The notes beneath the pieces were generated by a model that worked only from the letters and a program-made list of their open reading frames with translations, was not told the origin of the DNA and ran no database searches. DNA of 64,000 nt. Source: Ilumatobacteraceae bacterium. GTDB lineage: Bacteria; Actinomycetota; Acidimicrobiia; Acidimicrobiales; Ilumatobacteraceae. The first letter of the stretch is position 1. Each line of letters starts with the position of its first letter. The stretch lies in assembly GCA_963810675.1 (NCBI GenBank), contig CAWEOL010000014.1:155689-219688 (forward strand), in the 5' to 3' direction. Position numbers and translations under genes: made by a program. Positions 1 to 64,000 of this stretch are shown here, piece by piece.

Positions 1-1
1 C

Positions 2-1580
2 AAGCTCGTCACGCCAGGGTTCGTCGACGTCCACACCCATTTCGACGGTCAAGCTACGTGGGACTCGCTGCTCGATCCGACCACCGGTCACGGCGTGACC
101 ACGGTGATGATGGGCAACTGCGGGGTCGGCTTCGCCCCCGTGCGCACCGGGGGTGAGCAGCGCCTGATCGAGCTGATGGAAGGAGTCGAAGACATCCCTG
201 GTACTGCCCTCTCGGAGGGCATCGACTGGCGCTGGGAGACGTTTCCGGAGTACCTCGACGCGCTCGAGCAGCGGCGCTGGTCGGTCGACGTCGGCACCCA
301 TGTCCCGCACGGCCCGATCCGCGCCTACGTCCGCGACGCCGATCCTGGTGGCGACGCGGCCGACGCCGAGGTGGCGGCGATGGCCGCCCTCGTGCGCGCC
401 GGCATCGAGGCCGGCGGCTTCGGGTTCTCGACGTCACGGACGATGGGTCATCGATCGGTCGATGGCAGCCCGGTGCCCGGCACGTTCGCACCCGAGCACG
501 AGTTGCAGGTGCTCGGCGATGCCGTCGCCGAGGCGGGTGGCCGGATCTTCGAGGTCGCTCCGTCGGGGCTGGCGCGCGGCGACGACCCGGCGATTGTGGC
601 CGGCGAGATCGACTGGATGGGCCGGCTGGCCAAGCGGACCGGGCTCGCGGTGACGTTCATCCTGCTTCAGGCCCACGACCACCCTGACCGCTGGCGGACC
701 GAGCTCGACGTCGCCCACCGGTGGCGCGCCGAAGGTGCCGGCGTCGTGCCGCTCGTCGCTGCCCGCTCCGCCTCGGTGCTCTACGCCTGGGACATCCGCC
801 ACCCGTTCATGGCGCGCCCGACCTATCGCGAACTGGCCGGCCTGCCCCTCGCAGAACGCCTCGAGCGCCTGCGCGAGCCGGACGTCAGGTCGGCAATCCT
901 CGCCGAGGACGACGCCGTCGCCCACGGTCCGCTGGCCAACGAGCTGCGGTTCCTCCGCAATGCGCTCCCGCTCGCGTACGTGCTGGCCGGCGACGACCCC
1001 GACTACGAGCAGCCGGTCGAGCAACGGCTCGATGCCCGTGCCGCCCGCCTCGGCTGCAGCCTCGAGCAGGCTGCATACGACGCATTGCTCGAAGCCTTCA
1101 GGGGCGATGCTGCGCTACCCGCTCTACAACTACGCGTCTGGCGATCACTCCGTGCTGTACGAGCACCTCACCGACCCGAGCACGCTGATCTCCCTTGGCG
1201 ACGGTGGTGCACACTGCGCCTTCATCTGCGACTCGTCGTGGTCGACGTACATGCTGACCTATTGGTTGCGCGATCGGTCGCGCGGTCCGCGGCTCGATCT
1301 CACCGACGTGGTACGCCGGCTGACCTCCCAGCCGGCCGATCTGTACGGGCTGCACGACCGAGGCCGCATCGCCGAGGGCCTGCGTGCCGATCTCAACGTG
1401 ATCGACTTCGACCACCTGTCGCTGCAGATGCCGGTCGCTGTGCACGACCTGCCGGCCGGAGGAACTCGGCTGATCCAGCCGGCGGTGGGCTACGACGCCA
1501 CGATCGTCGCCGGTCAGATCACGCGGTGGGCGGGCGCCGACACGGGCGCGCGGCCGGGCCGCCTTCTCCGACGCAGGTGA
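2..1580 (+). pseudogene. N-acyl-D-amino-acid deacylase (D-aminoacylase) family amidohydrolase; 5' end outside window; one apparent frameshift near 1100
   Basis: Frame from base 2 reads KLVTPGFVDVHTHFD...TTVMMGNCGVGFAP (HxH metal site). Homology continues in ORF 735..1580 (YPLYNYASGDHSVLYEHL, GDGGAHCAFICD, LYGLHDRGRIAEGLRADLNVIDF). The frame switch falls at ~1096-1110. Confidence 0.8.
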
Positions 1581-2353
1581 GTCCAACGAAGGAGACGGGC
1601 ACGCTGCCCGATCTGCGGCGCCGTTCGGTGCTGCTCACCGGCGCCACGTCCGATCTCGGCCGCGCCTTCGCCCGCTCCATTCACGCCGCCGGCGCCCGGG
1701 TCGCGCTCGTCAGCCGCCGTGGCGATGCGCTGGCGGCGATTGCCGGCGAACTGACGGGGGCGGTGCCGATCGTGTGTGATCTGGGTGAGCTCGGTGCCGT
1801 GGGGGCGGCCGTCGAGCAGGCCAGAGTCGAGATCGGTCCGATCGACACGCTCGTCAACGCCGCCGCCCTCGGCGCTACCGCCGCGGGCGCCCAGGATGAA
1901 CGGTTGGAACAGATCGTCGCCACGATCACCGTCAATCTCGCAGCCCCGCTGGTGCTTGCGCAGAACGTGTATCCCGACATGCGCGCGGCCGGTCGGGGCT
2001 GGATCGTGCACGTCGGCTCGATCGCCGGTGAGGTCGGTATCGGACGTGTGCCGCAAGCGTCGTATGCCGCCAGCAAGGGCGGTCTTCATGCGCTGACGCG
2101 TGAGTTGGCGGCACAGTGGAGCCGTCACGGGATCCGGGTCAACACACTCGTGCCCGGGTTCTTCAGGAGTGCGATGACGGCCCCGCTCTTCGACTCGCCG
2201 AAGCTGTCGGCGTGGATCGCAGCCGGGCAGATGCAGCCCAATCCGGCCGTTCCCGACGACTTCGTGGCGGCCCTGATGTTCCTGATCTCCGACGCCAGCG
2301 CGGCGATGACCGGTCAGACGCTCATCATCGACAACGGCTGGACCGCGCGCTGA
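1577..2353 (+). CDS. SDR family oxidoreductase
   Basis: GTG at 1577 overlaps the upstream TGA (GTGA). LLTGATSDLGRAF Rossmann motif and YAASKGG (YxxxK). This is the C-terminal 258 aa of the read-through ORF 95..2353. Confidence 0.85.
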   Translation: MSPTKETGTLPDLRRRSVLLTGATSDLGRAFARSIHAAGARVALVSRRGDALAAIAGELTGAVPIVCDLGELGAVGAAVEQARVEIGPIDTLVNAAALGATAAGAQDERLEQIVATITVNLAAPLVLAQNVYPDMRAAGRGWIVHVGSIAGEVGIGRVPQASYAASKGGLHALTRELAAQWSRHGIRVNTLVPGFFRSAMTAPLFDSPKLSAWIAAGQMQPNPAVPDDFVAALMFLISDASAAMTGQTLIIDNGWTAR

Positions 2354-2474
2354 TCGCCGCCGGGTGGCAGACGCGAGAAGTGACCTTTGCCCCTCCCGTC
2401 CGACGGGGCTGCGGCGTACTTTGGTGTGAATCCCTCCGGGTAGGTCCGGGGTGGCATCGCGATGGAGTGCACAC

Positions 2475-3761
2475 ATGACCGACCAGGCTCCTCAGACGAC
2501 CATGACGTGTCGGGATCGCGTGCTGACTACGTTCGATCACCGCGAACCCGACCGCATCCCCGTCGATTTCGGGGGAACCCCGGTGACCGGGATCCATGTC
2601 TCCGTCGTCGCTGCCCTCCGCGACCATTACGGGCTCGAGCAGCGGCTGGTGAAGGTTCACGAGCCATATCAGATGCTCGGGGTGATCGACGACGATCTGA
2701 AACGGGCGATGGGTGTCGACGTCGAAGGAGTCGCCGGCAGGGAGACCATGTTCGGGTTCCGCAACGACCGCTGGCGGCCGTGGACGATGCCTGACGGCCT
2801 CGAGGTGCTCGTCTCCGACGACTTCCATACGACCGTCGACGATCGCGGCGACACCTTCATCTATCCGAAGGGCAACCTTTCGGTCCCACCCAGCGGTCGA
2901 ATGCCCAAGACCGGCTTCTTCTTCGACACGATCATCCGACAGGAACCGATCGATGCCACTCAACTCAACCCGAACGACAACCTCGAGGAGTACCACGTCG
3001 TCTCGGATGAGGACCTCGACGATCTCGACGTCGACCTGTCGGCGGCCGAGGCGACGGGGAGGGCGGTGATCGCGGTGCTGCCGGGGATGGCCTTGGGCGA
3101 CATCGCGTTCGTGCCGGCGCCGGGCCTCGAGCGGCCACGCGGGATCCGCGACATCACCGAGTGGTACATCTCCATCAAGAAGCGCCGCGAGTACGTCCGT
3201 CACGTGTTCTCGGCCCAGGTCGACATCGCCCTGGAGAACCTGGCCCGGATCCACGGACGGGTCGGTGATCGGTTCGATGCCGCGATGACCTGCGGCACCG
3301 ACTTCGGCACCCAGACATCCGCGTTTTGCTCTGTCGACACCTTCCAGGATCTGTGGGCTCCCCACTACCGGCGGGTCAATGACTGGATCCATGACCACAC
3401 CAGCTGGAAGACGTTCAAGCACTCCTGCGGCTCCGTCGAGCGCTTCATGCGGTCGTTCATCGAATGTGGGTTCGACATCATCAACCCGGTCCAGTGCTCG
3501 GCTGCAAACATGGAGGCCGAGCACCTCAAGCGCGAGTACGGGCGCGATCTTGTGTTCTGGGGCGGAGGTGTCGACACCCAGCACACCCTGCCGTTCGGCT
3601 CGCCCGGCGAGGTCCGCGACCAGGTGCTGCGTCGTTGCGAGGTGCTCGGCGCCGGCGGGGGGTTCGTGTTCAACACGATCCACAACGTGCAGGCGGGCAC
3701 GCCTCTGGAGAACATCGTTGCGGTCATCGACGCTGTGCACGAGTACAACGGAAGGAGCTGA
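2475..3761 (+). CDS. uroporphyrinogen decarboxylase (URO-D / MtaA-CmuA) family methyltransferase-like protein
   Basis: ORF 2451..3761. ATG 2475 sits 7 nt after GGAG (alternative starts 2451 and 2502). REPDRIPVDFGG N-terminus, CGSVERFMRSFIECGFDIINPVQ and FWGGGVDTQHTLPFGSPGEVRDQV are typical of URO-D-like methyltransferases. Confidence 0.7.
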   Translation: MTDQAPQTTMTCRDRVLTTFDHREPDRIPVDFGGTPVTGIHVSVVAALRDHYGLEQRLVKVHEPYQMLGVIDDDLKRAMGVDVEGVAGRETMFGFRNDRWRPWTMPDGLEVLVSDDFHTTVDDRGDTFIYPKGNLSVPPSGRMPKTGFFFDTIIRQEPIDATQLNPNDNLEEYHVVSDEDLDDLDVDLSAAEATGRAVIAVLPGMALGDIAFVPAPGLERPRGIRDITEWYISIKKRREYVRHVFSAQVDIALENLARIHGRVGDRFDAAMTCGTDFGTQTSAFCSVDTFQDLWAPHYRRVNDWIHDHTSWKTFKHSCGSVERFMRSFIECGFDIINPVQCSAANMEAEHLKREYGRDLVFWGGGVDTQHTLPFGSPGEVRDQVLRRCEVLGAGGGFVFNTIHNVQAGTPLENIVAVIDAVHEYNGRS

Positions 3762-3767
3762 TCGGCC

Positions 3768-4415
3768 ATGACAGTGCTCGACGACCTCTACGAGGCGGTG
3801 TTGGAAGGTGACTTCGACTTGACTCCCGGGCTGACCCGTCGAGGTCTCGACGTGGGGTTCGACCCCCAGACACTGATCGACGACGTCATGATCCCGGCGA
3901 TGGCCGAGGCAGGCCGTCGCTTCGAGGACGATGTGTACTTCGTCCCCGAGCTGTTGTCGTCGGGACGGGCGATCACCGCCGGCCTCGACATCTTGCGCCC
4001 GCTGTTCACGGCCGGGAGCGCCCAACGTGCCGGCCGCGTGGTGATCGGAACTGTCCAGGGTGACCTCCACGACATCGGGAAGAACCTCGTGGCCGTCATG
4101 CTCGAAGGAGCGGGTTTCGAGGTCATCGACCTCGGTACCGATGTCTCTCCTGCAGAGGTGGTGGCCGCGATCCGCGAACATCGGCCTCAGGTGGTGGCGC
4201 TCTCGGCGTTGTTGACGACGACGATGCTGTCGATGCCATCCATCATCGACGCAATCGCCGCGGCCGGTCTGCGTGATGACGTCAGGGTGCTCGTCGGTGG
4301 GGCACCGATGAATGAGGCCAGGGCCAAGGAGTTCGGCGCAGACGCCTACGCCGCCAACGCCAATGCCGCTGTCCGAGCCGCGCTCGAGCTGGTCGCCGCC
4401 GAACCTGGTCGCTGA
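3768..4415 (+). CDS. cobalamin (corrinoid)-binding protein, MtbC/MetH B12-domain type
   Basis: GGAAGGAG RBS. B12-binding signature DLHDIGKNLV (DxHxxG), SALLTTT (SxL) and VLVGGAP (GG). Confidence 0.88.
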   Translation: MTVLDDLYEAVLEGDFDLTPGLTRRGLDVGFDPQTLIDDVMIPAMAEAGRRFEDDVYFVPELLSSGRAITAGLDILRPLFTAGSAQRAGRVVIGTVQGDLHDIGKNLVAVMLEGAGFEVIDLGTDVSPAEVVAAIREHRPQVVALSALLTTTMLSMPSIIDAIAAAGLRDDVRVLVGGAPMNEARAKEFGADAYAANANAAVRAALELVAAEPGR

Positions 4416-4419
4416 CACC

Positions 4420-5286
4420 ATGGCCGGCGACCTCATCCGCGATCTCCTGGCTCGGGGCCCGGTGCTGACCGACGGCGCTTGGGGAACACAGCTGCTGGCG
4501 CGTGGTCTGCGACCAGGCCAGCTTCCCGATCTGTGGAACCTGAGCTATCCCGACCGGGTCGAGGCGGTGGGAAAGAGCTACGTCGACGCCGGGAGTGAGA
4601 TCATCCTCACCAACACGTTCCAGGCAAACCGCTTCGCCCTGCGTAATGCTGCCCGTGACGTCGTCGCGATCAACCGGGAAGGAGCGCAGATCTCGCGGCG
4701 GGCGGCGGGAGAACGTGCCAAGGTCTTTGGCTCGATCGGTCCAACCAACACGATGTTGGTCAGCGGTGACGTCGACAAAGACGAACTACGTGCCGCGTTC
4801 AGCGAGCAGGCGACAGCGCTCGCCGATGGCGGCGTCGACGCCATCGTGATCGAGACGATGTCGGATCTCAACGAGGCCGTGCTCGCCATCGAGGCGGCGC
4901 TTGTCACCGGATTGCCCGTCGTGGGATGCATGACGTTCGACTCCGGCAAGAAGAAGGATCGGACGATGACGGGCGTGACCCCGGCCCAGGCCGCAGAAGG
5001 CCTCGCCGCCGCCGGCGCCGACGTGATCGGAGCCAACTGCGGTATAGGTGTCGATTCTGCTGCCCCGATCTGCGCAGCGCTCGCCAGCGCGACGGACCGT
5101 CCCGTTTGGATCAAGGCCAATGCAGGTCTGCCCGAGCTGGTCGGTCGAGAGGTTGTGTACCGGATGACGCCGGCGCAGTACGCCGGTCACGTCGGGGCCC
5201 TCCTGGCTGCCGGCGCCGATTTCGTCGGAGGATGTTGTGGCACGACCGCCGAGTTCATCGCTGCCATGGCACGCATCATCCGCTGA
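4420..5286 (+). CDS. homocysteine S-methyltransferase domain protein (MetH Hcy-module-like)
   Basis: ATG 4420 lies 5 nt after the upstream stop. LTDGAWGTQL, ILTNTF, GANCG and GGCCGTT (Zn-ligand cysteines) match the Hcy-binding domain. Confidence 0.82.
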   Translation: MAGDLIRDLLARGPVLTDGAWGTQLLARGLRPGQLPDLWNLSYPDRVEAVGKSYVDAGSEIILTNTFQANRFALRNAARDVVAINREGAQISRRAAGERAKVFGSIGPTNTMLVSGDVDKDELRAAFSEQATALADGGVDAIVIETMSDLNEAVLAIEAALVTGLPVVGCMTFDSGKKKDRTMTGVTPAQAAEGLAAAGADVIGANCGIGVDSAAPICAALASATDRPVWIKANAGLPELVGREVVYRMTPAQYAGHVGALLAAGADFVGGCCGTTAEFIAAMARIIR

Positions 5287-5372
5287 ACGAGGGTGCTCCA
5301 GCTCGGCGACCATCCACGCATTTGGGTCGACAAAGGTCTGTGCCTCACCGGCTGCCGATCCCGCATTGCGGG

Positions 5373-6182
5373 CTAAGCTGCGTCCCAGCCGGGCCGGCGG
5401 CGGACCCCCGCGTTGATCTGATCCAGCAATGCATCGTCGAAATCCATCGCGAAGCGCTTGTAGAGGCGTGCCGCGTCGGGATGCGGCAGGATCAGCTCCT
5501 GCTCGGCGAGGATCCCCTCGACCGACAACCGCGCCACCGTGTCTATGACGTCGGGGCCATTGGCTGCTTGATTGGCGACGACCAGATCGCCGGCGAGGCC
5601 GGTGTCCAGCGCAGGCGGGAAGATCTCGATGATCTTGACGTTGCTGCTGCCGAGTTGGCGCCGTAGCGCCAGCGTGAACAAATGGAGCCCGGCCTTGGTC
5701 GCGCAGTACAGCGGGTTGGCCTCCAGCGGGAACAGCGACCCGGGAGTGTTCACATACACGATGGAGGCAGCCGAGTCCTCGCGTTCCGATGTCCGACGCC
5801 AGGACAGGAACATGCGGGTTAGCTCGATCGGGCCAGCGAAGTTGATCTCCAGCTCGTCGCGTGCCCGGTCGCGCTCGAGCGTGAAGTCGTTCATGTAGTC
5901 GTGGGCCCGCGTAACTGCGGCGTTGTTCACCAGGATGTCGAGCTCGCCGCCCGTGCGCGTGATCTCGTCGAAGAGGGCTTCGCGATCGCGGGCGTCGCCG
6001 ACGTCGGCCCGAATCGCCCGCACACCCGGCAGATCGTCGGCCACCTGTCGCAGGGTGCTCTCGGTGCGGGCACATACGATCACATGATGCCCACGATCGC
6101 AGAAGTGGCACGCCATCGCGAGACCGAAACCACCCGCCCCCCCGGTGATCAGGACCGTCTTGGTCGACGCTGAACTGCTCAT
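5373..6182 (-). CDS. SDR family oxidoreductase
   Basis: 269-aa ORF with VLITGGAGGFG, NNAA and YCATKAG. Confidence 0.85.
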   Translation of the reverse strand: MSSSASTKTVLITGGAGGFGLAMACHFCDRGHHVIVCARTESTLRQVADDLPGVRAIRADVGDARDREALFDEITRTGGELDILVNNAAVTRAHDYMNDFTLERDRARDELEINFAGPIELTRMFLSWRRTSEREDSAASIVYVNTPGSLFPLEANPLYCATKAGLHLFTLALRRQLGSSNVKIIEIFPPALDTGLAGDLVVANQAANGPDVIDTVARLSVEGILAEQELILPHPDAARLYKRFAMDFDDALLDQINAGVRRRPGWDAA

Positions 6183-6328
6183 ACTCGTACTGCCTCTCCG
6201 TGAACCGTCCTACCTCGAGGAACCAAGCCGTCGATCCGGCCGACGGTAACCCATCTTGACGACTCGAAGCGACGCGCGAATGTGTGGCGGCCGGTCCTGA
6301 CGCCGAGGAACGTCGGTGGCGAGCAGTG

Positions 6329-6523
6329 ATGCCGGCGCCGTTGGCGATCGGCTGCGGACAGACTGAGGATTACGATCTGGAGATGGGCCGCCGCGGTGAT
6401 GACTTCGGAAATGAAGCATCGATCGCCGTCGTCAATCCGCAATGCGACACGTCGCTGGAAGCGTTTTCGGCCTGGAACGCCGATGTGACGCCTGACGACT
6501 GCCGGAGGGAGTCCAAGACGTGA
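6329..6523 (+). CDS. hypothetical small protein (weak call)
   Basis: Part of ORF 6284..6523. Its TGA overlaps the GTG of the next gene (GTGA), suggesting coupling. Moderate GC3. No recognisable motif. Confidence 0.25.
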   Translation: MPAPLAIGCGQTEDYDLEMGRRGDDFGNEASIAVVNPQCDTSLEAFSAWNADVTPDDCRRESKT

Positions 6524-6789
6524 GGGACATCGTCGTGCAATACCTGTCGGATTGCCCGAATCTCTCGGTGGTGCTCGATCATCTCGAGGATGCTGGAGTA
6601 GATCGGAGAGCGATCCAGCTACACGAGATCAGTGAGGATGGACCGATCCCGAGCGGGTTCGCAGGCTCACCGACGGTCCTGATCGACGGCATCAACCCGC
6701 TCGGGACTGCAAGCACCGAGACCAGCGCGTCCTGCACGTTGCGCATCCCGTCGGTAGACCTGCTTCGGAAATTCCTCGACCGAAACTGA
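6520..6789 (+). CDS. small thioredoxin-fold protein (CPN...GSPTVLIDG type)
   Basis: 89 aa. YLSDCPN ... GSPTVLIDG ... SCTLR resembles the small thioredoxin-like proteins often seen near actinobacterial metal/mercury loci. Confidence 0.5.
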   Translation: MRDIVVQYLSDCPNLSVVLDHLEDAGVDRRAIQLHEISEDGPIPSGFAGSPTVLIDGINPLGTASTETSASCTLRIPSVDLLRKFLDRN

Positions 6790-7047
6790 CGTGGGGATCG
6801 AAGTTCGTCGTGTATGCATCGGATCTGCATGCGGCGAGCAGACTGTTGGGGCGATGGCCTCGTTGGCGTTCGAGTTGCCGGTTGTGGGTGTTGGTCATGG
6901 TGTTGCGTTCTCATCCAGGTCGATACAGAACGAGCGGCAGCCTGAACACTGCGAGTGCGAGCTGACCTCGTTGCCGTCGAAGGCCGAGGAGTGGCGTGGC
7001 TGTTCTGCGCCCGGCGGCTCGCGATTGGCTGGCGCTGCGCATTGGCA

Positions 7048-7816
7048 TCACCCCCGGCTCGGCACGTCACCGAGCACGCTGGGAGTGGGTGGACTGGCCG
7101 CGACGATCTGTTCGACGCGGGTGCGGAACACGCGCCAACGTCGTTCGTTGTCGTGCACGATCCCGGCGAACTCGCTGAAGAGATCAGCGGCGTGGTCGAT
7201 CATCTCCGCGGCGGAGTAGAGGCGTCGGGCCGACACGTGCTCGCCGGCAAGATCGGCACGTATGGCTGTCGGGCTGAAGTCGACCCGGTCGAGCAGTTCG
7301 GCGGCGCGTGTCAGGATGCGTGCTGCGAGGCTCATCATCGAAGCGCCCTGCCAGTTGTTGGCGATGATGCGGTGCCGTTCACCGAGCAGGTCGGCGAGTG
7401 GCTCGATGTCGAACAGCACCGTCGCCATGTCCCATGACGATTGCATCGCCGCACGCCAGCCACTCACCGGCGCCTGAGGCGTCGTCGGCGAAGATGCGAA
7501 GGTCGCGCTTGAGGTGGCTGATCTCGCCCGGTTCGTTTTCGACTTCCATGAACAGCACGCCGTCGAGTTGGAGCGCAACGGGGGCGTTGAGATCGGGGGC
7601 GCCTTCGTACGGGCTGAACACGGTCGGGTGATCGGGCGGTGTTGCCGTCCACTGGTCGGCGAGGGCGTGGAGCGTTCGCGAGTGGCGCTGCAAGACGACG
7701 CTCTGCTCGCGAGGAGAGGTGGAGTAGAACTTCTCGTGCTCACGGTGGAACGCCGACATGTTGAGCATGGCCGTCAACAGCGGTGTCAGGCTGGGCGGCG
7801 AGGTCGATGTCGTCAT
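7048..7816 (-). pseudogene. conserved hypothetical protein, apparently frameshifted near 7452
   Basis: Start 7816 (MTTSTSPPSL..MLNMSAFHREHEKFYSTSPREQ, ORF 7379..8116). Coding-looking sequence continues in ORF 7048..7743 (MATVLFDIEPLADLLGERHRIIANNWQG...). The alternative is two ORFs overlapping by ~67 nt. Confidence 0.5.
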
Positions 7817-8067
7817 GACGTGCCCTTTCGGCTGGCGATGCGTGTCTCCACTGTCGTGGGCCATCATCGTCAACGTCTCTGCACCCCATGGTGCCCTCAC
7901 GAGTGCGTGTCTCGCCAGGGACGTCCGTCCCGACGTCAGCAACGCCACCCGTGTGCGCTCGCAGATCGGATCGCACGGTTGCTCGAGAGCGCACGATTCT
8001 GGACCTTCGGCCCTATGTTGAGTTCGTGGGCGAGTCCGGTCGTGTTGCCTCTCAGCGGAACGGGTGG

Positions 8068-9086
8068 GTGTGGTGTGCGCTTGCCGCTGTGCTGTTCGGG
8101 GCGGCGACACCTGCAACGAAGCTGCTGGTCGACAACGTCGGCACGGTGAGCCTGGCAGGACTGCTGTATCTCGGCGCAGCTGTTCGCGATGGCCCCCTTC
8201 GTGCGCCGCGGCCCGTCGTCGAGACCGTCGCGACGTCAGCGAACTCGTCTACTCGTCGCTGTCGCCGTCGGTGGGGGTATCGCCCCGATTCTGCTGGTCC
8301 TGGCCCTCGACCGCACACCGGCGGGACAAGTTTCACTGTTCCTCAATCTCGAACTCGTCGCGACGACCGTGATCGCCCGAGTCTTCCTTCAAGAACAGAT
8401 CGGACGACGTGCAGCCGCGGGAATCGTGCTGGTCGTGCTCGGCGGTGTGATCCTGGCAGGCACGTCAGAGGGTGGCGTCGCGGCCGGGGCGCTGCTCGTG
8501 GCGGCCGCCTGCGTGTGCTGGGGTGTCGACAATGCAATCACGGCCAGCCTCGACAGTTACAGCCCGGCGCAGATCACGCTCGCCAAGGGTGTCATCGCTG
8601 GGTCGGTGAACCTGGTCGTCGGCTCTGTACTGGCTGGTGTCCCTGGCTTTGGGTTCGATCCTGGCTGCGTTGACGATCGGCGCCTTCGGCTACGGGCTGT
8701 CGATCACGATGTGGATCACGGGGGCCCGGCTGGTAGGCGCCGCCCGTGGACAGGCGATCTTTGCGTTGGCGCCGTTCGTCGGGGCACTCCTTGCCTGGCC
8801 GATCAACGGCGACCAACTGTCGGCGACGACGATCGTCGCGTTCGTTGTGTCGTTCACCGGTGTGATCATCATCGGTTCGGCACACCACAGCCACCGTCAT
8901 GCCCACGCCGCTTTCGAGCACACGCACCCGATCGACCCTGATGATCCGCACCACCAGACAGGGGCCGTCGAAGTGCTCTCTGGGCAGCATCACCGACACT
9001 TGCCGTTCACGCACGAGCACGAACACCTGCCCGACATCCACCACCGCCATCTGCATGATCCCGACTTCCTCGAGTGTGGAGAATGA
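8068..9086 (+). pseudogene. DMT/EamA family transporter with His-rich C-terminal tail; two apparent +1 frame changes (~8187, ~8640)
   Basis: WCALAAVLFGAATPATKLLVDNV (frame of ORF 7888..8673), then LLVAVAVGGGIAPILLVLALDRTPAG...VCWGVDNAIT (ORF 8189..8941), then SLALGSILAALTIGAFGYGLSITMW...HHSHRHAHAAFEHTH..HHRHLPFTHEHEH (ORF 8637..9086). Start is GTG 8068 or 8026. Confidence 0.75.
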
Positions 9087-9202
9087 CGGCACCGAGTCCA
9101 AACGATTCGTCGTCGGGACGGGCGCATACAGCCGGGACCGATCGAAATGGAACTGATCGCCTCAATGAAAGGTCATTTCGGGCGCGAGTCCTGGCTCGTC
9201 GC

Positions 9203-10015
9203 TCATCGGAGGGCGAGGCCGGAGCGAACGGCGGTGTAGGCGGCGACGATGACGAGCAGTCCGACGAACCAACGTTGCAGCGAGCTGGAGTCGCGGGTGC
9301 TGGCGAGGCGGCTGCCGACGATCACGCCGAGCAGGCTGGCGATGGTGAATGGGATCACGGTGCCCCATTCGATGGCGCCGGCCTGCAGTCGTGTGGTGAG
9401 CGCAACGGCGGAGTTGATGGTGATGACGAGCAGCGATGTGCCGATGGCTTCGGGCATCGAGAACCCGAGGGCGAGCACGAGCGCGGGGACGATGACGAAG
9501 CCGCCGCCGACGCCGAAGAACCCGGTGAGGAACCCGACGATGGTGCCGGCGACGATGACCTTGAGGGTGGTCATCGGGTCGATCCGCACCGATGTCGGGC
9601 TCGCAGTCGGGGCGGCGGCAGCGCCGACCGACTGCAACATCTCGGTCTTCGGTGCGCCTGTGACGCGGCGCCACATGCCGTAGGCCGCGACGAGCATCAG
9701 GCCGGAGAAGGCGAGGAGCAACACGTCGGGGTTCGCGGCCTTGTTCCAGTGCGAGCCGAGGAGCGAGCCGCCGATGCCGGCGAGCCCGAAGATGGCTCCG
9801 GCCGCGAACCGCACCCGACCGGCACGCCAGTGGGGCACCATGCCGATCACGGCAGTCACGGCGACGAGGACGAGTGAGGTGGTGGTGGCGTGCTTGGGGG
9901 TTTGACCGGCGGCGTAGACGAGCGCCGGAACGGCAAGGATCGAGCCACCCCCACCGAGCGCGCCGAGTGAGAGGCCGATGAGGAACCCGAGTGGGGAGGC
10001 GAGCAGGGCGCGCAT
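9203..10015 (-). CDS. TauE/SafE family sulfite/anion exporter
   Basis: 270-aa polytopic ORF with duplicated GGGGSILAVPAL / GVGGGFVIVPAL motifs. Confidence 0.85.
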   Translation of the reverse strand: MRALLASPLGFLIGLSLGALGGGGSILAVPALVYAAGQTPKHATTTSLVLVAVTAVIGMVPHWRAGRVRFAAGAIFGLAGIGGSLLGSHWNKAANPDVLLLAFSGLMLVAAYGMWRRVTGAPKTEMLQSVGAAAAPTASPTSVRIDPMTTLKVIVAGTIVGFLTGFFGVGGGFVIVPALVLALGFSMPEAIGTSLLVITINSAVALTTRLQAGAIEWGTVIPFTIASLLGVIVGSRLASTRDSSSLQRWFVGLLVIVAAYTAVRSGLALR

Positions 10016-10022
10016 GATGGTC

Positions 10023-11423
10023 TCAGATCACGACCCGGCTGGGCTGCCTGATGGGCCTGCCATGCGGTGTAGCCACCGACGAGATCTGACACGTCGGAGA
10101 ACCCGTGGGCGCGCAGCAAGCTGGATGCGATGGCCGATCGGTAGCCGCCGGCGCAGAACGTCACGGTGGGCGCGGTCCGGTCGAGCTGATCGAGGCTGGT
10201 CAGCAACGCCGGCAGGCTGATGGCGCGGGCGCCGGTGATGGTGCCGAGTGCGACCTCGGCGGGGTTGCGGACGTCGATGAGTACCAGATCGGGCACAGAG
10301 CGGATCCGGTCGGCCAGCGCGTCTGCGGACAGCCGTGACAGCGGTTCGACGAGCTCGGGATGGGCGACGAAGGTGTCGACGGGGTGTTCGAGCGCACCGA
10401 GGACGCGATCGAATCCGATTCGGGCCAAGCGGACCTTCGCTTCGGCTTCGTGGCCAGGTGGTGTCACCAGCACGATCGGTGTTTGCGGTGCCATGACCTC
10501 GCCGGCGTACTCGGCGAATCGACCACCAAGGCCGACGTTGATCGAGCCGCGCAGATGCCCGGCAGCGAAGGCCATGTCGTCGCGGGCATCGATCACGACC
10601 GCCCCGTCGTGCTGATAGGCGAGGACCTCGCTCATCGTCAGGTTCGGAACGTTGATGTCCTCGGTCGAGGAGCTCGCGCCGTTCCCGGTTGCGGTTGGCG
10701 GCGAACGAGAAGTACAGCGGGGCCACCGACTGGCCCTGGGTGACGGCTTCGACGAACTCGTCTTCGCTCATCGGAGCGAGCGCATAGTTGGTGCGGCGTT
10801 GTTCGCCGATCGTCGACACCGTCTCGGTCGACAGGTTCTTGCCACACGCCGATCCCGCACCGTGAGCCGGGTAGACCTTGGTGTCGTCCGGCAACGTCAG
10901 CAGCTTGTCGTGGAGCGAGTGGAACAGTTGCCGGGCCAGTTCCTCGGCGGTGACACCGACCGAGGCGAGCAGGTCGGGGCGACCGACATCGCCGATGAAC
11001 AGCGTGTCGCCGGTGAGCACGCCGTATGGCTGGCCCGTGATGCCGTGCGGGTAGACGACGATGCTGATCGACTCCGGTGTGTGACCGGGGGTCTCGCGGA
11101 TCTCCAAGCTCGACTTCACCCAACTGGATCCGATCACCGTCGGCGTACGTCTCGATCGGGAACTCGGCCCGGCCGGCCGCGGCCCGGCCGTATCCGATCG
11201 TGGCACCGGTCCGGGCAGCCAGCTCGAGGTGGCCGGAGAGGAAGTCGGCGTGGAAGTGCGTCTCCAACACGCTGACGATCGAGAGCCCGTGCGCTTCGGC
11301 GTCGGCGAGGTACTCGGCGACGTCACGCTGGGGATCGACGACGACGGCGCGACCGGTGGTGGTGTCACCGATCAGATAGCTCGCGTGGGAGAGGCAGTCG
11401 AGGTAGTACTGGCGGAAGAACAT
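10023..11423 (-). pseudogene. persulfide dioxygenase (MBL fold) fused to two rhodanese domains, CstB-like; frame changes at ~11108 and ~10665, probably a third at ~10030
   Basis: ORF 10638..11423 (SYLIGD, ETHFHADF). ORF 10028..11368 (TPGHTPESISIV, GDTLFIGDVGRPDL, YPAHGAGSACG). ORF 9856..10635 (rhodanese, active-site FCAGGYRS, GGYTAWQ). The last frame has no stop before 9856, and a one-base shift gives a stop at 10023. Confidence 0.8.
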
Positions 11424-11467
11424 GTGGATCGCGCTCCTCGTTGCGTGTGTTCGTCAGACAACACCAT

Positions 11468-11483
11468 ATACCCCCAGGGGTAT
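11468..11483. promoter_or_regulatory. CsoR/CstR-family-type operator candidate O1 (ATACCCCCAGGGGTAT)
   Basis: Perfect 7-2-7 inverted repeat, 45 bp upstream of the dioxygenase-rhodanese start. Confidence 0.6.
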
Positions 11484-11523
11484 TATTCCCAGTCTCAGGT
11501 TGCGGGGGTCGAGCGAGTGAAAA

Positions 11524-11559
11524 GAGCGAGGTCGGCACTCGGTGAAGCCGACCTCGCTC
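11524..11559 (-). terminator. intrinsic-terminator-like hairpin after the DsrE-like gene
   Basis: GAGCGAGGTCGGC / GCCGACCTCGCTC, 13-bp perfect stem with a 10-nt loop. Followed on the minus strand by CTTTTC. Confidence 0.6.
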
Positions 11560-11583
11560 CTCATCTCAGGTCGACCGATGCGG

Positions 11584-12057
11584 TCAGGTGAAGATGATCT
11601 GCCCGCCGGCGGCGAGGTCGTAGAAGTCGCCGACGGTGATGATGTCTTGGACCTGTTCGACGAAGTCGTTCTTTTCCATCCCGAACATGTCGACCGATGC
11701 CTTGCAGGCGTACATGCCGCAGCCGGTGTCGGCGATCATCTCGATGAACTCGTGGATCGGTGGGATGTCGAGCTCGTCCATCTTCTTGCTCATCATGTGG
11801 GTGGCGATGCCGCTCATGCCGGGCAGGCCACCGATCAGGGTGGGGATGTGCATGCCCGGGTTGCCGACGGTGGCGACCTTGATGTGGTCGATGCGCTTCT
11901 GGTGGATGGCGTCGAGGCCGAAGAACGTGAAGAACAGGTTGGCCTCCATGCCCTCGGCGCGGGCGCCGTTCGCCATGATCAGCGCCGGGTAGATCCCTTC
12001 GAGGGAACCCTTCGACACGATGATCGAAACCTTGGTGATCTTGCCGTTATCGTTCAT
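11584..12057 (-). CDS. DsrE/DsrF-like (DrsE_2) sulfur-relay family protein
   Basis: MNDNGKITKVSIIVSKGSLEG..ANLFFTFFGLD..GCGMYACKASVDMFG. ATG 12057 lies 2 nt after the TusE stop (alternative start 12069). It is the tail of the 740-aa read-through ORF. Confidence 0.8.
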   Translation of the reverse strand: MNDNGKITKVSIIVSKGSLEGIYPALIMANGARAEGMEANLFFTFFGLDAIHQKRIDHIKVATVGNPGMHIPTLIGGLPGMSGIATHMMSKKMDELDIPPIHEFIEMIADTGCGMYACKASVDMFGMEKNDFVEQVQDIITVGDFYDLAAGGQIIFT

Positions 12058-12059
12058 GA

Positions 12060-12377
12060 TCAGATGCATCCTTTCGGCTTCGGGATGCCGGCGATGCGCG
12101 CTGCCATCTTCGCCGGACCCTTGGGGAACAACTGGTAGAGGTCCTTCACGCTGACCCCGGAGGTCTTGCCGAGCACTCGCACCGTGGGGCCGGTGCCCTT
12201 GTCGAAGTACTCCTTGCGCATGAAGTCGACGACCTGCCAGTGCTGATCGGTCATCGGGTCGATGCCGTCTGCTGCGGCGATCTCGACGGCGATGTCGCGG
12301 GTCCACTGGTTCGGGTCGACGAAGAACCCTTCGTCGTTCAATTCGACGGTGGTGCCGGCGATGGTTGCGGTACTCAT
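12060..12377 (-). CDS. TusE/DsrC family sulfur-relay protein (single C-terminal Cys, TusE-like)
   Basis: 105 aa, ...HWQVVDFMRKEYF...IAGIPKPKGCI. GAGGAGG RBS lies 7 nt upstream. Confidence 0.85.
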   Translation of the reverse strand: MSTATIAGTTVELNDEGFFVDPNQWTRDIAVEIAAADGIDPMTDQHWQVVDFMRKEYFDKGTGPTVRVLGKTSGVSVKDLYQLFPKGPAKMAARIAGIPKPKGCI

Positions 12378-13665
12378 ACCGATGCCTCCTCAGGGGCACG
12401 GTCTGTTGTTTGGATCGGTGTGGGGGTGGGTGTTGCTTGCCGTGTTCGGGCATGTCGGCGCCGATGCCGGGTACGTCGCGGCCCTGCAGTAGGGCGTGCC
12501 AGTAGAACCACTGGAACATCAACTTGCCCAGGTGGTTCATGCGGCTCTGCTTCAGCAGAGGCATGCCGACGCGTGACGGGAAGTGACCGGGCAACGGCTC
12601 GGTCTCGTAGTTGAAATCGATGAGCAGGGCCTTGCCGAACCCGGTCTCGATGAAGCAGTTGGCGTGCCCGTCGAACGTGCTCGACAGGTCGCGACCGTCG
12701 AGGAAGCGGATGATGTTGTCGACCAACACCTCGCCCTCGAAATGGGTGACCGACCCGGCCTTCGAGGCCGGAACGTTGGTGGCGTCGCCTATGGCGAAGA
12801 TGTTCTCCTTCGCCACCGTCTGCAGGGTCGACTTGTTCGTCGGGACGAAGTTGAGCTCGTCGCCCAGCCCCTCGCTGCGACCGACGTAGTCGGCTCCGCT
12901 GTGCAGCGGTACGACGACCGCCAGGTCGAATGGCAGCTCGCGGCCGTCGTAACCGACGAGTCTGCCGCCTGTGCCGTCGACCTCGCCGGTGTTGAACTCG
13001 GTGACGAGGTGAACGCCTTTCTCTTCGAGCAGGCCAGCAAGCGTCGCCGATGCGACCGGCTTGGTGAATGCCCCGTCGAGCGGCGTGGCGTAGGTGATCT
13101 CGACCTTGTCGCGGATGCCGCGCTCGGTGAAGTACCAGTCGGCCAGGAAGCAGAACTCGAGCGGTGCGACCGGGCACTTGATCGGCATGTCGACGACGTT
13201 GACCACCAGCCTGCCACCTTGGAAGTCGGCCAGTGCCGCTTCGAGTGCTGTCGCACCGGCCAGGTCGTAGAACGTGAACACCTTCTCGTTCCAACCGGGC
13301 CCGGTGAGGCCCTCGGTCTCGTCGAGCGCCAGGTGTGAACCGGTGGCGATCACCAGCAGGTCGTAGCCGATCTCACGACCACCGGCCAGGACCACGATGT
13401 CCCGTTCGCTATCGACACGGTCGATGCCCGACTCGATGAACTCGACGTCCTTGTGCAGTTGCTCGTGGCGTGGACGCACGATCTCCTGCTCGTTGGCCAG
13501 CCCGAACGGCACGAACAACAGCCCCGGCTGATACACGTGATGGTTGTCCTGGTCGATCACCGTGATGGCAACGTCGCCGTGGGCCTTGTGGAAGTGGCGA
13601 CGCAGGCGATTGGCGACCAACGTTCCACCCGTACCACCGCCGAGAATCACGATTCGTTGGGTCAT
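12374..13665 (-). pseudogene. sulfide:quinone oxidoreductase-like FAD-dependent oxidoreductase; 3' end needs a frame change (~12420-12440)
   Basis: Start 13665 after GGGAGG. IVILGGGTGGT, IKCPVAPLEF, IFAIGDAT. The frame runs on with no stop through tusE/dsrE (ORF 11584..13806). Alternative frames stop at 12390 or at 12374 (ATGA overlap with tusE). Confidence 0.8.
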
Positions 13666-13702
13666 CGAAGTCCTCCCATTCTCGCTCCACTCTGCCTGGC
13701 TT

Positions 13703-13718
13703 ATACCCCAGGGGGTAG
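13703..13718. promoter_or_regulatory. operator candidate O2 (ATACCCCAGGGGGTAG)
   Basis: Lies in the divergent sqr/cstR-like intergenic region, 37 bp from the sqr start. Confidence 0.55.
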
Positions 13719-13751
13719 AGGAAAACGTCCTGAATCGCCCGGATCGGAACG

Positions 13752-13767
13752 GTACCCCTGGGGGTTT
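13752..13767. promoter_or_regulatory. operator candidate O3, degenerate (GTACCCCTGGGGGTTT)
   Basis: Same intergenic region, 38 bp upstream of the repressor start. Confidence 0.4.
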
Positions 13768-13804
13768 CGGTAACCTGTCCTTTGACTGCAAGGGAAGGAC
13801 CGTC

Positions 13805-14074
13805 ATGGAACTGCCTCAAGAAACACTCGCCGATCTCAAGAAGCGACTGCGACGGGCAGAGGGGCAGGTTCGCGGCGTTGGGGTGATGCTCGACGAAGGT
13901 CGCGACTGTCGAGAAGTCGTCACTCAACTGACAGCCGTCACCAAGGCGCTGGAGCAGGCCGCGTTTCTCCTGGTGGCAGCCGGTCTCACGTGGTGTGTCT
14001 CGGACCCAGAACGGGCTGCCGAAGAGGGCTACGCCTTGGCCGACGTCCAGAAGATGTTCATGAAGCTCGCCTGA
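13805..14074 (+). CDS. CsoR/RcnR/FrmR-family repressor, CstR-like (persulfide-sensing type)
   Basis: 89 aa after GGAAGGA. LKKRLRRAEGQVRGV, Cys35 and Cys64 spaced 29 residues as in CsoR/CstR. The CsoR His position (Cys minus 4) is Gly60. Confidence 0.85.
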   Translation: MELPQETLADLKKRLRRAEGQVRGVGVMLDEGRDCREVVTQLTAVTKALEQAAFLLVAAGLTWCVSDPERAAEEGYALADVQKMFMKLA

Positions 14075-14099
14075 CCAACCACCAATCGGTGCATTCACG

Positions 14100-14115
14100 A
14101 TACCCTATGGGGTAT
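14100..14115. promoter_or_regulatory. operator candidate O4 (ATACCCTATGGGGTAT)
   Basis: The right arm overlaps the ATG at 14114. Confidence 0.5.
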
Positions 14116-14302
14116 GTGCAGACGAGTGACGTGCAAGGTGTGCAAGCGACCGACATGGGCCGGATGTGGCGCTCACGTCGAACAAGTCCTGGGCAATGTT
14201 GCGCCCACTGAGCGCTGCACCTGCCGCAGCGAGCGAAAGCCGCCATCGACGACGACCAGGCAGCCCCGCCGATCCTGGCTGAGCCGGATGAGTGGTCGTT
14301 GA
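14114..14302 (+). CDS. small Cys-rich hypothetical protein
   Basis: 62 aa, MCRRVTCKVCKRPTWAGCGAHVEQVLGNVAPTERCTC (7 Cys in 37 aa). No room for an RBS, so possibly leaderless. Confidence 0.45.
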   Translation: MCRRVTCKVCKRPTWAGCGAHVEQVLGNVAPTERCTCRSERKPPSTTTRQPRRSWLSRMSGR

Positions 14303-14360
14303 TCAGAGGCTTCGAGCACCGACAGTCGCCTCGATGACCACGTCGGCGCTCGACGGACTA

Positions 14361-14864
14361 CTACTTGACGATCGGCGCCCCAGCCGCTTGCCAGACTGAG
14401 ATGCCTCCGTCGAGGTCGTTGACGTTGGTGAAGCCGAGATCGGCCATGACCGCCGTCGCTTGACCGCTGCGGTTGCCGGAATGGCAATAGACGAGGTACG
14501 TCGCCGAGCGATCAAACTTGGCGATCCGGTCGCCGAAGCCTGGAGCGTCGAAGTCGACCAGCACGGCCCGATCGATGTGGCCCTCGGCGAATTCGGCAGG
14601 CGTGCGGACATCGACGACGATGACCGAGGGGTCCGCGGCGAGCGCCTGGGCCGTGCCGACATCGACCAGATGAACCGCGAACGGCGTTGTCACTCCGATC
14701 GGCAACGTCGTGGTCGGATCAAGGCGTGCGACCTGGGTCGAGCCAGCGCCACTTGCGGCATCGTTGTCATTGCCGCTCCGCCCTGAGGAGCACGCGGCAA
14801 GCCCCAGGACGACGATCGCGGCGACAGCCATCCGATCCAATTTGTGCCCTGTTCGATCCCGCAT
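14361..14864 (-). CDS. rhodanese-domain lipoprotein (sulfurtransferase)
   Basis: ATG 14864 after GAAGGAG. Lipobox VVLGLAACSS. VIVVDVRTPAEF and active-site YCHSGNRS. Confidence 0.85.
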   Translation of the reverse strand: MRDRTGHKLDRMAVAAIVVLGLAACSSGRSGNDNDAASGAGSTQVARLDPTTTLPIGVTTPFAVHLVDVGTAQALAADPSVIVVDVRTPAEFAEGHIDRAVLVDFDAPGFGDRIAKFDRSATYLVYCHSGNRSGQATAVMADLGFTNVNDLDGGISVWQAAGAPIVK

Positions 14865-14879
14865 GATCTTCTCCTTCAG

Positions 14880-14895
14880 ATACCCATCAGGGTAT
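14880..14895. promoter_or_regulatory. operator candidate O5 (ATACCCATCAGGGTAT)
   Basis: 6-4-6 perfect inverted repeat, 16 bp upstream of the rhodanese lipoprotein start. Confidence 0.55.
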
Positions 14896-14958
14896 GCCTG
14901 AAGGAGGTGGCCGGCTAACGCCAAAGGTCCCGACCCAAGCCGTCAGCCGTCCGCCGCT

Positions 14959-14974
14959 ATACCCCCATGGGTAC
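14959..14974. promoter_or_regulatory. operator candidate O6, degenerate (ATACCCCCATGGGTAC)
   Basis: Same divergent intergenic region, 167 bp upstream of the gene at 15141. Confidence 0.4.
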
Positions 14975-15140
14975 TGCAAAGATCGCGTAATACGCCGATG
15001 TTCGAACTGCCTTTCTGTGCACAGCTTTTGCGGCGAAGGTCCTGGCAGGTCGTTGCCTGTGACCCTAGGAGACCAAGGCGGCAGGCCCAAGTGTGAAAGC
15101 ACAGGCCACGTCGTGGCCACAACAGGGAGGTTGGACCGCC

Positions 15141-15821
15141 ATGCGTAAGGTCCTGTGGATTATCGGTGTTCTCGGAGTGCTCATGATCGCCGCTCCGTTC
15201 GCGCTCGGCTTTCCATCCAAAGCCAGCCACGGCCAGGAGATGCTCGACAACTTCCACCCGCTGATGCAGCAGGCAAACGTCGACAAGACCGCTGCCTACT
15301 ACAACGATGTGTTCGTGCCGCTCGGCGCTGTCGTGCCGGCGATGAGCCAGGAGAACGTCACGAAGTTCAACGCATACCTCGACGGCATCAAGGGCATGCA
15401 GACCGATTCGACAAAACTCGTCCCAGGGCTGGCCCAGGCGCTCAACATGACTCCCGAACAGGTGCAGCAGTTCCTGGCCACGAACTACCCCGCAATGTCA
15501 GCAATGCTCGCAGGTCTGCCACAAATGCAGACCGACTTCGGAAGCCTGCTCGGCGTGATGTCGAGCAACGTCGACATCTTCGCCCAAGTACCGGCCGGCC
15601 TGAAGCACTACGAGCCACTCGTCTCGACAATGCAGAACAACGTCGACAACTACAACCGAGCAGACAGCCTGCCCAACTTCCGGCTCTTCACCTGGTTCTT
15701 CGTCGTCCCCGGCCTGCTGATCATCGGCCTAGCCGGATGGGGTCTGTTCTTCGCCGGCCAACACCGCATGACCTTGCCGCACCGTCACCCGCAAGTCCCG
15801 ATGGCGGGCGCCGCCCACTGA
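15141..15821 (+). CDS. hypothetical membrane protein (N- and C-terminal TM helices, helical middle domain)
   Basis: ATG 15141 after GGGAGG. MRKVLWIIGVLGVLMIAAPFAL ... FTWFFVVPGLLIIGLAGWGLFF. No family recognised. Confidence 0.6.
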   Translation: MRKVLWIIGVLGVLMIAAPFALGFPSKASHGQEMLDNFHPLMQQANVDKTAAYYNDVFVPLGAVVPAMSQENVTKFNAYLDGIKGMQTDSTKLVPGLAQALNMTPEQVQQFLATNYPAMSAMLAGLPQMQTDFGSLLGVMSSNVDIFAQVPAGLKHYEPLVSTMQNNVDNYNRADSLPNFRLFTWFFVVPGLLIIGLAGWGLFFAGQHRMTLPHRHPQVPMAGAAH

Positions 15822-16030
15822 CGGCGCTCACACGTCGAATGAGATCACCCAAGCTCAGGGTCGTCGTGGACTTCGACGAGCGCGACGCACGGATTCTGCA
15901 TCTGGGGAAGACGTCAACGCTTGGTGCCACACGTCCGTGCACGTCCCGCTGATTGCCCGGCACGACTGCCGGAATCACGTTGCTACAGTCGCTGTTCGTC
16001 GCCACTACAACGGCGATCGAGGAGGTGGTG

Positions 16031-16648
16031 ATGGGAATCTACGCCGAGCAGGTGCTGCCCCGCATGATCAACGCCGCCTGCGGTATGAGGTCCTCGAATC
16101 CCTTGCGAAGCCGGGTGTGCGAAGGCCTTCACGGTCAAGTGGTCGAGATCGGCTTCGGCTCGGGGCACAACATTCCGTTCTACCCGGCAGCGGTCACTGG
16201 CGTTGCCGCGATCGAGCCGGCCGACCTCGGTTGGAAGCTTGCCGGCAAACGCCTTGCGGCGTCGACGGTCACTGTTGAGCGCTCCGGACTGGATGGGCAG
16301 GCCCTGCCGTTGCCCGACGACAGCTGCGACACAGCGCTTTCGACGTGGACCCTGTGCACCATCCCCGACGCAGCGGTGGCGTTGGGTGAGGTGCGGCGGG
16401 TTCTCAAACCTGGTGGAACGCTGCACTTCGTCGAGCACGGTTTGGCCCCCGACGAGAATGTGCAGCGCTGGCAAAACCGTTTGGAACCCGTGCAGAAGCG
16501 CCTCTTCGGCGGGTGCCACCTCACCCGTTCGATTGCGGATCTGCTGTCGGACGCGGGCTTCGCGATCACCGAGGTCGAGGTCTTTTACGAGAAGGGCGCT
16601 CCGAAGTTCCTGGCCGCTGATTCCCTTGGCGTAGCCGTCGCCTCCTAG
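16031..16648 (+). CDS. class I SAM-dependent methyltransferase
   Basis: ATG 16031 after GAGGAGG. VVEIGFGSGHN (motif I) and LKPGGTLHFVEHG. Confidence 0.8.
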   Translation: MGIYAEQVLPRMINAACGMRSSNPLRSRVCEGLHGQVVEIGFGSGHNIPFYPAAVTGVAAIEPADLGWKLAGKRLAASTVTVERSGLDGQALPLPDDSCDTALSTWTLCTIPDAAVALGEVRRVLKPGGTLHFVEHGLAPDENVQRWQNRLEPVQKRLFGGCHLTRSIADLLSDAGFAITEVEVFYEKGAPKFLAADSLGVAVAS

Positions 16649-16904
16649 CGAGCTTGTTGGCATGCGGTAGGGCACGCTCGTTTAACTCGTGGTCCATGAG
16701 ATGGCTGTGAGACGAAGCGCGGCAACACCGGGCAACATCGCGAAGTCGACCGGAGCGTCACTGCAGTTCTTGAGAGGATTCGGTCAATGATCGGTCTCCT
16801 CGCGCCGGCTCGACCGGGCGAAGCCAGCGCGTCCGGAAGGCCTGTGATCGGCTGCGTAACTGCATCGAGACCGCAGCGGCCGGATTGGTCTACGTTGGGC
16901 GGAG

Positions 16905-19331
16905 ATGCGATTCGGACACTTCGATGACGCCGCTCGGGAGTACGTGATCACGACTCCCGAGACCCCCGTTCCGTGGATCAACTACCTGGGGACCGACGAG
17001 TTCTTCGGCTTGATCTCGCATCTGGGCGGCGGGTACTGCTTCTACCGCGATGCACGGATGCGGCGCCTGACCCGCTACCGCTACAACAACGTGCCGACCG
17101 ACGTGGGCGGCCGCTACTTCTTCATCAACGACGGGGGCGACGTTTGGACCCCGACATGGGCGCCGGTGCAGGCCGACCTCGATCACTTCGAGGCGCGGCA
17201 CGGACTCTCCTACACGGTGATCACCGGTGAACGCAACGGGGTACGGGCGGAAGCACTGTTCCTCGTGCCGCTCGCCACGACCGCGGAGATCCACCGGGTT
17301 CGACTGACGAACACGGGGAACACGGCAAAGTCGCTGCGCTTGTTCTCCTTCGTCGAGTTCAATCTGTGGAACGCGTTCGATGACCAGACCAACTACCAGC
17401 GCAACCTCTCGCTGGCAGAAGTCGAGGTGGACGGTTCGGACATCTTCCACACGACCGAATACCGGGAACGGCGCAACCACTACGCCGTTCATTCGGTGAA
17501 CGCCCCGATCGCCGGCTTCGACACCGACCGCGAGGCGTTTTTCGGCCCGTACACCGGATGGAACGGTCCCGACGCCGTGGTCGAGGGTCGCTGCCGCAAC
17601 TCGATCGCCAGCGGCTGGTCGCCGATCGGCGCCCACCAGATCGACATCGAGCTGGCCCCTGGGGAACATCGCGACCTGGTGTTTGTCCTCGGCTACGTGG
17701 AGAACGACGTCGACGCGAAGTGGGAGTCGCCGGGCGTTGTCAACAAGACGCCCGCCCGCCGGCTGCTCGGCCGGTTCCGCACGAGCGAACAGGTCGACCT
17801 GGCGATGGCCGAACTGCGTGCGCACTGGGATCGGTTGCTGTCCACATTTACCGTTCGTACCGGTGATCCGCGGGTCGATCGGATGGTCAACATCTGGAAC
17901 CCCTACCAGTGCATGGTCACGTTCAACATGTCACGTAGCGCTTCGTACTTCGAGACCGGCATCGGCAGGGGCATGGGGTTCCGCGACTCGAACCAAGACC
18001 TTCTCGGCTTCGTGCACCTCGTGCCCGAGCGGGCTCGTGAGCGCATCCTCGACATCGCCGCCACGCAGTTCCCTGACGGCAGCGCCTACCACCAGTACCA
18101 GCCGCTGAGCAAGCGCGGCAACAACGACGTCGGTTCGGGGTTCAACGATGATCCCCTTTGGCTGATCGAGGGTGTGGCGGCGTACGTCAAGGAGACCGGT
18201 GACATCGAGATACTCGACATCGGGGTGCCGTTCGACAACAATCCCGACGACTCGGGCAGCCTGTTCGAGCACTTGCGGCGATCCTTCCACCATGTGCTCG
18301 ACCACCGCGGTCCTCACGGGTTGCCCCTCATCGGCCGGGCCGATTGGAACGACTGTCTCAACTTGAACTGCTTCTCCGAGACACCGGGCGAGTCGTTCCA
18401 GACCACGGAGAATCGGTCCGGAGGCGTGGCAGAGTCGGTGTTCATCGCCGGGTTGCTCGTGCATTGTGCGCCCGACTATGCGGCTCTCGCCGAGGCCGTC
18501 GGTGACGTCGACGAGGCGGCGCGTGCCCGCCGCGCCGCGGCAGAGATGACGACGGTAGTGCTGTCTGACGGCTGGGACGGCGAGTGGTTCGTCCGCGCCT
18601 ACGACTACTTCGGGAACAAGGTCGGGTCGCAGGAGTGCACCGAAGGAAAGATCTATATCGAGCCGCAGGGCTACTGCGTGATGGCGGGGATCGGCGTCGA
18701 GACGGGTGAAGCGGTGCGGGCGTTGGATGCCGTGGGCAGGATCCTCGACACCCAGCACGGCATCGTCATCCTCCAACCCGCTTACACGACCTACCACCTC
18801 GAGCTCGGCGAGATCAGCACCTACCCGCCCGGCTACAAGGAGAACGGCGGCATCTTCTGCCACAACAACCCGTGGGTGGTCATCGCCGAAACGCAGGTGG
18901 GACGGGGCGACATGGCGTTCGCATATTGGAAGAAGATCGCACCCTCGTTCCGAGAGGAGATCTCGGAGGTCCACCGCATGGAGCCCTACGTCTATGCACA
19001 GATGATCGCCGGCAAAGACGCGGTCCGCCATGGTGAAGCCAAGAACTCGTGGCTCACCGGTACGGCCGCATGGAACTTCGTGGCGATCTCCCAGCACATC
19101 TTGGGGGTCAAGCCCGAGTTCGATGGTCTCCGCATCGAACCCTGTCTGCCGGCGGAGTTGACCGAGTTGACGATCACCCGGCGCTGTCGCGGGGCTGAGT
19201 ACCGGATCACGGTGACGAACAGCGGATCGGGAGGATCGCCACGGCTCACGGTCGCCGGCGTTGCAATCGACGGATGTGTGCTGCCATACGCCGCGCCCGG
19301 TGCGGTGGTCGACGTCACCGTTGGGGTCTAG
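16905..19331 (+). CDS. GH94 cellobiose phosphorylase
   Basis: 808 aa. [29 protein letters not shown]...[18 protein letters not shown]...[20 protein letters not shown] closely tracks known cellobiose phosphorylase N-termini. Confidence 0.9.
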
Positions 19332-19357
19332 CGATTGTGTGCTCCGCCGCTCGGCTT

Positions 19358-19387
19358 GGCGCCGGCGCCTTTGAGGGCGCCGGCGCC
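19358..19387. terminator. GC-rich hairpin between convergent genes
   Basis: GGCGCCGGCGCC-TTTGAG-GGCGCCGGCGCC, 12-bp stem, no U tract. Confidence 0.45.
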
Positions 19388-19471
19388 ACTTGGGTGGGTT
19401 GACGACTCATCTCGCTTCGCCGTCAGGGCAGTCGGCGTGGGGCTGCCGCGCCCGTCCGGGCTCGTGCCGAG

Positions 19472-20260
19472 TCAGCAGATGACGATCAGATGGAACGGGC
19501 GATTGACGAATCCGGTCAAGTCACCGGTCGCGAGAACCACAGAGTTGGGGTCGGGTATCGCAGCGGGTGGTACGACCACGGCGAAGCCGATCAGAGGGCT
19601 CTCGACCAGCGCGGAGTAGGCGCACTTGCTGACGTCACGGTCGAACTGGACCCGGTACGTTGACGCCGTCGGGTTGCTCGTCGCAACGACGTGTGAGCCG
19701 CGGACCAGGTCACCGTTAGCCTTGACGATTGCGTACAGCGGGGTGACGTACTCACCGTCGTGATTGTGAGGTGTGAAGTAGCCGACGAGATCGACGATGA
19801 TGTCGACGGTGCCACCGTTGTTGAAGAAGCTGAGCTGGCCGGTTGCCGAGAGGTCGGACGTCACCTGGTTCGGCGTGGGAGGCTGACCGGCGACCCAGTT
19901 GAGGCTTGACGCGAGCGGCTGTGGTTGGTCGGACGGCCACACCGTCAGAAAGCTGTCGACGGTGCCGTTCGTGACGGTGACGTTGGCGATCACGCCCAAT
20001 GCTGTCGATGGGATCGTGCACTGGCCGTTGGTGCCCCAGACGGTGGCGGTGAAGGTTCCGGCGATTGGCGTTGTCCGGGTTCCGACGGGGTTCGACGCTC
20101 TGGTGTCCAGCAGGCGGCACGGAGTGATGGTGGTGAGGACCGGCGCAGGGTTCGGATCTGATGCGGCCGCGATCCCGAGTGATCCCGTGAGGCCAGCGGC
20201 CAGGGATACTGCGACGCCAAGCGCCGCCCAGCGAGATCGGTTGAAACGGTTGATGTTCAT
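19472..20260 (-). CDS. secreted hypothetical protein
   Basis: ATG 20260. Signal peptide MNINRFNRSRWAALGVAVSLAAGLTGSLGIAAA. Beta-rich sequence, no family recognised. Confidence 0.6.
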   Translation of the reverse strand: MNINRFNRSRWAALGVAVSLAAGLTGSLGIAAASDPNPAPVLTTITPCRLLDTRASNPVGTRTTPIAGTFTATVWGTNGQCTIPSTALGVIANVTVTNGTVDSFLTVWPSDQPQPLASSLNWVAGQPPTPNQVTSDLSATGQLSFFNNGGTVDIIVDLVGYFTPHNHDGEYVTPLYAIVKANGDLVRGSHVVATSNPTASTYRVQFDRDVSKCAYSALVESPLIGFAVVVPPAAIPDPNSVVLATGDLTGFVNRPFHLIVIC

Positions 20261-20407
20261 GGGGGGTTTGCTCCAATTGGTGTCGGACGACCACAACCGG
20301 CGGATGACCGGCGGTGGGCGAGTCGGTATGACTCGGCAACCCGATCCTCGATGTCGGCCTTGGATACGACGACTTCTGGTCCTTACCGCATCTGTCAGGA
20401 TTGCCGA

Positions 20408-22576
20408 GTGGGAGGCGAAGCACACTCGGCGACTGGTTCAAGGCCGACCGATGCACTGTCGCCCGACCTGATCGAGTTGGCGCGGTCCCATCGGGTCGCT
20501 ACCGAGTTCTGGGACTGGCACGGCGAGTACCGCGCGGTGCCTGTGCACACGATCATCGCTGTGCTCGGCGCGCTCGACGTCGATGCCAGCACCCCCGAGG
20601 CGGTGGAATCGGCGCGTGTCGAAGTCGAGGCGCGACGGTGGCGCCGCCGGCTGCCGGCCACCGTGGTCATGACCGGCGGGATGGGGGCGAACCTGATGGT
20701 GCACGTTCCACACGGCGATCCAGTGAACGTGTGGGTTGAGCTCGAGGACGGCGACGATCGTTGGTCGCTCACGCAGGTTGATCGCTGGGTGGAGCCGCGA
20801 CTGGTCGACGGTGAGGTGATCGGTGAGGCGACGTTCTGGCTCCCGCCCGAGCTCCCGATCGGCTACCACACGCTGCGCGCCGAGCACACGAGCGGCGCGG
20901 ACACATGCCTGCTGGTGGTCGCCCCGGCCTGCTTGGAGCTGCCGGCCGCGCTGCGTGATCGGCAGAGCTGGGGGTTCATGGCGCAGCTCTACGCGTTGCG
21001 GTCCGGCAGGTCGTGGGGGCTTGGTGACCTTGCCGATCTTGGCGACTTGGCAGCTTGGAGCGCGGCTGAGCACCAAGCCGAGTTCGTGCTCGTCAATCCG
21101 CTGCACGCCGCCGAGCCGGTGGCACCCATGGAGCCGTCACCGTATCGGCCCACGTCGCGACGATTTGCCAACCCGATCTACCTGCGTATCGAGGACGTGC
21201 CCGAGGTTGCCTACTTGTCTGCGACGGACCGCGCCGCCGTCGAGGCGCACGCCGCGGACATGCGATCGCTGAACCTCAGCGCAGAATCGCTGGATCGCGA
21301 TCGGGTCTGGGCGGCCAAACGTGCCGCCCTCGAGATCGTCCATCGCCAGCCCCGGCACGAGTCACGACAACGCGGTTTCGACGCGTTCCGTGCCCGCGAA
21401 GGAGATGGCTTGCGCGATTTTGCCTCGTGGTGCGCACTCGCCGAGCACTTCGGGTTGCCGACTTCGGCGTGGCCCGATGATGTGCGCGAGCCGACGTCGC
21501 TTCGCGTCGAGGTGTTGCGCGACACGCTGGCCGACCGGGTGAACTTCTACGAGTGGCTGCAGTGGTGTCTCGACGAGCAGCTCGCCGGCGCCCAGCGCGC
21601 CGCGGTCGAGGCCGGGATGGTGATCGGGGTGGTGCACGACCTGGCCGTCGGGGTGCACCCCGACGGTGCCGACCAGTGGGCATTGTCGAGCACGCTGGCG
21701 AGCGGTGTCTCGGTCGGCGCTCCGCCAGACATGTACAACCAGCTCGGCCAGGACTGGGTGATGCCGCCATGGCGGCCCGATCGCCTCGCGGAACTCGGCT
21801 ACGGCCCGTACCGCGTCATGCTGCGCACCATCTTGCGCCACTCCGGTGGGCTGCGCATCGACCACGTGATCGGCCTGTTCCGGTTGTGGTGGGTTCCGCC
21901 AGGTTGTCAGCCCTCCGAGGGCACCTACGTCGGGTACGACCACGAGGCAATGGTGGGGATCCTCGTTCTCGAGGCCCACCGCGCCGGCGCGGTTGTGGTC
22001 GGCGAGGATCTCGGCACAGTCGAGCCGTGGACGCGTGATTACCTCCGCCAGCGCGGCATCCTCGGCACGTCGGTGCTGTGGTTCGAGAAGGGCACGACCG
22101 GGGAGCCATTGCCGCCTGCCAAATGGCGGGAGATGTGCCTCGCTACGGTGACCACCCACGACCTGCCGCCGACGGCCGGCTATCTCGACGGCGAGCACAT
22201 CGACCTGCGCAAACGACTCGGGTTGCTGACCCGTCCGGTCGACGAGGAGCGACGAGCCGCCGAGACCGATCGCCGAGCCATGCTCGCCGAGTGTTGCGAT
22301 CTCGGTGTGCTCGACGACGACGACGTTTCCCAGCGGGACCAGATCGAGGCATTGCACCGCCTCTTGACATTGACCCCGGCACGCCTGATCGGGGTCTCCG
22401 TTGCCGACGCTGTCGGCGATCGCCGGACGATCAACCAGCCCGGCACGATCGACGAGTACCCGAACTGGCGGGTGCCCCTCGCCGATGGCGACGGCCGCCC
22501 TCTGCTGCTCGAAGACGTCGTGTTGTCGGAGCGGGCCCGGTCGTTGGCAGACACGATCAAGAACCGCATCCGCTGA
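20408..22576 (+). CDS. malQ: 4-alpha-glucanotransferase (amylomaltase)
   Basis: ORF 20351..22576. GTG 20408 has AGGA 7 nt upstream (alternative start ATG 20351). SWGFMAQLYALRS..WGLGDL, PSPYRPTSRRF, IDHVIGLFRLWW and VGEDLGTV motifs. Confidence 0.88.
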   Translation: MGGEAHSATGSRPTDALSPDLIELARSHRVATEFWDWHGEYRAVPVHTIIAVLGALDVDASTPEAVESARVEVEARRWRRRLPATVVMTGGMGANLMVHVPHGDPVNVWVELEDGDDRWSLTQVDRWVEPRLVDGEVIGEATFWLPPELPIGYHTLRAEHTSGADTCLLVVAPACLELPAALRDRQSWGFMAQLYALRSGRSWGLGDLADLGDLAAWSAAEHQAEFVLVNPLHAAEPVAPMEPSPYRPTSRRFANPIYLRIEDVPEVAYLSATDRAAVEAHAADMRSLNLSAESLDRDRVWAAKRAALEIVHRQPRHESRQRGFDAFRAREGDGLRDFASWCALAEHFGLPTSAWPDDVREPTSLRVEVLRDTLADRVNFYEWLQWCLDEQLAGAQRAAVEAGMVIGVVHDLAVGVHPDGADQWALSSTLASGVSVGAPPDMYNQLGQDWVMPPWRPDRLAELGYGPYRVMLRTILRHSGGLRIDHVIGLFRLWWVPPGCQPSEGTYVGYDHEAMVGILVLEAHRAGAVVVGEDLGTVEPWTRDYLRQRGILGTSVLWFEKGTTGEPLPPAKWREMCLATVTTHDLPPTAGYLDGEHIDLRKRLGLLTRPVDEERRAAETDRRAMLAECCDLGVLDDDDVSQRDQIEALHRLLTLTPARLIGVSVADAVGDRRTINQPGTIDEYPNWRVPLADGDGRPLLLEDVVLSERARSLADTIKNRIR

Positions 22577-22638
22577 GATACGGGTAGGCATCGCGCCGTT
22601 GGCGCGTGCACGGGTCGAAAGCGCACCATGATTGTGTG

Positions 22639-24021
22639 ATGGCCTTTCGCACCATCTTCGAACCGTTCCGAATTCACTCCGTCGAGCCGTTGTTGATGAC
22701 CACAGTCGATGAACGGCGACGTGCGATTCAAGAGGTCAACTACAACCTGTTCGCTCTGCGTTCCGAGAGCGTACTCGTCGACCTACTCACCGACTCCGGT
22801 ACCGGGGCGATGTCACGCGATCAATGGGCGGGCATTCAGAGAGGTGACGAGAGTTATGCCGGTTCGCCGTCGTGGTTCCGGTTCCTCGACAGTGTGCAGG
22901 ATCTGTTTCCCTTCGAGCATGTGATCCCCACTCACCAGGGTCGGGCCGCGGAACGAATCTTGTTCAGCGCAATCGGAGGACCTGGCCTCGCGGTCCCCAA
23001 CAACACCCACTTCGACACGACTCGGGCCAATGTCGAATTCACGGGTGCCGAGGCCGTCGATCTCGTCATCAGCGAAGGCCGGGATCCGTCATCACTCCAC
23101 CCGTTCAAAGGGAACATGGACCTCGAGGCGTTGGACGCATTCATCACCGAACGCGGCGCAGAGCGTGTGCCAGTGGTGTTCGTCACAATTACCAACAACT
23201 CCGGTGGCGGCCAACCGGTCTCGCTCGAGAACCTGCGCGGCGTGCGCGCGATCTGTGACCGTCACGGCGTGCCACTGTTCCTGGACGTGTGCCGGTTTGC
23301 TGAGAACGTGTGGTTCATTCGAGAGCGCGAGCCGGGCCAGCAGGATCGAGACGTGCGCGACATAGTGCGTGAGATGGCCTCGCTCGCCGACGGCATGACG
23401 ATGAGCGCGAAGAAAGACGCGATCGCCAACATCGGGGGATGGCTGGCCATGCGCGACGGACAGCTCGCCGATAGGTGCCGGACGCTGCTGATCCTCACCG
23501 AAGGCTTCCCGACCTACGGTGGTCTCGCCGGGCGCGATCTGGAGGCGATCGCCCAAGGTCTACGAGAAGTCGTGCAGCACGACTACCTTCGCTATCGGAT
23601 CCGCTCGACCGCGTACCTCGGCGACGCCCTACTCGCTGCGGGTGTGCCGCTCGTTCGGCCAATCGGTGGTCACGCCGTCTATCTCGACGCCGGAGCCCTG
23701 CTGCCCCACATCCCCCCGCACGAGTACCCGGGGCAGGCGTTGGCCGTGGCGCTGTACCAGAACGGAGGTATCCGCGGCTGTGAGATCGGCAGCGTCATGT
23801 TCGGCCTCCAACCCGATGGCAGCGAGGCACCCGCCGCGATGGAGCTCGTGCGCTTGGCCATCCCGCGGCGCACCTACACACAGAGCCACATCGACTACGT
23901 GATCGAGGTATGCGAGATGGTTGCCCACAACGCCGGCCAGCTGTCGGGCTACCGGATCGTGAGCGAACCGCGTTCGCTGCGACATTTCACCGCGAGTTTT
24001 GAACCGGCCAACCCGCGCTGA
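22639..24021 (+). CDS. tryptophanase / tyrosine phenol-lyase family beta-eliminating lyase
   Basis: MAFRTIFEPFRIHSVEP..NYNLFALRSESVLVDLLTDSGTGAMS and the PLP-lysine region MSAKKDAIANIGGWL. Confidence 0.88.
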   Translation: MAFRTIFEPFRIHSVEPLLMTTVDERRRAIQEVNYNLFALRSESVLVDLLTDSGTGAMSRDQWAGIQRGDESYAGSPSWFRFLDSVQDLFPFEHVIPTHQGRAAERILFSAIGGPGLAVPNNTHFDTTRANVEFTGAEAVDLVISEGRDPSSLHPFKGNMDLEALDAFITERGAERVPVVFVTITNNSGGGQPVSLENLRGVRAICDRHGVPLFLDVCRFAENVWFIREREPGQQDRDVRDIVREMASLADGMTMSAKKDAIANIGGWLAMRDGQLADRCRTLLILTEGFPTYGGLAGRDLEAIAQGLREVVQHDYLRYRIRSTAYLGDALLAAGVPLVRPIGGHAVYLDAGALLPHIPPHEYPGQALAVALYQNGGIRGCEIGSVMFGLQPDGSEAPAAMELVRLAIPRRTYTQSHIDYVIEVCEMVAHNAGQLSGYRIVSEPRSLRHFTASFEPANPR

Positions 24022-24066
24022 CACCACAGGCACCGACACGACGAAACCTGCTCGATGCGGAGGCAA

Positions 24067-24381
24067 CTACCGGGCGAGTTTGTAGCGGGCGAGCAGCTCG
24101 ACCTGCTCGAGGAATGCCGGGCTGCGACGAAACCGGCTGGCCAGGTCGGCGAAGTCAGCGCCCTCGTCGCGCCACCGCAGCACGCACCGCTCGATCGGCC
24201 GTAGCCCGCCGGGTGTCGCCGGCGGGGCATCACGTCGTGGGAGCTGTGCGCAGGCGATCACCTGGCGCACCCCCTTCGGGGTTCGTCGGAACCGCCAGGC
24301 GATCTCGATGTCGTCGGCGCCGGCCTTGGAGAGCTTGAGCATCCTCCGTTCGATCGGCCGCAGTTCTGCGTCGTCGTTCAT
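24067..24381 (-). CDS. hypothetical protein with an internally duplicated HTH-like module
   Basis: Two ~43-aa repeats: LRPIERRMLKLSKAGADDIEIAWRFRRTPKGVRQV and LRPIERCVLRWRDEGADFADLASRFRRSPAFLEQV. Confidence 0.6.
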   Translation of the reverse strand: MNDDAELRPIERRMLKLSKAGADDIEIAWRFRRTPKGVRQVIACAQLPRRDAPPATPGGLRPIERCVLRWRDEGADFADLASRFRRSPAFLEQVELLARYKLAR

Positions 24382-24668
24382 GTGTTCCTCCAGAACGGAA
24401 CCTTACCCGTGCCGAAAGACCGACGTGTCGTTCCGCGTCGCTCATCGAGTATCCGGCGTTCTGGGATGCCGGCCAGCGTCTTTGGGACAGTGGTTATCGG
24501 ACGCTTCGCCGGCGCCGATGCGCCTGTATCGGGGTCGCTATCACGCCCCGGGAAGGTCCACCGCAGGATTCGATCAACGGTTGGAGCTGACGTGAGTGGT
24601 ATGGTCGCCGCTGCGTGGCCGCCAGTGGCTGCGAGATGACTATCGCCTGATCGAGGAGACATAAAGAA

Positions 24669-25061
24669 ATGACCGCGTACGACTATCCGATTATGGGTGC
24701 CTTCTGGACCATGTTGATATTTTTCATCTGGATCGCATGGTTGATGTTGCTGTTCAAGATCATCTTCGACATCTTCCGCAGCCACGACATGGGCGGCTTT
24801 GCCAAGGCTCTCTGGCTGATCTTCGTCGTAATCGCTCCGTTCCTTGGTGTGTTCGTCTACCTGATCGCTCGCGGCAGCGGAATGGCCACACGCGATCTGG
24901 ACGACGCCAAGAAGCAACAGCAGCAATTCGATTCGTATGTGCGTGACGTGGCGGCGCCGACGAGTTCCGCCGACGAACTGACCAAGCTGGCAGACCTCCA
25001 TGCAAAGGGTGTCATCAACGACGCCGAGTTCCAAGCACAAAAGGCGAAGCTGCTCGCTTGA
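24669..25061 (+). CDS. PLD-nuclease-N-type membrane domain + SHOCT domain protein
   Basis: GAGGAG RBS. AKALWLIFVVIAPFLGVFVYLIAR, then a C-terminal DELTKLADLHAKGVINDAEFQAQKAKLL (SHOCT). Confidence 0.8.
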   Translation: MTAYDYPIMGAFWTMLIFFIWIAWLMLLFKIIFDIFRSHDMGGFAKALWLIFVVIAPFLGVFVYLIARGSGMATRDLDDAKKQQQQFDSYVRDVAAPTSSADELTKLADLHAKGVINDAEFQAQKAKLLA

Positions 25062-25073
25062 GTTTGATTGCCG

Positions 25074-25104
25074 GCACCTCGGCGGCCGTTGGCCGCCGAG
25101 GTGC
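25074..25104. terminator. GC-rich hairpin between convergent genes
   Basis: GCACCTCGGCGGCC-GTT-GGCCGCCGAGGTGC, 14-bp perfect stem. Confidence 0.5.
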
Positions 25105-25110
25105 ATCGGT

Positions 25111-26590
25111 TCAGATATCGCGTTGCACCGCGATGCGGCCGTCTTTCTCCGCTTGCACCAGGGCGTCGTAATCTCGTTCGTTCTGGTCGGCGTACGACTC
25201 GGAGAACTCGGCGATGGCGCGGTCGAAGACGTCGCCGCTACCGAGGTACGAAGCCAACGCAATGCGATCACCGCTGCGAGCGTGGGCCCGAGCGAGCGTC
25301 CATGCGCAGACACGGGCATACTGAGACATCGTCGCAGGCGTCATCGTCTCGACCATCGCCGAGCCCTTCCAATCATGAAGCTGGCGGAAGTAGTCATCGC
25401 GACTGACACCATCGACGCCGATGGTGGTCGTCCAGCCGAGGAAGATGTCGCTCTCAGCTTGCATCAGGTGCTGACCGTGCACGACACGTTGGCCATTCGA
25501 CCTGTAAGGGTTTGATCCCACCAGACCCTGCAGCACGGAGGCCTGCGCCTCTTTGATCTGCAAGAACAGCGGATCACTCTGGTCACGCCCGAACATCAAC
25601 GCGATCCAGGCCCTCGTGCCGACGCTGCCGACACCGACCACCTTGCGGGCCACCTGCACCAGTTGGAATTCCTCCAGCAGGTGGCGGCGGTCGCTCTGCA
25701 ACGTCTGGCGATACTTGCGCAACTCGGTCCGCAGCCATTCTGAGATCTGGTCGAGCTCCATTCCGGCAAAGATCTCTTCGACCGGCTGGATCAGCGGTGG
25801 GGCGCTGATGATTCGCAGTTGGCCGTCGACGACGTGGGTGAGCTTGCCGAGGGCCTGCAGGCTGTCTTTGGTTCGTGCCTTGGCCAGGTTTGCCTCGGCA
25901 CGCTTGCGAACGTCGGCCGTGGCCTCTTTGGTCAATTGTCGCATGAGCGATTCGGCATCGGCTGTCGCATACCACACCCCGAGGTTGGTCATGGCGGCGA
26001 ACTCGCTCATCGCGACCCGGTATGCGCCGACAAGGTCGAGCAAGACACCCTGGCGCTGCTTCGCGGAATACCCGTTGTCGCGTCCACCGATCGCGAAGCT
26101 GGCGGCCAGGCGTTTGACGTCCCACTCCCACGGCCCGGGGAAGGTCTCGTCGAAGTCGTTGATGCTGAAGACCATCCGCCGTTCGGGCGAGGCGAACACA
26201 CCGAAGTTCAACAGGTGAGCGTCACCGCAGACCTGCACGTTGATACCCGACCGCGGCACGCCGGCCAAGTCGTTGGCCATCAGCAGCGCCGCGCCGCGGT
26301 AGAAAGTGAACGCCGAGACCAGCATGCGGCCGTAACGGATCGGCACCAACTCGGGCACCCTGGTGACGCTTTGGCTCTCGAGCAGCTCGACCGGGTCGTG
26401 TCGCGCCGCGGCCGGTGCAAAATCTGCGTGACTCGCCCGTGGCACTTCCTTGCGAGCGGCCTTGCCGCGCGGCGCGTTCGGCCGCGGTGAGGTGTGGGAC
26501 GACCTTGCCACGCGGCGCACGCTTCGCCGTCGAGCCGACCTGCGCGCTGTTGCCTGCGGGCTTCGTAGTTCTGGTTGCCATGTGCTGCAT
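25111..26590 (-). pseudogene. DUF2252 domain protein, apparent frameshift near 26465
   Basis: The N-terminus (MQHMATRTTKPAG...TAAERAA) is in ORF 26222..26611. The body is in ORF 25111..27105 (IRYGRMLVSAFTFYRGAALLMANDLA, VCGDAHLLNFG, NDFDETFPGPWEWDVKRL). Alternative starts at 26611 and 26581. Confidence 0.75.
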
Positions 26591-26721
26591 CTCAGTTCTC
26601 TGGTGGTGCACCGACAGTAGCCCTTCGGCCGAGCATCCTCGCAGTGGTGAGGCGGCGAGCTACAGTCCGTGCGGATGATGTCTTGGTACGGCGGAACGAC
26701 AGAAGGCGAGCACACAATCAC

Positions 26722-27401
26722 GTGACAAGTTCGGCTTTGATCTCGCTGCTGATCCTTGCGATTACTGCGGCGGCATCGCCGTTCAGCCTCGTCGCGTTCA
26801 GCCTCGTGCTGGCGACTGATCGTGGGCCGCGCAACGGTATTGCCTTCATCTGTGGCTGGGTCACGACTGTCACGCTCATCGGCGTTGCGATGGCGTTGAT
26901 CGGTGAAACTCAACAGTGAACTCATCGAATACCGCCGGCAAGTGGACGTTGGCGCTCGAGATGGCGCTGGGCGTGGTCTTGATCTTCCTGTGGGCGCGAC
27001 GCCGATTCCGACCTCATGTGAAGACGCAGGTGGTCGTCGAAAAGCCGCCCAAGCCAGAGCCGGCGTGGCAACGGCATCTGGCGACCATGCACTATCCCGG
27101 GGCATTTGTCACCGGAGGCGCCGTGCAGACCTGGCCCGTGATGATCGCCGCCGCCACGACCATCTTGCGTCTCGACCTCAGTGGCGCCGCGAGCTTGGCA
27201 TGGATGTTCGCGTTCGCGTTGTCGACGACTGCCGGCATCGTCGTGCTCGAGGTGCTTGCCTGGCGGAATCCGAGCAGCGCGGTCGAGCGTCTCAACGAGC
27301 TTCGCAGCTACATCGACAGTCACCGCGACAGCGTGATCAACATGCTGTATCTGGTCGGCGGATTGTGGTTGTTGTTCCACGCCCTTCTCACACTCCTCTG
27401 A
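26722..27401 (+). pseudogene. GAP (Sap/SfLAP-like) family membrane protein split by a frame change at ~26915
   Basis: GTG 26722: VTSSALISLLILAITAAASPFSLVAF..GIAFICGWV (ORF 26575..26919), then NTAGKWTLALEMALGVVLIFLWARRRFRP... (ORF 26916..27401). Confidence 0.6.
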
Positions 27402-27495
27402 GGTCGGCGCCGCGAGAATCACTGCTCGCCAATGACGATGCGGTAGGTTCGGCCGGGTCGCCGAATGCGACTGACACGATTTGTAGGAGAGCAAC

Positions 27496-27693
27496 ATGTT
27501 GGCGATGTCTGGGTTTCTCTGGTTCGGCGGGCTGCTCGGCCTCATCATCTGGGTGTTGATCGCCTTCTGGCCGGCGCGGGTCGCCCGACGCAAGGGGCAC
27601 AGCTTCATCGGGTACTTCATCCTGAGCCTCTTCTTCTTCCCGCTGGCACTGATCATGGCCTATGTGGTGAGAGACCGGCGACGGCTCGTCTGA
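27496..27693 (+). CDS. small two-TM membrane protein
   Basis: 65 aa: FLWFGGLLGLIIWVLIAFWPARVARRKGHSFIGYFILSLFFFPLALIMAYVV. Confidence 0.5.
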   Translation: MLAMSGFLWFGGLLGLIIWVLIAFWPARVARRKGHSFIGYFILSLFFFPLALIMAYVVRDRRRLV

Positions 27694-27704
27694 GGTTTCG
27701 CTGT

Positions 27705-28148
27705 TCAGACTCCGTCGAGGAGCATGCCGATGGTCTTGGCAATCCGCCGTTGCCGTGTTTCAGCGGTCTTGGCATCTTCGATCGCCAATACATGTTGACG
27801 TCGGTGGCTGTACGAGAGCTTCTCGAAGCGCTCTCTCGCGCCGGGGTCGGCATCGAGCGCTGCCGCCAGATCTTGGGGGACGATCACTTCTCGGGGCTCG
27901 GTGTCGAGCTCGATCCTGACGTCGACCTCGTCGCCGGCCGAAACACGGGCACTCTTGCGGTTCTCGGCGCTGACACCGATCAGGAACACACCACCCATCG
28001 GTGCGATCGTGCTGCGGTAGGTGAAGTCGCCGATGGTGACGCGCACCGGTGGCCGCTTCCCTGCGCCGAGCGCCGTGACGATGTCTTCCGGCACCTCGAA
28101 GCCGGTCGCGGTCTTGCCGTGGAGTACCAGCGTTGCCCGAAAGTTCAT
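27705..28148 (-). CDS. DUF1905 + YdeI/OmpD-associated family protein
   Basis: ATG 28148. MNFRATLVLHGKTATGFEVPEDIV...VRVTIGDFTYRSTIAPMGG...YSHRRQHVLAIEDAKTAETRQRRI. Confidence 0.75.
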   Translation of the reverse strand: MNFRATLVLHGKTATGFEVPEDIVTALGAGKRPPVRVTIGDFTYRSTIAPMGGVFLIGVSAENRKSARVSAGDEVDVRIELDTEPREVIVPQDLAAALDADPGARERFEKLSYSHRRQHVLAIEDAKTAETRQRRIAKTIGMLLDGV

Positions 28149-28236
28149 AGGGCTCCAACTCTGTCGCTTCGACGAGCGCGGTGCAACGCCCTGCCATGAG
28201 GGGCCGTCGGCAGTCACATGCCTTAGCGTTCCGACC

Positions 28237-29130
28237 ATGACAGGTCGGCGATTGTCCTGGGCGTTCGTGGTGATCCTCGGCACGACGGCATGCGGCAACT
28301 CCGCCGTGGGAGCGCCCGGATCCTCGACCGCCACGGTGGCGCCGGTCGTCGAGCTCGGGTCCATGCCCACGCAGCAAACGACATCCACGCTCACCGGGTC
28401 GTCGTCGGCTTTGCCGACGCATGTGCCGACGACCTCGCCAACGACCTCGGTTCCCAGATCCCCTTCGATTCCCAGCGCCACGTCAACGGCCGCCAGCAGT
28501 ACGCCGACGACCGGGCGCACCGCGCCGACGCAGACTTCGTGCACCGACGTCGCGTACATCGGCGATTCGATCTCGCTCGGGATGGTCTCGGCCACGACGC
28601 CCCAGCGTCCGACTGTCCAGTTCGAGACGCGAATGGCCGAGATCGGGGTGACCGACCTGCAGGTCGAGGTCTCCGGTGGCCGCTCGATCGTCGAGACCCT
28701 CCCGGGTCAGGAGAATGCCGTGACCGTGGCGACCCGACTTCGCAATGCCGGATTCGTCGGGTGCTGGGTCATCGCCGTCGGCACCAACGATGCAGCCAAC
28801 ATTGCCGCCGGTGCCGCCCGCCAGGCCGACGACCGCATTGCCGCGATCATGTCGGTGGTCGGTCGAGACCCGGTGTTGTGGATCGATGGTGCTTCGGCGG
28901 CGCCCTCGGGATTCTGGGCCACGGGCAACATCGAAGCGTGGAATCGTGTGCTGACGGCCTCCGCCACGTCGTATCCCAACGTGCGGATCGCCCTGTGGTC
29001 GAGGTTCGTCCGACCGGAGTGGTTCGAGTCGGATGGAGTGCACGTCACCCCCGCTGGAGCAGCCGGCAGGATGCAATTCGTCGCTGACCTCCTCGTCGCC
29101 GACTTCCCCGCCGAGGTGACCCCGGGATGA
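28237..29130 (+). CDS. SGNH/GDSL hydrolase-type lipoprotein
   Basis: ATG 28237. Lipobox ILGTTACG, then a Ser/Thr/Pro-rich linker, YIGDSISLG (GDS block) and AVGTNDA. Confidence 0.75.
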   Translation: MTGRRLSWAFVVILGTTACGNSAVGAPGSSTATVAPVVELGSMPTQQTTSTLTGSSSALPTHVPTTSPTTSVPRSPSIPSATSTAASSTPTTGRTAPTQTSCTDVAYIGDSISLGMVSATTPQRPTVQFETRMAEIGVTDLQVEVSGGRSIVETLPGQENAVTVATRLRNAGFVGCWVIAVGTNDAANIAAGAARQADDRIAAIMSVVGRDPVLWIDGASAAPSGFWATGNIEAWNRVLTASATSYPNVRIALWSRFVRPEWFESDGVHVTPAGAAGRMQFVADLLVADFPAEVTPG

Positions 29131-29169
29131 AGCCGGACCGGGGAGCGTTCCTCGGGTACGTTATGGGAG

Positions 29170-29664
29170 ATGACGCGACTGTGTGAACGCCCTGGATGTT
29201 CGCAAGTCGCCGAGATGACGTACGGCTTCGACGCCGAGCATCTGATGGTCTGGATCGACGCCTACGAGCGGGTCACCACCGAGCGGGCGGGTGTGCTGTG
29301 CCGCCGGCATGCCGATGCGATGGTGGTGCCGCTCGGGTGGATGCTCGACGATCGACGCGATCCGGTCCCACGGCTGTTCAGGGCGCCTGCGCAAACCACG
29401 ACGGTCGCACCGCGACGGCGACGCACGCCGAGTCATCATCGCGACGACACCGAGCAACTCGAACTCGTCGCCGACCTGTCGGTGCATGGCGTTGCCGACG
29501 ATGACGATGACGAAGACCAGAACGGTGTCACCGCCGACACCGACGTGTTGCCGTGGAAGCCGACCTTTGATCAGACCGACGATCTCGACGGTCTGCTCGA
29601 AGCACGTGGCCCGCTCTTGGCGAGAGCATTCGGCGGCCAGGATCGCCGCCGGCCGACCAGTTAG
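29170..29664 (+). CDS. DUF3499 domain protein
   Basis: MTRLCERPGCSQVAEMTYGFD...LCRRHADAMVVPLGW, an actinobacterial-type family. Confidence 0.75.
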   Translation: MTRLCERPGCSQVAEMTYGFDAEHLMVWIDAYERVTTERAGVLCRRHADAMVVPLGWMLDDRRDPVPRLFRAPAQTTTVAPRRRRTPSHHRDDTEQLELVADLSVHGVADDDDDEDQNGVTADTDVLPWKPTFDQTDDLDGLLEARGPLLARAFGGQDRRRPTS

Positions 29665-29668
29665 CCAC

Positions 29669-30107
29669 ATGGACGTCACCGCGTCGCTCGAGGCGCCGTG
29701 CGCCGCCGAGGTGCTGTTCGAGCTTGATCGATGACCTGTCGACGTATCCGCAGTGGAACGGGTTGGTGCACAGTGCGGTGAGCGAGCCCGGCGACGAGCC
29801 GGCGTGGGACGTCGAGCTGCGAGCACGGCTCGGTCCGTTGGCGAGGAGCAAACGATTGCGAATGGTCCGTACCCTGCGCGACGCCGAGGCGTTCGCGGTC
29901 ACCTTCGAACGCGATCAGGCAGACGGTCGCAATCATTCGCCATGGGTGCTCGGCGCAACGATCGTCGAACGAAGCGGGATCAGCACCCTGACCATGCACC
30001 TGCACTACGGCGGCTCGCTGTGGACCGGCGGGGCGCTCGAGCGGGTGCTGGCCGATCAGATCATCTCGGGTCGCGAGCGACTGTCTGCAGCTCGTGGCGA
30101 CCACGCA
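29669..30107 (+). pseudogene. SRPBCC (START/polyketide cyclase-like) family protein; frame change at ~29722, 3' end uncertain
   Basis: MDVTASLEAPCAAEVLFE (frame of ORF 29291..29734), then IDDLSTYPQWNGLVHSA...LTMHLHYGGSLWTGGALERVLADQI (ORF 29724..30269). A further shift would give a stop at ~30107. Confidence 0.6.
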
Positions 30108-30873
30108 CTGAATCGACCGTCGTCTCGACGCTCCAGTGTCAGCGGCATCCCGAAGCATTCGCTGAGGCTGGCCGAGGTCAGCGCCCGGCGATCGGGCCCG
30201 CAGGCCACGACCTTGCCCTCGCGGAGCATCAGTACGTGCGTCATGCCTGGCGGAACCTCGTCGAGGTGATGGGTCACCAGGATCAGCGGCGGTGCAGCCG
30301 GATCCGTGGTCAGTTCGGCCAGCGCCTGCACGAGTTGCTCGCGGCCACCGAGGTCGAGACGTGCGCTCGGTTCGTCGAGCAGCAGGACTGCCGGCTCGTT
30401 CATCAAGGTGCGGGCCAGCAGCACTCGCTGCTGCTCGCCCGACGATGTCGTTGCCAGCGGCCGTTCGGCCAGCCAGGCGACGCCCATCCGCTCGAGGCAG
30501 TGGTAGGGCTCGGAGCCTCGTCGGCCGTCGTCGTAGCGATGCCACCACGGCTCGAGCGCCGCGTACTTCGCAGTCATCACGATGTCGAGGCAGCGAAGCT
30601 CCGGGCGCAATTGCACCGCGAGCGACGGTGACATGTAGCCGATGCGACGGCGCAGCACGCGGACGTCGGTGCGCCCCAGCCGTTCACCCAGCACGCGCAC
30701 GTCGCCAGCTGGACGGGTGCTCGTACATCGCCGCGATGCTCAGCAGCGTGGTCTTGCCCGAGCCGTTGGCGCCCGAGCACCAACCATCGCTGGCCGGGCA
30801 TGACCTTCCACGTCAGCGGCGCCAGGATCGTGCGATCGTCGCGCACGAAGCTGACGTCGACGAGGCGCAACAC
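30056..30873 (-). pseudogene. ABC transporter ATP-binding protein; two extra bases (~30782, ~30717)
   Basis: LRLVDVSFVRDDRTILAPLTWKVMPGQRWLVLG, then ANGSGKTTLL (Walker A), then DVRVLGERLG...SSGEQQRVLLAR (signature), LLLLDEPSARLD (Walker B), VTHH. Start GTG 30873 is tentative. Confidence 0.75.
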
Positions 30874-30925
30874 CTCCGCGCGAAGGATCCTAATGACGAC
30901 ATGAAAATGTGACGATATCGCCACG

Positions 30926-32239
30926 GTGAGTAAGCCGATGCCGGTGAACGGCCAAATCCACTGGTACCCTCGCATCGGGATGCGTCGGATTCTGGTGATT
31001 GTGTGGGCGGTGTGCTTTTTCGCGCCGCTTGTCGGTCGACCACGGTCGGCCGCGCCGAAGACACCGAGGCCGAGAAGGCGGCCAAAGAGATCGCCGACGC
31101 CCGCGAACGAGCCAACGCCGCAGCCGACGCCTACTTCGCGTCGGAGTCGCGCATCGACCAGCTCGACGCTGCAGCAGAACCAGCTGCAGTCCGAGATCAC
31201 GGCGCTCGAGGGTGACGTCAAGGCGCTGCAACTTGGCCGTCGAGAACGTCGCCATCGGCCGTTACACCAGGTCGGGCAGCACCGGTGTGCCGTTGCTCAC
31301 CGGTTTCCAGTCGCCCGAGGACCCGATCAAGATCGATGCCCTGATGGAAGTGATCTACGACTCGTCGGCCAACGACTTCGACCGGTTCGACGCCCTCAAC
31401 GCCGACCTCGCCGACAAGCGGCTGAAGCTGGCCGACAAGAAGGAAGAGGCCGATCAAAGAGCGTGCCAATCTGGCGTCAGTTGAAAGACGCCGCAGTCCG
31501 CCGAGGTGCAGCGGTTGAAAGATGTCGAGGCCGATCGGCTGAAGGACGAGGCAGTCCGCACCGCGCTGATCGCCGAGCAGGCACGACGCAAACGCGAGAC
31601 GGATCGCAAGAGGCTGCTCAACGCCCCGACACCGACGTCCCGGCACCGGTCGATTCGGCGACCGTCGACACCGGTGCAGCCATCCGACAACGGCGGTGAT
31701 TCCGGGACGACGCGGCCGATCGCCGATCGGGCGCGGCGACGCGACCCTCGCTGCCCGAGCGGCGGCGGTGGCCAGACCGGTGGCGGTGGGAACGGCAGCT
31801 TCCCGGGCGGCGGTGGCAACGACTACGCCGGTCCCGGCTGGGTCTGTCCCACGGGAAGCTCGCCCGCACCGTTCGCCGACACGTGGGGAGCGCCGCGCAG
31901 CGGCGGTCGCCGGCACCAGGGCGTCGACATGATCGGTCAGCGAGGCATCCCGGTGCTTGCAGTCGTCGATGGCGTCGCCGAAGCCGAAGACCAACGTTCT
32001 CGGCGGCACCACGATCTGGTTCACCGGCGTCGACGGCAACAGTACTACTACGCCCACCTCGACGAGCTACGGCCAGCTCGGGGTCGGTCACGGCCGGCAC
32101 GCCGATCGGGTACCTCGGCCAGACGGGGAATGCGCAGTTCAGCATCGCCGCACCTCCACTTCGAGATCCATCCAGGCGGCGGCCCGCCGTCAACCCGTAC
32201 CCGACTGTCGCGGCCCACTGCCCCTCGTTCGCCGGCTGA
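30926..32239 (+). pseudogene. M23 family metallopeptidase with N-terminal coiled coil; at least 7 frame changes
   Basis: Pieces lie in all three frames: MRRILVIVWAVCFFAPL, EDTEAEKAAKEIADARERANAAADAYF, LQQNQLQSEITALEGDVKAL, AVENVAIGRYTRSG...ADKRLKLADKKEEA. The remaining pieces are [83 protein letters not shown] and AVNPYP. Confidence 0.7.
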
Positions 32240-33181
32240 TGACCGATGACCTCGTCGAGGGGCTGGCAGTCGTTCTCGGGTGCTGCCGAGATCACCAATC
32301 TGACCGATCTGTCGGGTGGCGCTTCGCGCGAAACGTGGCGGTTCGAGGCCGACGGCCGACCACTGATCCTGCAACGTCAGCGTGACGGCGACGTTCGCGA
32401 CATGGCCGACCGAGGTCGCCGCCATCCGCGCCGCCGGCAGTGCCGGGGTTCGGACTGCCACGCATCGTGACGGCGTCGACGGATCCCGCCGACCTCGGCG
32501 GCGCGTACATGATCCTGAGGCACGTCGCCGGCGAGACGACACCCCGCAAGATCCTGCGTGAGAGCGTCTACGAGCACGCCCGACGGGCGCTGCCCGACGC
32601 AGCTCGCGCGATGCGCTTGTCAGGATTCACAACATCGATCCGGCGACCATCCCCGGCCTCGTCGACACCGATCAGGTCGACCACTATCGCGAGGTGCTCG
32701 ACACCCTCGGCCAACCGCATCCGACGTTCGAGCTGGCGTTGCGCTGGCTCGACGTCAATCGGCCACCGACCAGTTGGCAGCGTCGTGGTGCACGGCGACT
32801 TTCGCCTCGGCAACCTGATCGTCGGTGCCGACGGACTGCGGGCGGTCTTGGATTGGGAACTCGTGCACATCGGCGACCCGATGGAGGATCTGGGCTGGCT
32901 GTGTGTCAAGGCCTGGCGATTCGGGTCACCCGAGCCGGTCGCCGGGCTCGCGGATACGAGCGCTGTTCGCTGCGTACGAGGCTGCCGGCGGCGGCCCGGT
33001 CGACCGCGAGATCGTTCGCTGGTGGGAGGTGTTCGGCACGCTCAAATGGGGGATCATCTGCATCATGCAGGCCAACGTCCATCTCACCGGCGTGACGCGC
33101 AGCCACGAGCTGGCCGCCATCGGCCGACGGGTCTGCGAGAACGAACACGATCTGTTCCTGGCGCTCGAGGGTCATTGGTGA
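32239..33181 (+). pseudogene. aminoglycoside/choline-kinase-type phosphotransferase (APH) family protein; at least 6 frame changes
   Basis: [75 protein letters not shown] and DHYREVLDTLGQPHPTFELALRWL. Also VVVHGDFRLGNLIV..LDWELVHIGDPMEDLGW and FAAYEAAGGGPVDREIVRWWEVFGTLKWG. The ATG overlaps the upstream TGA. Confidence 0.7.
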
Positions 33182-33522
33182 ACCCTCACGACGTTCCCTC
33201 GATCGGCCAGCTCGTCGAGTCGGTCCGCGAGTGGCTGCAAACCGACTTGTTATCGGCGACAGAAGGTCGCTTGCAGTTCAACACCCGTGTGGCGATCAAC
33301 GTGCTGGCGATCGTCGAACGCGAGTTGGTGCTGGGGGCAGCACACGAGGCGGCCCACCTCGAGCGGCTGCGGTCGCTCGGCGTTGCCGACGATGCATCGC
33401 TCGCCGCAGCGATCAGGGCAGGTGAGTTCGACGATCGGCTTGCCGAGGTGCGCGCCGTGGTCTGGCAATCAGTTCGCGACAAGCTGGCAGTCGCCAACCC
33501 CAAGTACCTGACGTCACCGTGA
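33178..33522 (+). CDS. DUF6285-like protein (usual partner of the APH-family gene)
   Basis: GTG 33178 overlaps the APH stop (GTGA). PSIGQLVESVREWLQTDLLSATEGRLQFNTRVAINVLAIVERELVLG. Confidence 0.65.
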   Translation: MNPHDVPSIGQLVESVREWLQTDLLSATEGRLQFNTRVAINVLAIVERELVLGAAHEAAHLERLRSLGVADDASLAAAIRAGEFDDRLAEVRAVVWQSVRDKLAVANPKYLTSP

Positions 33523-34559
33523 CGGGCCGATCGTCACCGGTTGACCGGCGGCCAACTGGCCACAGGCGGCATCGATGTCGGTGCCCCGATTTCGGCGCAC
33601 TGTCGCGTTGACATTCCAACGACTCGAGCGTGTCACGGAACTCGTGAACCCGCCTCAGCGGCGAACCCACGGTCGGGTAACCCGGCGTCGGGTTGAGCGG
33701 AATCAGGTTGACGTGCGCCGGTAAACGGAATTGACGGCACAGGGTGGCGAGCTCGGCGGCATCGCCGGGGCGGTCGTTGACGCCGTCGATCATCGCCCAT
33801 TCGAAGCTCAGCCGTCGCCCCTTCACGGCCAGATAGTCGGCGCAAGCGGCCATCAGACCGTCGATGGGATAGCGCTTGTTGATCGGAACCAGCTCGTCGC
33901 GCAGTCGATCGTTGGCGGCGTGCAACGACACGGCGAGGTTGACGGGGAGTGGCCGTTCGGTGAGGCGGCGGATTCCTGGCACCAGGCCCACGGTCGAGAT
34001 CGTCAACTTCCGCGCCGACAGGCCGATGTCGGTGTGCATCCGCTCGACCGATTCCCAGACGACGGTTTCGTTGGCCAACGGCTCACCCATCCCCATGAAG
34101 ACGACGTTGCCGAGCCGTCGGTGCATCGAGCGGGCCTCGCGGGCAGCCATGGCGACCTGTTCGACGATCTCGCCCACCGTGAGATGGCGCGTGAAGCCGG
34201 CCTGCCCCGTGGCGCAGAAGCCGCACCCCATGGCACATCCGACCTGGCTGCTGATGCACACCGTGACGCGATCGGGATACACCATCAAGACGGTCTCGAT
34301 TCGCTTGCCGTCGTGCAGCTCCCACAGGTACTTCACCGTGTCGCCACCGTCGCTCACCCTTCGAGCGACGACGTGCAGGGCCGGGGTCAGCTGCTCGGCC
34401 AACGTCACCCGCAGGTGCCTTGGGCAGGTTGGTCATCTCCGCCGGGGTCGAGTAGTGCTGGTACAACCCCTGCCAGATCTGATCGACGCGGTACCTCGGC
34501 TCACCCGTCAACAGTTCGGCCAGCTCGTCGCGGCTCAGTTGGTACAACGACGGCATCAC
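33514..34559 (-). pseudogene. rlmN: 23S rRNA (adenine2503-C2)-methyltransferase, radical SAM; frame changes at ~34415 and ~33610
   Basis: MMPSLYQLSRDELAELLTGEPRYRVDQIWQGLY, then VCISSQVGCAMGCGFCATGQ (CxxxCxxC), GMGEPLAN, then a C-terminal NVNATVRRNRGTDIDAACGQL in a third frame. Confidence 0.85.
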
Positions 34560-36373
34560 GCGTTTGATGTCAGTTCAGGGGCGGCCAGCGCCGTGTATTG
34601 GTCGATGTGGCCGCGCAACACATCGAGACTCGCCGTCCAGAACGACTGATCCGTGACGTCGAACCCGAAGTCGGCGCCGAGCTCTTCGGCGGAGTTCATG
34701 CCGGCACGCGACAGAACGTCGTCGTACGACTGCTGGAAGTGCTGGGGGTCTTCGCGGTACTTGACGAACAGGCCGAGCCCGAACAGGAATCCGTACGTGT
34801 ACGGCCAGTTGTAGAAGTGGGATCCGTAGTAGTGCGGCTTCACGGCCCACATGTAGGGATGCGCAGTCGACTGATCGAGCCCATCTCCATAGGCGTCGGC
34901 CTGCGCCGCCAGCATGATCTCGTTGAACTCCGAGATCCCGATGGTGCGGCGCTGGCGGCGTGCCATGACCTCGGTCTCGAAGATGAGCCGGCTACGGATG
35001 TCGACCACGGTCTGCACCGCATTGAGCAGGTTGACATCGAGCAGGGCCAGCCGCTCGCGACCGGCGAGGTAGGACAATCCTTCTTCGACCACCAGCGTCT
35101 CGCAGAAGATGCTCGCCGTTTCGGCCAACGCCATCGGCAAGCGCCGCTGCAGCGCGGTGCGCTGGGCGAGTTGGGTGTTGTGGTACGCGTGCCCGAGCTC
35201 GTGCGCGGTCGTCTGCGCAGAATCAACGCTTCCGCTCCAGTTGAGAAAGACCAGCGAGCGGTCTTCGACGAACGGCATGCAGAAGGCCCCGCCACGCTTG
35301 CCGGCGCGAGGACCGGCGTCGATCCATTGCTCGTCGACAGCGCGATCGACAAGCCCGCCCAGACGCGGGCTGTACGACCGGAACGCCTCGCGGACGACGC
35401 CGAGACCGTCCGTCCACGAGATCGCACTCGGTGCGAAGGGCAGCGGCGCAGACAGGTCGTACCACGGAAGCGCTCCGGGGCGTCCATGCAGCCGAGCCTT
35501 GGCATGCATCCATCGGCGGAAGTCTGGAAGCGACGAGTCGACCGCCGCCTGCATGGCGTCGAACGTCGCCCGGCTGACGTTGTTGGCGAACAACGAAGCG
35601 TCGATCGGGCTGCTCCAATGCCGTCGACGGTTGATGACGTTGGCCTCACCTTTCACCGCATTCAGCGCCGCTGCGCAGGCCAGAGCCACCGTCGGCCAGG
35701 CACGCATCTCGGCTTGGTGGGCGGCCTGGCGGACGTTCGGATCGGCGTCGGTCGCCAGACCGCGGATCGCAGCCATCGGCAACGTCTGGGCACCACCAGG
35801 AAGTTCGACAACTTCGCTGAGTTGTGAGGTGACGTCGGCGTGCAACCGCTCCCAGGCCGTCGAACCCGTCGTGCTGAGCTCGGCGTAGAGACCTTCCTCG
35901 GACTCGGCCATCTGGTGGGCGGCCCGCGCCGCGAGGATGTTGAGGGGCCCGCGATGCTCGGCGACTTCGGAACTGACGCCCGCCAGAGCATCGACGCCGA
36001 GTGAGCTGACCCAATCGGCGAGGCGGGCGATGAGCGGTAGTTGCTGTGAATCGACGACATCGAGCTCGCTGGCCAAGCCCTGGGCGGTCTCGTTGAAGCT
36101 GTCGGTGGTGACCGTGGCATAGATGTATGCGGCCATCTCGTTGGTACGCATCTGGGTCTCGTTGACCGCGCGTATGACAGCGTCTGCGACCCGGCCGTCG
36201 GTCTCGCTGACCGGGCGAGTCTCGCATCGGCGAATGTCGAGCTCGTCGAACAGGGCAGTCAGTCGAGTGCAGTCTGCGGCGACCTGTTCGAGAGCGTCGA
36301 CGAACGAGCGTGACTCGAACGATTCGTGCACGTCGGACACGTTCCAGCGAGGAAGCGTCTCGGTGTCGTTCAT
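34556..36373 (-). CDS. M3 family oligoendopeptidase (PepF-like)
   Basis: 605-aa intact ORF with the HELGHAYH zinc motif. Its stop overlaps the rlmN start (ATGA). Confidence 0.85.
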   Translation of the reverse strand: MNDTETLPRWNVSDVHESFESRSFVDALEQVAADCTRLTALFDELDIRRCETRPVSETDGRVADAVIRAVNETQMRTNEMAAYIYATVTTDSFNETAQGLASELDVVDSQQLPLIARLADWVSSLGVDALAGVSSEVAEHRGPLNILAARAAHQMAESEEGLYAELSTTGSTAWERLHADVTSQLSEVVELPGGAQTLPMAAIRGLATDADPNVRQAAHQAEMRAWPTVALACAAALNAVKGEANVINRRRHWSSPIDASLFANNVSRATFDAMQAAVDSSLPDFRRWMHAKARLHGRPGALPWYDLSAPLPFAPSAISWTDGLGVVREAFRSYSPRLGGLVDRAVDEQWIDAGPRAGKRGGAFCMPFVEDRSLVFLNWSGSVDSAQTTAHELGHAYHNTQLAQRTALQRRLPMALAETASIFCETLVVEEGLSYLAGRERLALLDVNLLNAVQTVVDIRSRLIFETEVMARRQRRTIGISEFNEIMLAAQADAYGDGLDQSTAHPYMWAVKPHYYGSHFYNWPYTYGFLFGLGLFVKYREDPQHFQQSYDDVLSRAGMNSAEELGADFGFDVTDQSFWTASLDVLRGHIDQYTALAAPELTSNA

Positions 36374-37314
36374 GGTTGTACTGCGGTCATGATTGCGCTC
36401 CGCTGATATGTCGCGTCGGCTACGTGGCCGACGTAAGCGTTGTCGGTGTGATGAATCGAGAATCCGAGTCGCTCGTAGAGCGAGTGGGCCGCCGTGTTCG
36501 AAGCGTCGACGTGCAACATGCCGACGGTCAAGCCCCGATCGGCGAGGTGGGTGAGGCCGGCGACGGTCAAGGCGCGGCCGAGTCCGAGGCCGTGAAACTG
36601 CGGATCGACGGCGATGACATAGATCTCACCCATCGGCGGGGTGGTGTCGCTGTGCACCTTCGTCCAGCAGAATGCGGCTAGCCGACCGTCGCGCTCGTGG
36701 AGCCGAAAACCGGCCGGGTCGAACCATGCCTCGGCCTGACGTTGCCGCAAGGTGTCGGTGGTCCAGCCGCCCTGCTCGGGATGGTCGTGGAACGCGGCGT
36801 TGTTGACCCGCAACCATTCGGGCTCGTCGTGCCCGACGACGAAGGCCCGCGTATCGACCGATGTCGTCTCGCCGATCGGCAACGTCCGGCGCATCTGCAT
36901 GAGGCGCCGCCCCAGGGTCAAGCCGACCTCGGCGGCGATCGCGTCGGCGACGGGCTGGGGACGGTGGACCCACCAGTGAACCGTTCCTCCGCCATCGGCG
37001 GCCACCGAGGCCAATGCGGCTCGAAGCAGTTGAGGTGCAAGATCCGGTGCGCCTGCCCGGTGATCGGGAGCGATCACCAGCTCGATCGTCGTCGACAGGT
37101 TGGCCCTGGCAAGCTGGGCGTAGCCAAGGATCCGGTCGCCCTGGTCGATCGCCAGCATCGCCGCGAACCCCGCACCCCGGCGCTCGAGGAGCTCGAGCCG
37201 CAGATGGTCGGACAGCGGGCGAAATCCGTCGTGATCGGCTGCGTCGGCAAGGAACCGCTCGACGAGGTCGAACTCGTCGTCGTCGAGCTCTCGGCGGGTC
37301 TCGATGCGCCACAT
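36370..37314 (-). CDS. mshD: mycothiol synthase (tandem GNAT acetyltransferase)
   Basis: 314 aa with two GNAT halves: FRPLSDHLRLEL..., FCWTKVH...GEIYVIAVDPQFHGLGLGRALT, SLYERLGF. Confidence 0.8.
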   Translation of the reverse strand: MWRIETRRELDDDEFDLVERFLADAADHDGFRPLSDHLRLELLERRGAGFAAMLAIDQGDRILGYAQLARANLSTTIELVIAPDHRAGAPDLAPQLLRAALASVAADGGGTVHWWVHRPQPVADAIAAEVGLTLGRRLMQMRRTLPIGETTSVDTRAFVVGHDEPEWLRVNNAAFHDHPEQGGWTTDTLRQRQAEAWFDPAGFRLHERDGRLAAFCWTKVHSDTTPPMGEIYVIAVDPQFHGLGLGRALTVAGLTHLADRGLTVGMLHVDASNTAAHSLYERLGFSIHHTDNAYVGHVADATYQRSAIMTAVQP

Positions 37315-37353
37315 GCTCGCTCAGCCTATTGCCAGCCCGCCGCGGCAGCGCCC

Positions 37354-37446
37354 TGGGCGCGGTGTGAGCGTTGGGAGTTCCGGAATCGCGCCCGCGCAGT
37401 GGGCGTGGGCGCGGTGTGAGCGCTGGGAGTTCCGGAATCGCGCCCG
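37354..37446. repeat. two 41-bp direct repeats (1 mismatch, 52-bp period), each a GGGCGCG...CGCGCCC stem-loop
   Basis: 37354..37394 and 37406..37446: TGGGCGCGGTGTGAGCG(T/C)TGGGAGTTCCGGAATCGCGCCCG. They lie in the divergent mshD/nth intergenic region. Confidence 0.9.
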
Positions 37447-37507
37447 AGGGACAGCGGGTCGGCAGGTCGACCTCGATTGACCAGACCCCAGTGAATAGTG
37501 TCGACGC

Positions 37508-38170
37508 ATGGGAACGCCGCGCACACCCAAGGGTCGAGCAGTCGAAGTTGCCCGTCGCCTCGCAGTTGCCTACCCCGACGCTGTGTGCGAGCTCGACCAC
37601 ACCAACGCGTTCGAACTGCTTGCGGCAACCATCCTGTCGGCGCAGTGCACGGACGCTCGGGTCAACATGGTCACGCCCGAGTTGTTCGGTCGATACCCGA
37701 AGCCCGACGACCTTGCCGCGGCCAATCCTGCCGACGTGGAGGACATCATCCGCTCGACAGGGTTCTACCAGAACAAGACCAGGAGCCTGATCGGGATGGC
37801 CCAGGGACTGCTCGATCGATTCGACGGCGAGGTGCCGACCGGACTCGACGATCTGGTGACACTTCCGGGTGTCGGCCGCAAGACCGGCAACGTCGTGCGC
37901 AGCGTGGCGTTCGGCCTCCCCGGCCTACCGGTCGACACGCACGTCGGGCGGCTGTCGAAGCGCCTGGGACTCAGTGAGCTCGATGACCCGGTGAAACTGG
38001 AGCTGCAGCTGAACTCGTTCCTGCCACGGTCCGAGTGGGGCCCGTTCAGTTTGCGGATGATCCTTCACGGTCGCCGGGTGTGCGACGCGAAGAAGCCGCG
38101 GTGCGCCGAATGCACGCTCGAAGACATCTGTCCGTCGTCGTTGGTCCCGCGCCGAGCGTCACGAAAGTAG
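37508..38170 (+). CDS. nth: endonuclease III
   Basis: LLAATILSAQCTD, LPGVGRKTGNVV (HhH-GPD), and the Fe-S cluster motif CDAKKPRCAECTLEDIC. Confidence 0.9.
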   Translation: MGTPRTPKGRAVEVARRLAVAYPDAVCELDHTNAFELLAATILSAQCTDARVNMVTPELFGRYPKPDDLAAANPADVEDIIRSTGFYQNKTRSLIGMAQGLLDRFDGEVPTGLDDLVTLPGVGRKTGNVVRSVAFGLPGLPVDTHVGRLSKRLGLSELDDPVKLELQLNSFLPRSEWGPFSLRMILHGRRVCDAKKPRCAECTLEDICPSSLVPRRASRK

Positions 38171-38295
38171 CCAGATATTCACGCAGTGTGGCCGCTTGCG
38201 CAGAGTTCGAATCGGAGTATAGTGACCGTACCAACCAGGTTCCCGCCACCTGGTTTGCGGGCGATGCCGGGATCCGCCGCCTGGCATTGCAGAGT

Positions 38296-38320
38296 GACGG
38301 CCCCGTTTCACGGGGCCGTC
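38296..38320. terminator. GC-rich hairpin between nth and a convergent small ORF
   Basis: GACGGCCCCG-TTTCA-CGGGGCCGTC, 10-bp stem. Confidence 0.45.
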
Positions 38321-38348
38321 GCCGCGTCTTCGCCAATGTTTCGGCGGC

Positions 38349-38543
38349 TCAGCCAGCCAACTTGAGTGCTCGGCGCAACAGCCGCTCGGCATTGCGCAGC
38401 CCCTGTTCGGCCTCGCCCACCGCGGCCCGCAGATCCTCGCGCCCGGCAGGGATTCCCAGGGGGCCGACCTCTGCGAGCTGTTGCCGATATCGCTCTACGT
38501 GTTCGGCGATGACCGCCAGTGTTGCCGCGACGGGGTCGTTCAT
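38349..38543 (-). CDS. hypothetical small helical protein
   Basis: 64-aa ORF with coding-like composition. No motif recognised. Confidence 0.35.
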   Translation of the reverse strand: MNDPVAATLAVIAEHVERYRQQLAEVGPLGIPAGREDLRAAVGEAEQGLRNAERLLRRALKLAG

Positions 38544-38617
38544 GGCGCAAGTCTGGCGCGTGCGGAGATGAAATCAAGGCTCACTCGTTGTCGGAGCGGT
38601 CGATATCGTGACCGCCT

Positions 38618-39679
38618 GTGCATACCGTGTCAGTTCGCGACGACTTGCGAGCCCTCGAGGGCTATCACTCGCCACAAGTCGACGTGCGCGTCAGGCTCAA
38701 CACAAACGAGGCGCCGTCGCCGCCGCCCGCGGCGTGGCGCGACGCGTTCGCCGCCGAGTTGTCGCGGGTTGAATGGCATCGCTACCCCGACCGCAGCGCC
38801 TCGGCACTTCGCGCCGCGATCGCCGATTTTCACCACGTGCGCCCCGACCAGGTGTTCGCAGCCAACGGGTCGAACGAGGTGTTGCAGACCCTGCTGCTGG
38901 CCTATGCCGGCCCGGGACGACAGGTGGCCACGTTCGAACCCACCTACCAGCTCCACGGTCACATCGCTCGGCTCACCGGCGCAGCGGTGATCGAGGGCGA
39001 ACGAGGGCCCGACTTCCGCCTCGACGTCGAGTCCGCGATCGAGCTCATCAGCCGGCACAGACCGGATGTCACCTTCCTGTGCTCGCCGAACAACCCCACG
39101 GGTTTGGTCGAGCCGGCCGCCAACGTGCACTCGGTGCTTGCTGCACTGCCGGGCCTGCTCGTGGTTGACGAGGCCTACGCACAATTCGCCGATTGGACAG
39201 CCCTGACCCTGATCGACGAGTCGACAGCACTGGTCGTCACTCGGACGTTTTCGAAGACATGGTCGATGGCCGCGAGCCGCTTGGGCTACCTCGTCGGTCC
39301 CTCATGGCTTGTCGCCGAGCTCGACAAGGTCGCCCTGCCATATCACCTCGACACGGCCAAGCAGATCGCCGGCCGGTTGGCGCTGCAGTTCACCGACGAG
39401 ATGGATGCCCGCGTGAAGCTGATCGTCGCCGAACGCGAACGCATCTCGGCGACCCTCGCCGGCCTGCCCGTCGACGTCTTCCCCAGTGGCGCCAACTTCA
39501 TCCTCTTCCGACCGTGCGGCCGATCCGGTCGGCAGACGTGGCAAGAACTGCTCGACCGCAGCATCCTGATCCGCGACTGCTCCGGCTGGCCACGCCTGAC
39601 GGACTGCCTGCGGGTCACCGTCGGCACCGGCGACGAGAACGACGAGTTCCTGACAGCGATCACGGAGATCCTGCGATGA
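38618..39679 (+). CDS. hisC: histidinol-phosphate aminotransferase
   Basis: LEGYHSPQ, LNTNEAP, NGSNEVLQ, CSPNNPTG, VVDEAYAQF, TFSKTWSMA (PLP Lys). Confidence 0.9.
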   Translation: MHTVSVRDDLRALEGYHSPQVDVRVRLNTNEAPSPPPAAWRDAFAAELSRVEWHRYPDRSASALRAAIADFHHVRPDQVFAANGSNEVLQTLLLAYAGPGRQVATFEPTYQLHGHIARLTGAAVIEGERGPDFRLDVESAIELISRHRPDVTFLCSPNNPTGLVEPAANVHSVLAALPGLLVVDEAYAQFADWTALTLIDESTALVVTRTFSKTWSMAASRLGYLVGPSWLVAELDKVALPYHLDTAKQIAGRLALQFTDEMDARVKLIVAERERISATLAGLPVDVFPSGANFILFRPCGRSGRQTWQELLDRSILIRDCSGWPRLTDCLRVTVGTGDENDEFLTAITEILR

Positions 39680-40266
39680 CCCGGTCGGCCACGGTGCACA
39701 GGGCGACCAACGAGACCTCGATCGATCTGACCATCGAGCTCGACGGTACGGGCGCGACCGAGATCTCGACAGGGATCCCGTTCTACGACCACATGCTCGA
39801 CCAGGTCGGCAAGCATGGCGGGTTCGACCTACGAATCGCCGCTACCGGCGACCTGCACATCGACACGCATCACACCATCGAAGATGTCGCCATCGCACTC
39901 GGCCAAGCCTTCCGGCAGGCGCTCGGCGACAAGTCGGGTGTACGTCGGTTCGCCAGCGGCCTCTATCCACTCGACGAAGCGCTCGTCGAAGTGGCCCTCG
40001 ATCTGTCCGGCCGACCGTACGTGGTCTGGGAGGTCGAACTTCCCGAATGCCTACCTCTCGGCACGCCCGCCTTCGACCCGCAACTCGCCGAGCACGCTGT
40101 CACCTCGTTTGCCACTGCCGCCAACATCACTCTGCACGTCACGCTGCGGCGCGGTCGCAACGTTCACCACATCATCGAGGCAGTGTTCAAGGGTCTGGCC
40201 AGGTGCCTTCGCGAGGCGGTGCGGGTCGAGAGCGCCCAGGTTCCTTCGACGAAGGGTGTGCTGTAG
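39676..40266 (+). CDS. hisB: imidazoleglycerol-phosphate dehydratase
   Basis: ATGA overlap with hisC. RATNETSIDLTIELDG, GIPFYDHMLDQ, DTHHTIEDVAIALG, NVHHIIEAVFKG. Confidence 0.92.
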   Translation: MTRSATVHRATNETSIDLTIELDGTGATEISTGIPFYDHMLDQVGKHGGFDLRIAATGDLHIDTHHTIEDVAIALGQAFRQALGDKSGVRRFASGLYPLDEALVEVALDLSGRPYVVWEVELPECLPLGTPAFDPQLAEHAVTSFATAANITLHVTLRRGRNVHHIIEAVFKGLARCLREAVRVESAQVPSTKGVL

Positions 40267-40270
40267 ACCG

Positions 40271-40910
40271 ATGAGCCGGCCGCCCTTGATCGCCGTGCTC
40301 GACTATGGGATCGGGAACTTGCGTTCCGCCCAAAAGGCGCTGCAACGATGCGGGGCCGATGCCCGTCTCACGGTCGACCACAGACTGATCGCCGATGCCG
40401 ATGCCGTGGTGCTTCCCGGTGTTGGAGCCTTCGGAGCATGCATGGCCGCGCTGCCGCGACGCCGATCTCGAAGATGCGGTCGAGGACGCTGTCGACTCCG
40501 GGCGGCCGTTCCTCGGAATCTGTGTCGGGATGCAGATGCTGTTCGATTCCAGCGCCGAGGACGACAGCGCGGTCGGGCTCGGCATCATCCCGGGCAGCAT
40601 TCGTTGGCTGGGGTCAGAGTTGCCTCGACCGCAGATGCAATGGAACCTGTTGACCCTTGCTCAGCCACAGGATCCGATGTTCGCCGGGCTGTCGCCTCAG
40701 GCATGGGTGTACTTCGTCCACTCCTTGCATGCCGTTCCGGCTGATCCCACTGTCGTCGCCGCGACCTGCACGTACGGGGGCGTCGTCAACGCAGCGTTCC
40801 GGCAAGGCAACGTGTTCGCCACTCAGTTCCACCCGGAGAAGTCGGGGGCATGGGGCGTGGCGATGCTCGGCAACTTCGTCCGCCTCGTGTCAGAGACCTC
40901 GACGGCCTGA
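40271..40910 (+). pseudogene. hisH: imidazole glycerol phosphate synthase glutaminase subunit; single frame change at ~40455
   Basis: IAVLDYGIGNLRSAQKAL..VVLPGVGAFGACMAAL (frame of ORF 39815..40744), then PFLGICVGMQMLF...ATQFHPEKSG (ORF 40395..40910). Confidence 0.88.
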
Positions 40911-41626
40911 TGATCGATCTGTTCCCGGCGATCGACCTGTGCGACGGTCAGGTGGTACGTCTGATGCAGGGCGACTACGACAACATCACCGTGTACGGAA
41001 CCGATCCCGTGGCTGTTGCCTGCTCGTTTGCCGACGCCGGTGCGGTGTGGATCCATGTCGTCGATCTCGACGCGGCACGATCGGGATCGCCACAGAACCG
41101 ACCTGTCGTCGCGGCCATAGCCGCCGCGGTTGCCGGTCGCGCCCGGGTTCAAACTGGGGGTGGCGTGCGCACGCTGGTCGATGCCCAGCAGCTCGCCGAC
41201 GCGGGCGTGGCCCGCGTGGTCATGGGCTCAGCGGCTGTTCAGCACCCCGAGTTGGTCGACGTGGCCGCGGGCGTCGTCGCGGTGGCGGTCGGTCTCGATC
41301 ACCGCAACGGTGAGGTCGCGGTGCACGGCTGGACGCAAAGCGCCGGCGTGTCGCTCGAAGAAGCGTTGGGCTGGTATCCGGCAGCCAGTGCCTTCGTCAT
41401 CACCGACATCAGCCGCGATGGCATGCTCGAGGGACCCGATGTCGAAGGTCTCGCAGTCGCGGCGGCGCGTGCACCGGCACCGGTCATCGCCAGCGGGGGA
41501 GTGTCGTCACTGGCCGACATCGCCGTCCTGGCCGGCGTCGCCGGGATTGCCGGAATCATCACCGGGAAGGCGCTGTACGAGGGACGCTTCACCGTCGCCG
41601 AGGCGTTGCAGGAGCTGAACCGATGA
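40910..41626 (+). CDS. hisA: ProFAR isomerase (HisA; PriA-type expected in actinobacteria)
   Basis: TGATG overlap with his[51 protein letters not shown]. Confidence 0.88.
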
Positions 41627-42396
41627 GAGTCGCTCGCGTCATCCCGTGCCTCGACGTGACCAGTGGGCGCGTGGTCAAGGGGATCAACTTCATCGGCCTG
41701 CGCGACGCTGGTGATCCGGTCGAGCTGGCCGCCCGCTACGACTCCGAAGGCGCCGACGAACTGGTCTTTCTCGACATCACTGCCTCGTCGGACGGGCGCG
41801 ACACGATGGTCGACGTCGTCTACCGTACGGCGGAAGAGGTGTTCATCCCATTGACCGTCGGTGGCGGCATCCGCAACGTCGACGATGCCCGACGCATGCT
41901 GCGCGCCGGGGCCGACAAGGTCAGCGTCAACACCGCCGCTGTGCAACGTCCCGAGTTGATCAGCGAGATCGCGGCCGAGTTCGGGTCGCAGTGCTGCGTG
42001 GTCGCCATCGATGCCAAGCGACGGCCGGGTGGCCTCGGCTTCGACGTCTACCTTCACGGTGGGCGCACGCCGACCGATATCGACGTGCTCGACTGGGCGG
42101 TCAAGGCGGCCAGACTCGGCGCCGGCGAGATCCTGCTGACCTCGATGGATCGCGACGGCACTCGTGCCGGTTACGACCTCGACCTGACATCGGCGGTCGC
42201 CGACAATGTCAACGTTCCGGTCATCGCCAGCGGCGGAGTCGGTACCCTGCAACACCTCGTCGAGGGAATAATCGACGGCGGCGCCACCGGCGTTCTCGCA
42301 GCGAGCATCTTCCACTTCGGCGAGCACGTGATCGCCGACGCCAAGGCCGCGATGGCGGCAGCGGGTATCGCCGTGCGACCCGTCTCGCTCGAGTGA
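41623..42396 (+). CDS. hisF: imidazole glycerol phosphate synthase cyclase subunit
   Basis: ATGA overlap. [51 protein letters not shown]. Confidence 0.92.
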
Positions 42397-42428
42397 ACAT
42401 CAATCCAAACGCAGCAACGGAGAAAACG

Positions 42429-43412
42429 ATGAGCAACGAATCGCCCAGGAAAATGGTGTACCGCAGGTTGGGTCGCAGCGGCCTACAGGTCTCGCTGCTG
42501 TCGTTCGGGAGTTGGGTGTCGTTCGACAACCAGATGAAAGACGACCTTGCGCTGGAATGCATGCAGACGGCCTACGACGCCGGCTGCAACTTCTTCGACA
42601 ACGCCGAGGTATATGCCGGTGGCGAGAGCGAGGCGATCATGGGCCGCGTCATCCAGAAGCTGGGGTGGAAGCGGCACACCTATGTGCTCAGCTCGAAGTT
42701 CTACTGGGGACTCGACGGCATCCCCAACATGGCCAACACGCTCAATCGCAAGTACCTCGCGCATGCCATCGACGGATCTCTCGAGCGCCTGGGCGTCGAC
42801 TTCCTCGACCTCATCTACTGCCATCGTGCCGATCCGAACACACCGATCGAAGAGACGGTCTGGGCGATGCACGACATCATCTCGGCGGGCAAGGCTCTGT
42901 ACTGGGGGACCAGCGAGTGGACGGCCGACGAGATCCGCGCCGCATGGGAGATCGCCGAGCGTCACCATCTCCACAAGCCGGTCGTGGAGCAGCCGCAGTA
43001 CAACCTGCTCGACCGCCGTAAGGTCGAGAAGGAGTACGCCAGGTTGTACACCGACATCGGCCTCGGTCTGACGACGTGGAGCCCGCTGGCCTCGGGGCTG
43101 CTGACAGGCAAGTACAAAGACGGCATTCCGGCCGATTCCCGTGGTGCACTTGCCGGCTACGGGTGGCTTGCCAAGTACGTCTCCGACGCCGCCAACCTGG
43201 CCAAGGTCGAACAGCTCCGCCCGATCGCTACGGATCTCGATTGCTCGCTCGCCCAGATGTCGTTGGCGTGGTGCGCGACCAACCCCAACGTCTCGACGGT
43301 CATCACCGGCGCCAGCCGGCCCAGCCAGGTGGTCGAGAACTTCGCGGCCATCGACGTCGTCCCGTTGCTGACGCCCGAGGTGCTGGCCCGGATCAGCGCG
43401 GCGGTGGCATAA
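42429..43412 (+). CDS. aldo/keto reductase, Kv-beta-subunit-like
   Basis: [58 protein letters not shown]. Confidence 0.85.
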
Positions 43413-43439
43413 CCAACTGCTCGGCGGTACCCTGCCGCC

Positions 43440-43766
43440 GTGGCCCTGCACGACGAGAAGCTGCCGATCAAGATGCTCAACGATCGGCTGCTGGTGCGCA
43501 TCCCCGACAAAGACGGCGAACGTCGTTCGTCGGGTGGCATTCTCATTCCGGCCACAGCGCAGATCTCCAAGCGGTTGGTGTGGGCCGAGGTCGTCGCACT
43601 TGGTCAGAACGTGCGGTCCGCCGAGGTGGGCGATCGTGTTCTGTTCAGCCCGGAGGACCGCTACGAGGTCGAGGTCGGCGGCAGCGACTACATCATGTTG
43701 CGCGAGCGCGACATCCACGCCGTGGCGGCCACCCGCATCGAGGCCAGCACCGGCTTGTATCTGTAG
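43440..43766 (+). CDS. GroES (Cpn10)-like family protein with C-terminal extension
   Basis: GTG start. IKMLNDRLLVRIPD...SSGGILIPATAQ...WAEVVALG...VGDRVLFS. Confidence 0.7.
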   Translation: MALHDEKLPIKMLNDRLLVRIPDKDGERRSSGGILIPATAQISKRLVWAEVVALGQNVRSAEVGDRVLFSPEDRYEVEVGGSDYIMLRERDIHAVAATRIEASTGLYL

Positions 43767-44110
43767 TGAAGATCCAAGCGACTCCAGAACAGCTCGAGGC
43801 CGTCAAGTACGACGCGTCGGGTCTGGTGGTGGCCATCGCCCAAGAGTTCGAGACCAAGGCTGTGCTTATGGTGGCCTGGATGAACGCCGAGACACTGAAG
43901 GCGACGTTGGAAACTGGTCGTATGGTGTACTGGAGCCGCAGTCGTCAAGAGGTGTGGCGCAAGGGTGATACCAGCGGTGACCGGCAGTTCGTTCGCGAGG
44001 CGTACTACGACTGCGACGCCGATGCGCTGCTTTTCCTGGTCGAACAGGAGGGCAAGGGCGCCTGCCACACCGGCGCGTTCTCGTGCTTCTTCCGGCGGTT
44101 CGGCGAATGA
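43766..44110 (+). CDS. hisI: phosphoribosyl-AMP cyclohydrolase
   Basis: GTG 43766 overlaps the upstream TAG. GLVVAIAQEFETKAVLMVAWMN, YWSRSRQEVWRKGDTSG, DCDADALLFLVEQEG.ACHTG. Confidence 0.88.
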   Translation: MKIQATPEQLEAVKYDASGLVVAIAQEFETKAVLMVAWMNAETLKATLETGRMVYWSRSRQEVWRKGDTSGDRQFVREAYYDCDADALLFLVEQEGKGACHTGAFSCFFRRFGE

Positions 44111-45636
44111 GTGCGTTGACCATGCAGCCGAGTCGTGACGAGTTCCGCGCTCTTGCTGCTCAGCACACGGTGGTCCCGGTGTGGACCGAGGTGCTCGCCG
44201 ATCTCGAGACCCCGGTTGCGGCGTACGCCAAGCTGGTCGGCGGCGGCTCCGGGTTCCTGCTCGAATCCGTCGAGCACGGCGAACGCTGGAGCCGATACAG
44301 CTTCGTGGGGCGCGACCCGGTGGCGACGCTCGAACTCCGCGACGGCCTGATCACGACCTTCGGCCAGGTTCCGGCATCAGTGCCGCTCGACCGCGGCATG
44401 CTCGCTGCCCTCGACGAGTTGCTGCTCATCTACCGTGCCCCGATCATCGCCGATCTGCCGCCGTTGCAGAGTGGGGTGATGGGTTATCTCGGCTACGACA
44501 TCGTCCGTGAGGTCGAGCGGTTGCCCGATGTGCCCCACGACGACCGCCGATTCCCCGATGCGGCGATGAGCGTGATCGGTTCGTTGGCCGCCTTCGACCA
44601 CTGGCGGCAACGGGTGTACCTGATCGAGAGCGTGCCGGTACTCGGAATGGATCGCGACGACCTCGACCGGGCCTACGACGCGGCGATCTGTCGTGTCGAG
44701 CGGGCCGTCGCCGATCTCGCCATGCCGCTCGCCTATGTGCCCGTGGCACCACCGCAGCCTGACGACGTGTTTCCTGCGGTGCGTAGCTCGATGCCCAACG
44801 GCGTGTATCAACAGGCCGTCGAGGTCGCCAAGGAGCACATCGTCGCCGGCGACATCTTTCAGGTCGTGCTCTCGCAGCGTTACGACGTCGACCTCGACGC
44901 CGATCCGTTCGACTTCTACCGCGTGCTCCGCCAGGTCAATCCGAGCCCCTACATGTACTTCCTACGGCACCCCGACATCACGATCGTCGGTAGCTCACCC
45001 GAGCCCATGGTGCAGGTGCTCGGCCGCAAGGTGATCAGCCGTCCGATTGCCGGTACGCGTCGTCGTGGACGCGACGACGACCACGATCGGCGCATGGCCG
45101 GTGAGCTGAAGGAGAACCCCAAGGAGGTTGCAGAGCACATCATGCTGGTCGATCTCGCCCGTAACGACGTCGGCAGGATCGCCAAGTTCGGCACGGTGCA
45201 CGTCGACGAACTGATGACCCTCGAGCGCTACAGCCACGTCATGCATCTCACCTCGCAGGTCAGTGGCGAGCTCGTCGACGGCAAGACGCCGATCGACGTG
45301 CTGCGCGCCACCCTTCCCGCTGGCACCGTCAGCGGCGCGCCCAAGGTGCGGGCGATGGAGATCATCGACGAGCTCGAGCCGGTGAAGCGTGGGCCCTACG
45401 CCGGCGTCGTGGGCTACGTCGACTTCAGCGGCAACCTCGACACGGCAATCGCCATCCGAACCATGTTCGTCGGCTCGCATGGCGCGTCGTTCCAGGCCGG
45501 AGCCGGCATCGTTGCCGACTCGATTCCCGACGACGAGGATCTCGAATGCCGCAACAAGGCTGCGGCGTTGCTCGCCGCCGTCCCCGCGGCGCGCCGCATG
45601 ACCGCGCAGCGCATCGCAGTCGGCACCCCCGCCTGA
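44107..45636 (+). CDS. trpE: anthranilate synthase component I
   Basis: ATGA overlap with hisI. FLLESVE, GDIFQVVLSQR, NPSPYMYF, GSSPE, AGTRRRG, LVDLARND, HLTSQV, GAPKVRAMEII, GPYAGVVGY. Confidence 0.92.
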   Translation: MSALTMQPSRDEFRALAAQHTVVPVWTEVLADLETPVAAYAKLVGGGSGFLLESVEHGERWSRYSFVGRDPVATLELRDGLITTFGQVPASVPLDRGMLAALDELLLIYRAPIIADLPPLQSGVMGYLGYDIVREVERLPDVPHDDRRFPDAAMSVIGSLAAFDHWRQRVYLIESVPVLGMDRDDLDRAYDAAICRVERAVADLAMPLAYVPVAPPQPDDVFPAVRSSMPNGVYQQAVEVAKEHIVAGDIFQVVLSQRYDVDLDADPFDFYRVLRQVNPSPYMYFLRHPDITIVGSSPEPMVQVLGRKVISRPIAGTRRRGRDDDHDRRMAGELKENPKEVAEHIMLVDLARNDVGRIAKFGTVHVDELMTLERYSHVMHLTSQVSGELVDGKTPIDVLRATLPAGTVSGAPKVRAMEIIDELEPVKRGPYAGVVGYVDFSGNLDTAIAIRTMFVGSHGASFQAGAGIVADSIPDDEDLECRNKAAALLAAVPAARRMTAQRIAVGTPA

Positions 45637-45639
45637 ACG

Positions 45640-46170
45640 TCAGTCAATCAGGCCGCCGATCAGCAGGATGGTGCCAAGGGCACCGACGGCGAGCGTGCCG
45701 AGCACGGCGATGGCCGCCAGGGCCGGAACTGCGGTGATGGCCCGCACGCTGACGTACAGCGCGGGTAGGTCACGGCGGCGGCTCTGCAGGTCGGTGCGTA
45801 GGGGTTCGAACGATCTGGCGGTACTGGCCAACGGCTGGCCCGTGTCGTAGTCGATCAGCACGTTGGCAGGGGAGCGCGACTCGTTGAGCAGGGTACTGAC
45901 ATCGCTGAGCAGGGACGATGAGACCTTGACCGTGCATCGCACGTAGAACCAGGCGAGCAATGCCGCAGCGGTCGGAATGAAACTGATCGTTCCGCCGATG
46001 ACTATCCACGCCGGGTGGCTGCCATCGAAGATCCACCACCCGGTGGCGAAGGTGGCGAGCCCGATGAACGCAGCACCGGCAGCAACACCGAGAGCCAGCG
46101 CGCTGACTCTCGACAACGTCTTGCGCAGGCCGTCGGCGATCCGGACGGCCGTGCGGTCGAGATCTGCCAT
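45640..46170 (-). CDS. hypothetical membrane protein
   Basis: ATG 46170 with four predicted TM stretches (ALALGVAAGAAFIGLATFATGWWIF...). No family recognised. Confidence 0.55.
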   Translation of the reverse strand: MADLDRTAVRIADGLRKTLSRVSALALGVAAGAAFIGLATFATGWWIFDGSHPAWIVIGGTISFIPTAAALLAWFYVRCTVKVSSSLLSDVSTLLNESRSPANVLIDYDTGQPLASTARSFEPLRTDLQSRRRDLPALYVSVRAITAVPALAAIAVLGTLAVGALGTILLIGGLID

Positions 46171-46213
46171 GCCACAGTGTGGCATCTCGCGACGGCGGTG
46201 CGACACTGTGAAG

Positions 46214-46855
46214 ATGGACACAGATTGGCTCGGCGATCGACGTGACGTTGTCGTGATCGCCGGCCCTGATGCGGCGACCTATCTGCAATCGCAGGCTTCG
46301 CAAGACCTGCGTGGCATGGTCGTCGGCGATGGGCGATGGACCTTCTTCCTGCAACCGACCGGCCGCGTCGACGTGCTGGCCCGCGTGACGATGGTTGACG
46401 CGGAACGGTTCGAGCTCGACACGGATCCGGGGTTCGGCGCAGTCCTCGAAGCCCGGCTCAACCGTTTCAAGATCCGGGTGAAGGCCAGAGTCGACGCAGT
46501 CGACGGCCCGGTCGGGTCGATCGAGCCGACCGACGACGAACGCATCGCCGCGGCGTGGCCGAAGATGGGTGTCGAGATCATCCCCGGCGAAACGATCCCC
46601 GCCGAGACGGGCTTGGCCGAGGTCGCCGTCAGCTTCACGAAAGGTTGTTACCCGGGTCAGGAGTTGGTCGAGCGGATGGACAGCCGCGGTTCCAGTGCAC
46701 CGCGTCATCTCACGGTGTTGCCCCGGCGGCCGGGCGATGCACCCGGCGTGGCAGTGATCAGCGCGGGCGTCGAGATCGGTACGATCACCTCGGTGGGGTC
46801 GACGCAGGTCTTGGCCTACATCAAACGTTCACACGACGGCGCCGTGCGAGACTGA
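46214..46855 (+). CDS. YgfZ/GcvT-like folate-binding protein
   Basis: AATYLQSQASQDL, RLNRFKIRVKA, VSFTKGCYPGQELVERM. Confidence 0.75.
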   Translation: MDTDWLGDRRDVVVIAGPDAATYLQSQASQDLRGMVVGDGRWTFFLQPTGRVDVLARVTMVDAERFELDTDPGFGAVLEARLNRFKIRVKARVDAVDGPVGSIEPTDDERIAAAWPKMGVEIIPGETIPAETGLAEVAVSFTKGCYPGQELVERMDSRGSSAPRHLTVLPRRPGDAPGVAVISAGVEIGTITSVGSTQVLAYIKRSHDGAVRD

Positions 46856-46859
46856 GGCG

Positions 46860-47216
46860 ATGGCTTCGACGGCGAAAGCTCTGGCCAGGAACCTCGACTG
46901 CATGCGCTCGATCGCGCTGGCCCTGCCCGAGGCGACCGAGGAGATCACCTGGGGTACAGACATCAACTTCCGGGTGCGCAAGAAGATCTTCGCCTTCCCC
47001 GGTCAGGGCGGCAGCCTGACGGTGAAGGCGGATCGCGACGAGCTACCGGCCCTGCTCGCAGACGCTCGCTTCTCGCCGGCGCCGTATCTGGCGCGAGGTG
47101 GCTGGGTGTCGATGGATCTCACCGGAGCAGCGCCGGACTGGGTCGAGGTCGAAGAACTGATTCGCACCTCGTACTGCTTGATCGCCCCGAAGAAACTGTC
47201 AGCGCAACTCGGTTGA
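46860..47216 (+). CDS. MmcQ/YjbR family DNA-binding protein
   Basis: ALALPEATEEITWGTDINFRVRKKIFAF...GWVSMDL...ELIRTSY. Confidence 0.75.
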   Translation: MASTAKALARNLDCMRSIALALPEATEEITWGTDINFRVRKKIFAFPGQGGSLTVKADRDELPALLADARFSPAPYLARGGWVSMDLTGAAPDWVEVEELIRTSYCLIAPKKLSAQLG

Positions 47217-47221
47217 GCTGC

Positions 47222-47707
47222 TCAGCGCGACCCGGGATCGCCGGCGGTGGCAGCGCCCGCGAGTTGGGCGAGCTCGGGTGCCTGGCGCAGCGCCTGGACG
47301 ATCCACGCCGGGCTGGCAAGGCTCTCGGCGGCACGGAGCCAACCGATGGCGGTCTCGCGGTCGCCGAGTGCCGCCGCGCTACGAGCGACGGTCAACGCGG
47401 AGATCGGTGATGCCGAACGACGGTACGAACCGGCGGCGTAGTGCGCTGCCTCGTCGTACCGACGGAGCCGCAACAAGATGTCGGCAAGCGTTTGCTCGGC
47501 GTGGGGGTTGCCGGTCGGCAATGGTTGAGGAAGCAATGCAACGAGCGTCTGCAGCGTGGCTTCGTCGGCAGCATCGGGCGGCATCCATCGCGGCGGGCCG
47601 GCGGACGCGAAGGACTCGAGGAGCACGGCGCGAGCCAGGTCGGGACTGGTCTGGTGAAGCTGCTGGTTGGCGCGGAACCATGGCGAAGGGATCTGGTCGG
47701 GCAACAT
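47222..47707 (-). CDS. hypothetical helical (TPR-like) protein
   Basis: 161-aa ORF with high-GC codon bias. This is the last gene of the high-GC block. Confidence 0.45.
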   Translation of the reverse strand: MLPDQIPSPWFRANQQLHQTSPDLARAVLLESFASAGPPRWMPPDAADEATLQTLVALLPQPLPTGNPHAEQTLADILLRLRRYDEAAHYAAGSYRRSASPISALTVARSAAALGDRETAIGWLRAAESLASPAWIVQALRQAPELAQLAGAATAGDPGSR

Positions 47708-47723
47708 GTGTGACAGGTCAGCG

Positions 47724-50457
47724 TCACGCCACGCAGCCGTCTCGGCGAGTGCGGCCGCAGCAACCCCACTGGGCGGCCCCTTCGATTCCCGATGGGCACG
47801 CAGAGTCTTTCATTTCCGTGAGCTGCAGTTCCGCGCCGCCCTCAAGCAGATCCTGCGACAGCTTTTGCTTCGAATCCATGAGCGCGTCTATCTTCTCTTC
47901 CATGGTTCCGCGGCACACGAACTTGTGGACGAGCACGTTCTTTGTCTGACCGATGCGGAAGGCGCGGTCCGTGGCCTGATTCTCGACAGCCGGGTTCCAC
48001 CAGCGGTCGAAGTGAACCACGTGCGACGCCGCGGTCAGGTTCAGGCCGAATCCGCCGGCCTTGAGCGAGATCACGAAGAACGGCGCGGCCTCGTCCTGCT
48101 GGAATCGTTCGACCATGCGCGCGGCGCTGCTTCACCGGAGTCTCGCCGTGCAGGACGAGTCCGGACCGTCCGAACACGGATCCCAGAAAAGACGCCAAGC
48201 GGCGCGGTGTTTCGCGGAACTGCGTGAAGACCAGCATCTTCTCCTGACGGGCGCGCGACCACTTCGGCAATGTCGCGCAGCCGCGCGAGTTTGCCGCTGC
48301 CGGACTCGCTCCAGTCGCCGTCGCCGAGCCACTGCGACGGATGGTTGCAGATCTGTTTGAAGCGCATCAGGAACGCCAGGATCATGCCGCGGCGCTGAAT
48401 GCCTTCGTCCGCGCGATCGAGTTCGCGTCCGAGTTCGTCCACGGCCTCCTGATAGAGGGCCGCCTGTTTGCGCGTCAAATGACAATAGGCCTTCACTTCG
48501 GTCTTGTCCGGCAGATCGGAGATGACCGTCTTGTCGGTCTTCAGCCGCCGCAGGATGTAAGGACGCAACAATTCGCGCAACGGCCCATAAGGATTGTGTT
48601 CGCGCGCAGCCAGACGCTTCGTGAACCGGCCGAATTCCTTCGCGGACCCGAGCAATCCGGGATTGATGAAATCGAAAATCGACCACAGATCTCCGAGCCG
48701 GTTTTCGACGGGAGTGCCCGTGAGGGCGATCCTCGCCTTCGCATCGATCTGCTTGGCGGCGCGGGTCTGCCGCGCGCCCGGATTCTTGATGGCCTGAGCT
48801 TCGTCCAGGATCGCAAGCCGAAACGGAACTTTCAGAAGGCCGGGAAGCCGCAACAGCGTTCCGTAGGTGGTGAGGACCACATCCACATCGGCCAGCGCGT
48901 CCGCGCCGATCTCTTGCAACTCGCGAGCCGGCATCGCCGAGGGATGCGCAACGAGAGTCTTGAGGCCGGGCGCGAAGCGTTCGATTTCGGCCTGCCAGTT
49001 CGCCAACAGCGGATGCCGGCGCCACGAGCAGGCTCGTGCGCCGGCGGTCCGCATTGCCGTCTGGATGCCCGGCGCAGAACGAGCAGCAGCGCCAGCACCT
49101 GCATGGTTTTACCGAGTCCCATGTCGTCGGCGAGGCAGGCGCCGAGACCCAATGACGAAAGCAGGTGCAGCCACCGCAGACCGGTCTGCTGATAGGGACG
49201 CAGGGACGCCTTCAGTTCGCTTCCGGGATCGATCGCGGCAAGAGCCTCCGGACGCCGAAGGCCTTCGAGGGTTTCGGCCAGCCACGGGCCGGCGGTAATG
49301 CGTGACCATTCCGGCGCCTCGCCAGCCCGTCGTCCCTCGACATCCGCGCCGGCGAGGAGCCGCGCGGCATCCGCGAAACTAAGGCCGTTGTCCAGCGCGG
49401 CGGACTCAATCTTCCGGAAGCGGTCGAGCATGCCGCCGAGCTTGTCGCGATCGACTTCGACCCAGCGGCCGCGAATCAGATGGAGCCCGGTGGAGCTTGA
49501 AAGCAACTGGGCGATTTCGGCGTCCGTCAGCGGACCGCTTTCGCCGTCGAGCGTGACTTCCATGCGGAAATCCAGCAACGCATCCTGGCCAATACCCGCA
49601 GGCTTTGCGCCGCCCACGGTCGCCGTGACGCGCGGCCGTGGCGGACGATTCGCTCTCCAGCCGCCGGGCACGCGCACGATGACGCCGCAAGCTTCGAGGC
49701 GCGGCAGGTCCGACAGCAATTGGAAGGCTTCGGCCGGCGTCCATCGCAACGGGTGATAGATCTCTCCCGCATCGACCATGGCCTTGAGCCATGCGCATTG
49801 TTCGGCCGCCCGCTGCACGGGAAGAAGCAGCGAGAGCAGCCGCTGCTTGTTGGCGCTGCCCGCGTATTCGCTGAGCGCGCGTGCCAGGGGCAGGTGCTGC
49901 GCCTTTGCGCCGGCAGACAATCGCGTGGTGTAGGTCGCCAGGAATGCAAATGGCGCGGCGTCATCCCGGCGGTTTTCGGCAAGATTGAAATGGACGCGTC
50001 CCACCAGATTCCAGGCGGGATTCTTCTCCTTGAGAAAATCCTGAATGGAAGCCTTCGATCGGCGAGTTCTGCGTGGAAGGCCGCATCGAGCGCGTCCCAC
50101 AATCCTTGAAGACATCGGCCGGAGGATACTCCGCGCCTGTCATCGGCGGCGCGGCGGCGGCGAGCACTTCGAGTTCGAGCGGCAGGGGCGGGACGCGCAG
50201 CGTCTGTCGGTCCTCGAGATCCGGCAGCGTGCAGACCGCCGTGACGTAACGCGACGCAAACTCCCGCCAGTAAGCGAACGCGGGAGGCAACTCCGTCCTG
50301 ACTTCTCCCGCTCCGAGTTGCAGAAGACCATGACCGTGGCCGCGCGCGAACGCGGCTTCGAGACGTTCGGCAATATCCTCGGCGAGCGGATGCGCTCGTC
50401 CGTCCCTTTGAGCGTCAGACGGCCATGGGGGGTCAACGGTGGAGCAAACGGAATCAT
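47724..50457 (-). pseudogene. SNF2-family helicase with long DUF3670-type N-terminal region; 3'-truncated at ~47805 and at least 7 frame changes
   Basis: MIPFAPPLTPHGRL..., [27 protein letters not shown]2 motifs: [22 protein letters not shown] (I), [22 protein letters not shown] (II), LTGTPVENRL (III), [48 protein letters not shown] (V-VI). Homology stops after ...LQLTEMKD. Confidence 0.85.
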
Positions 50458-50466
50458 TGGTGCGGC

Positions 50467-50958
50467 CTAAGGGTCTTGTTGGCGCCGCGCCGAGTCCCTG
50501 TCGAGCGCTTCTCGAAGTATTCGTTCCGCGACACGGAAATCCGTTTGGCGGATTCGTTCAAAGGCGTCGTTGAGGTCAAGCAAATTGCCGACGGATGCCA
50601 ATTCCAGGACCCCAATAGCTCCGGTTACGATGAGACCTCGCTCCTCTGCGATGCGCCGAGCCTTTCGGTCGTCCGCGAGCAAAAGATCCGCCTTGAGTTC
50701 CAATGCCAGGCTGATGGCTTCGGCTTCGCCGAGCATCGTCAAGTTGAAGCGTTGGATCGATGTGAGATGGAGCTTTGATGGCTAACCAATCATGATGCGC
50801 AGTCATCCATGCGCGGACAACGTCTGGCGTATTATATGAGACAACTCGGCCGCGACCGCAGGCGGAATTACTACAGAATTGAAGAGCGCACGAAGAATGT
50901 CCGCATTTCCGATTCTCACGAGCAGGTTTAGTGGGCTTGAGTCGGATACAACGAGCAT
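50467..50958 (-). pseudogene. DUF3368 (PIN-like) toxin-type protein; two frame changes (~50833, ~50748)
   Basis: MLVVSDSSPLNLLVRIGNADIL..VIPPAVAAEL, then PDVVRAWMTAHHDWLAIKAPSHIDPTLQLD, then LGEAEAISLALELKADLLLADDRKARRIAEERGLIVTGAIGVL. Confidence 0.75.
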
Positions 50959-51230
50959 CAGCGCATGTTAGGGAAGAGCTTCGAAAGGTTTTTGCGATCT
51001 GCGTGGAGATCTTCTAATGAATAGTTCGCTTCAATGCCATGTGCGGCAAGCCATGTCTGCGCCGCGAGAGAAGTGTCCAGTCCGAGGACGCGCGCCACTT
51101 CGCCCGCGGTGAGTTTGGCCGCACGGTATCCTTCGATTGCGAGCGCTTCAAGGGCAGCTCGATCAAGGTTAGGGCCAAATGCACGTTCGAGTGTTTGTGA
51201 GGCCTCGTTTGGCAGATGCAATGTGGACAT
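50958..51230 (-). CDS. UPF0175 family antitoxin-type protein
   Basis: 90 aa, ...ALAIEGYRAAKLTAGEVARVLGLD.... Its TGA overlaps the DUF3368 ATG by one base. Confidence 0.75.
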   Translation of the reverse strand: MSTLHLPNEASQTLERAFGPNLDRAALEALAIEGYRAAKLTAGEVARVLGLDTSLAAQTWLAAHGIEANYSLEDLHADRKNLSKLFPNMR

Positions 51231-51342
51231 AGGTGACGATTATATGTCCAACGACGGGCCGCCTGACCGGATTTGGTGCCAAGGAGTAAGTTTTCGCCAG
51301 GCAGGGCAATCCCAGCATCATCACCCCATCAACACGTGTCGA

Positions 51343-52289
51343 CTAGTCGCCATCCCGTACGCGTCCGGCCAGGGATTGCAGAAAGGCTATTAAGTCCTGT
51401 TTCTCGCCGTCGGTGAGGTGGAGCGGGCGAATTTTGGCGTCGAGACCGGGGTTACGTTGTCCTCCACCATTGTAGAATTCGATCACGTCTTCCAACGTGG
51501 CGAGACTGCCGTCGTGCATGTAGGGAGGAGTGCGGCTCGCGTCGCGGAGAGTCGGCGTCTTGAAGGCGCCGCGGTCTGCGTCGGCATGAGTGACGCCGGC
51601 GCGCCCTTCATCCGTAACGATTCCCGTTCGCCAGGCGATGCCGGTATTGTGGAATTGCTCGTCCGTGAAATTTGGCCCTGCGTGGCAGGCGCTGCAGCCT
51701 GCCTTGCCGCGGAATAACGCGAGCCCGCGTTGCGCGGGTTCGCTAAGAATACGGCGGTCGTATGGTGAATCTCCAGAGAGGATCGTGCGCATGTAAGAGG
51801 CAAGCGCGCGGGAAGCGTTGTCCAGCGAGGGTTCATCGCCGAAGGTTGTGAGGAACTCCGAGCGATAACGGCTCGATCGCAAGAGTTCCAGAATTGTTTC
51901 CGGAGTCATGCCCAGCTCTTTCGGATTGAAGACTGGTTGAAGCGCCTGTTCTTCCAACGTGGCCGCGCGTCCATCGAGCAGAAAACTGGAGCCCCACGCT
52001 CGATTGACAATGATGGGAACGTTTCGCTCGCCACGCGCGCCGCCCACACCCTCGGCAACCCTCCGCCCATCGGTGAATGCTTTTCGTCGATCATGGCAGC
52101 CCGCACACGATAGCGATCCATCTCGTGAAAGCCGGCGATCGTTGAACAACCGCTTTCCCAAAGAATTCTTGCGGGCGTGAGACGGTTGTCTCCGGCACTG
52201 GACGGTAAAGATAGAAGCCCCAGAGGCCACCGTGGTCCTGCAGCATCCAGGACCACGGCAAGGCACAATATGACGGCAAACCTCATCAT
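51343..52289 (-). pseudogene. di-haem cytochrome c peroxidase (CCP/MauG family); one frame change at ~52160
   Basis: Signal peptide MMRFAVILCLAVVLDAA and DNRLTPARI (ORF 51906..52292), then LGKRLFNDRRLSRDGSLSCAGCHD ... CSACHAGPNFTD ... FKTPTLRD..PYMHDGS (ORF 51343..52392). Confidence 0.85.
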
Positions 52290-54385
52290 CACTTCGTAGC
52301 GGAGATTTGCGGAAACAGGTTCTGAAGTTTCCGAACGGCGTTACTTGTTTTGTGCACAACAAATGCGATGCGGCTGCCGTCCGGATGAACACTAGGACTC
52401 CTCAGGCCAACCATGCGAATCCCAGTGCTATACGCCTGGCCGCCATCGACGGGCTGCACCCAAATCTCATCCGAGCGGACAAACAGACACTGCTTTGCCA
52501 TCCTGAGTCCAAGCTCTGCCCATCGTGAAGAACTTCCATGCGGAAGTGCACGCGGCTCACCCCGGATAGCGGGAATACAAAACGGACATCGATCGTGGAT
52601 TGCCTCGCAGGTAGGCAAACGATAAGTTGCGACCGTCCGGTGAGGCCGCCAGAAAGGCTCATATCCGCTTCACGCTTCGATGCGATACAACTCCTTCTCG
52701 TCGCAGTTTGAAGGTCGCGACGGATGAGGATGAGATGAACGGGTCCGTCGGCCAACGGCTGTCCGCAGTACGGAGCGCCGTGTCGTCGCTTCTTGAAGTA
52801 GAACAAGGTACTTCCCATCGGTTGACGAGATCACCGGCCCGCTCACCATAGTGAAGCGGATCGCTCGCGCTTGAGTTTCTGTATCGAACAAACGCGCGCC
52901 GGTTGGCGGTCCGGAACACGGATCGACAGGTCCGCCAACAGAACCGATTTGCCGTCCGGCAACCAGCCGCGGAGCTCATCTCGGTCACATCGGTCGGAAG
53001 CTCGCGCTCGTTGCGCGGAATCGAGGTCATGGATGACGAGCTCTGTTCTCATCGCAAATGCCAGAAGCTTCCCATTGGGCGACCAGGCCGGTTCCACGGG
53101 AGGTTCGTGCCGGAATGGGGCGGAGATTTCCTTTGGGGAATTCTTCAACTTCCAGGTTGAAGCATCCACTTCCGCGACGTAGACTGAGTTCTGACTTTCA
53201 TCCTGGAGCAAGTATAAGGATCCATCTCGGGGAAATCCCAGGCGCTCACGGAGATCCTGAAGACAGGTTCTCCTTTACGATCTCGGAGAGACCATCGGTT
53301 TCCCATCGGCGACAGGGATCGAGTCGAGCTTGCGTTCCCACTTACAAAGACGACTTTGGAACCGTCGGGGGAGAAAAACGGTATGTTAAGGCGCCAGTTG
53401 GGCCACGAGTTCATTTTCGACGGAACCATCCACCGCGATGGCGTATATGGCGCTGTCATTGCCTTGCCACCTTCAGATGGGTAGGTAAGCCAACGACCGT
53501 CGGAGAGAAGTTGCCAACGTAGGTGTCGGCCCCGCACCACGGCGTTAGGATGTTTAGGTTCCCGGTCTGGAGCGATACGATGCCGATTTGCCAGAAGAGA
53601 TCGATTGGAAGCCGAACGCAGCCGAACCAACGGGCACGCACCAAGGGCAGCCAGCTTTCCATCCGGACTGATCGCGGATATCTCGAAGGACGAGTATTCG
53701 GTGCTATTAGGAGAGATCGTCTGCTCGTCTGTTCCATCTATATCGATTGTCCGGATCTCATGAAGGCCGTCCTTGCCTACTCATAGACGACCCGCTTACC
53801 GTCCGGGGTAGAGTGCGGGAAGGTCGATTCCGCCGTCCGAGGGAGAGGGCGTGGCCCGCAAGTTGCGGTCCTTCTCTAAGGAAACATCATGAATCCAGAG
53901 TCCAGTCTTAGACGCCGTCACCAGGTAGCGGCCATCCGGTGAAGGCCATCACTGTATGGTCGGCGCCCGGGGTATTGCCAGTCCAGATCTTGCTGAGGAC
54001 GATCGGTTTGGATGCAGACCGTACATCTCCCCCGAGCCGTGTCCGCGCAACGGACACCGCTTCCTTTTGGTCGCTGTAGTCTTTCAGCACACGGTCATAT
54101 GCTTTCTTCTCATCTTCCCCTTTGCCAAGCTTTCCGTACAATCGCCCCATTTCGAGGAGCGCCTTTCGCTCCTGCGGTGTGATTGGCTTCGGCGTTGTCC
54201 ACAATCTTCTGATAGAGCGCGATCGCGCCCTTCGGGTCGCCATCAACGAGTTCCTTCTGCGAGGCTGCCTTTAACTGAACGTTCAGGTCTGGCTTGGTCT
54301 TTTGCTGAGCCGCGATGACCGCAGCGAACGTGACCAACGCCAGGGTTACCATCGACCACCATCTCTTAGTTATGCGCTTCTCCAT
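52289..54385 (-). pseudogene. TPR + PD40/WD40-like beta-propeller (TolB-like) exported protein; many frame changes and in-frame stops
   Basis: MEKRITKRWWSMVTLALVTFAAVIAAQ, TPR-like ALYQKIV / LLEMGRLYGKLGKGEDEKKAYDRVLKDY. PD40 motifs: FFSPDGSKVVFVS, AWSPNGKLLAFA, VHPDGSRIAFVV (ORFs 54110..54610, 53908..54246, 53145..53630, 52843..53211, 52289..52618). Confidence 0.65.
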
Positions 54386-54464
54386 GATCTTGTCCTCCTG
54401 AACGAGCACGGTAAGGCCGTGGCGTACCGGAGGAATCTTCGCCTTGTCACGGGTTTGTCTTTGT

Positions 54465-55151
54465 TCATCCATCGAATCGATATCCTGCGCCGCGAATACT
54501 GAACAGATAACGCGGTTCCGCCGGAGTAGGTTCAATTTTCTTCCGCACGTTGGCAATCTGGTTATCCACGACGCGGTCGGTGACGAAAGTGTCCTGTCCC
54601 CAAACGTCATCCAACAACTGTTGCCGCGTCAGGACGCGTCCGCGCTGCCGCACGAGAGCGGCCAGAAGTTTGAACTCCACGGGAGTGAAACTCACGGCCG
54701 CTCCGGCACGGCGCACCTCATGCCGCGTGAAATCCACTTCGACATCGCCGAACCGATAGATCTCCGGAAGCTCTCCCGACGCGCGGCGCAACGCTGCTTT
54801 GATCCGCGCTCGCAGCTCTCTCGGACTGTAGGGCTTCGTGACGTAATCGTCCGCCCCGATCTCCAGGCCGAGCACTTTCTCGGCTTCCTGTGAGCGTGCC
54901 GTCAGCAAAATGATCGGCAGGCGCAAACCTGCCCGGCGAAGATCACGGCAAACTTCGAAGCCGTCTTTGCCGGGCAGCATCACATCCAATAGGAGGAGGT
55001 CGAAAGCGCCTTCGCGGGCACGGCGCGCGGCTTCGTTGCCATTGTCGACGGTTTCCACGGCGTATCCCTCCTGCTTGAGATCGTCTTCCAGCGCCATGGC
55101 GATGCCCGTCTCATCCTCCACCACCAGAATGCGCGCGGTCTTTCCGGTCAT
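54465..55151 (-). CDS. OmpR/PhoB-family response regulator
   Basis: 228 aa intact. ILVVEDE, LLLLDVMLPGKDG, KPYSPREL, and a winged-helix C-terminus ending YRF. Confidence 0.92.
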   Translation of the reverse strand: MTGKTARILVVEDETGIAMALEDDLKQEGYAVETVDNGNEAARRAREGAFDLLLLDVMLPGKDGFEVCRDLRRAGLRLPIILLTARSQEAEKVLGLEIGADDYVTKPYSPRELRARIKAALRRASGELPEIYRFGDVEVDFTRHEVRRAGAAVSFTPVEFKLLAALVRQRGRVLTRQQLLDDVWGQDTFVTDRVVDNQIANVRKKIEPTPAEPRYLFSIRGAGYRFDG

Positions 55152-57119
55152 CCTTTGTTCACCCGATCTGCCATCGGCAATTGAATCGTGAATGTTGTTC
55201 CCCTGCCGGGGGCGCTTTCAAGAACTACCTCGCCCCCGTGCGTGCGGACGATGTGCTGTGCCATTGCGAGTCCGATGCCGGTGCCGGAAACGTTCAGCTC
55301 TTTCGACGCGGCGCCGCGTACGAATTTTTCGAATATGGTCCTTTGCTCTTCGGCAGGAATACCGAATCCGTCGTCGTGAACATGAATCGCCACGCCATTC
55401 CCATGCCGTGACAAATGGACGCCAACGACTAGAGAGTTCGGCGAATACTTCACGGCATTCTCCAGCAGAGTTCCGAATCGCGCGCGAAAGCGCTTCGCGG
55501 TTGGCGCGGATCGTGGAGGATTGCGGTTTGACGCCGTTTGAGGTGAATTCCACACGGTGCGCGCCGGGATCCTGAGCGAGGCTCGATTCAAACTCCGCAA
55601 CTGCAGCCTGAGTCAGTTCGACAGGATCGACGGCCTCAAGAGATTGCGCCGTTCGTCCCGCTTCCATGCGGCCGAAAGCCAGGAGCCCTTCGACGAGCCG
55701 GTGAAGACGTTCGGTTTCTCGCGCCATGACGGTGTAATACTGACGCCGGCGGTCGTCCGCGAGGACCGTGTTGTTGGCCAGGAGTTCGGTCATGTGCCGA
55801 AGGGCGGTCAGCGGTGTTCGGAATTCGTGGGACACGGCCGACACGAAGTCCGATTGAAGTCGCGACACCGCAAACTCGCGCCCGGCCGCTCGCAGCGTGA
55901 AGTAGCCGCCGAGCAGCGTAAGCAGTGCCATTAATGCAAGTCCGGCCGACAGAAGACGGCGGCGTGCCGTGATCTGTGCGGAATCGGCATCTGGATGTGC
56001 GCTGGCGACTTGAATGGTCCAGGGAAGACGTGTTTCGCCAGCGCTTCGTGTGGCCGCAATTGTATTGGAAGAGAAGACGGGACCGAAGACAGGATGCTTC
56101 TCCGTGTCCGCGAGCGAAAGGTTGACTCCCTGCTTCTCCCAGATATCCTTCCATTGCGACTCCACATAACCGGGGCCAACGACAAAAGCCGTGAGCGTGT
56201 TTCCTGAAGCTCGCTCGAGGGCCGTCACCGAACGATCGCCGATCCAGATGCTGCGCCATTCTGCTTCCTGCGACCCGGCTGACGGCCCTGACTGCCAGCG
56301 GGTCCACAGCTCGTTGACGTCCTGTGTCAGAGCCAGCTGATCGGGAGATGGCGCGCCAGGCTGCGCTTCCGATGGGAATCGGCGCGGCGCGTCCTCAAGA
56401 TAGAGTTTGTAGGACTCGCGGTCCAGCAGCCAGCGTCCGTTCTCGAAGTCGGTGTTCAGAGCCCTGGACGCCTGCAGCAGCTCGGCAGTGAGTCCGAGTT
56501 CGCCCAGTACGTCACACTGTCTTTCGCGTGCCAACAGGTCCACCGGAGTCCCGGCGATGTTCATCGGCCCGAATCGCTCCAATTCCCGGTAGGCTGAAAG
56601 CGCCTCCTGGAGCTGGTAATTCTTTCTATAGCTCCGTGCAAGGTGCAACCAGGCTCCGGTGCGCGTAAGGAGATCGTTGGAGCGGGTGAGCTCGCGATAC
56701 ACACCGATAGCGCCCGCGTAATTCGCTTCGTATTCCAGCGCTTCGCCTGCATCAAAGACCCCGGGCCGGGGGCCACCCGCGGCAGGCAACGCAGGAACAT
56801 AGAGAACCCGACCAGACGGCTGTGCGTGAACGCCATCCAAGCTGAACGTGACGAGGACAGTGTCATCGGGCAGCTTTTGAGGATCGCTTTCAAGTTTGGC
56901 GAATCGCTCACTCTCGCCTGCAAGACGCTCTCTGAGAGCCGCGGCAACGACCTCCGCAGATTTCTCAAGCCTGTCATGCAGCCGCTGAGTCTCCAGTTCC
57001 TGATCCTGTTCGAGCAGTTTCCAGCTCAAGACGCCGAGCGCCGCCACAGGTATCAGGGTTACGATCAGGAACAGAGTCAACACGCGGCGCGGTGCGCGCG
57101 TTAACCGTCCGAACTGCAT
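55148..57119 (-). pseudogene. sensor histidine kinase with large periplasmic sensor domain; one extra base at ~55478
   Basis: TM helix VLTLFLIVTLIPVAALGVL, second TM LSAGLALMALLTLLGGYF, H-box SHEFRTPL (ORF 55218..57119). Then LLENAVKYSP, DDGFGIP, GTGIGLAMA (ORF 55148..55600). ATGA overlap with the regulator. Confidence 0.85.
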
Positions 57120-57700
57120 GCCGAGACCTCCGCCACAGAGTTGGTGAGAGTCTATATCGCGCCTGTCACGGCGTACTCATGCAATTGTCACGAGTTTGTC
57201 TGCGTCTGCAGGCGGGATCGCTCAAAGTTTGCCTTGTGCGAGCTTCTTGCGAACTGCGCGATTCCACACATCAGCGCACCCGTCAGGATCATCTTGATCG
57301 CAGAGGCCGGTGCGCGGTTCCTGTTCGGCATCGTATTGCTCGGAGCGCGCGTTTATGCCCGAGTTCAAATCGTGAGGTCCCTTCACTTGCCTGAGCGATG
57401 GCTTGGACCAGGCGATTTCCGAATGCCATGAGTTCCGGTTTGCCGCCATGTCGTTGAAGTGTTTCCGTCAGACGCGCGAATCAAGATGGCTAGGTCAAAA
57501 ACTCCAAAACTCCGCAGTGTTCTTTGATTCTTCTTTCAGTGACGACGGGGTAAATCTTGTCGGTCGTCGTAAGGTTCAAAGCCCAACCTCGCTGTTGCAA
57601 TCACTCGGGTTAAAGGCATTGGTGGCCAATTGGTGGCCGGTAATTTTCAGATTGTTGACCACCAAAGAGTGCGGGTGATTTTGATTTCTTCGTTAACGCA

Positions 57701-57730
57701 AAGAAAAAAGGCCGGTTGTTCACCGGCCTT
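57701..57730 (-). terminator. rho-independent terminator directly after the tRNA fragment
   Basis: On the minus strand: AAGGCCGGT-GAACA-ACCGGCCTT followed by TTTTTT. Confidence 0.75.
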
Positions 57731-57731
57731 C

Positions 57732-57775
57732 AATTGCGGGGGAGGATTTGAACCTCCGACCTTTGGGTTATGAGC
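57732..57775 (-). tRNA. 3' half of a tRNA-Met (CAT anticodon loop to acceptor end), fragment only (copy A)
   Basis: Minus strand: GCTCATAACCCAAAGGTCGGAGGTTCAAATCCTCCCCCGCAATT (anticodon loop CTCATAA, T-arm GGAGG-TTCAAAT-CCTCC). No D-arm or 5' acceptor follows. Confidence 0.8.
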
Positions 57776-57804
57776 ACAGTTTAATGATGGCCGGTCCTTT
57801 CGTT

Positions 57805-57944
57805 TCAAAGCAGTTGGTGGCTGTTGATGTCCGGTTTTACCTCTTGTTCTCGAATTTCTGTGAGCATTTTGTGAGCAATAATCGGCAACAAATGGACTTT
57901 CATAAGGGTGTGTATTTCGGCGTCGGTAGGCTGAGCTGCTATTC
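57805..57944 (-). pseudogene. possible tyrosine-integrase N-terminal (SAM-like domain) remnant
   Basis: The tail of ORF 57805..58140 reads AEIHTLMKVHLLPIIAHKMLTEIREQEV, resembling the integrase N-terminal motif. Only ~45 codons remain before the tRNA fragment. Confidence 0.3.
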
Positions 57945-57971
57945 GGCCATCCTTTATATATAAGGATGGCC
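57945..57971. other. perfect 10-bp hairpin GGCCATCCTT-TATATAT-AAGGATGGCC
   Basis: Seen directly. It sits inside the 111-codon ORF 57805..58140, which argues that the ORF's 5' part is not coding. Confidence 0.7.
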
Positions 57972-58141
57972 TACCGGTGGTGAATTTTGAATACTCCGTT
58001 TGTTCCTTGAAGAGACGAAAACAAGCCTTTTTGCGACTATGGCGTCGCATCGACCTCTCGCAACTCTTCAGTCGCTGCATTGCCTTTTTTCGGAAGGCCT
58101 TCGGGCACATCCGACGCCCACTTGTACCGCTTATCCGCAAG

Positions 58142-61100
58142 TCAGAAACTGATGCGAAGTTGTCCCTGCAGCTCGCGAGTCAGCGTGGACTTGCCGCTGA
58201 TCACGCCAAAGTTGGCGTTGTTGATATTCAGATTCGGACTGTTGGGCTCGGGATGGTTGAGTACATTCGTTGCGTCCACGCGGATTTGCAGGCTCTTGGA
58301 CTCTCGGATCTTGAACGACTTGCCCATGCTCGCGTCAAAGCGCCAGCGCCCCGGTCCGTCCACCACACGCTGGCCCAGAGTGCCCCGCGTTCCGGGCAGG
58401 GGATTCTGAAGAAGAATCTGGCCGGTCTTGGCATCCGCGATAGCGTTGAGGGTGCATGCGTCGCGGAGGCCCTGTTGCGTCGTGACCCTGGCGCACTGCG
58501 GATCGTGGACCTGCGTGAAGCTTGCCGTATCAAAGTAAGTCCCGCTGGGACCGCCGAGGAACTGAACCTTGCCGCCCTTCAGGTCGAAGGGTCCGACAAT
58601 ATCCGCAGTTCCGTTGTTGTAGAGCATGTTCTGGGCGGCGATGTCCAGCGGCTGCTCCGCTGTTGAGGTTCACGATCCAGCTCATCTGCCAACCCTCGAT
58701 GATTCGCGCCACAACTCCCGAGCTGTTACCGAAGAAGAACTTGTTGGGTCCGAATCGGCAGCGCGAACGTTCCGTTGGTGCGGAAGTCGTGCACGCGCGT
58801 GTCCGGCAAGCACTGCATAGTCGGCGTGCCGGTCCAGCGGGTCCGTGAACACCTGTCCAAGCCGGTCGGCACCAGGGAAGCCCGCGCCCAGGTTCTTGCT
58901 CCAGGTGTAGGTCGACTGAGTGCTGACGCCGTGCACCGGCCGCAGCGTGACCTGCGCGTTCAGCGAGTGGTAGTTGTTGCTGAAATTGTTCGTCATGAGG
59001 TTTACGGCGCCGAACTGCGGATTGGTCACGATGAAGTTTTCCGGAAATCCGTTGTGCCGGAGCACGCTGCCCTGAACGCGTGCCGGAATGACCGGCAGCG
59101 TGGGATTGCTGGCGGTCGCGTAGTTCAACGTGTTCAGCGAGGCGGCGAGCGCCATGTAATTTCCGTTGGCAAGGTTGGATTTAAACGTGGTGGATTGCCG
59201 CATGTGCATTCCGGCCGTCTGCAGAACGCCATTGAACGGCTGTTCCCACCGGTCCGAATCCCGCGCCCGCGATGTTGATTCCGTTGAATATCTGGTCCAA
59301 CAACGGCGATTCATCGCCGCTTCGCACCGCGTCGAAGGCTTCCTTCAATCCGTTGCTCCGGAAGTTGGGCACATTGATGTTGTTCGCCGCGCTGCGCTGC
59401 TTCCTGCCCAGCGTGCCGATGTAGCGCAGGTCCACCGACACTTTCGACCCGACGCTTCGCGTGACCGACAGCGTGAGGTTCTGCGCGTAGGGAGTCACAA
59501 GGTTCGGATCCGGAATATAAATCTGCTGGCTTCGCTCCGTCAGGGGAATGGGCTGCATTGGCTTGTAGTAAGATTGGGCACCGGAATCAACGACGGCAGC
59601 TTCGTGAGATCGAGATAGGCATTGGCGCTGCTGTCCCCGGTATACGTGACGTTGTTCGTGCTGCCCGGCGCGTTGGTTTCCTGCACCATGGAACTGTATC
59701 CGTCCCCAATCTGATACGTGATCTGATATCCGCCGCGCACGGTCGTCTTCCCCTCGCCAAACCACGGAACCTGCCAGGCAAAGCCAACGGCGGGACCAAA
59801 ATTGTTCCAGTCGTTCGGATACCACGCGATGCCGGGATTCGGGGAGTTCTTGCCGACATACTGGAACACCGTCGGGTCGGCGCGTACTCCAGGGCTCATC
59901 CAATCGTCGAAGCTTCGTCCCGAAATTCCGAAAGCGGCGTTGCCTCCTCCAACCGGGAGCGGCATCAAGCCGTTGGCTTCGTACGGCACGCCATAGTAGT
60001 CGTAACGCAGGCCGAGGTTGAGCGTGAGACTCTTCATCACCTTCCAGTCGTCTTTGAAGAAGAAGGCTGAACTCATTGATCCGCATATCGCGAACCTTGC
60101 CCGGGTACGTTCTTGTAGTCGTCGAATGCGTCCAATTTCTCGGGGTCTTGCATGTAGTAGTACTGCGTGATGCTGCCGACCGATCCGGCAAGGAAACTCA
60201 GCAGATTCCGCATTCTCACGTTGTTTCCCGTGGCGGTCGTGCCGGCAAGTCCCGGGCATGTTCGTGCGTGCTGATTGCCGCTGGCGATATCTGGGAAAGC
60301 GTGAGGTCGCCCCCCGTGACGCGCGGGATGGCGGTGGTGCCGATGCCGGCGTCGAGTCCCCAGGAGCCGCCTCTGCGGATTTCACCGCCGAATTTGAAGG
60401 CGTGTTTGCCTTTCGTCCAACTGAGCGTGTCGCCGTACTGCCACAGCACCGTGTGGTCCGAGAAACGTCCGCGTATTCCCGCCGCCGAGCGGCTGGTTCG
60501 CCTGGAAGTTCACCTGGCCAAGTCCCAGTCCCACGAAAACCGGGATATCCGTTGAAGTTGGGAAAGAACTGCCTGCACGGCCTCGCTGGGATTCGGGATC
60601 GTCAGCCCGTTCCACTCTGTGAACCCGGTGCGCCGCATCCCCACACGGGCTTCATTGACGAGCGTCGGCGACAGCGTCGATGTGAAAGTGACGGAGAGGT
60701 GCTGCGGATGCCGGTAACGGCTGCCCGAAAAAGTGTCCGGCCACGTCATCAAGTTCGCACCGCCGGCGGACCGTTCATAGGTGTAGGTTGCCGCCGACCT
60801 TGTGCGACGCGTTGAAGTTGTGATCCAGCTTGACGTTGATCTGCTTGCGCGCGACGCCGGTCCCGCCAAATCGCGAATATGCCTTCGTTGCCGCCTCTCA
60901 CGCGCGAACCCACCGGTAGCCCGCCGTATTCAAGCCATCGCCGATCTCGTAGTTGTTCGGCAGCGGCATCTTGCCCAGGAGCTTGCTCACAAATCCGGTC
61001 GAATCCATGGCCTTCCGGTTTGTGTCCCAGGGCGCGCCCTGCACCACGGCGTCGGAACAGTCCGCTTTGGTAGGGACGTGTTCTGCAGCGGACCGAATAC

Positions 61101-62281
61101 GCTCGCGTACCGGAGAGTGCCGGTAAACGGGTTGGTCGTCGGGTTCTGGTCCGCTCCGGATTCGTTGCCGGCCTGAGCGGATTACCAACTCCATCCACCA
61201 CCGCAATCGTCGGAGTAGTGCCGGTGGCCTGAGTAACTTGAAATGCGTTTCCGTTATTCCACGTGTCGAAGTACCGGAAAATGCCATTCCGCGCGCACGG
61301 CGTCAGCACCGTAGGGTTTTGAACCAGGCGCTCATTGACGATCATGCCGTCCCACAGCGCGAAGAAAAACGTTTTGTTTTTGACGATCGGCCCACCGAGG
61401 CTGCCCGTGTACTGGTTTCTGTTGATCCAATCCTTGGGAGTGGGCTTCCATGCGCCGGTTCTTGGATCGACGGCCCTGTTGTTGGCCCAGGTGTTGGCGT
61501 CCAACGCGCTGTTTCGGACGGACCACACGGCGCTGCCGCTAAACTGGTTGGTTCCCGATCGCGTGAAAACCTGCATCTGTCCGTTGCCGCGCCCCATTTC
61601 GGCATCCACGGGCGCGACGATCAGGCGCATTTCGCCGATCAGGTCCGGACTCATGTACGTGGACGGCGTCATACCCGCTTGCATATTGCGCGCCGCGCCG
61701 CTGGACTCCATGCCGTCCCGCGTCACATTGACGCTGCGCACAAACAGGCCGGCAAAGGTTCCGGTCACACCGTTGGCGTCCATGCGCGTCCCCGGCAACG
61801 TATCCAGCAGACCCATCACGTTGTTGCCGACGATGGGCAGGTCCTGCACCCTTTGTTCGGAAAGCACGCTTCCAACCGACGAACTCGATGTCGCCAACAG
61901 CGTGTCCACCGCGACAGTGACGTCAACCGACGTCCCTACCGAACTCAGGCTCAGCGTGAAGTTCAACCGGATCTGTTGATCGTTTCCAAGTTGAACGTCA
62001 CTGTAAGTCTTGGTCTGAAAACCAGGCAACTGCGCGCTGACCTTGTACACTCCCGGCATCAGACTGGCAAAGTTGTACGCCCCCGCTTCGTTGCTCAACA
62101 CGGTCCTGACGATTCCGGTCGCATTATTCGTTGCGGTGACCGTTACGCCGGGCAGCACCGCGCCTGTGGCGTCATCAATTGTTCCGCTTATCCTGGCAAC
62201 GCCGGATTGAGTGAACGCCGGCATGGGTGCAATTAGAATTAGAAAAAGCAACGCTGCCGTGAGGGCAAAGAGATTTCTCAT
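58142..62281 (-). pseudogene. CarboxypepD_reg-domain TonB-dependent receptor (~1,380 codons); many frame changes
   Basis: GGGAGGA RBS. MRNLFALTAALLFLILIAPMPAFTQ, ISGTIDDATGAVLPGVTVTATNNATGIVRTVLSNEAGAYNFASLMPGVYKV, C-terminal ...ELQGQLRISF. Homology hops across ORFs 60749..62356, 60510..60869, 59540..60385, 59181..60191, 58682..59314 and 58142..58627. Confidence 0.8.
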
Positions 62282-62401
62282 GGTTCCTCCCAGTCCTGAT
62301 TGGGTTTTCTTGAAGTGGTGCGGGCGGAACTTAACGTCATCGGCCCATTTTTGCAAGGATTTTCGGATCTGCGGTCAGCAAGATCTAGGGATTTAGAGGG
62401 A

Positions 62402-62445
62402 AATTGCGGGGGAGGATTTGAACCTCCGACCTTTGGGTTATGAGC
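62402..62445 (-). tRNA. second identical 44-nt tRNA-Met 3' half, fragment only (copy B)
   Basis: Matches 57732..57775 base for base on visual comparison, in direct orientation. The flanks differ on both sides and no 5' half is present. Confidence 0.8.
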
Positions 62446-62526
62446 CAAAACTTTGATTGGACGCGACTGTCATTTCAACCACTTCAGTGTCGTCCTTTGG
62501 AGTCTGTTTCGGCCCCTTCAGGCGCG

Positions 62527-62562
62527 TTTGCCCCCGATTTTGCCCCCGGCTTTGCCCCCGAG
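62527..62562. repeat. 3 x 12-bp tandem repeat TTTGCCCCCG(AT/GC/AG)
   Basis: Seen directly, 82-117 bp from tRNA fragment copy B. Confidence 0.85.
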
Positions 62563-62624
62563 TCCGGATGCACGTTCTCCTGTTACCGCTTGCTGGGCGT
62601 GCATGCACTTCTTATACTTGATGC

Positions 62625-62867
62625 ATGCAGTACACCATCCGTGGCATCCCTCCGAAAGTGAACAATGCGTTACGCGCGCGAGCGCGGGCAGCCGGCAAGA
62701 GCCTGAATGAGGCAGCCATCACCGCGCTGGCGGAGGGGACTGGCGTGATTGGAGGTCGTCGAAAACGGCGAAGCCTCGCGGATATCGCCGGGACCTGGAA
62801 GCCGGACAAGCGCTCTCGAGCCGTTCTCGCCGCACAGGACCGCGTGGACAGGAATCTCTGGAGGTGA
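62625..62867 (+). CDS. ribbon-helix-helix (FitA/VapB-like) antitoxin
   Basis: MQYTIRGIPPKVNNALRARARAAGKSLNEAAITAL. Its stop overlaps the vapC GTG (GTGA). Confidence 0.75.
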   Translation: MQYTIRGIPPKVNNALRARARAAGKSLNEAAITALAEGTGVIGGRRKRRSLADIAGTWKPDKRSRAVLAAQDRVDRNLWR

Positions 62868-63246
62868 AGGTCGCGCTCGACACCAATCGATACGTCGATC
62901 TTTGCAAGGGTGTCGCCGGGACCGTCGCGCTCCTGGAGGAAGCTGAAGAAATTGCATTGCCGTTCGTCGTGCTCGGTGAGCTTCGAGCAGGTTTCGCTTA
63001 CGGGCGACGGCAGGCTGAAAACGAGCAGATACTGCGGAGATTCCTCCTGAAGGACGGCGTAAACGTGCTTTTCGCCGACGACCAAACCACACACCACTAT
63101 GCGTCACTGTTCGGCAACTTCGCAAGCGAGGCACACCTATTCCAACGAATGACATGTGGCTTGCGGCCGTGGTCTTGCAGCACAATCTGGCCCTCCATGC
63201 ACGTGACAAACATTTCGATCACCTGCCGCAACTTGTCCGCGTCTGA
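62864..63246 (+). pseudogene. vapC: PIN-domain VapC toxin; one frame change at ~63108
   Basis: VKVALDTNRYVDL...FVVLGELRAGF, then QLRKRGTPIPTNDMWLAAVVLQHNLALHARDKHFDHLPQL in the -1 frame with a stop at 63244..63246. Confidence 0.75.
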
Positions 63247-63258
63247 GAAGTCGCAACG

Positions 63259-63711
63259 TTACGACGCGCCATCGCCCCATCGCCGACGGGTAGACGGGTA
63301 GATACAGAAGTGAAATAGATATTGGTTCAGCCCTGAACGCTGTTTGCGCATAACAGGCAGGACGGCGCGGGTTACGTTCATCGGGCCGACGAGACTGGTC
63401 GACAACTGTTGCTCCATCTGCTCGGGCGTCGGCTCTTCAAAGAAACCTGCATAGAAGTCTGCGGCATTATTGACCAGCACTACTATTCGGCCAAACCGAT
63501 CAACGGTCGCCTTAACCGCGGACTCCGCATCAGTAGGTTTGGTGATGTCCAGTTTCACGATCAAGAGGGCTGAGGATTCCCCAACGGCCTTGGCCACCTT
63601 TTCAATATTGCGGCCGGTAGCGACCACTTCATGGCCAACGGCAAGAGCCGCCTTAGCGATATCCACCCCCATGCCGCGCCCGGCACCGGTGACGAACCAA
63701 ACTTTGCTCAT
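63259..63711 (-). pseudogene. SDR family oxidoreductase, N-terminal ~130 codons only
   Basis: MSKVWFVTGAGRGMG, NNAA, VGPMNVTRAVLPVMRKQRSG. The homology decays at ~63270-63330 and no YxxxK region is present. Confidence 0.7.
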
Positions 63712-64000
63712 GTTTCTGTTCCTCACCATCAACTTAACCCGCTTTTGACCGCTCCGTCGCACTTGTCCATTTTTTAACGATATCCCTGGCGCCTCACACC
63801 AGCACGTTCTGATGAAGTCTTGATCCTAGATGCAGGAAAGTCCCTGATACTGGGGAGGCTCTGAAGGCGAAGAAGTATCCCGTTGTCGAGATCAAGGCTC
63901 GCGCACCAGGCAGGACTGGTGCGCGACATCTATTGCGCTAGAGCTAATCGGATCGAGAAAATCCGAACCTCAGACTTCCTGCGCACAAGGCGATAGCCAA

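Follow-up and report, generated by a model that had tools for sequence, protein, structure and literature searches.

A Blunt and Most Probably Artificial Join of Ilumatobacteraceae-like and Acidobacterial DNA That Cuts a Gene on Each Side

Does the stretch of DNA analyzed here come from a single organism? The stretch (hereafter the window) covers 64,000 nucleotides of contig CAWEOL010000014.1 and is numbered from its first letter. The initial annotation, made without database searches, had reported an abrupt compositional and taxonomic break at positions 47,708–47,806, and both composition and homology now place a break there. An unsupervised Jensen–Shannon scan of oligonucleotide (tetranucleotide) usage with 3-kb flanks reached its maximum over the whole window, 0.054, at ~47.6 kb (median 0.019, 95th percentile 0.033). 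Similarly, third-order Markov models trained on positions 1–44,000 and 52,001–64,000, with the tested region kept out of the training, put the changepoint of the log-likelihood at 47,785, the ratio flipping its sign between 47,601–47,800 and 47,801–48,000. Tetranucleotide correlation, a check that the initial annotation had proposed, gave the same division: 4-kb blocks within 1–48 kb correlated with one another at r ≥ 0.87 but with the blocks right of 48 kb only at 0.66–0.82.

The GC content had also been described as dropping at ~47.8 kb, and this was not the case. Plain GC was 0.62–0.71 from position 1 to ~50.4 kb, stayed at 0.62–0.67 through the SNF2 helicase gene that adjoins the break and fell to 0.52–0.61 only beyond ~50.4 kb. 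Consequently, the sliding-window GC profile that had been suggested does contain a step, but at ~50.4 kb, and what changes at 47.8 kb is the oligonucleotide usage and not the plain GC.

How closely can the break be located? We observed that the homology from the left and the homology from the right end almost at the same base, which places the join of the window at 47,803/47,804, two bases that can be attributed to neither parent. The blastn alignment to L002, a relative of the left side, has 47,802 as its last matching window base; the alignments to two acidobacterial SNF2 loci, L003 and L004, have 47,805 as their first, and that to a third such locus, L005, begins at 47,826. On the minus strand, the sequence at the join reads ...GAAATGAAAGAC, then T, then CTGCGTGCCCAT..., with no linker, and the window contains no Ns. 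A breakpoint of this kind can thus be placed to within a couple of bases without reads, by determining where homology stops on either side. Among the JGI metagenome contigs, there was no match to a 30-mer laid across the join, and exact look-ups of four window proteins (the 161-aa open reading frame, the response regulator, YjbR and HisF) likewise found none of them on record.

The DNA left of the join (segment A, positions 1–47,802; GC 0.654) contains few frameshifts and is an Ilumatobacteraceae-like (Actinomycetota, Acidimicrobiia) chromosome piece. Its tetranucleotide profile correlated at r = 0.99 with those of L001 (71.5 kb) and L002 (87 kb), two public contigs (ENA) that bear relatives of the gene left of the join. 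Both contigs are syntenic with the window at the DNA level, with 75–88% identity from 37.1 kb to 47,769 (L001) and 47,802 (L002). The actinobacterial markers that had been named for this side were all recovered. The mshD gene is full length (TIGR03448, 258 bits against a cut-off of 163), mycothiol being an actinobacterial thiol; DUF3499 was matched by Pfam, a regular expression having given no match; and hisC, hisB, hisH, hisA, hisF and hisI were found along with trpE. Furthermore, MalQ, an M3 oligoendopeptidase, tryptophanase, GH94 and a sulfide quinone reductase (SQR) matched their profiles end to end in a single frame.

Two observations on segment A are recorded here in their own right. The SQR is a 740-aa open reading frame (11,584–13,806, minus strand) that spans the whole of the NCBIfam model "type III sulfide quinone reductase, selenoprotein subtype" (566 bits); the same frame runs on into a DsrE2-like sulfur-carrier domain, which makes it a fusion or else a pair of genes sharing a frame, and a TauE exporter lies near it. 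At 35,303–35,392 (minus strand), ARAGORN reported a "tRNA-???" with a two-base anticodon, located within the M3 oligoendopeptidase gene, which we rejected as a false positive.

What is the gene that meets the join from the left? The initial annotation had a neighboring gene starting at 47,707, which proved to be a misreading of the start. The alignment of homologues to this frame passes the ATG at 47,707 by a good margin and reaches ~47,803. The gene (47,222–47,802, minus strand), which is of an M50-peptidase-domain/TPR-like family and was delimited by homologue alignment and tblastn, is truncated at its 5' end, and that ATG is merely the earliest one left in its frame. The homologues are 71–75% identical and 270–330 aa long and carry an N-terminal PF02163 (Peptidase_M50) domain; the two that are named are from Ilumatobacteraceae. 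The window has only the C-terminal ~193 codons, and roughly 100–135 N-terminal codons are missing. With P0121, one of the homologues, as the query, tblastn matched residues 97–290 only, and the missing N-terminus had no tblastn match anywhere in the window. In L001 and L002, on the other hand, the gene extends past this point; next come pyruvate phosphate dikinase (PPDK), AIM24 and TerC and, at a greater distance, dnaG and a sigma-70 factor.

The gene that meets the join from the right is cut as well. It encodes an SNF2 helicase with the domains DUF3670, SNF2-rel_dom and Helicase_C (47,805–50,457, minus strand) and is truncated at its 3' end, as seen from Pfam, a C-terminal comparison and a map of its frames. 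Its N-terminus is complete, since MIPFAPPLTPHGRL.. matches the first residues of the homologues, in which MxxxAPxLTPHGRL is conserved. At the other end, the D codon of ...LTEMKD occupies 47,805–47,807 and is followed by 26 codons up to a stop at 47,724–47,726. The initial annotation had both the coordinates and this count right, but the codons that it took for nonsense are the truncated M50-family gene of segment A read in the wrong frame: when this apparent tail and its stop (47,724–47,804, minus strand) were translated in three frames, another frame aligned to Ilumatobacteraceae proteins. The estimate that about 20 C-terminal codons of the helicase are missing agrees well with its relatives. 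Of the 40 best homologues, 39 continue past LTEMKD for 17–21 conserved residues, (D/E)ELLKLVALDLxAA.., and the one exception is an incomplete sequence; the window gene lacks this tail and has unrelated sequence in its place. All three domains are present, but they are distributed among about 8 frame segments, and the gene cannot be read as a single intact frame that includes the conserved tail.

The relatives of the SNF2 gene also continue differently from the window. In L003–L005, its C-terminus is followed within 0–4 nt by a conserved gene of 318–341 aa, for which tblastn gave no match anywhere in the window. This gene lies at 1,374–2,399 in L003, at 1,951–2,907 in L004 and at 5,209–6,207 in L005; it has no Pfam match on record and shows the N-terminal motif FWGxAWCDNLExYSDFxNRLPRGR. 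Its likely role in the acidobacterial relatives is that of a functional partner to the SNF2/DUF3670 helicase. The C-terminal 403 residues of the window helicase are 77–86% identical to their best homologues, and those that are named are proteins of Terriglobia and Vicinamibacterales MAGs. With the same domain order and this level of identity to acidobacterial members, the gene belongs, judged by its sequence, to the DUF3670–SNF2 helicases of Acidobacteriota, bacterial SNF2 helicases in which the DUF3670 domain is N-terminal. Here, however, it appears as a broken, truncated copy, set apart from those helicases by ~7 frameshifts, by the loss of the C-terminal 17–21 residues and by the absence of the partner gene of L003–L005.

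The remainder of the right side fits the same origin. Segment B (47,805–64,000, the window end) is Acidobacteriota-like, has a GC of 0.645 in the SNF2 gene and 0.581 beyond it and is dense in frameshifting indels. Its tetranucleotide profile correlated with those of acidobacterial loci at r = 0.86–0.95. Although the SNF2 stretch has nearly the GC of segment A (0.645 vs. 0.654), its oligonucleotide usage correlated at r = 0.91 with the rest of segment B and at 0.78 with segment A. The Acidobacteria-like genes that had been listed for this side (a CarboxypepD_reg TonB-dependent receptor, PD40, UPF0175 and DUF3368) were confirmed by Pfam, the PD40 repeats as fragments, and a di-haem peroxidase and a two-component pair were present in addition. 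The receptor gene (58,145–62,293, minus strand) has its Pfam OMP_b-brl_4 match split over several open reading frames, and its best genome matches are Acidobacteria gp5 AA63 (80%), AA66 and Terriglobia and Sulfopaludibacter MAGs. The histidine kinase (55,148–57,119, minus strand) occupies two frames, and Pfam matched its HisKA domain in a different one from its HATPase_c domain. Around the receptor, we found no synteny with acidobacterial genomes past the receptor gene itself, and the reference genomes gave no support for the linkage of the SNF2 gene to the receptor. A taxonomic assignment of the proteins on each side, another of the checks proposed at the outset, thus gave Ilumatobacteraceae on the left and Terriglobia, Vicinamibacterales and Acidobacteria gp5 on the right; the best hits do not come from the same lineage.

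Could the two sides also differ in the quality of their sequence? We counted the frameshifts in the contiguous 10.3 kb of segment A beside the join, where there was 1, and in the receptor, SNF2 and kinase genes of segment B, where there were at least 21. The results show a rate of 0.10 per kb in segment A and 2.05 per kb in segment B, a difference of ~20-fold (binomial p = 9e-6). The receptor gene has at least 13 frame changes in 4.1 kb when compared with the intact 1,384-aa open reading frame of L006 (82% DNA identity). The SNF2 gene (2.65 kb) has about 7, of which 4 fall in the C-terminal 1.9 kb and ~3 in the N-terminal part, and the histidine kinase has 1. The first frameshift of segment B is encountered 311–316 nt from the join. 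For these counts, frame changes were tracked by homology, as GC3 by codon position together with the longest open reading frame per position discriminated too weakly at this GC, and plain tblastn with a full-length homologue crossed the frameshifts and gave misleading low-identity HSPs with stops.

The damage in segment B is essentially confined to indels. Only two in-frame stops were flagged, one between two compensating indels and one at a segment edge, so that there is no clean nonsense codon, and the amino-acid identity of the frame segments to their relatives is ~80%. This pattern fits consensus errors better than gene decay. Segment A is not free of errors either. A single extra C in hisH (plus strand; 40,440–40,460), which gives CTGCCGCGAC vs. 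the expected CTGCGCGAC, splits the gene over two frames at ~40,454; no other frameshift was detected in the 10.3 kb beside the join. Farther away, at ~30.7 kb, an ABC-transporter ATPase gene (minus strand; 30,690–30,790) carries two indels ~90 nt apart, one of them an extra G in the Walker A GGG run, and the contrast between the segments is consequently quantitative and not absolute. L001 and L002 themselves have many split genes; a three-way alignment gave 22 non-3n gap events unique to L001 and 66 unique to L002, which indicates that the reference contigs are also indel-prone assemblies. The window as a whole would seem to derive from an indel-prone, long-read-type assembly, and the higher indel density of segment B probably reflects a much lower read depth there. 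A jump in frameshift density can in this way serve as a proxy for a discontinuity in coverage or quality, and here it would suggest a change of depth at the join.

Does the join carry any signal of a biological event? The initial annotation had seen no terminator, inverted repeat or att-like sequence at the junction, and our search led to the same view. No tRNA gene was found at the join, no terminator-like site lies nearer to it than ~120 nt, and the repeats flanking or marking it do not go beyond chance-level short matches. No integrase was found among the annotated genes, which on the right side means a Pfam survey of 10 selected open reading frames. Of the features that mark the boundary of a genomic island or integrative element (a gene for an integrase or transposase, a target site such as a tRNA gene or att, direct or inverted repeats on its flanks), these searches found none at the junction. 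A 16-nt inverted repeat that is 94% complementary does have one arm in each parental segment (47,668–47,683 and 47,900–47,915). We rejected it as a junction signal, for it is probably due to chance, with a rough estimate of ~0.1 expected per kb at this GC.

Could the foreign DNA nevertheless be a genuine insertion? In that case, at least 16 kb of acidobacterial DNA would have entered the M50-family gene of an Ilumatobacteraceae chromosome by illegitimate recombination, in a very recent inter-phylum transfer, and would now be decaying. The sequence is continuous and without Ns, the many broken genes of segment B are what one would expect of foreign DNA in decay, and the insertion would merely have disrupted one non-essential gene. 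As in a genomic island, moreover, a block of foreign composition and taxonomy adjoins a core his/trp operon. The boundary at the join, however, differs from that of an island in that the searches described above found no integrase, tRNA gene, att-like or direct repeat or IS end there. The SNF2 gene of the donor is also cut in mid-domain, so the recombination would have had to cut donor and recipient genes alike. This would call for an illegitimate, end-joining-like event without mobile-element machinery, a reading that we regard as very improbable. The composition of segment B is wholly unameliorated (r up to 0.95 with acidobacterial loci), and its damage consists almost entirely of indels, with at least 21 frame changes, no clean nonsense codon and ~80% identity per frame segment; under neutral decay, bacterial mutation spectra lead one to expect a far higher ratio of substitutions and stop codons to indels. 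Finally, contiguous DNA should share one consensus quality across the boundary, yet the frameshift density differs ~20-fold at the same nucleotide. Taken together, these observations make a genuine transfer extremely unlikely.

The window might also contain more than one artificial join, the SNF2 gene (47.8–50.46 kb, GC 0.645) being a third fragment distinct from the lower-GC DNA beyond 50.46 kb. The Jensen–Shannon scan indeed shows a further peak of 0.040 at ~50.5 kb, where the GC steps from 0.645 to 0.581 (50,400–50,550). But the step coincides with a natural gene boundary, at which the N-terminus of the SNF2 gene is complete and the upstream DUF3368 gene reaches its own stop 9 nt away. The SNF2 segment also correlates with the rest of segment B (r = 0.91), and both parts are Acidobacteriota-like with an equally high indel density. 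We therefore rejected a second join at 50.46 kb, on the strength of the gene boundary and the intact N-terminus, and consider it very unlikely. The step at 50.5 kb, which separates the SNF2 start codon from the stop of the DUF3368–UPF0175 toxin–antitoxin pair, looks like natural gene-to-gene heterogeneity.

We conclude, with a probability of roughly 0.93, that in this window a piece of an Ilumatobacteraceae-like chromosome (segment A) and unrelated acidobacterial DNA (segment B) have been joined bluntly and by no biological process. As in a chimera, the oligonucleotide usage changes abruptly at one point, the lineages on its two sides are different, and both of the facing minus-strand genes are cut at the same nucleotide, with their missing parts absent from the window; past the breakpoint, synteny is lost on both sides, the relatives of each parent (L001 and L002; L003–L005) continuing differently. 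Because the change interrupts both adjoining genes within their coding sequence, the join is almost certainly an artefact of assembly, binning or concatenation. The initial annotation had likewise preferred a chimera or an artificial concatenation to an inter-phylum insertion, and all of the tests that were run (taxonomy, cut genes, synteny, mobile-element hallmarks and frameshifts) favor the artefact. It is plausible that a metagenome assembler, probably working on long reads, bridged two organisms, for example via one chimeric read. On the other hand, two contigs of a contaminated bin may have been concatenated during the construction of the sequence or of the window; any choice between these two technical routes would be an inferred one.

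Chimeric contigs and contaminated MAG bins are the class of error that is targeted by GUNC (PMC8201837), metaMIC (PMC9661791) and ResMiCo (PMC10174551). The window resembles the inter-genome chimeric contigs of this class in its abrupt change of lineage and composition, its cut genes and its lack of biological junction signals. By their published descriptions, these detectors work from mapped reads or from lineage statistics over a whole genome; in the present case, homology alone sufficed to locate the breakpoint to 2 nt, and the discontinuity in coverage is suggested only by the indel density. The significance of the finding lies mainly in quality control, and the source genome or bin deserves to be flagged as chimeric or contaminated at the join. 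In biological terms, treating the window as the DNA of a single organism would be wrong, as it would suggest an actinobacterium with a TonB-dependent receptor or the horizontal transfer of an SNF2 defence gene.
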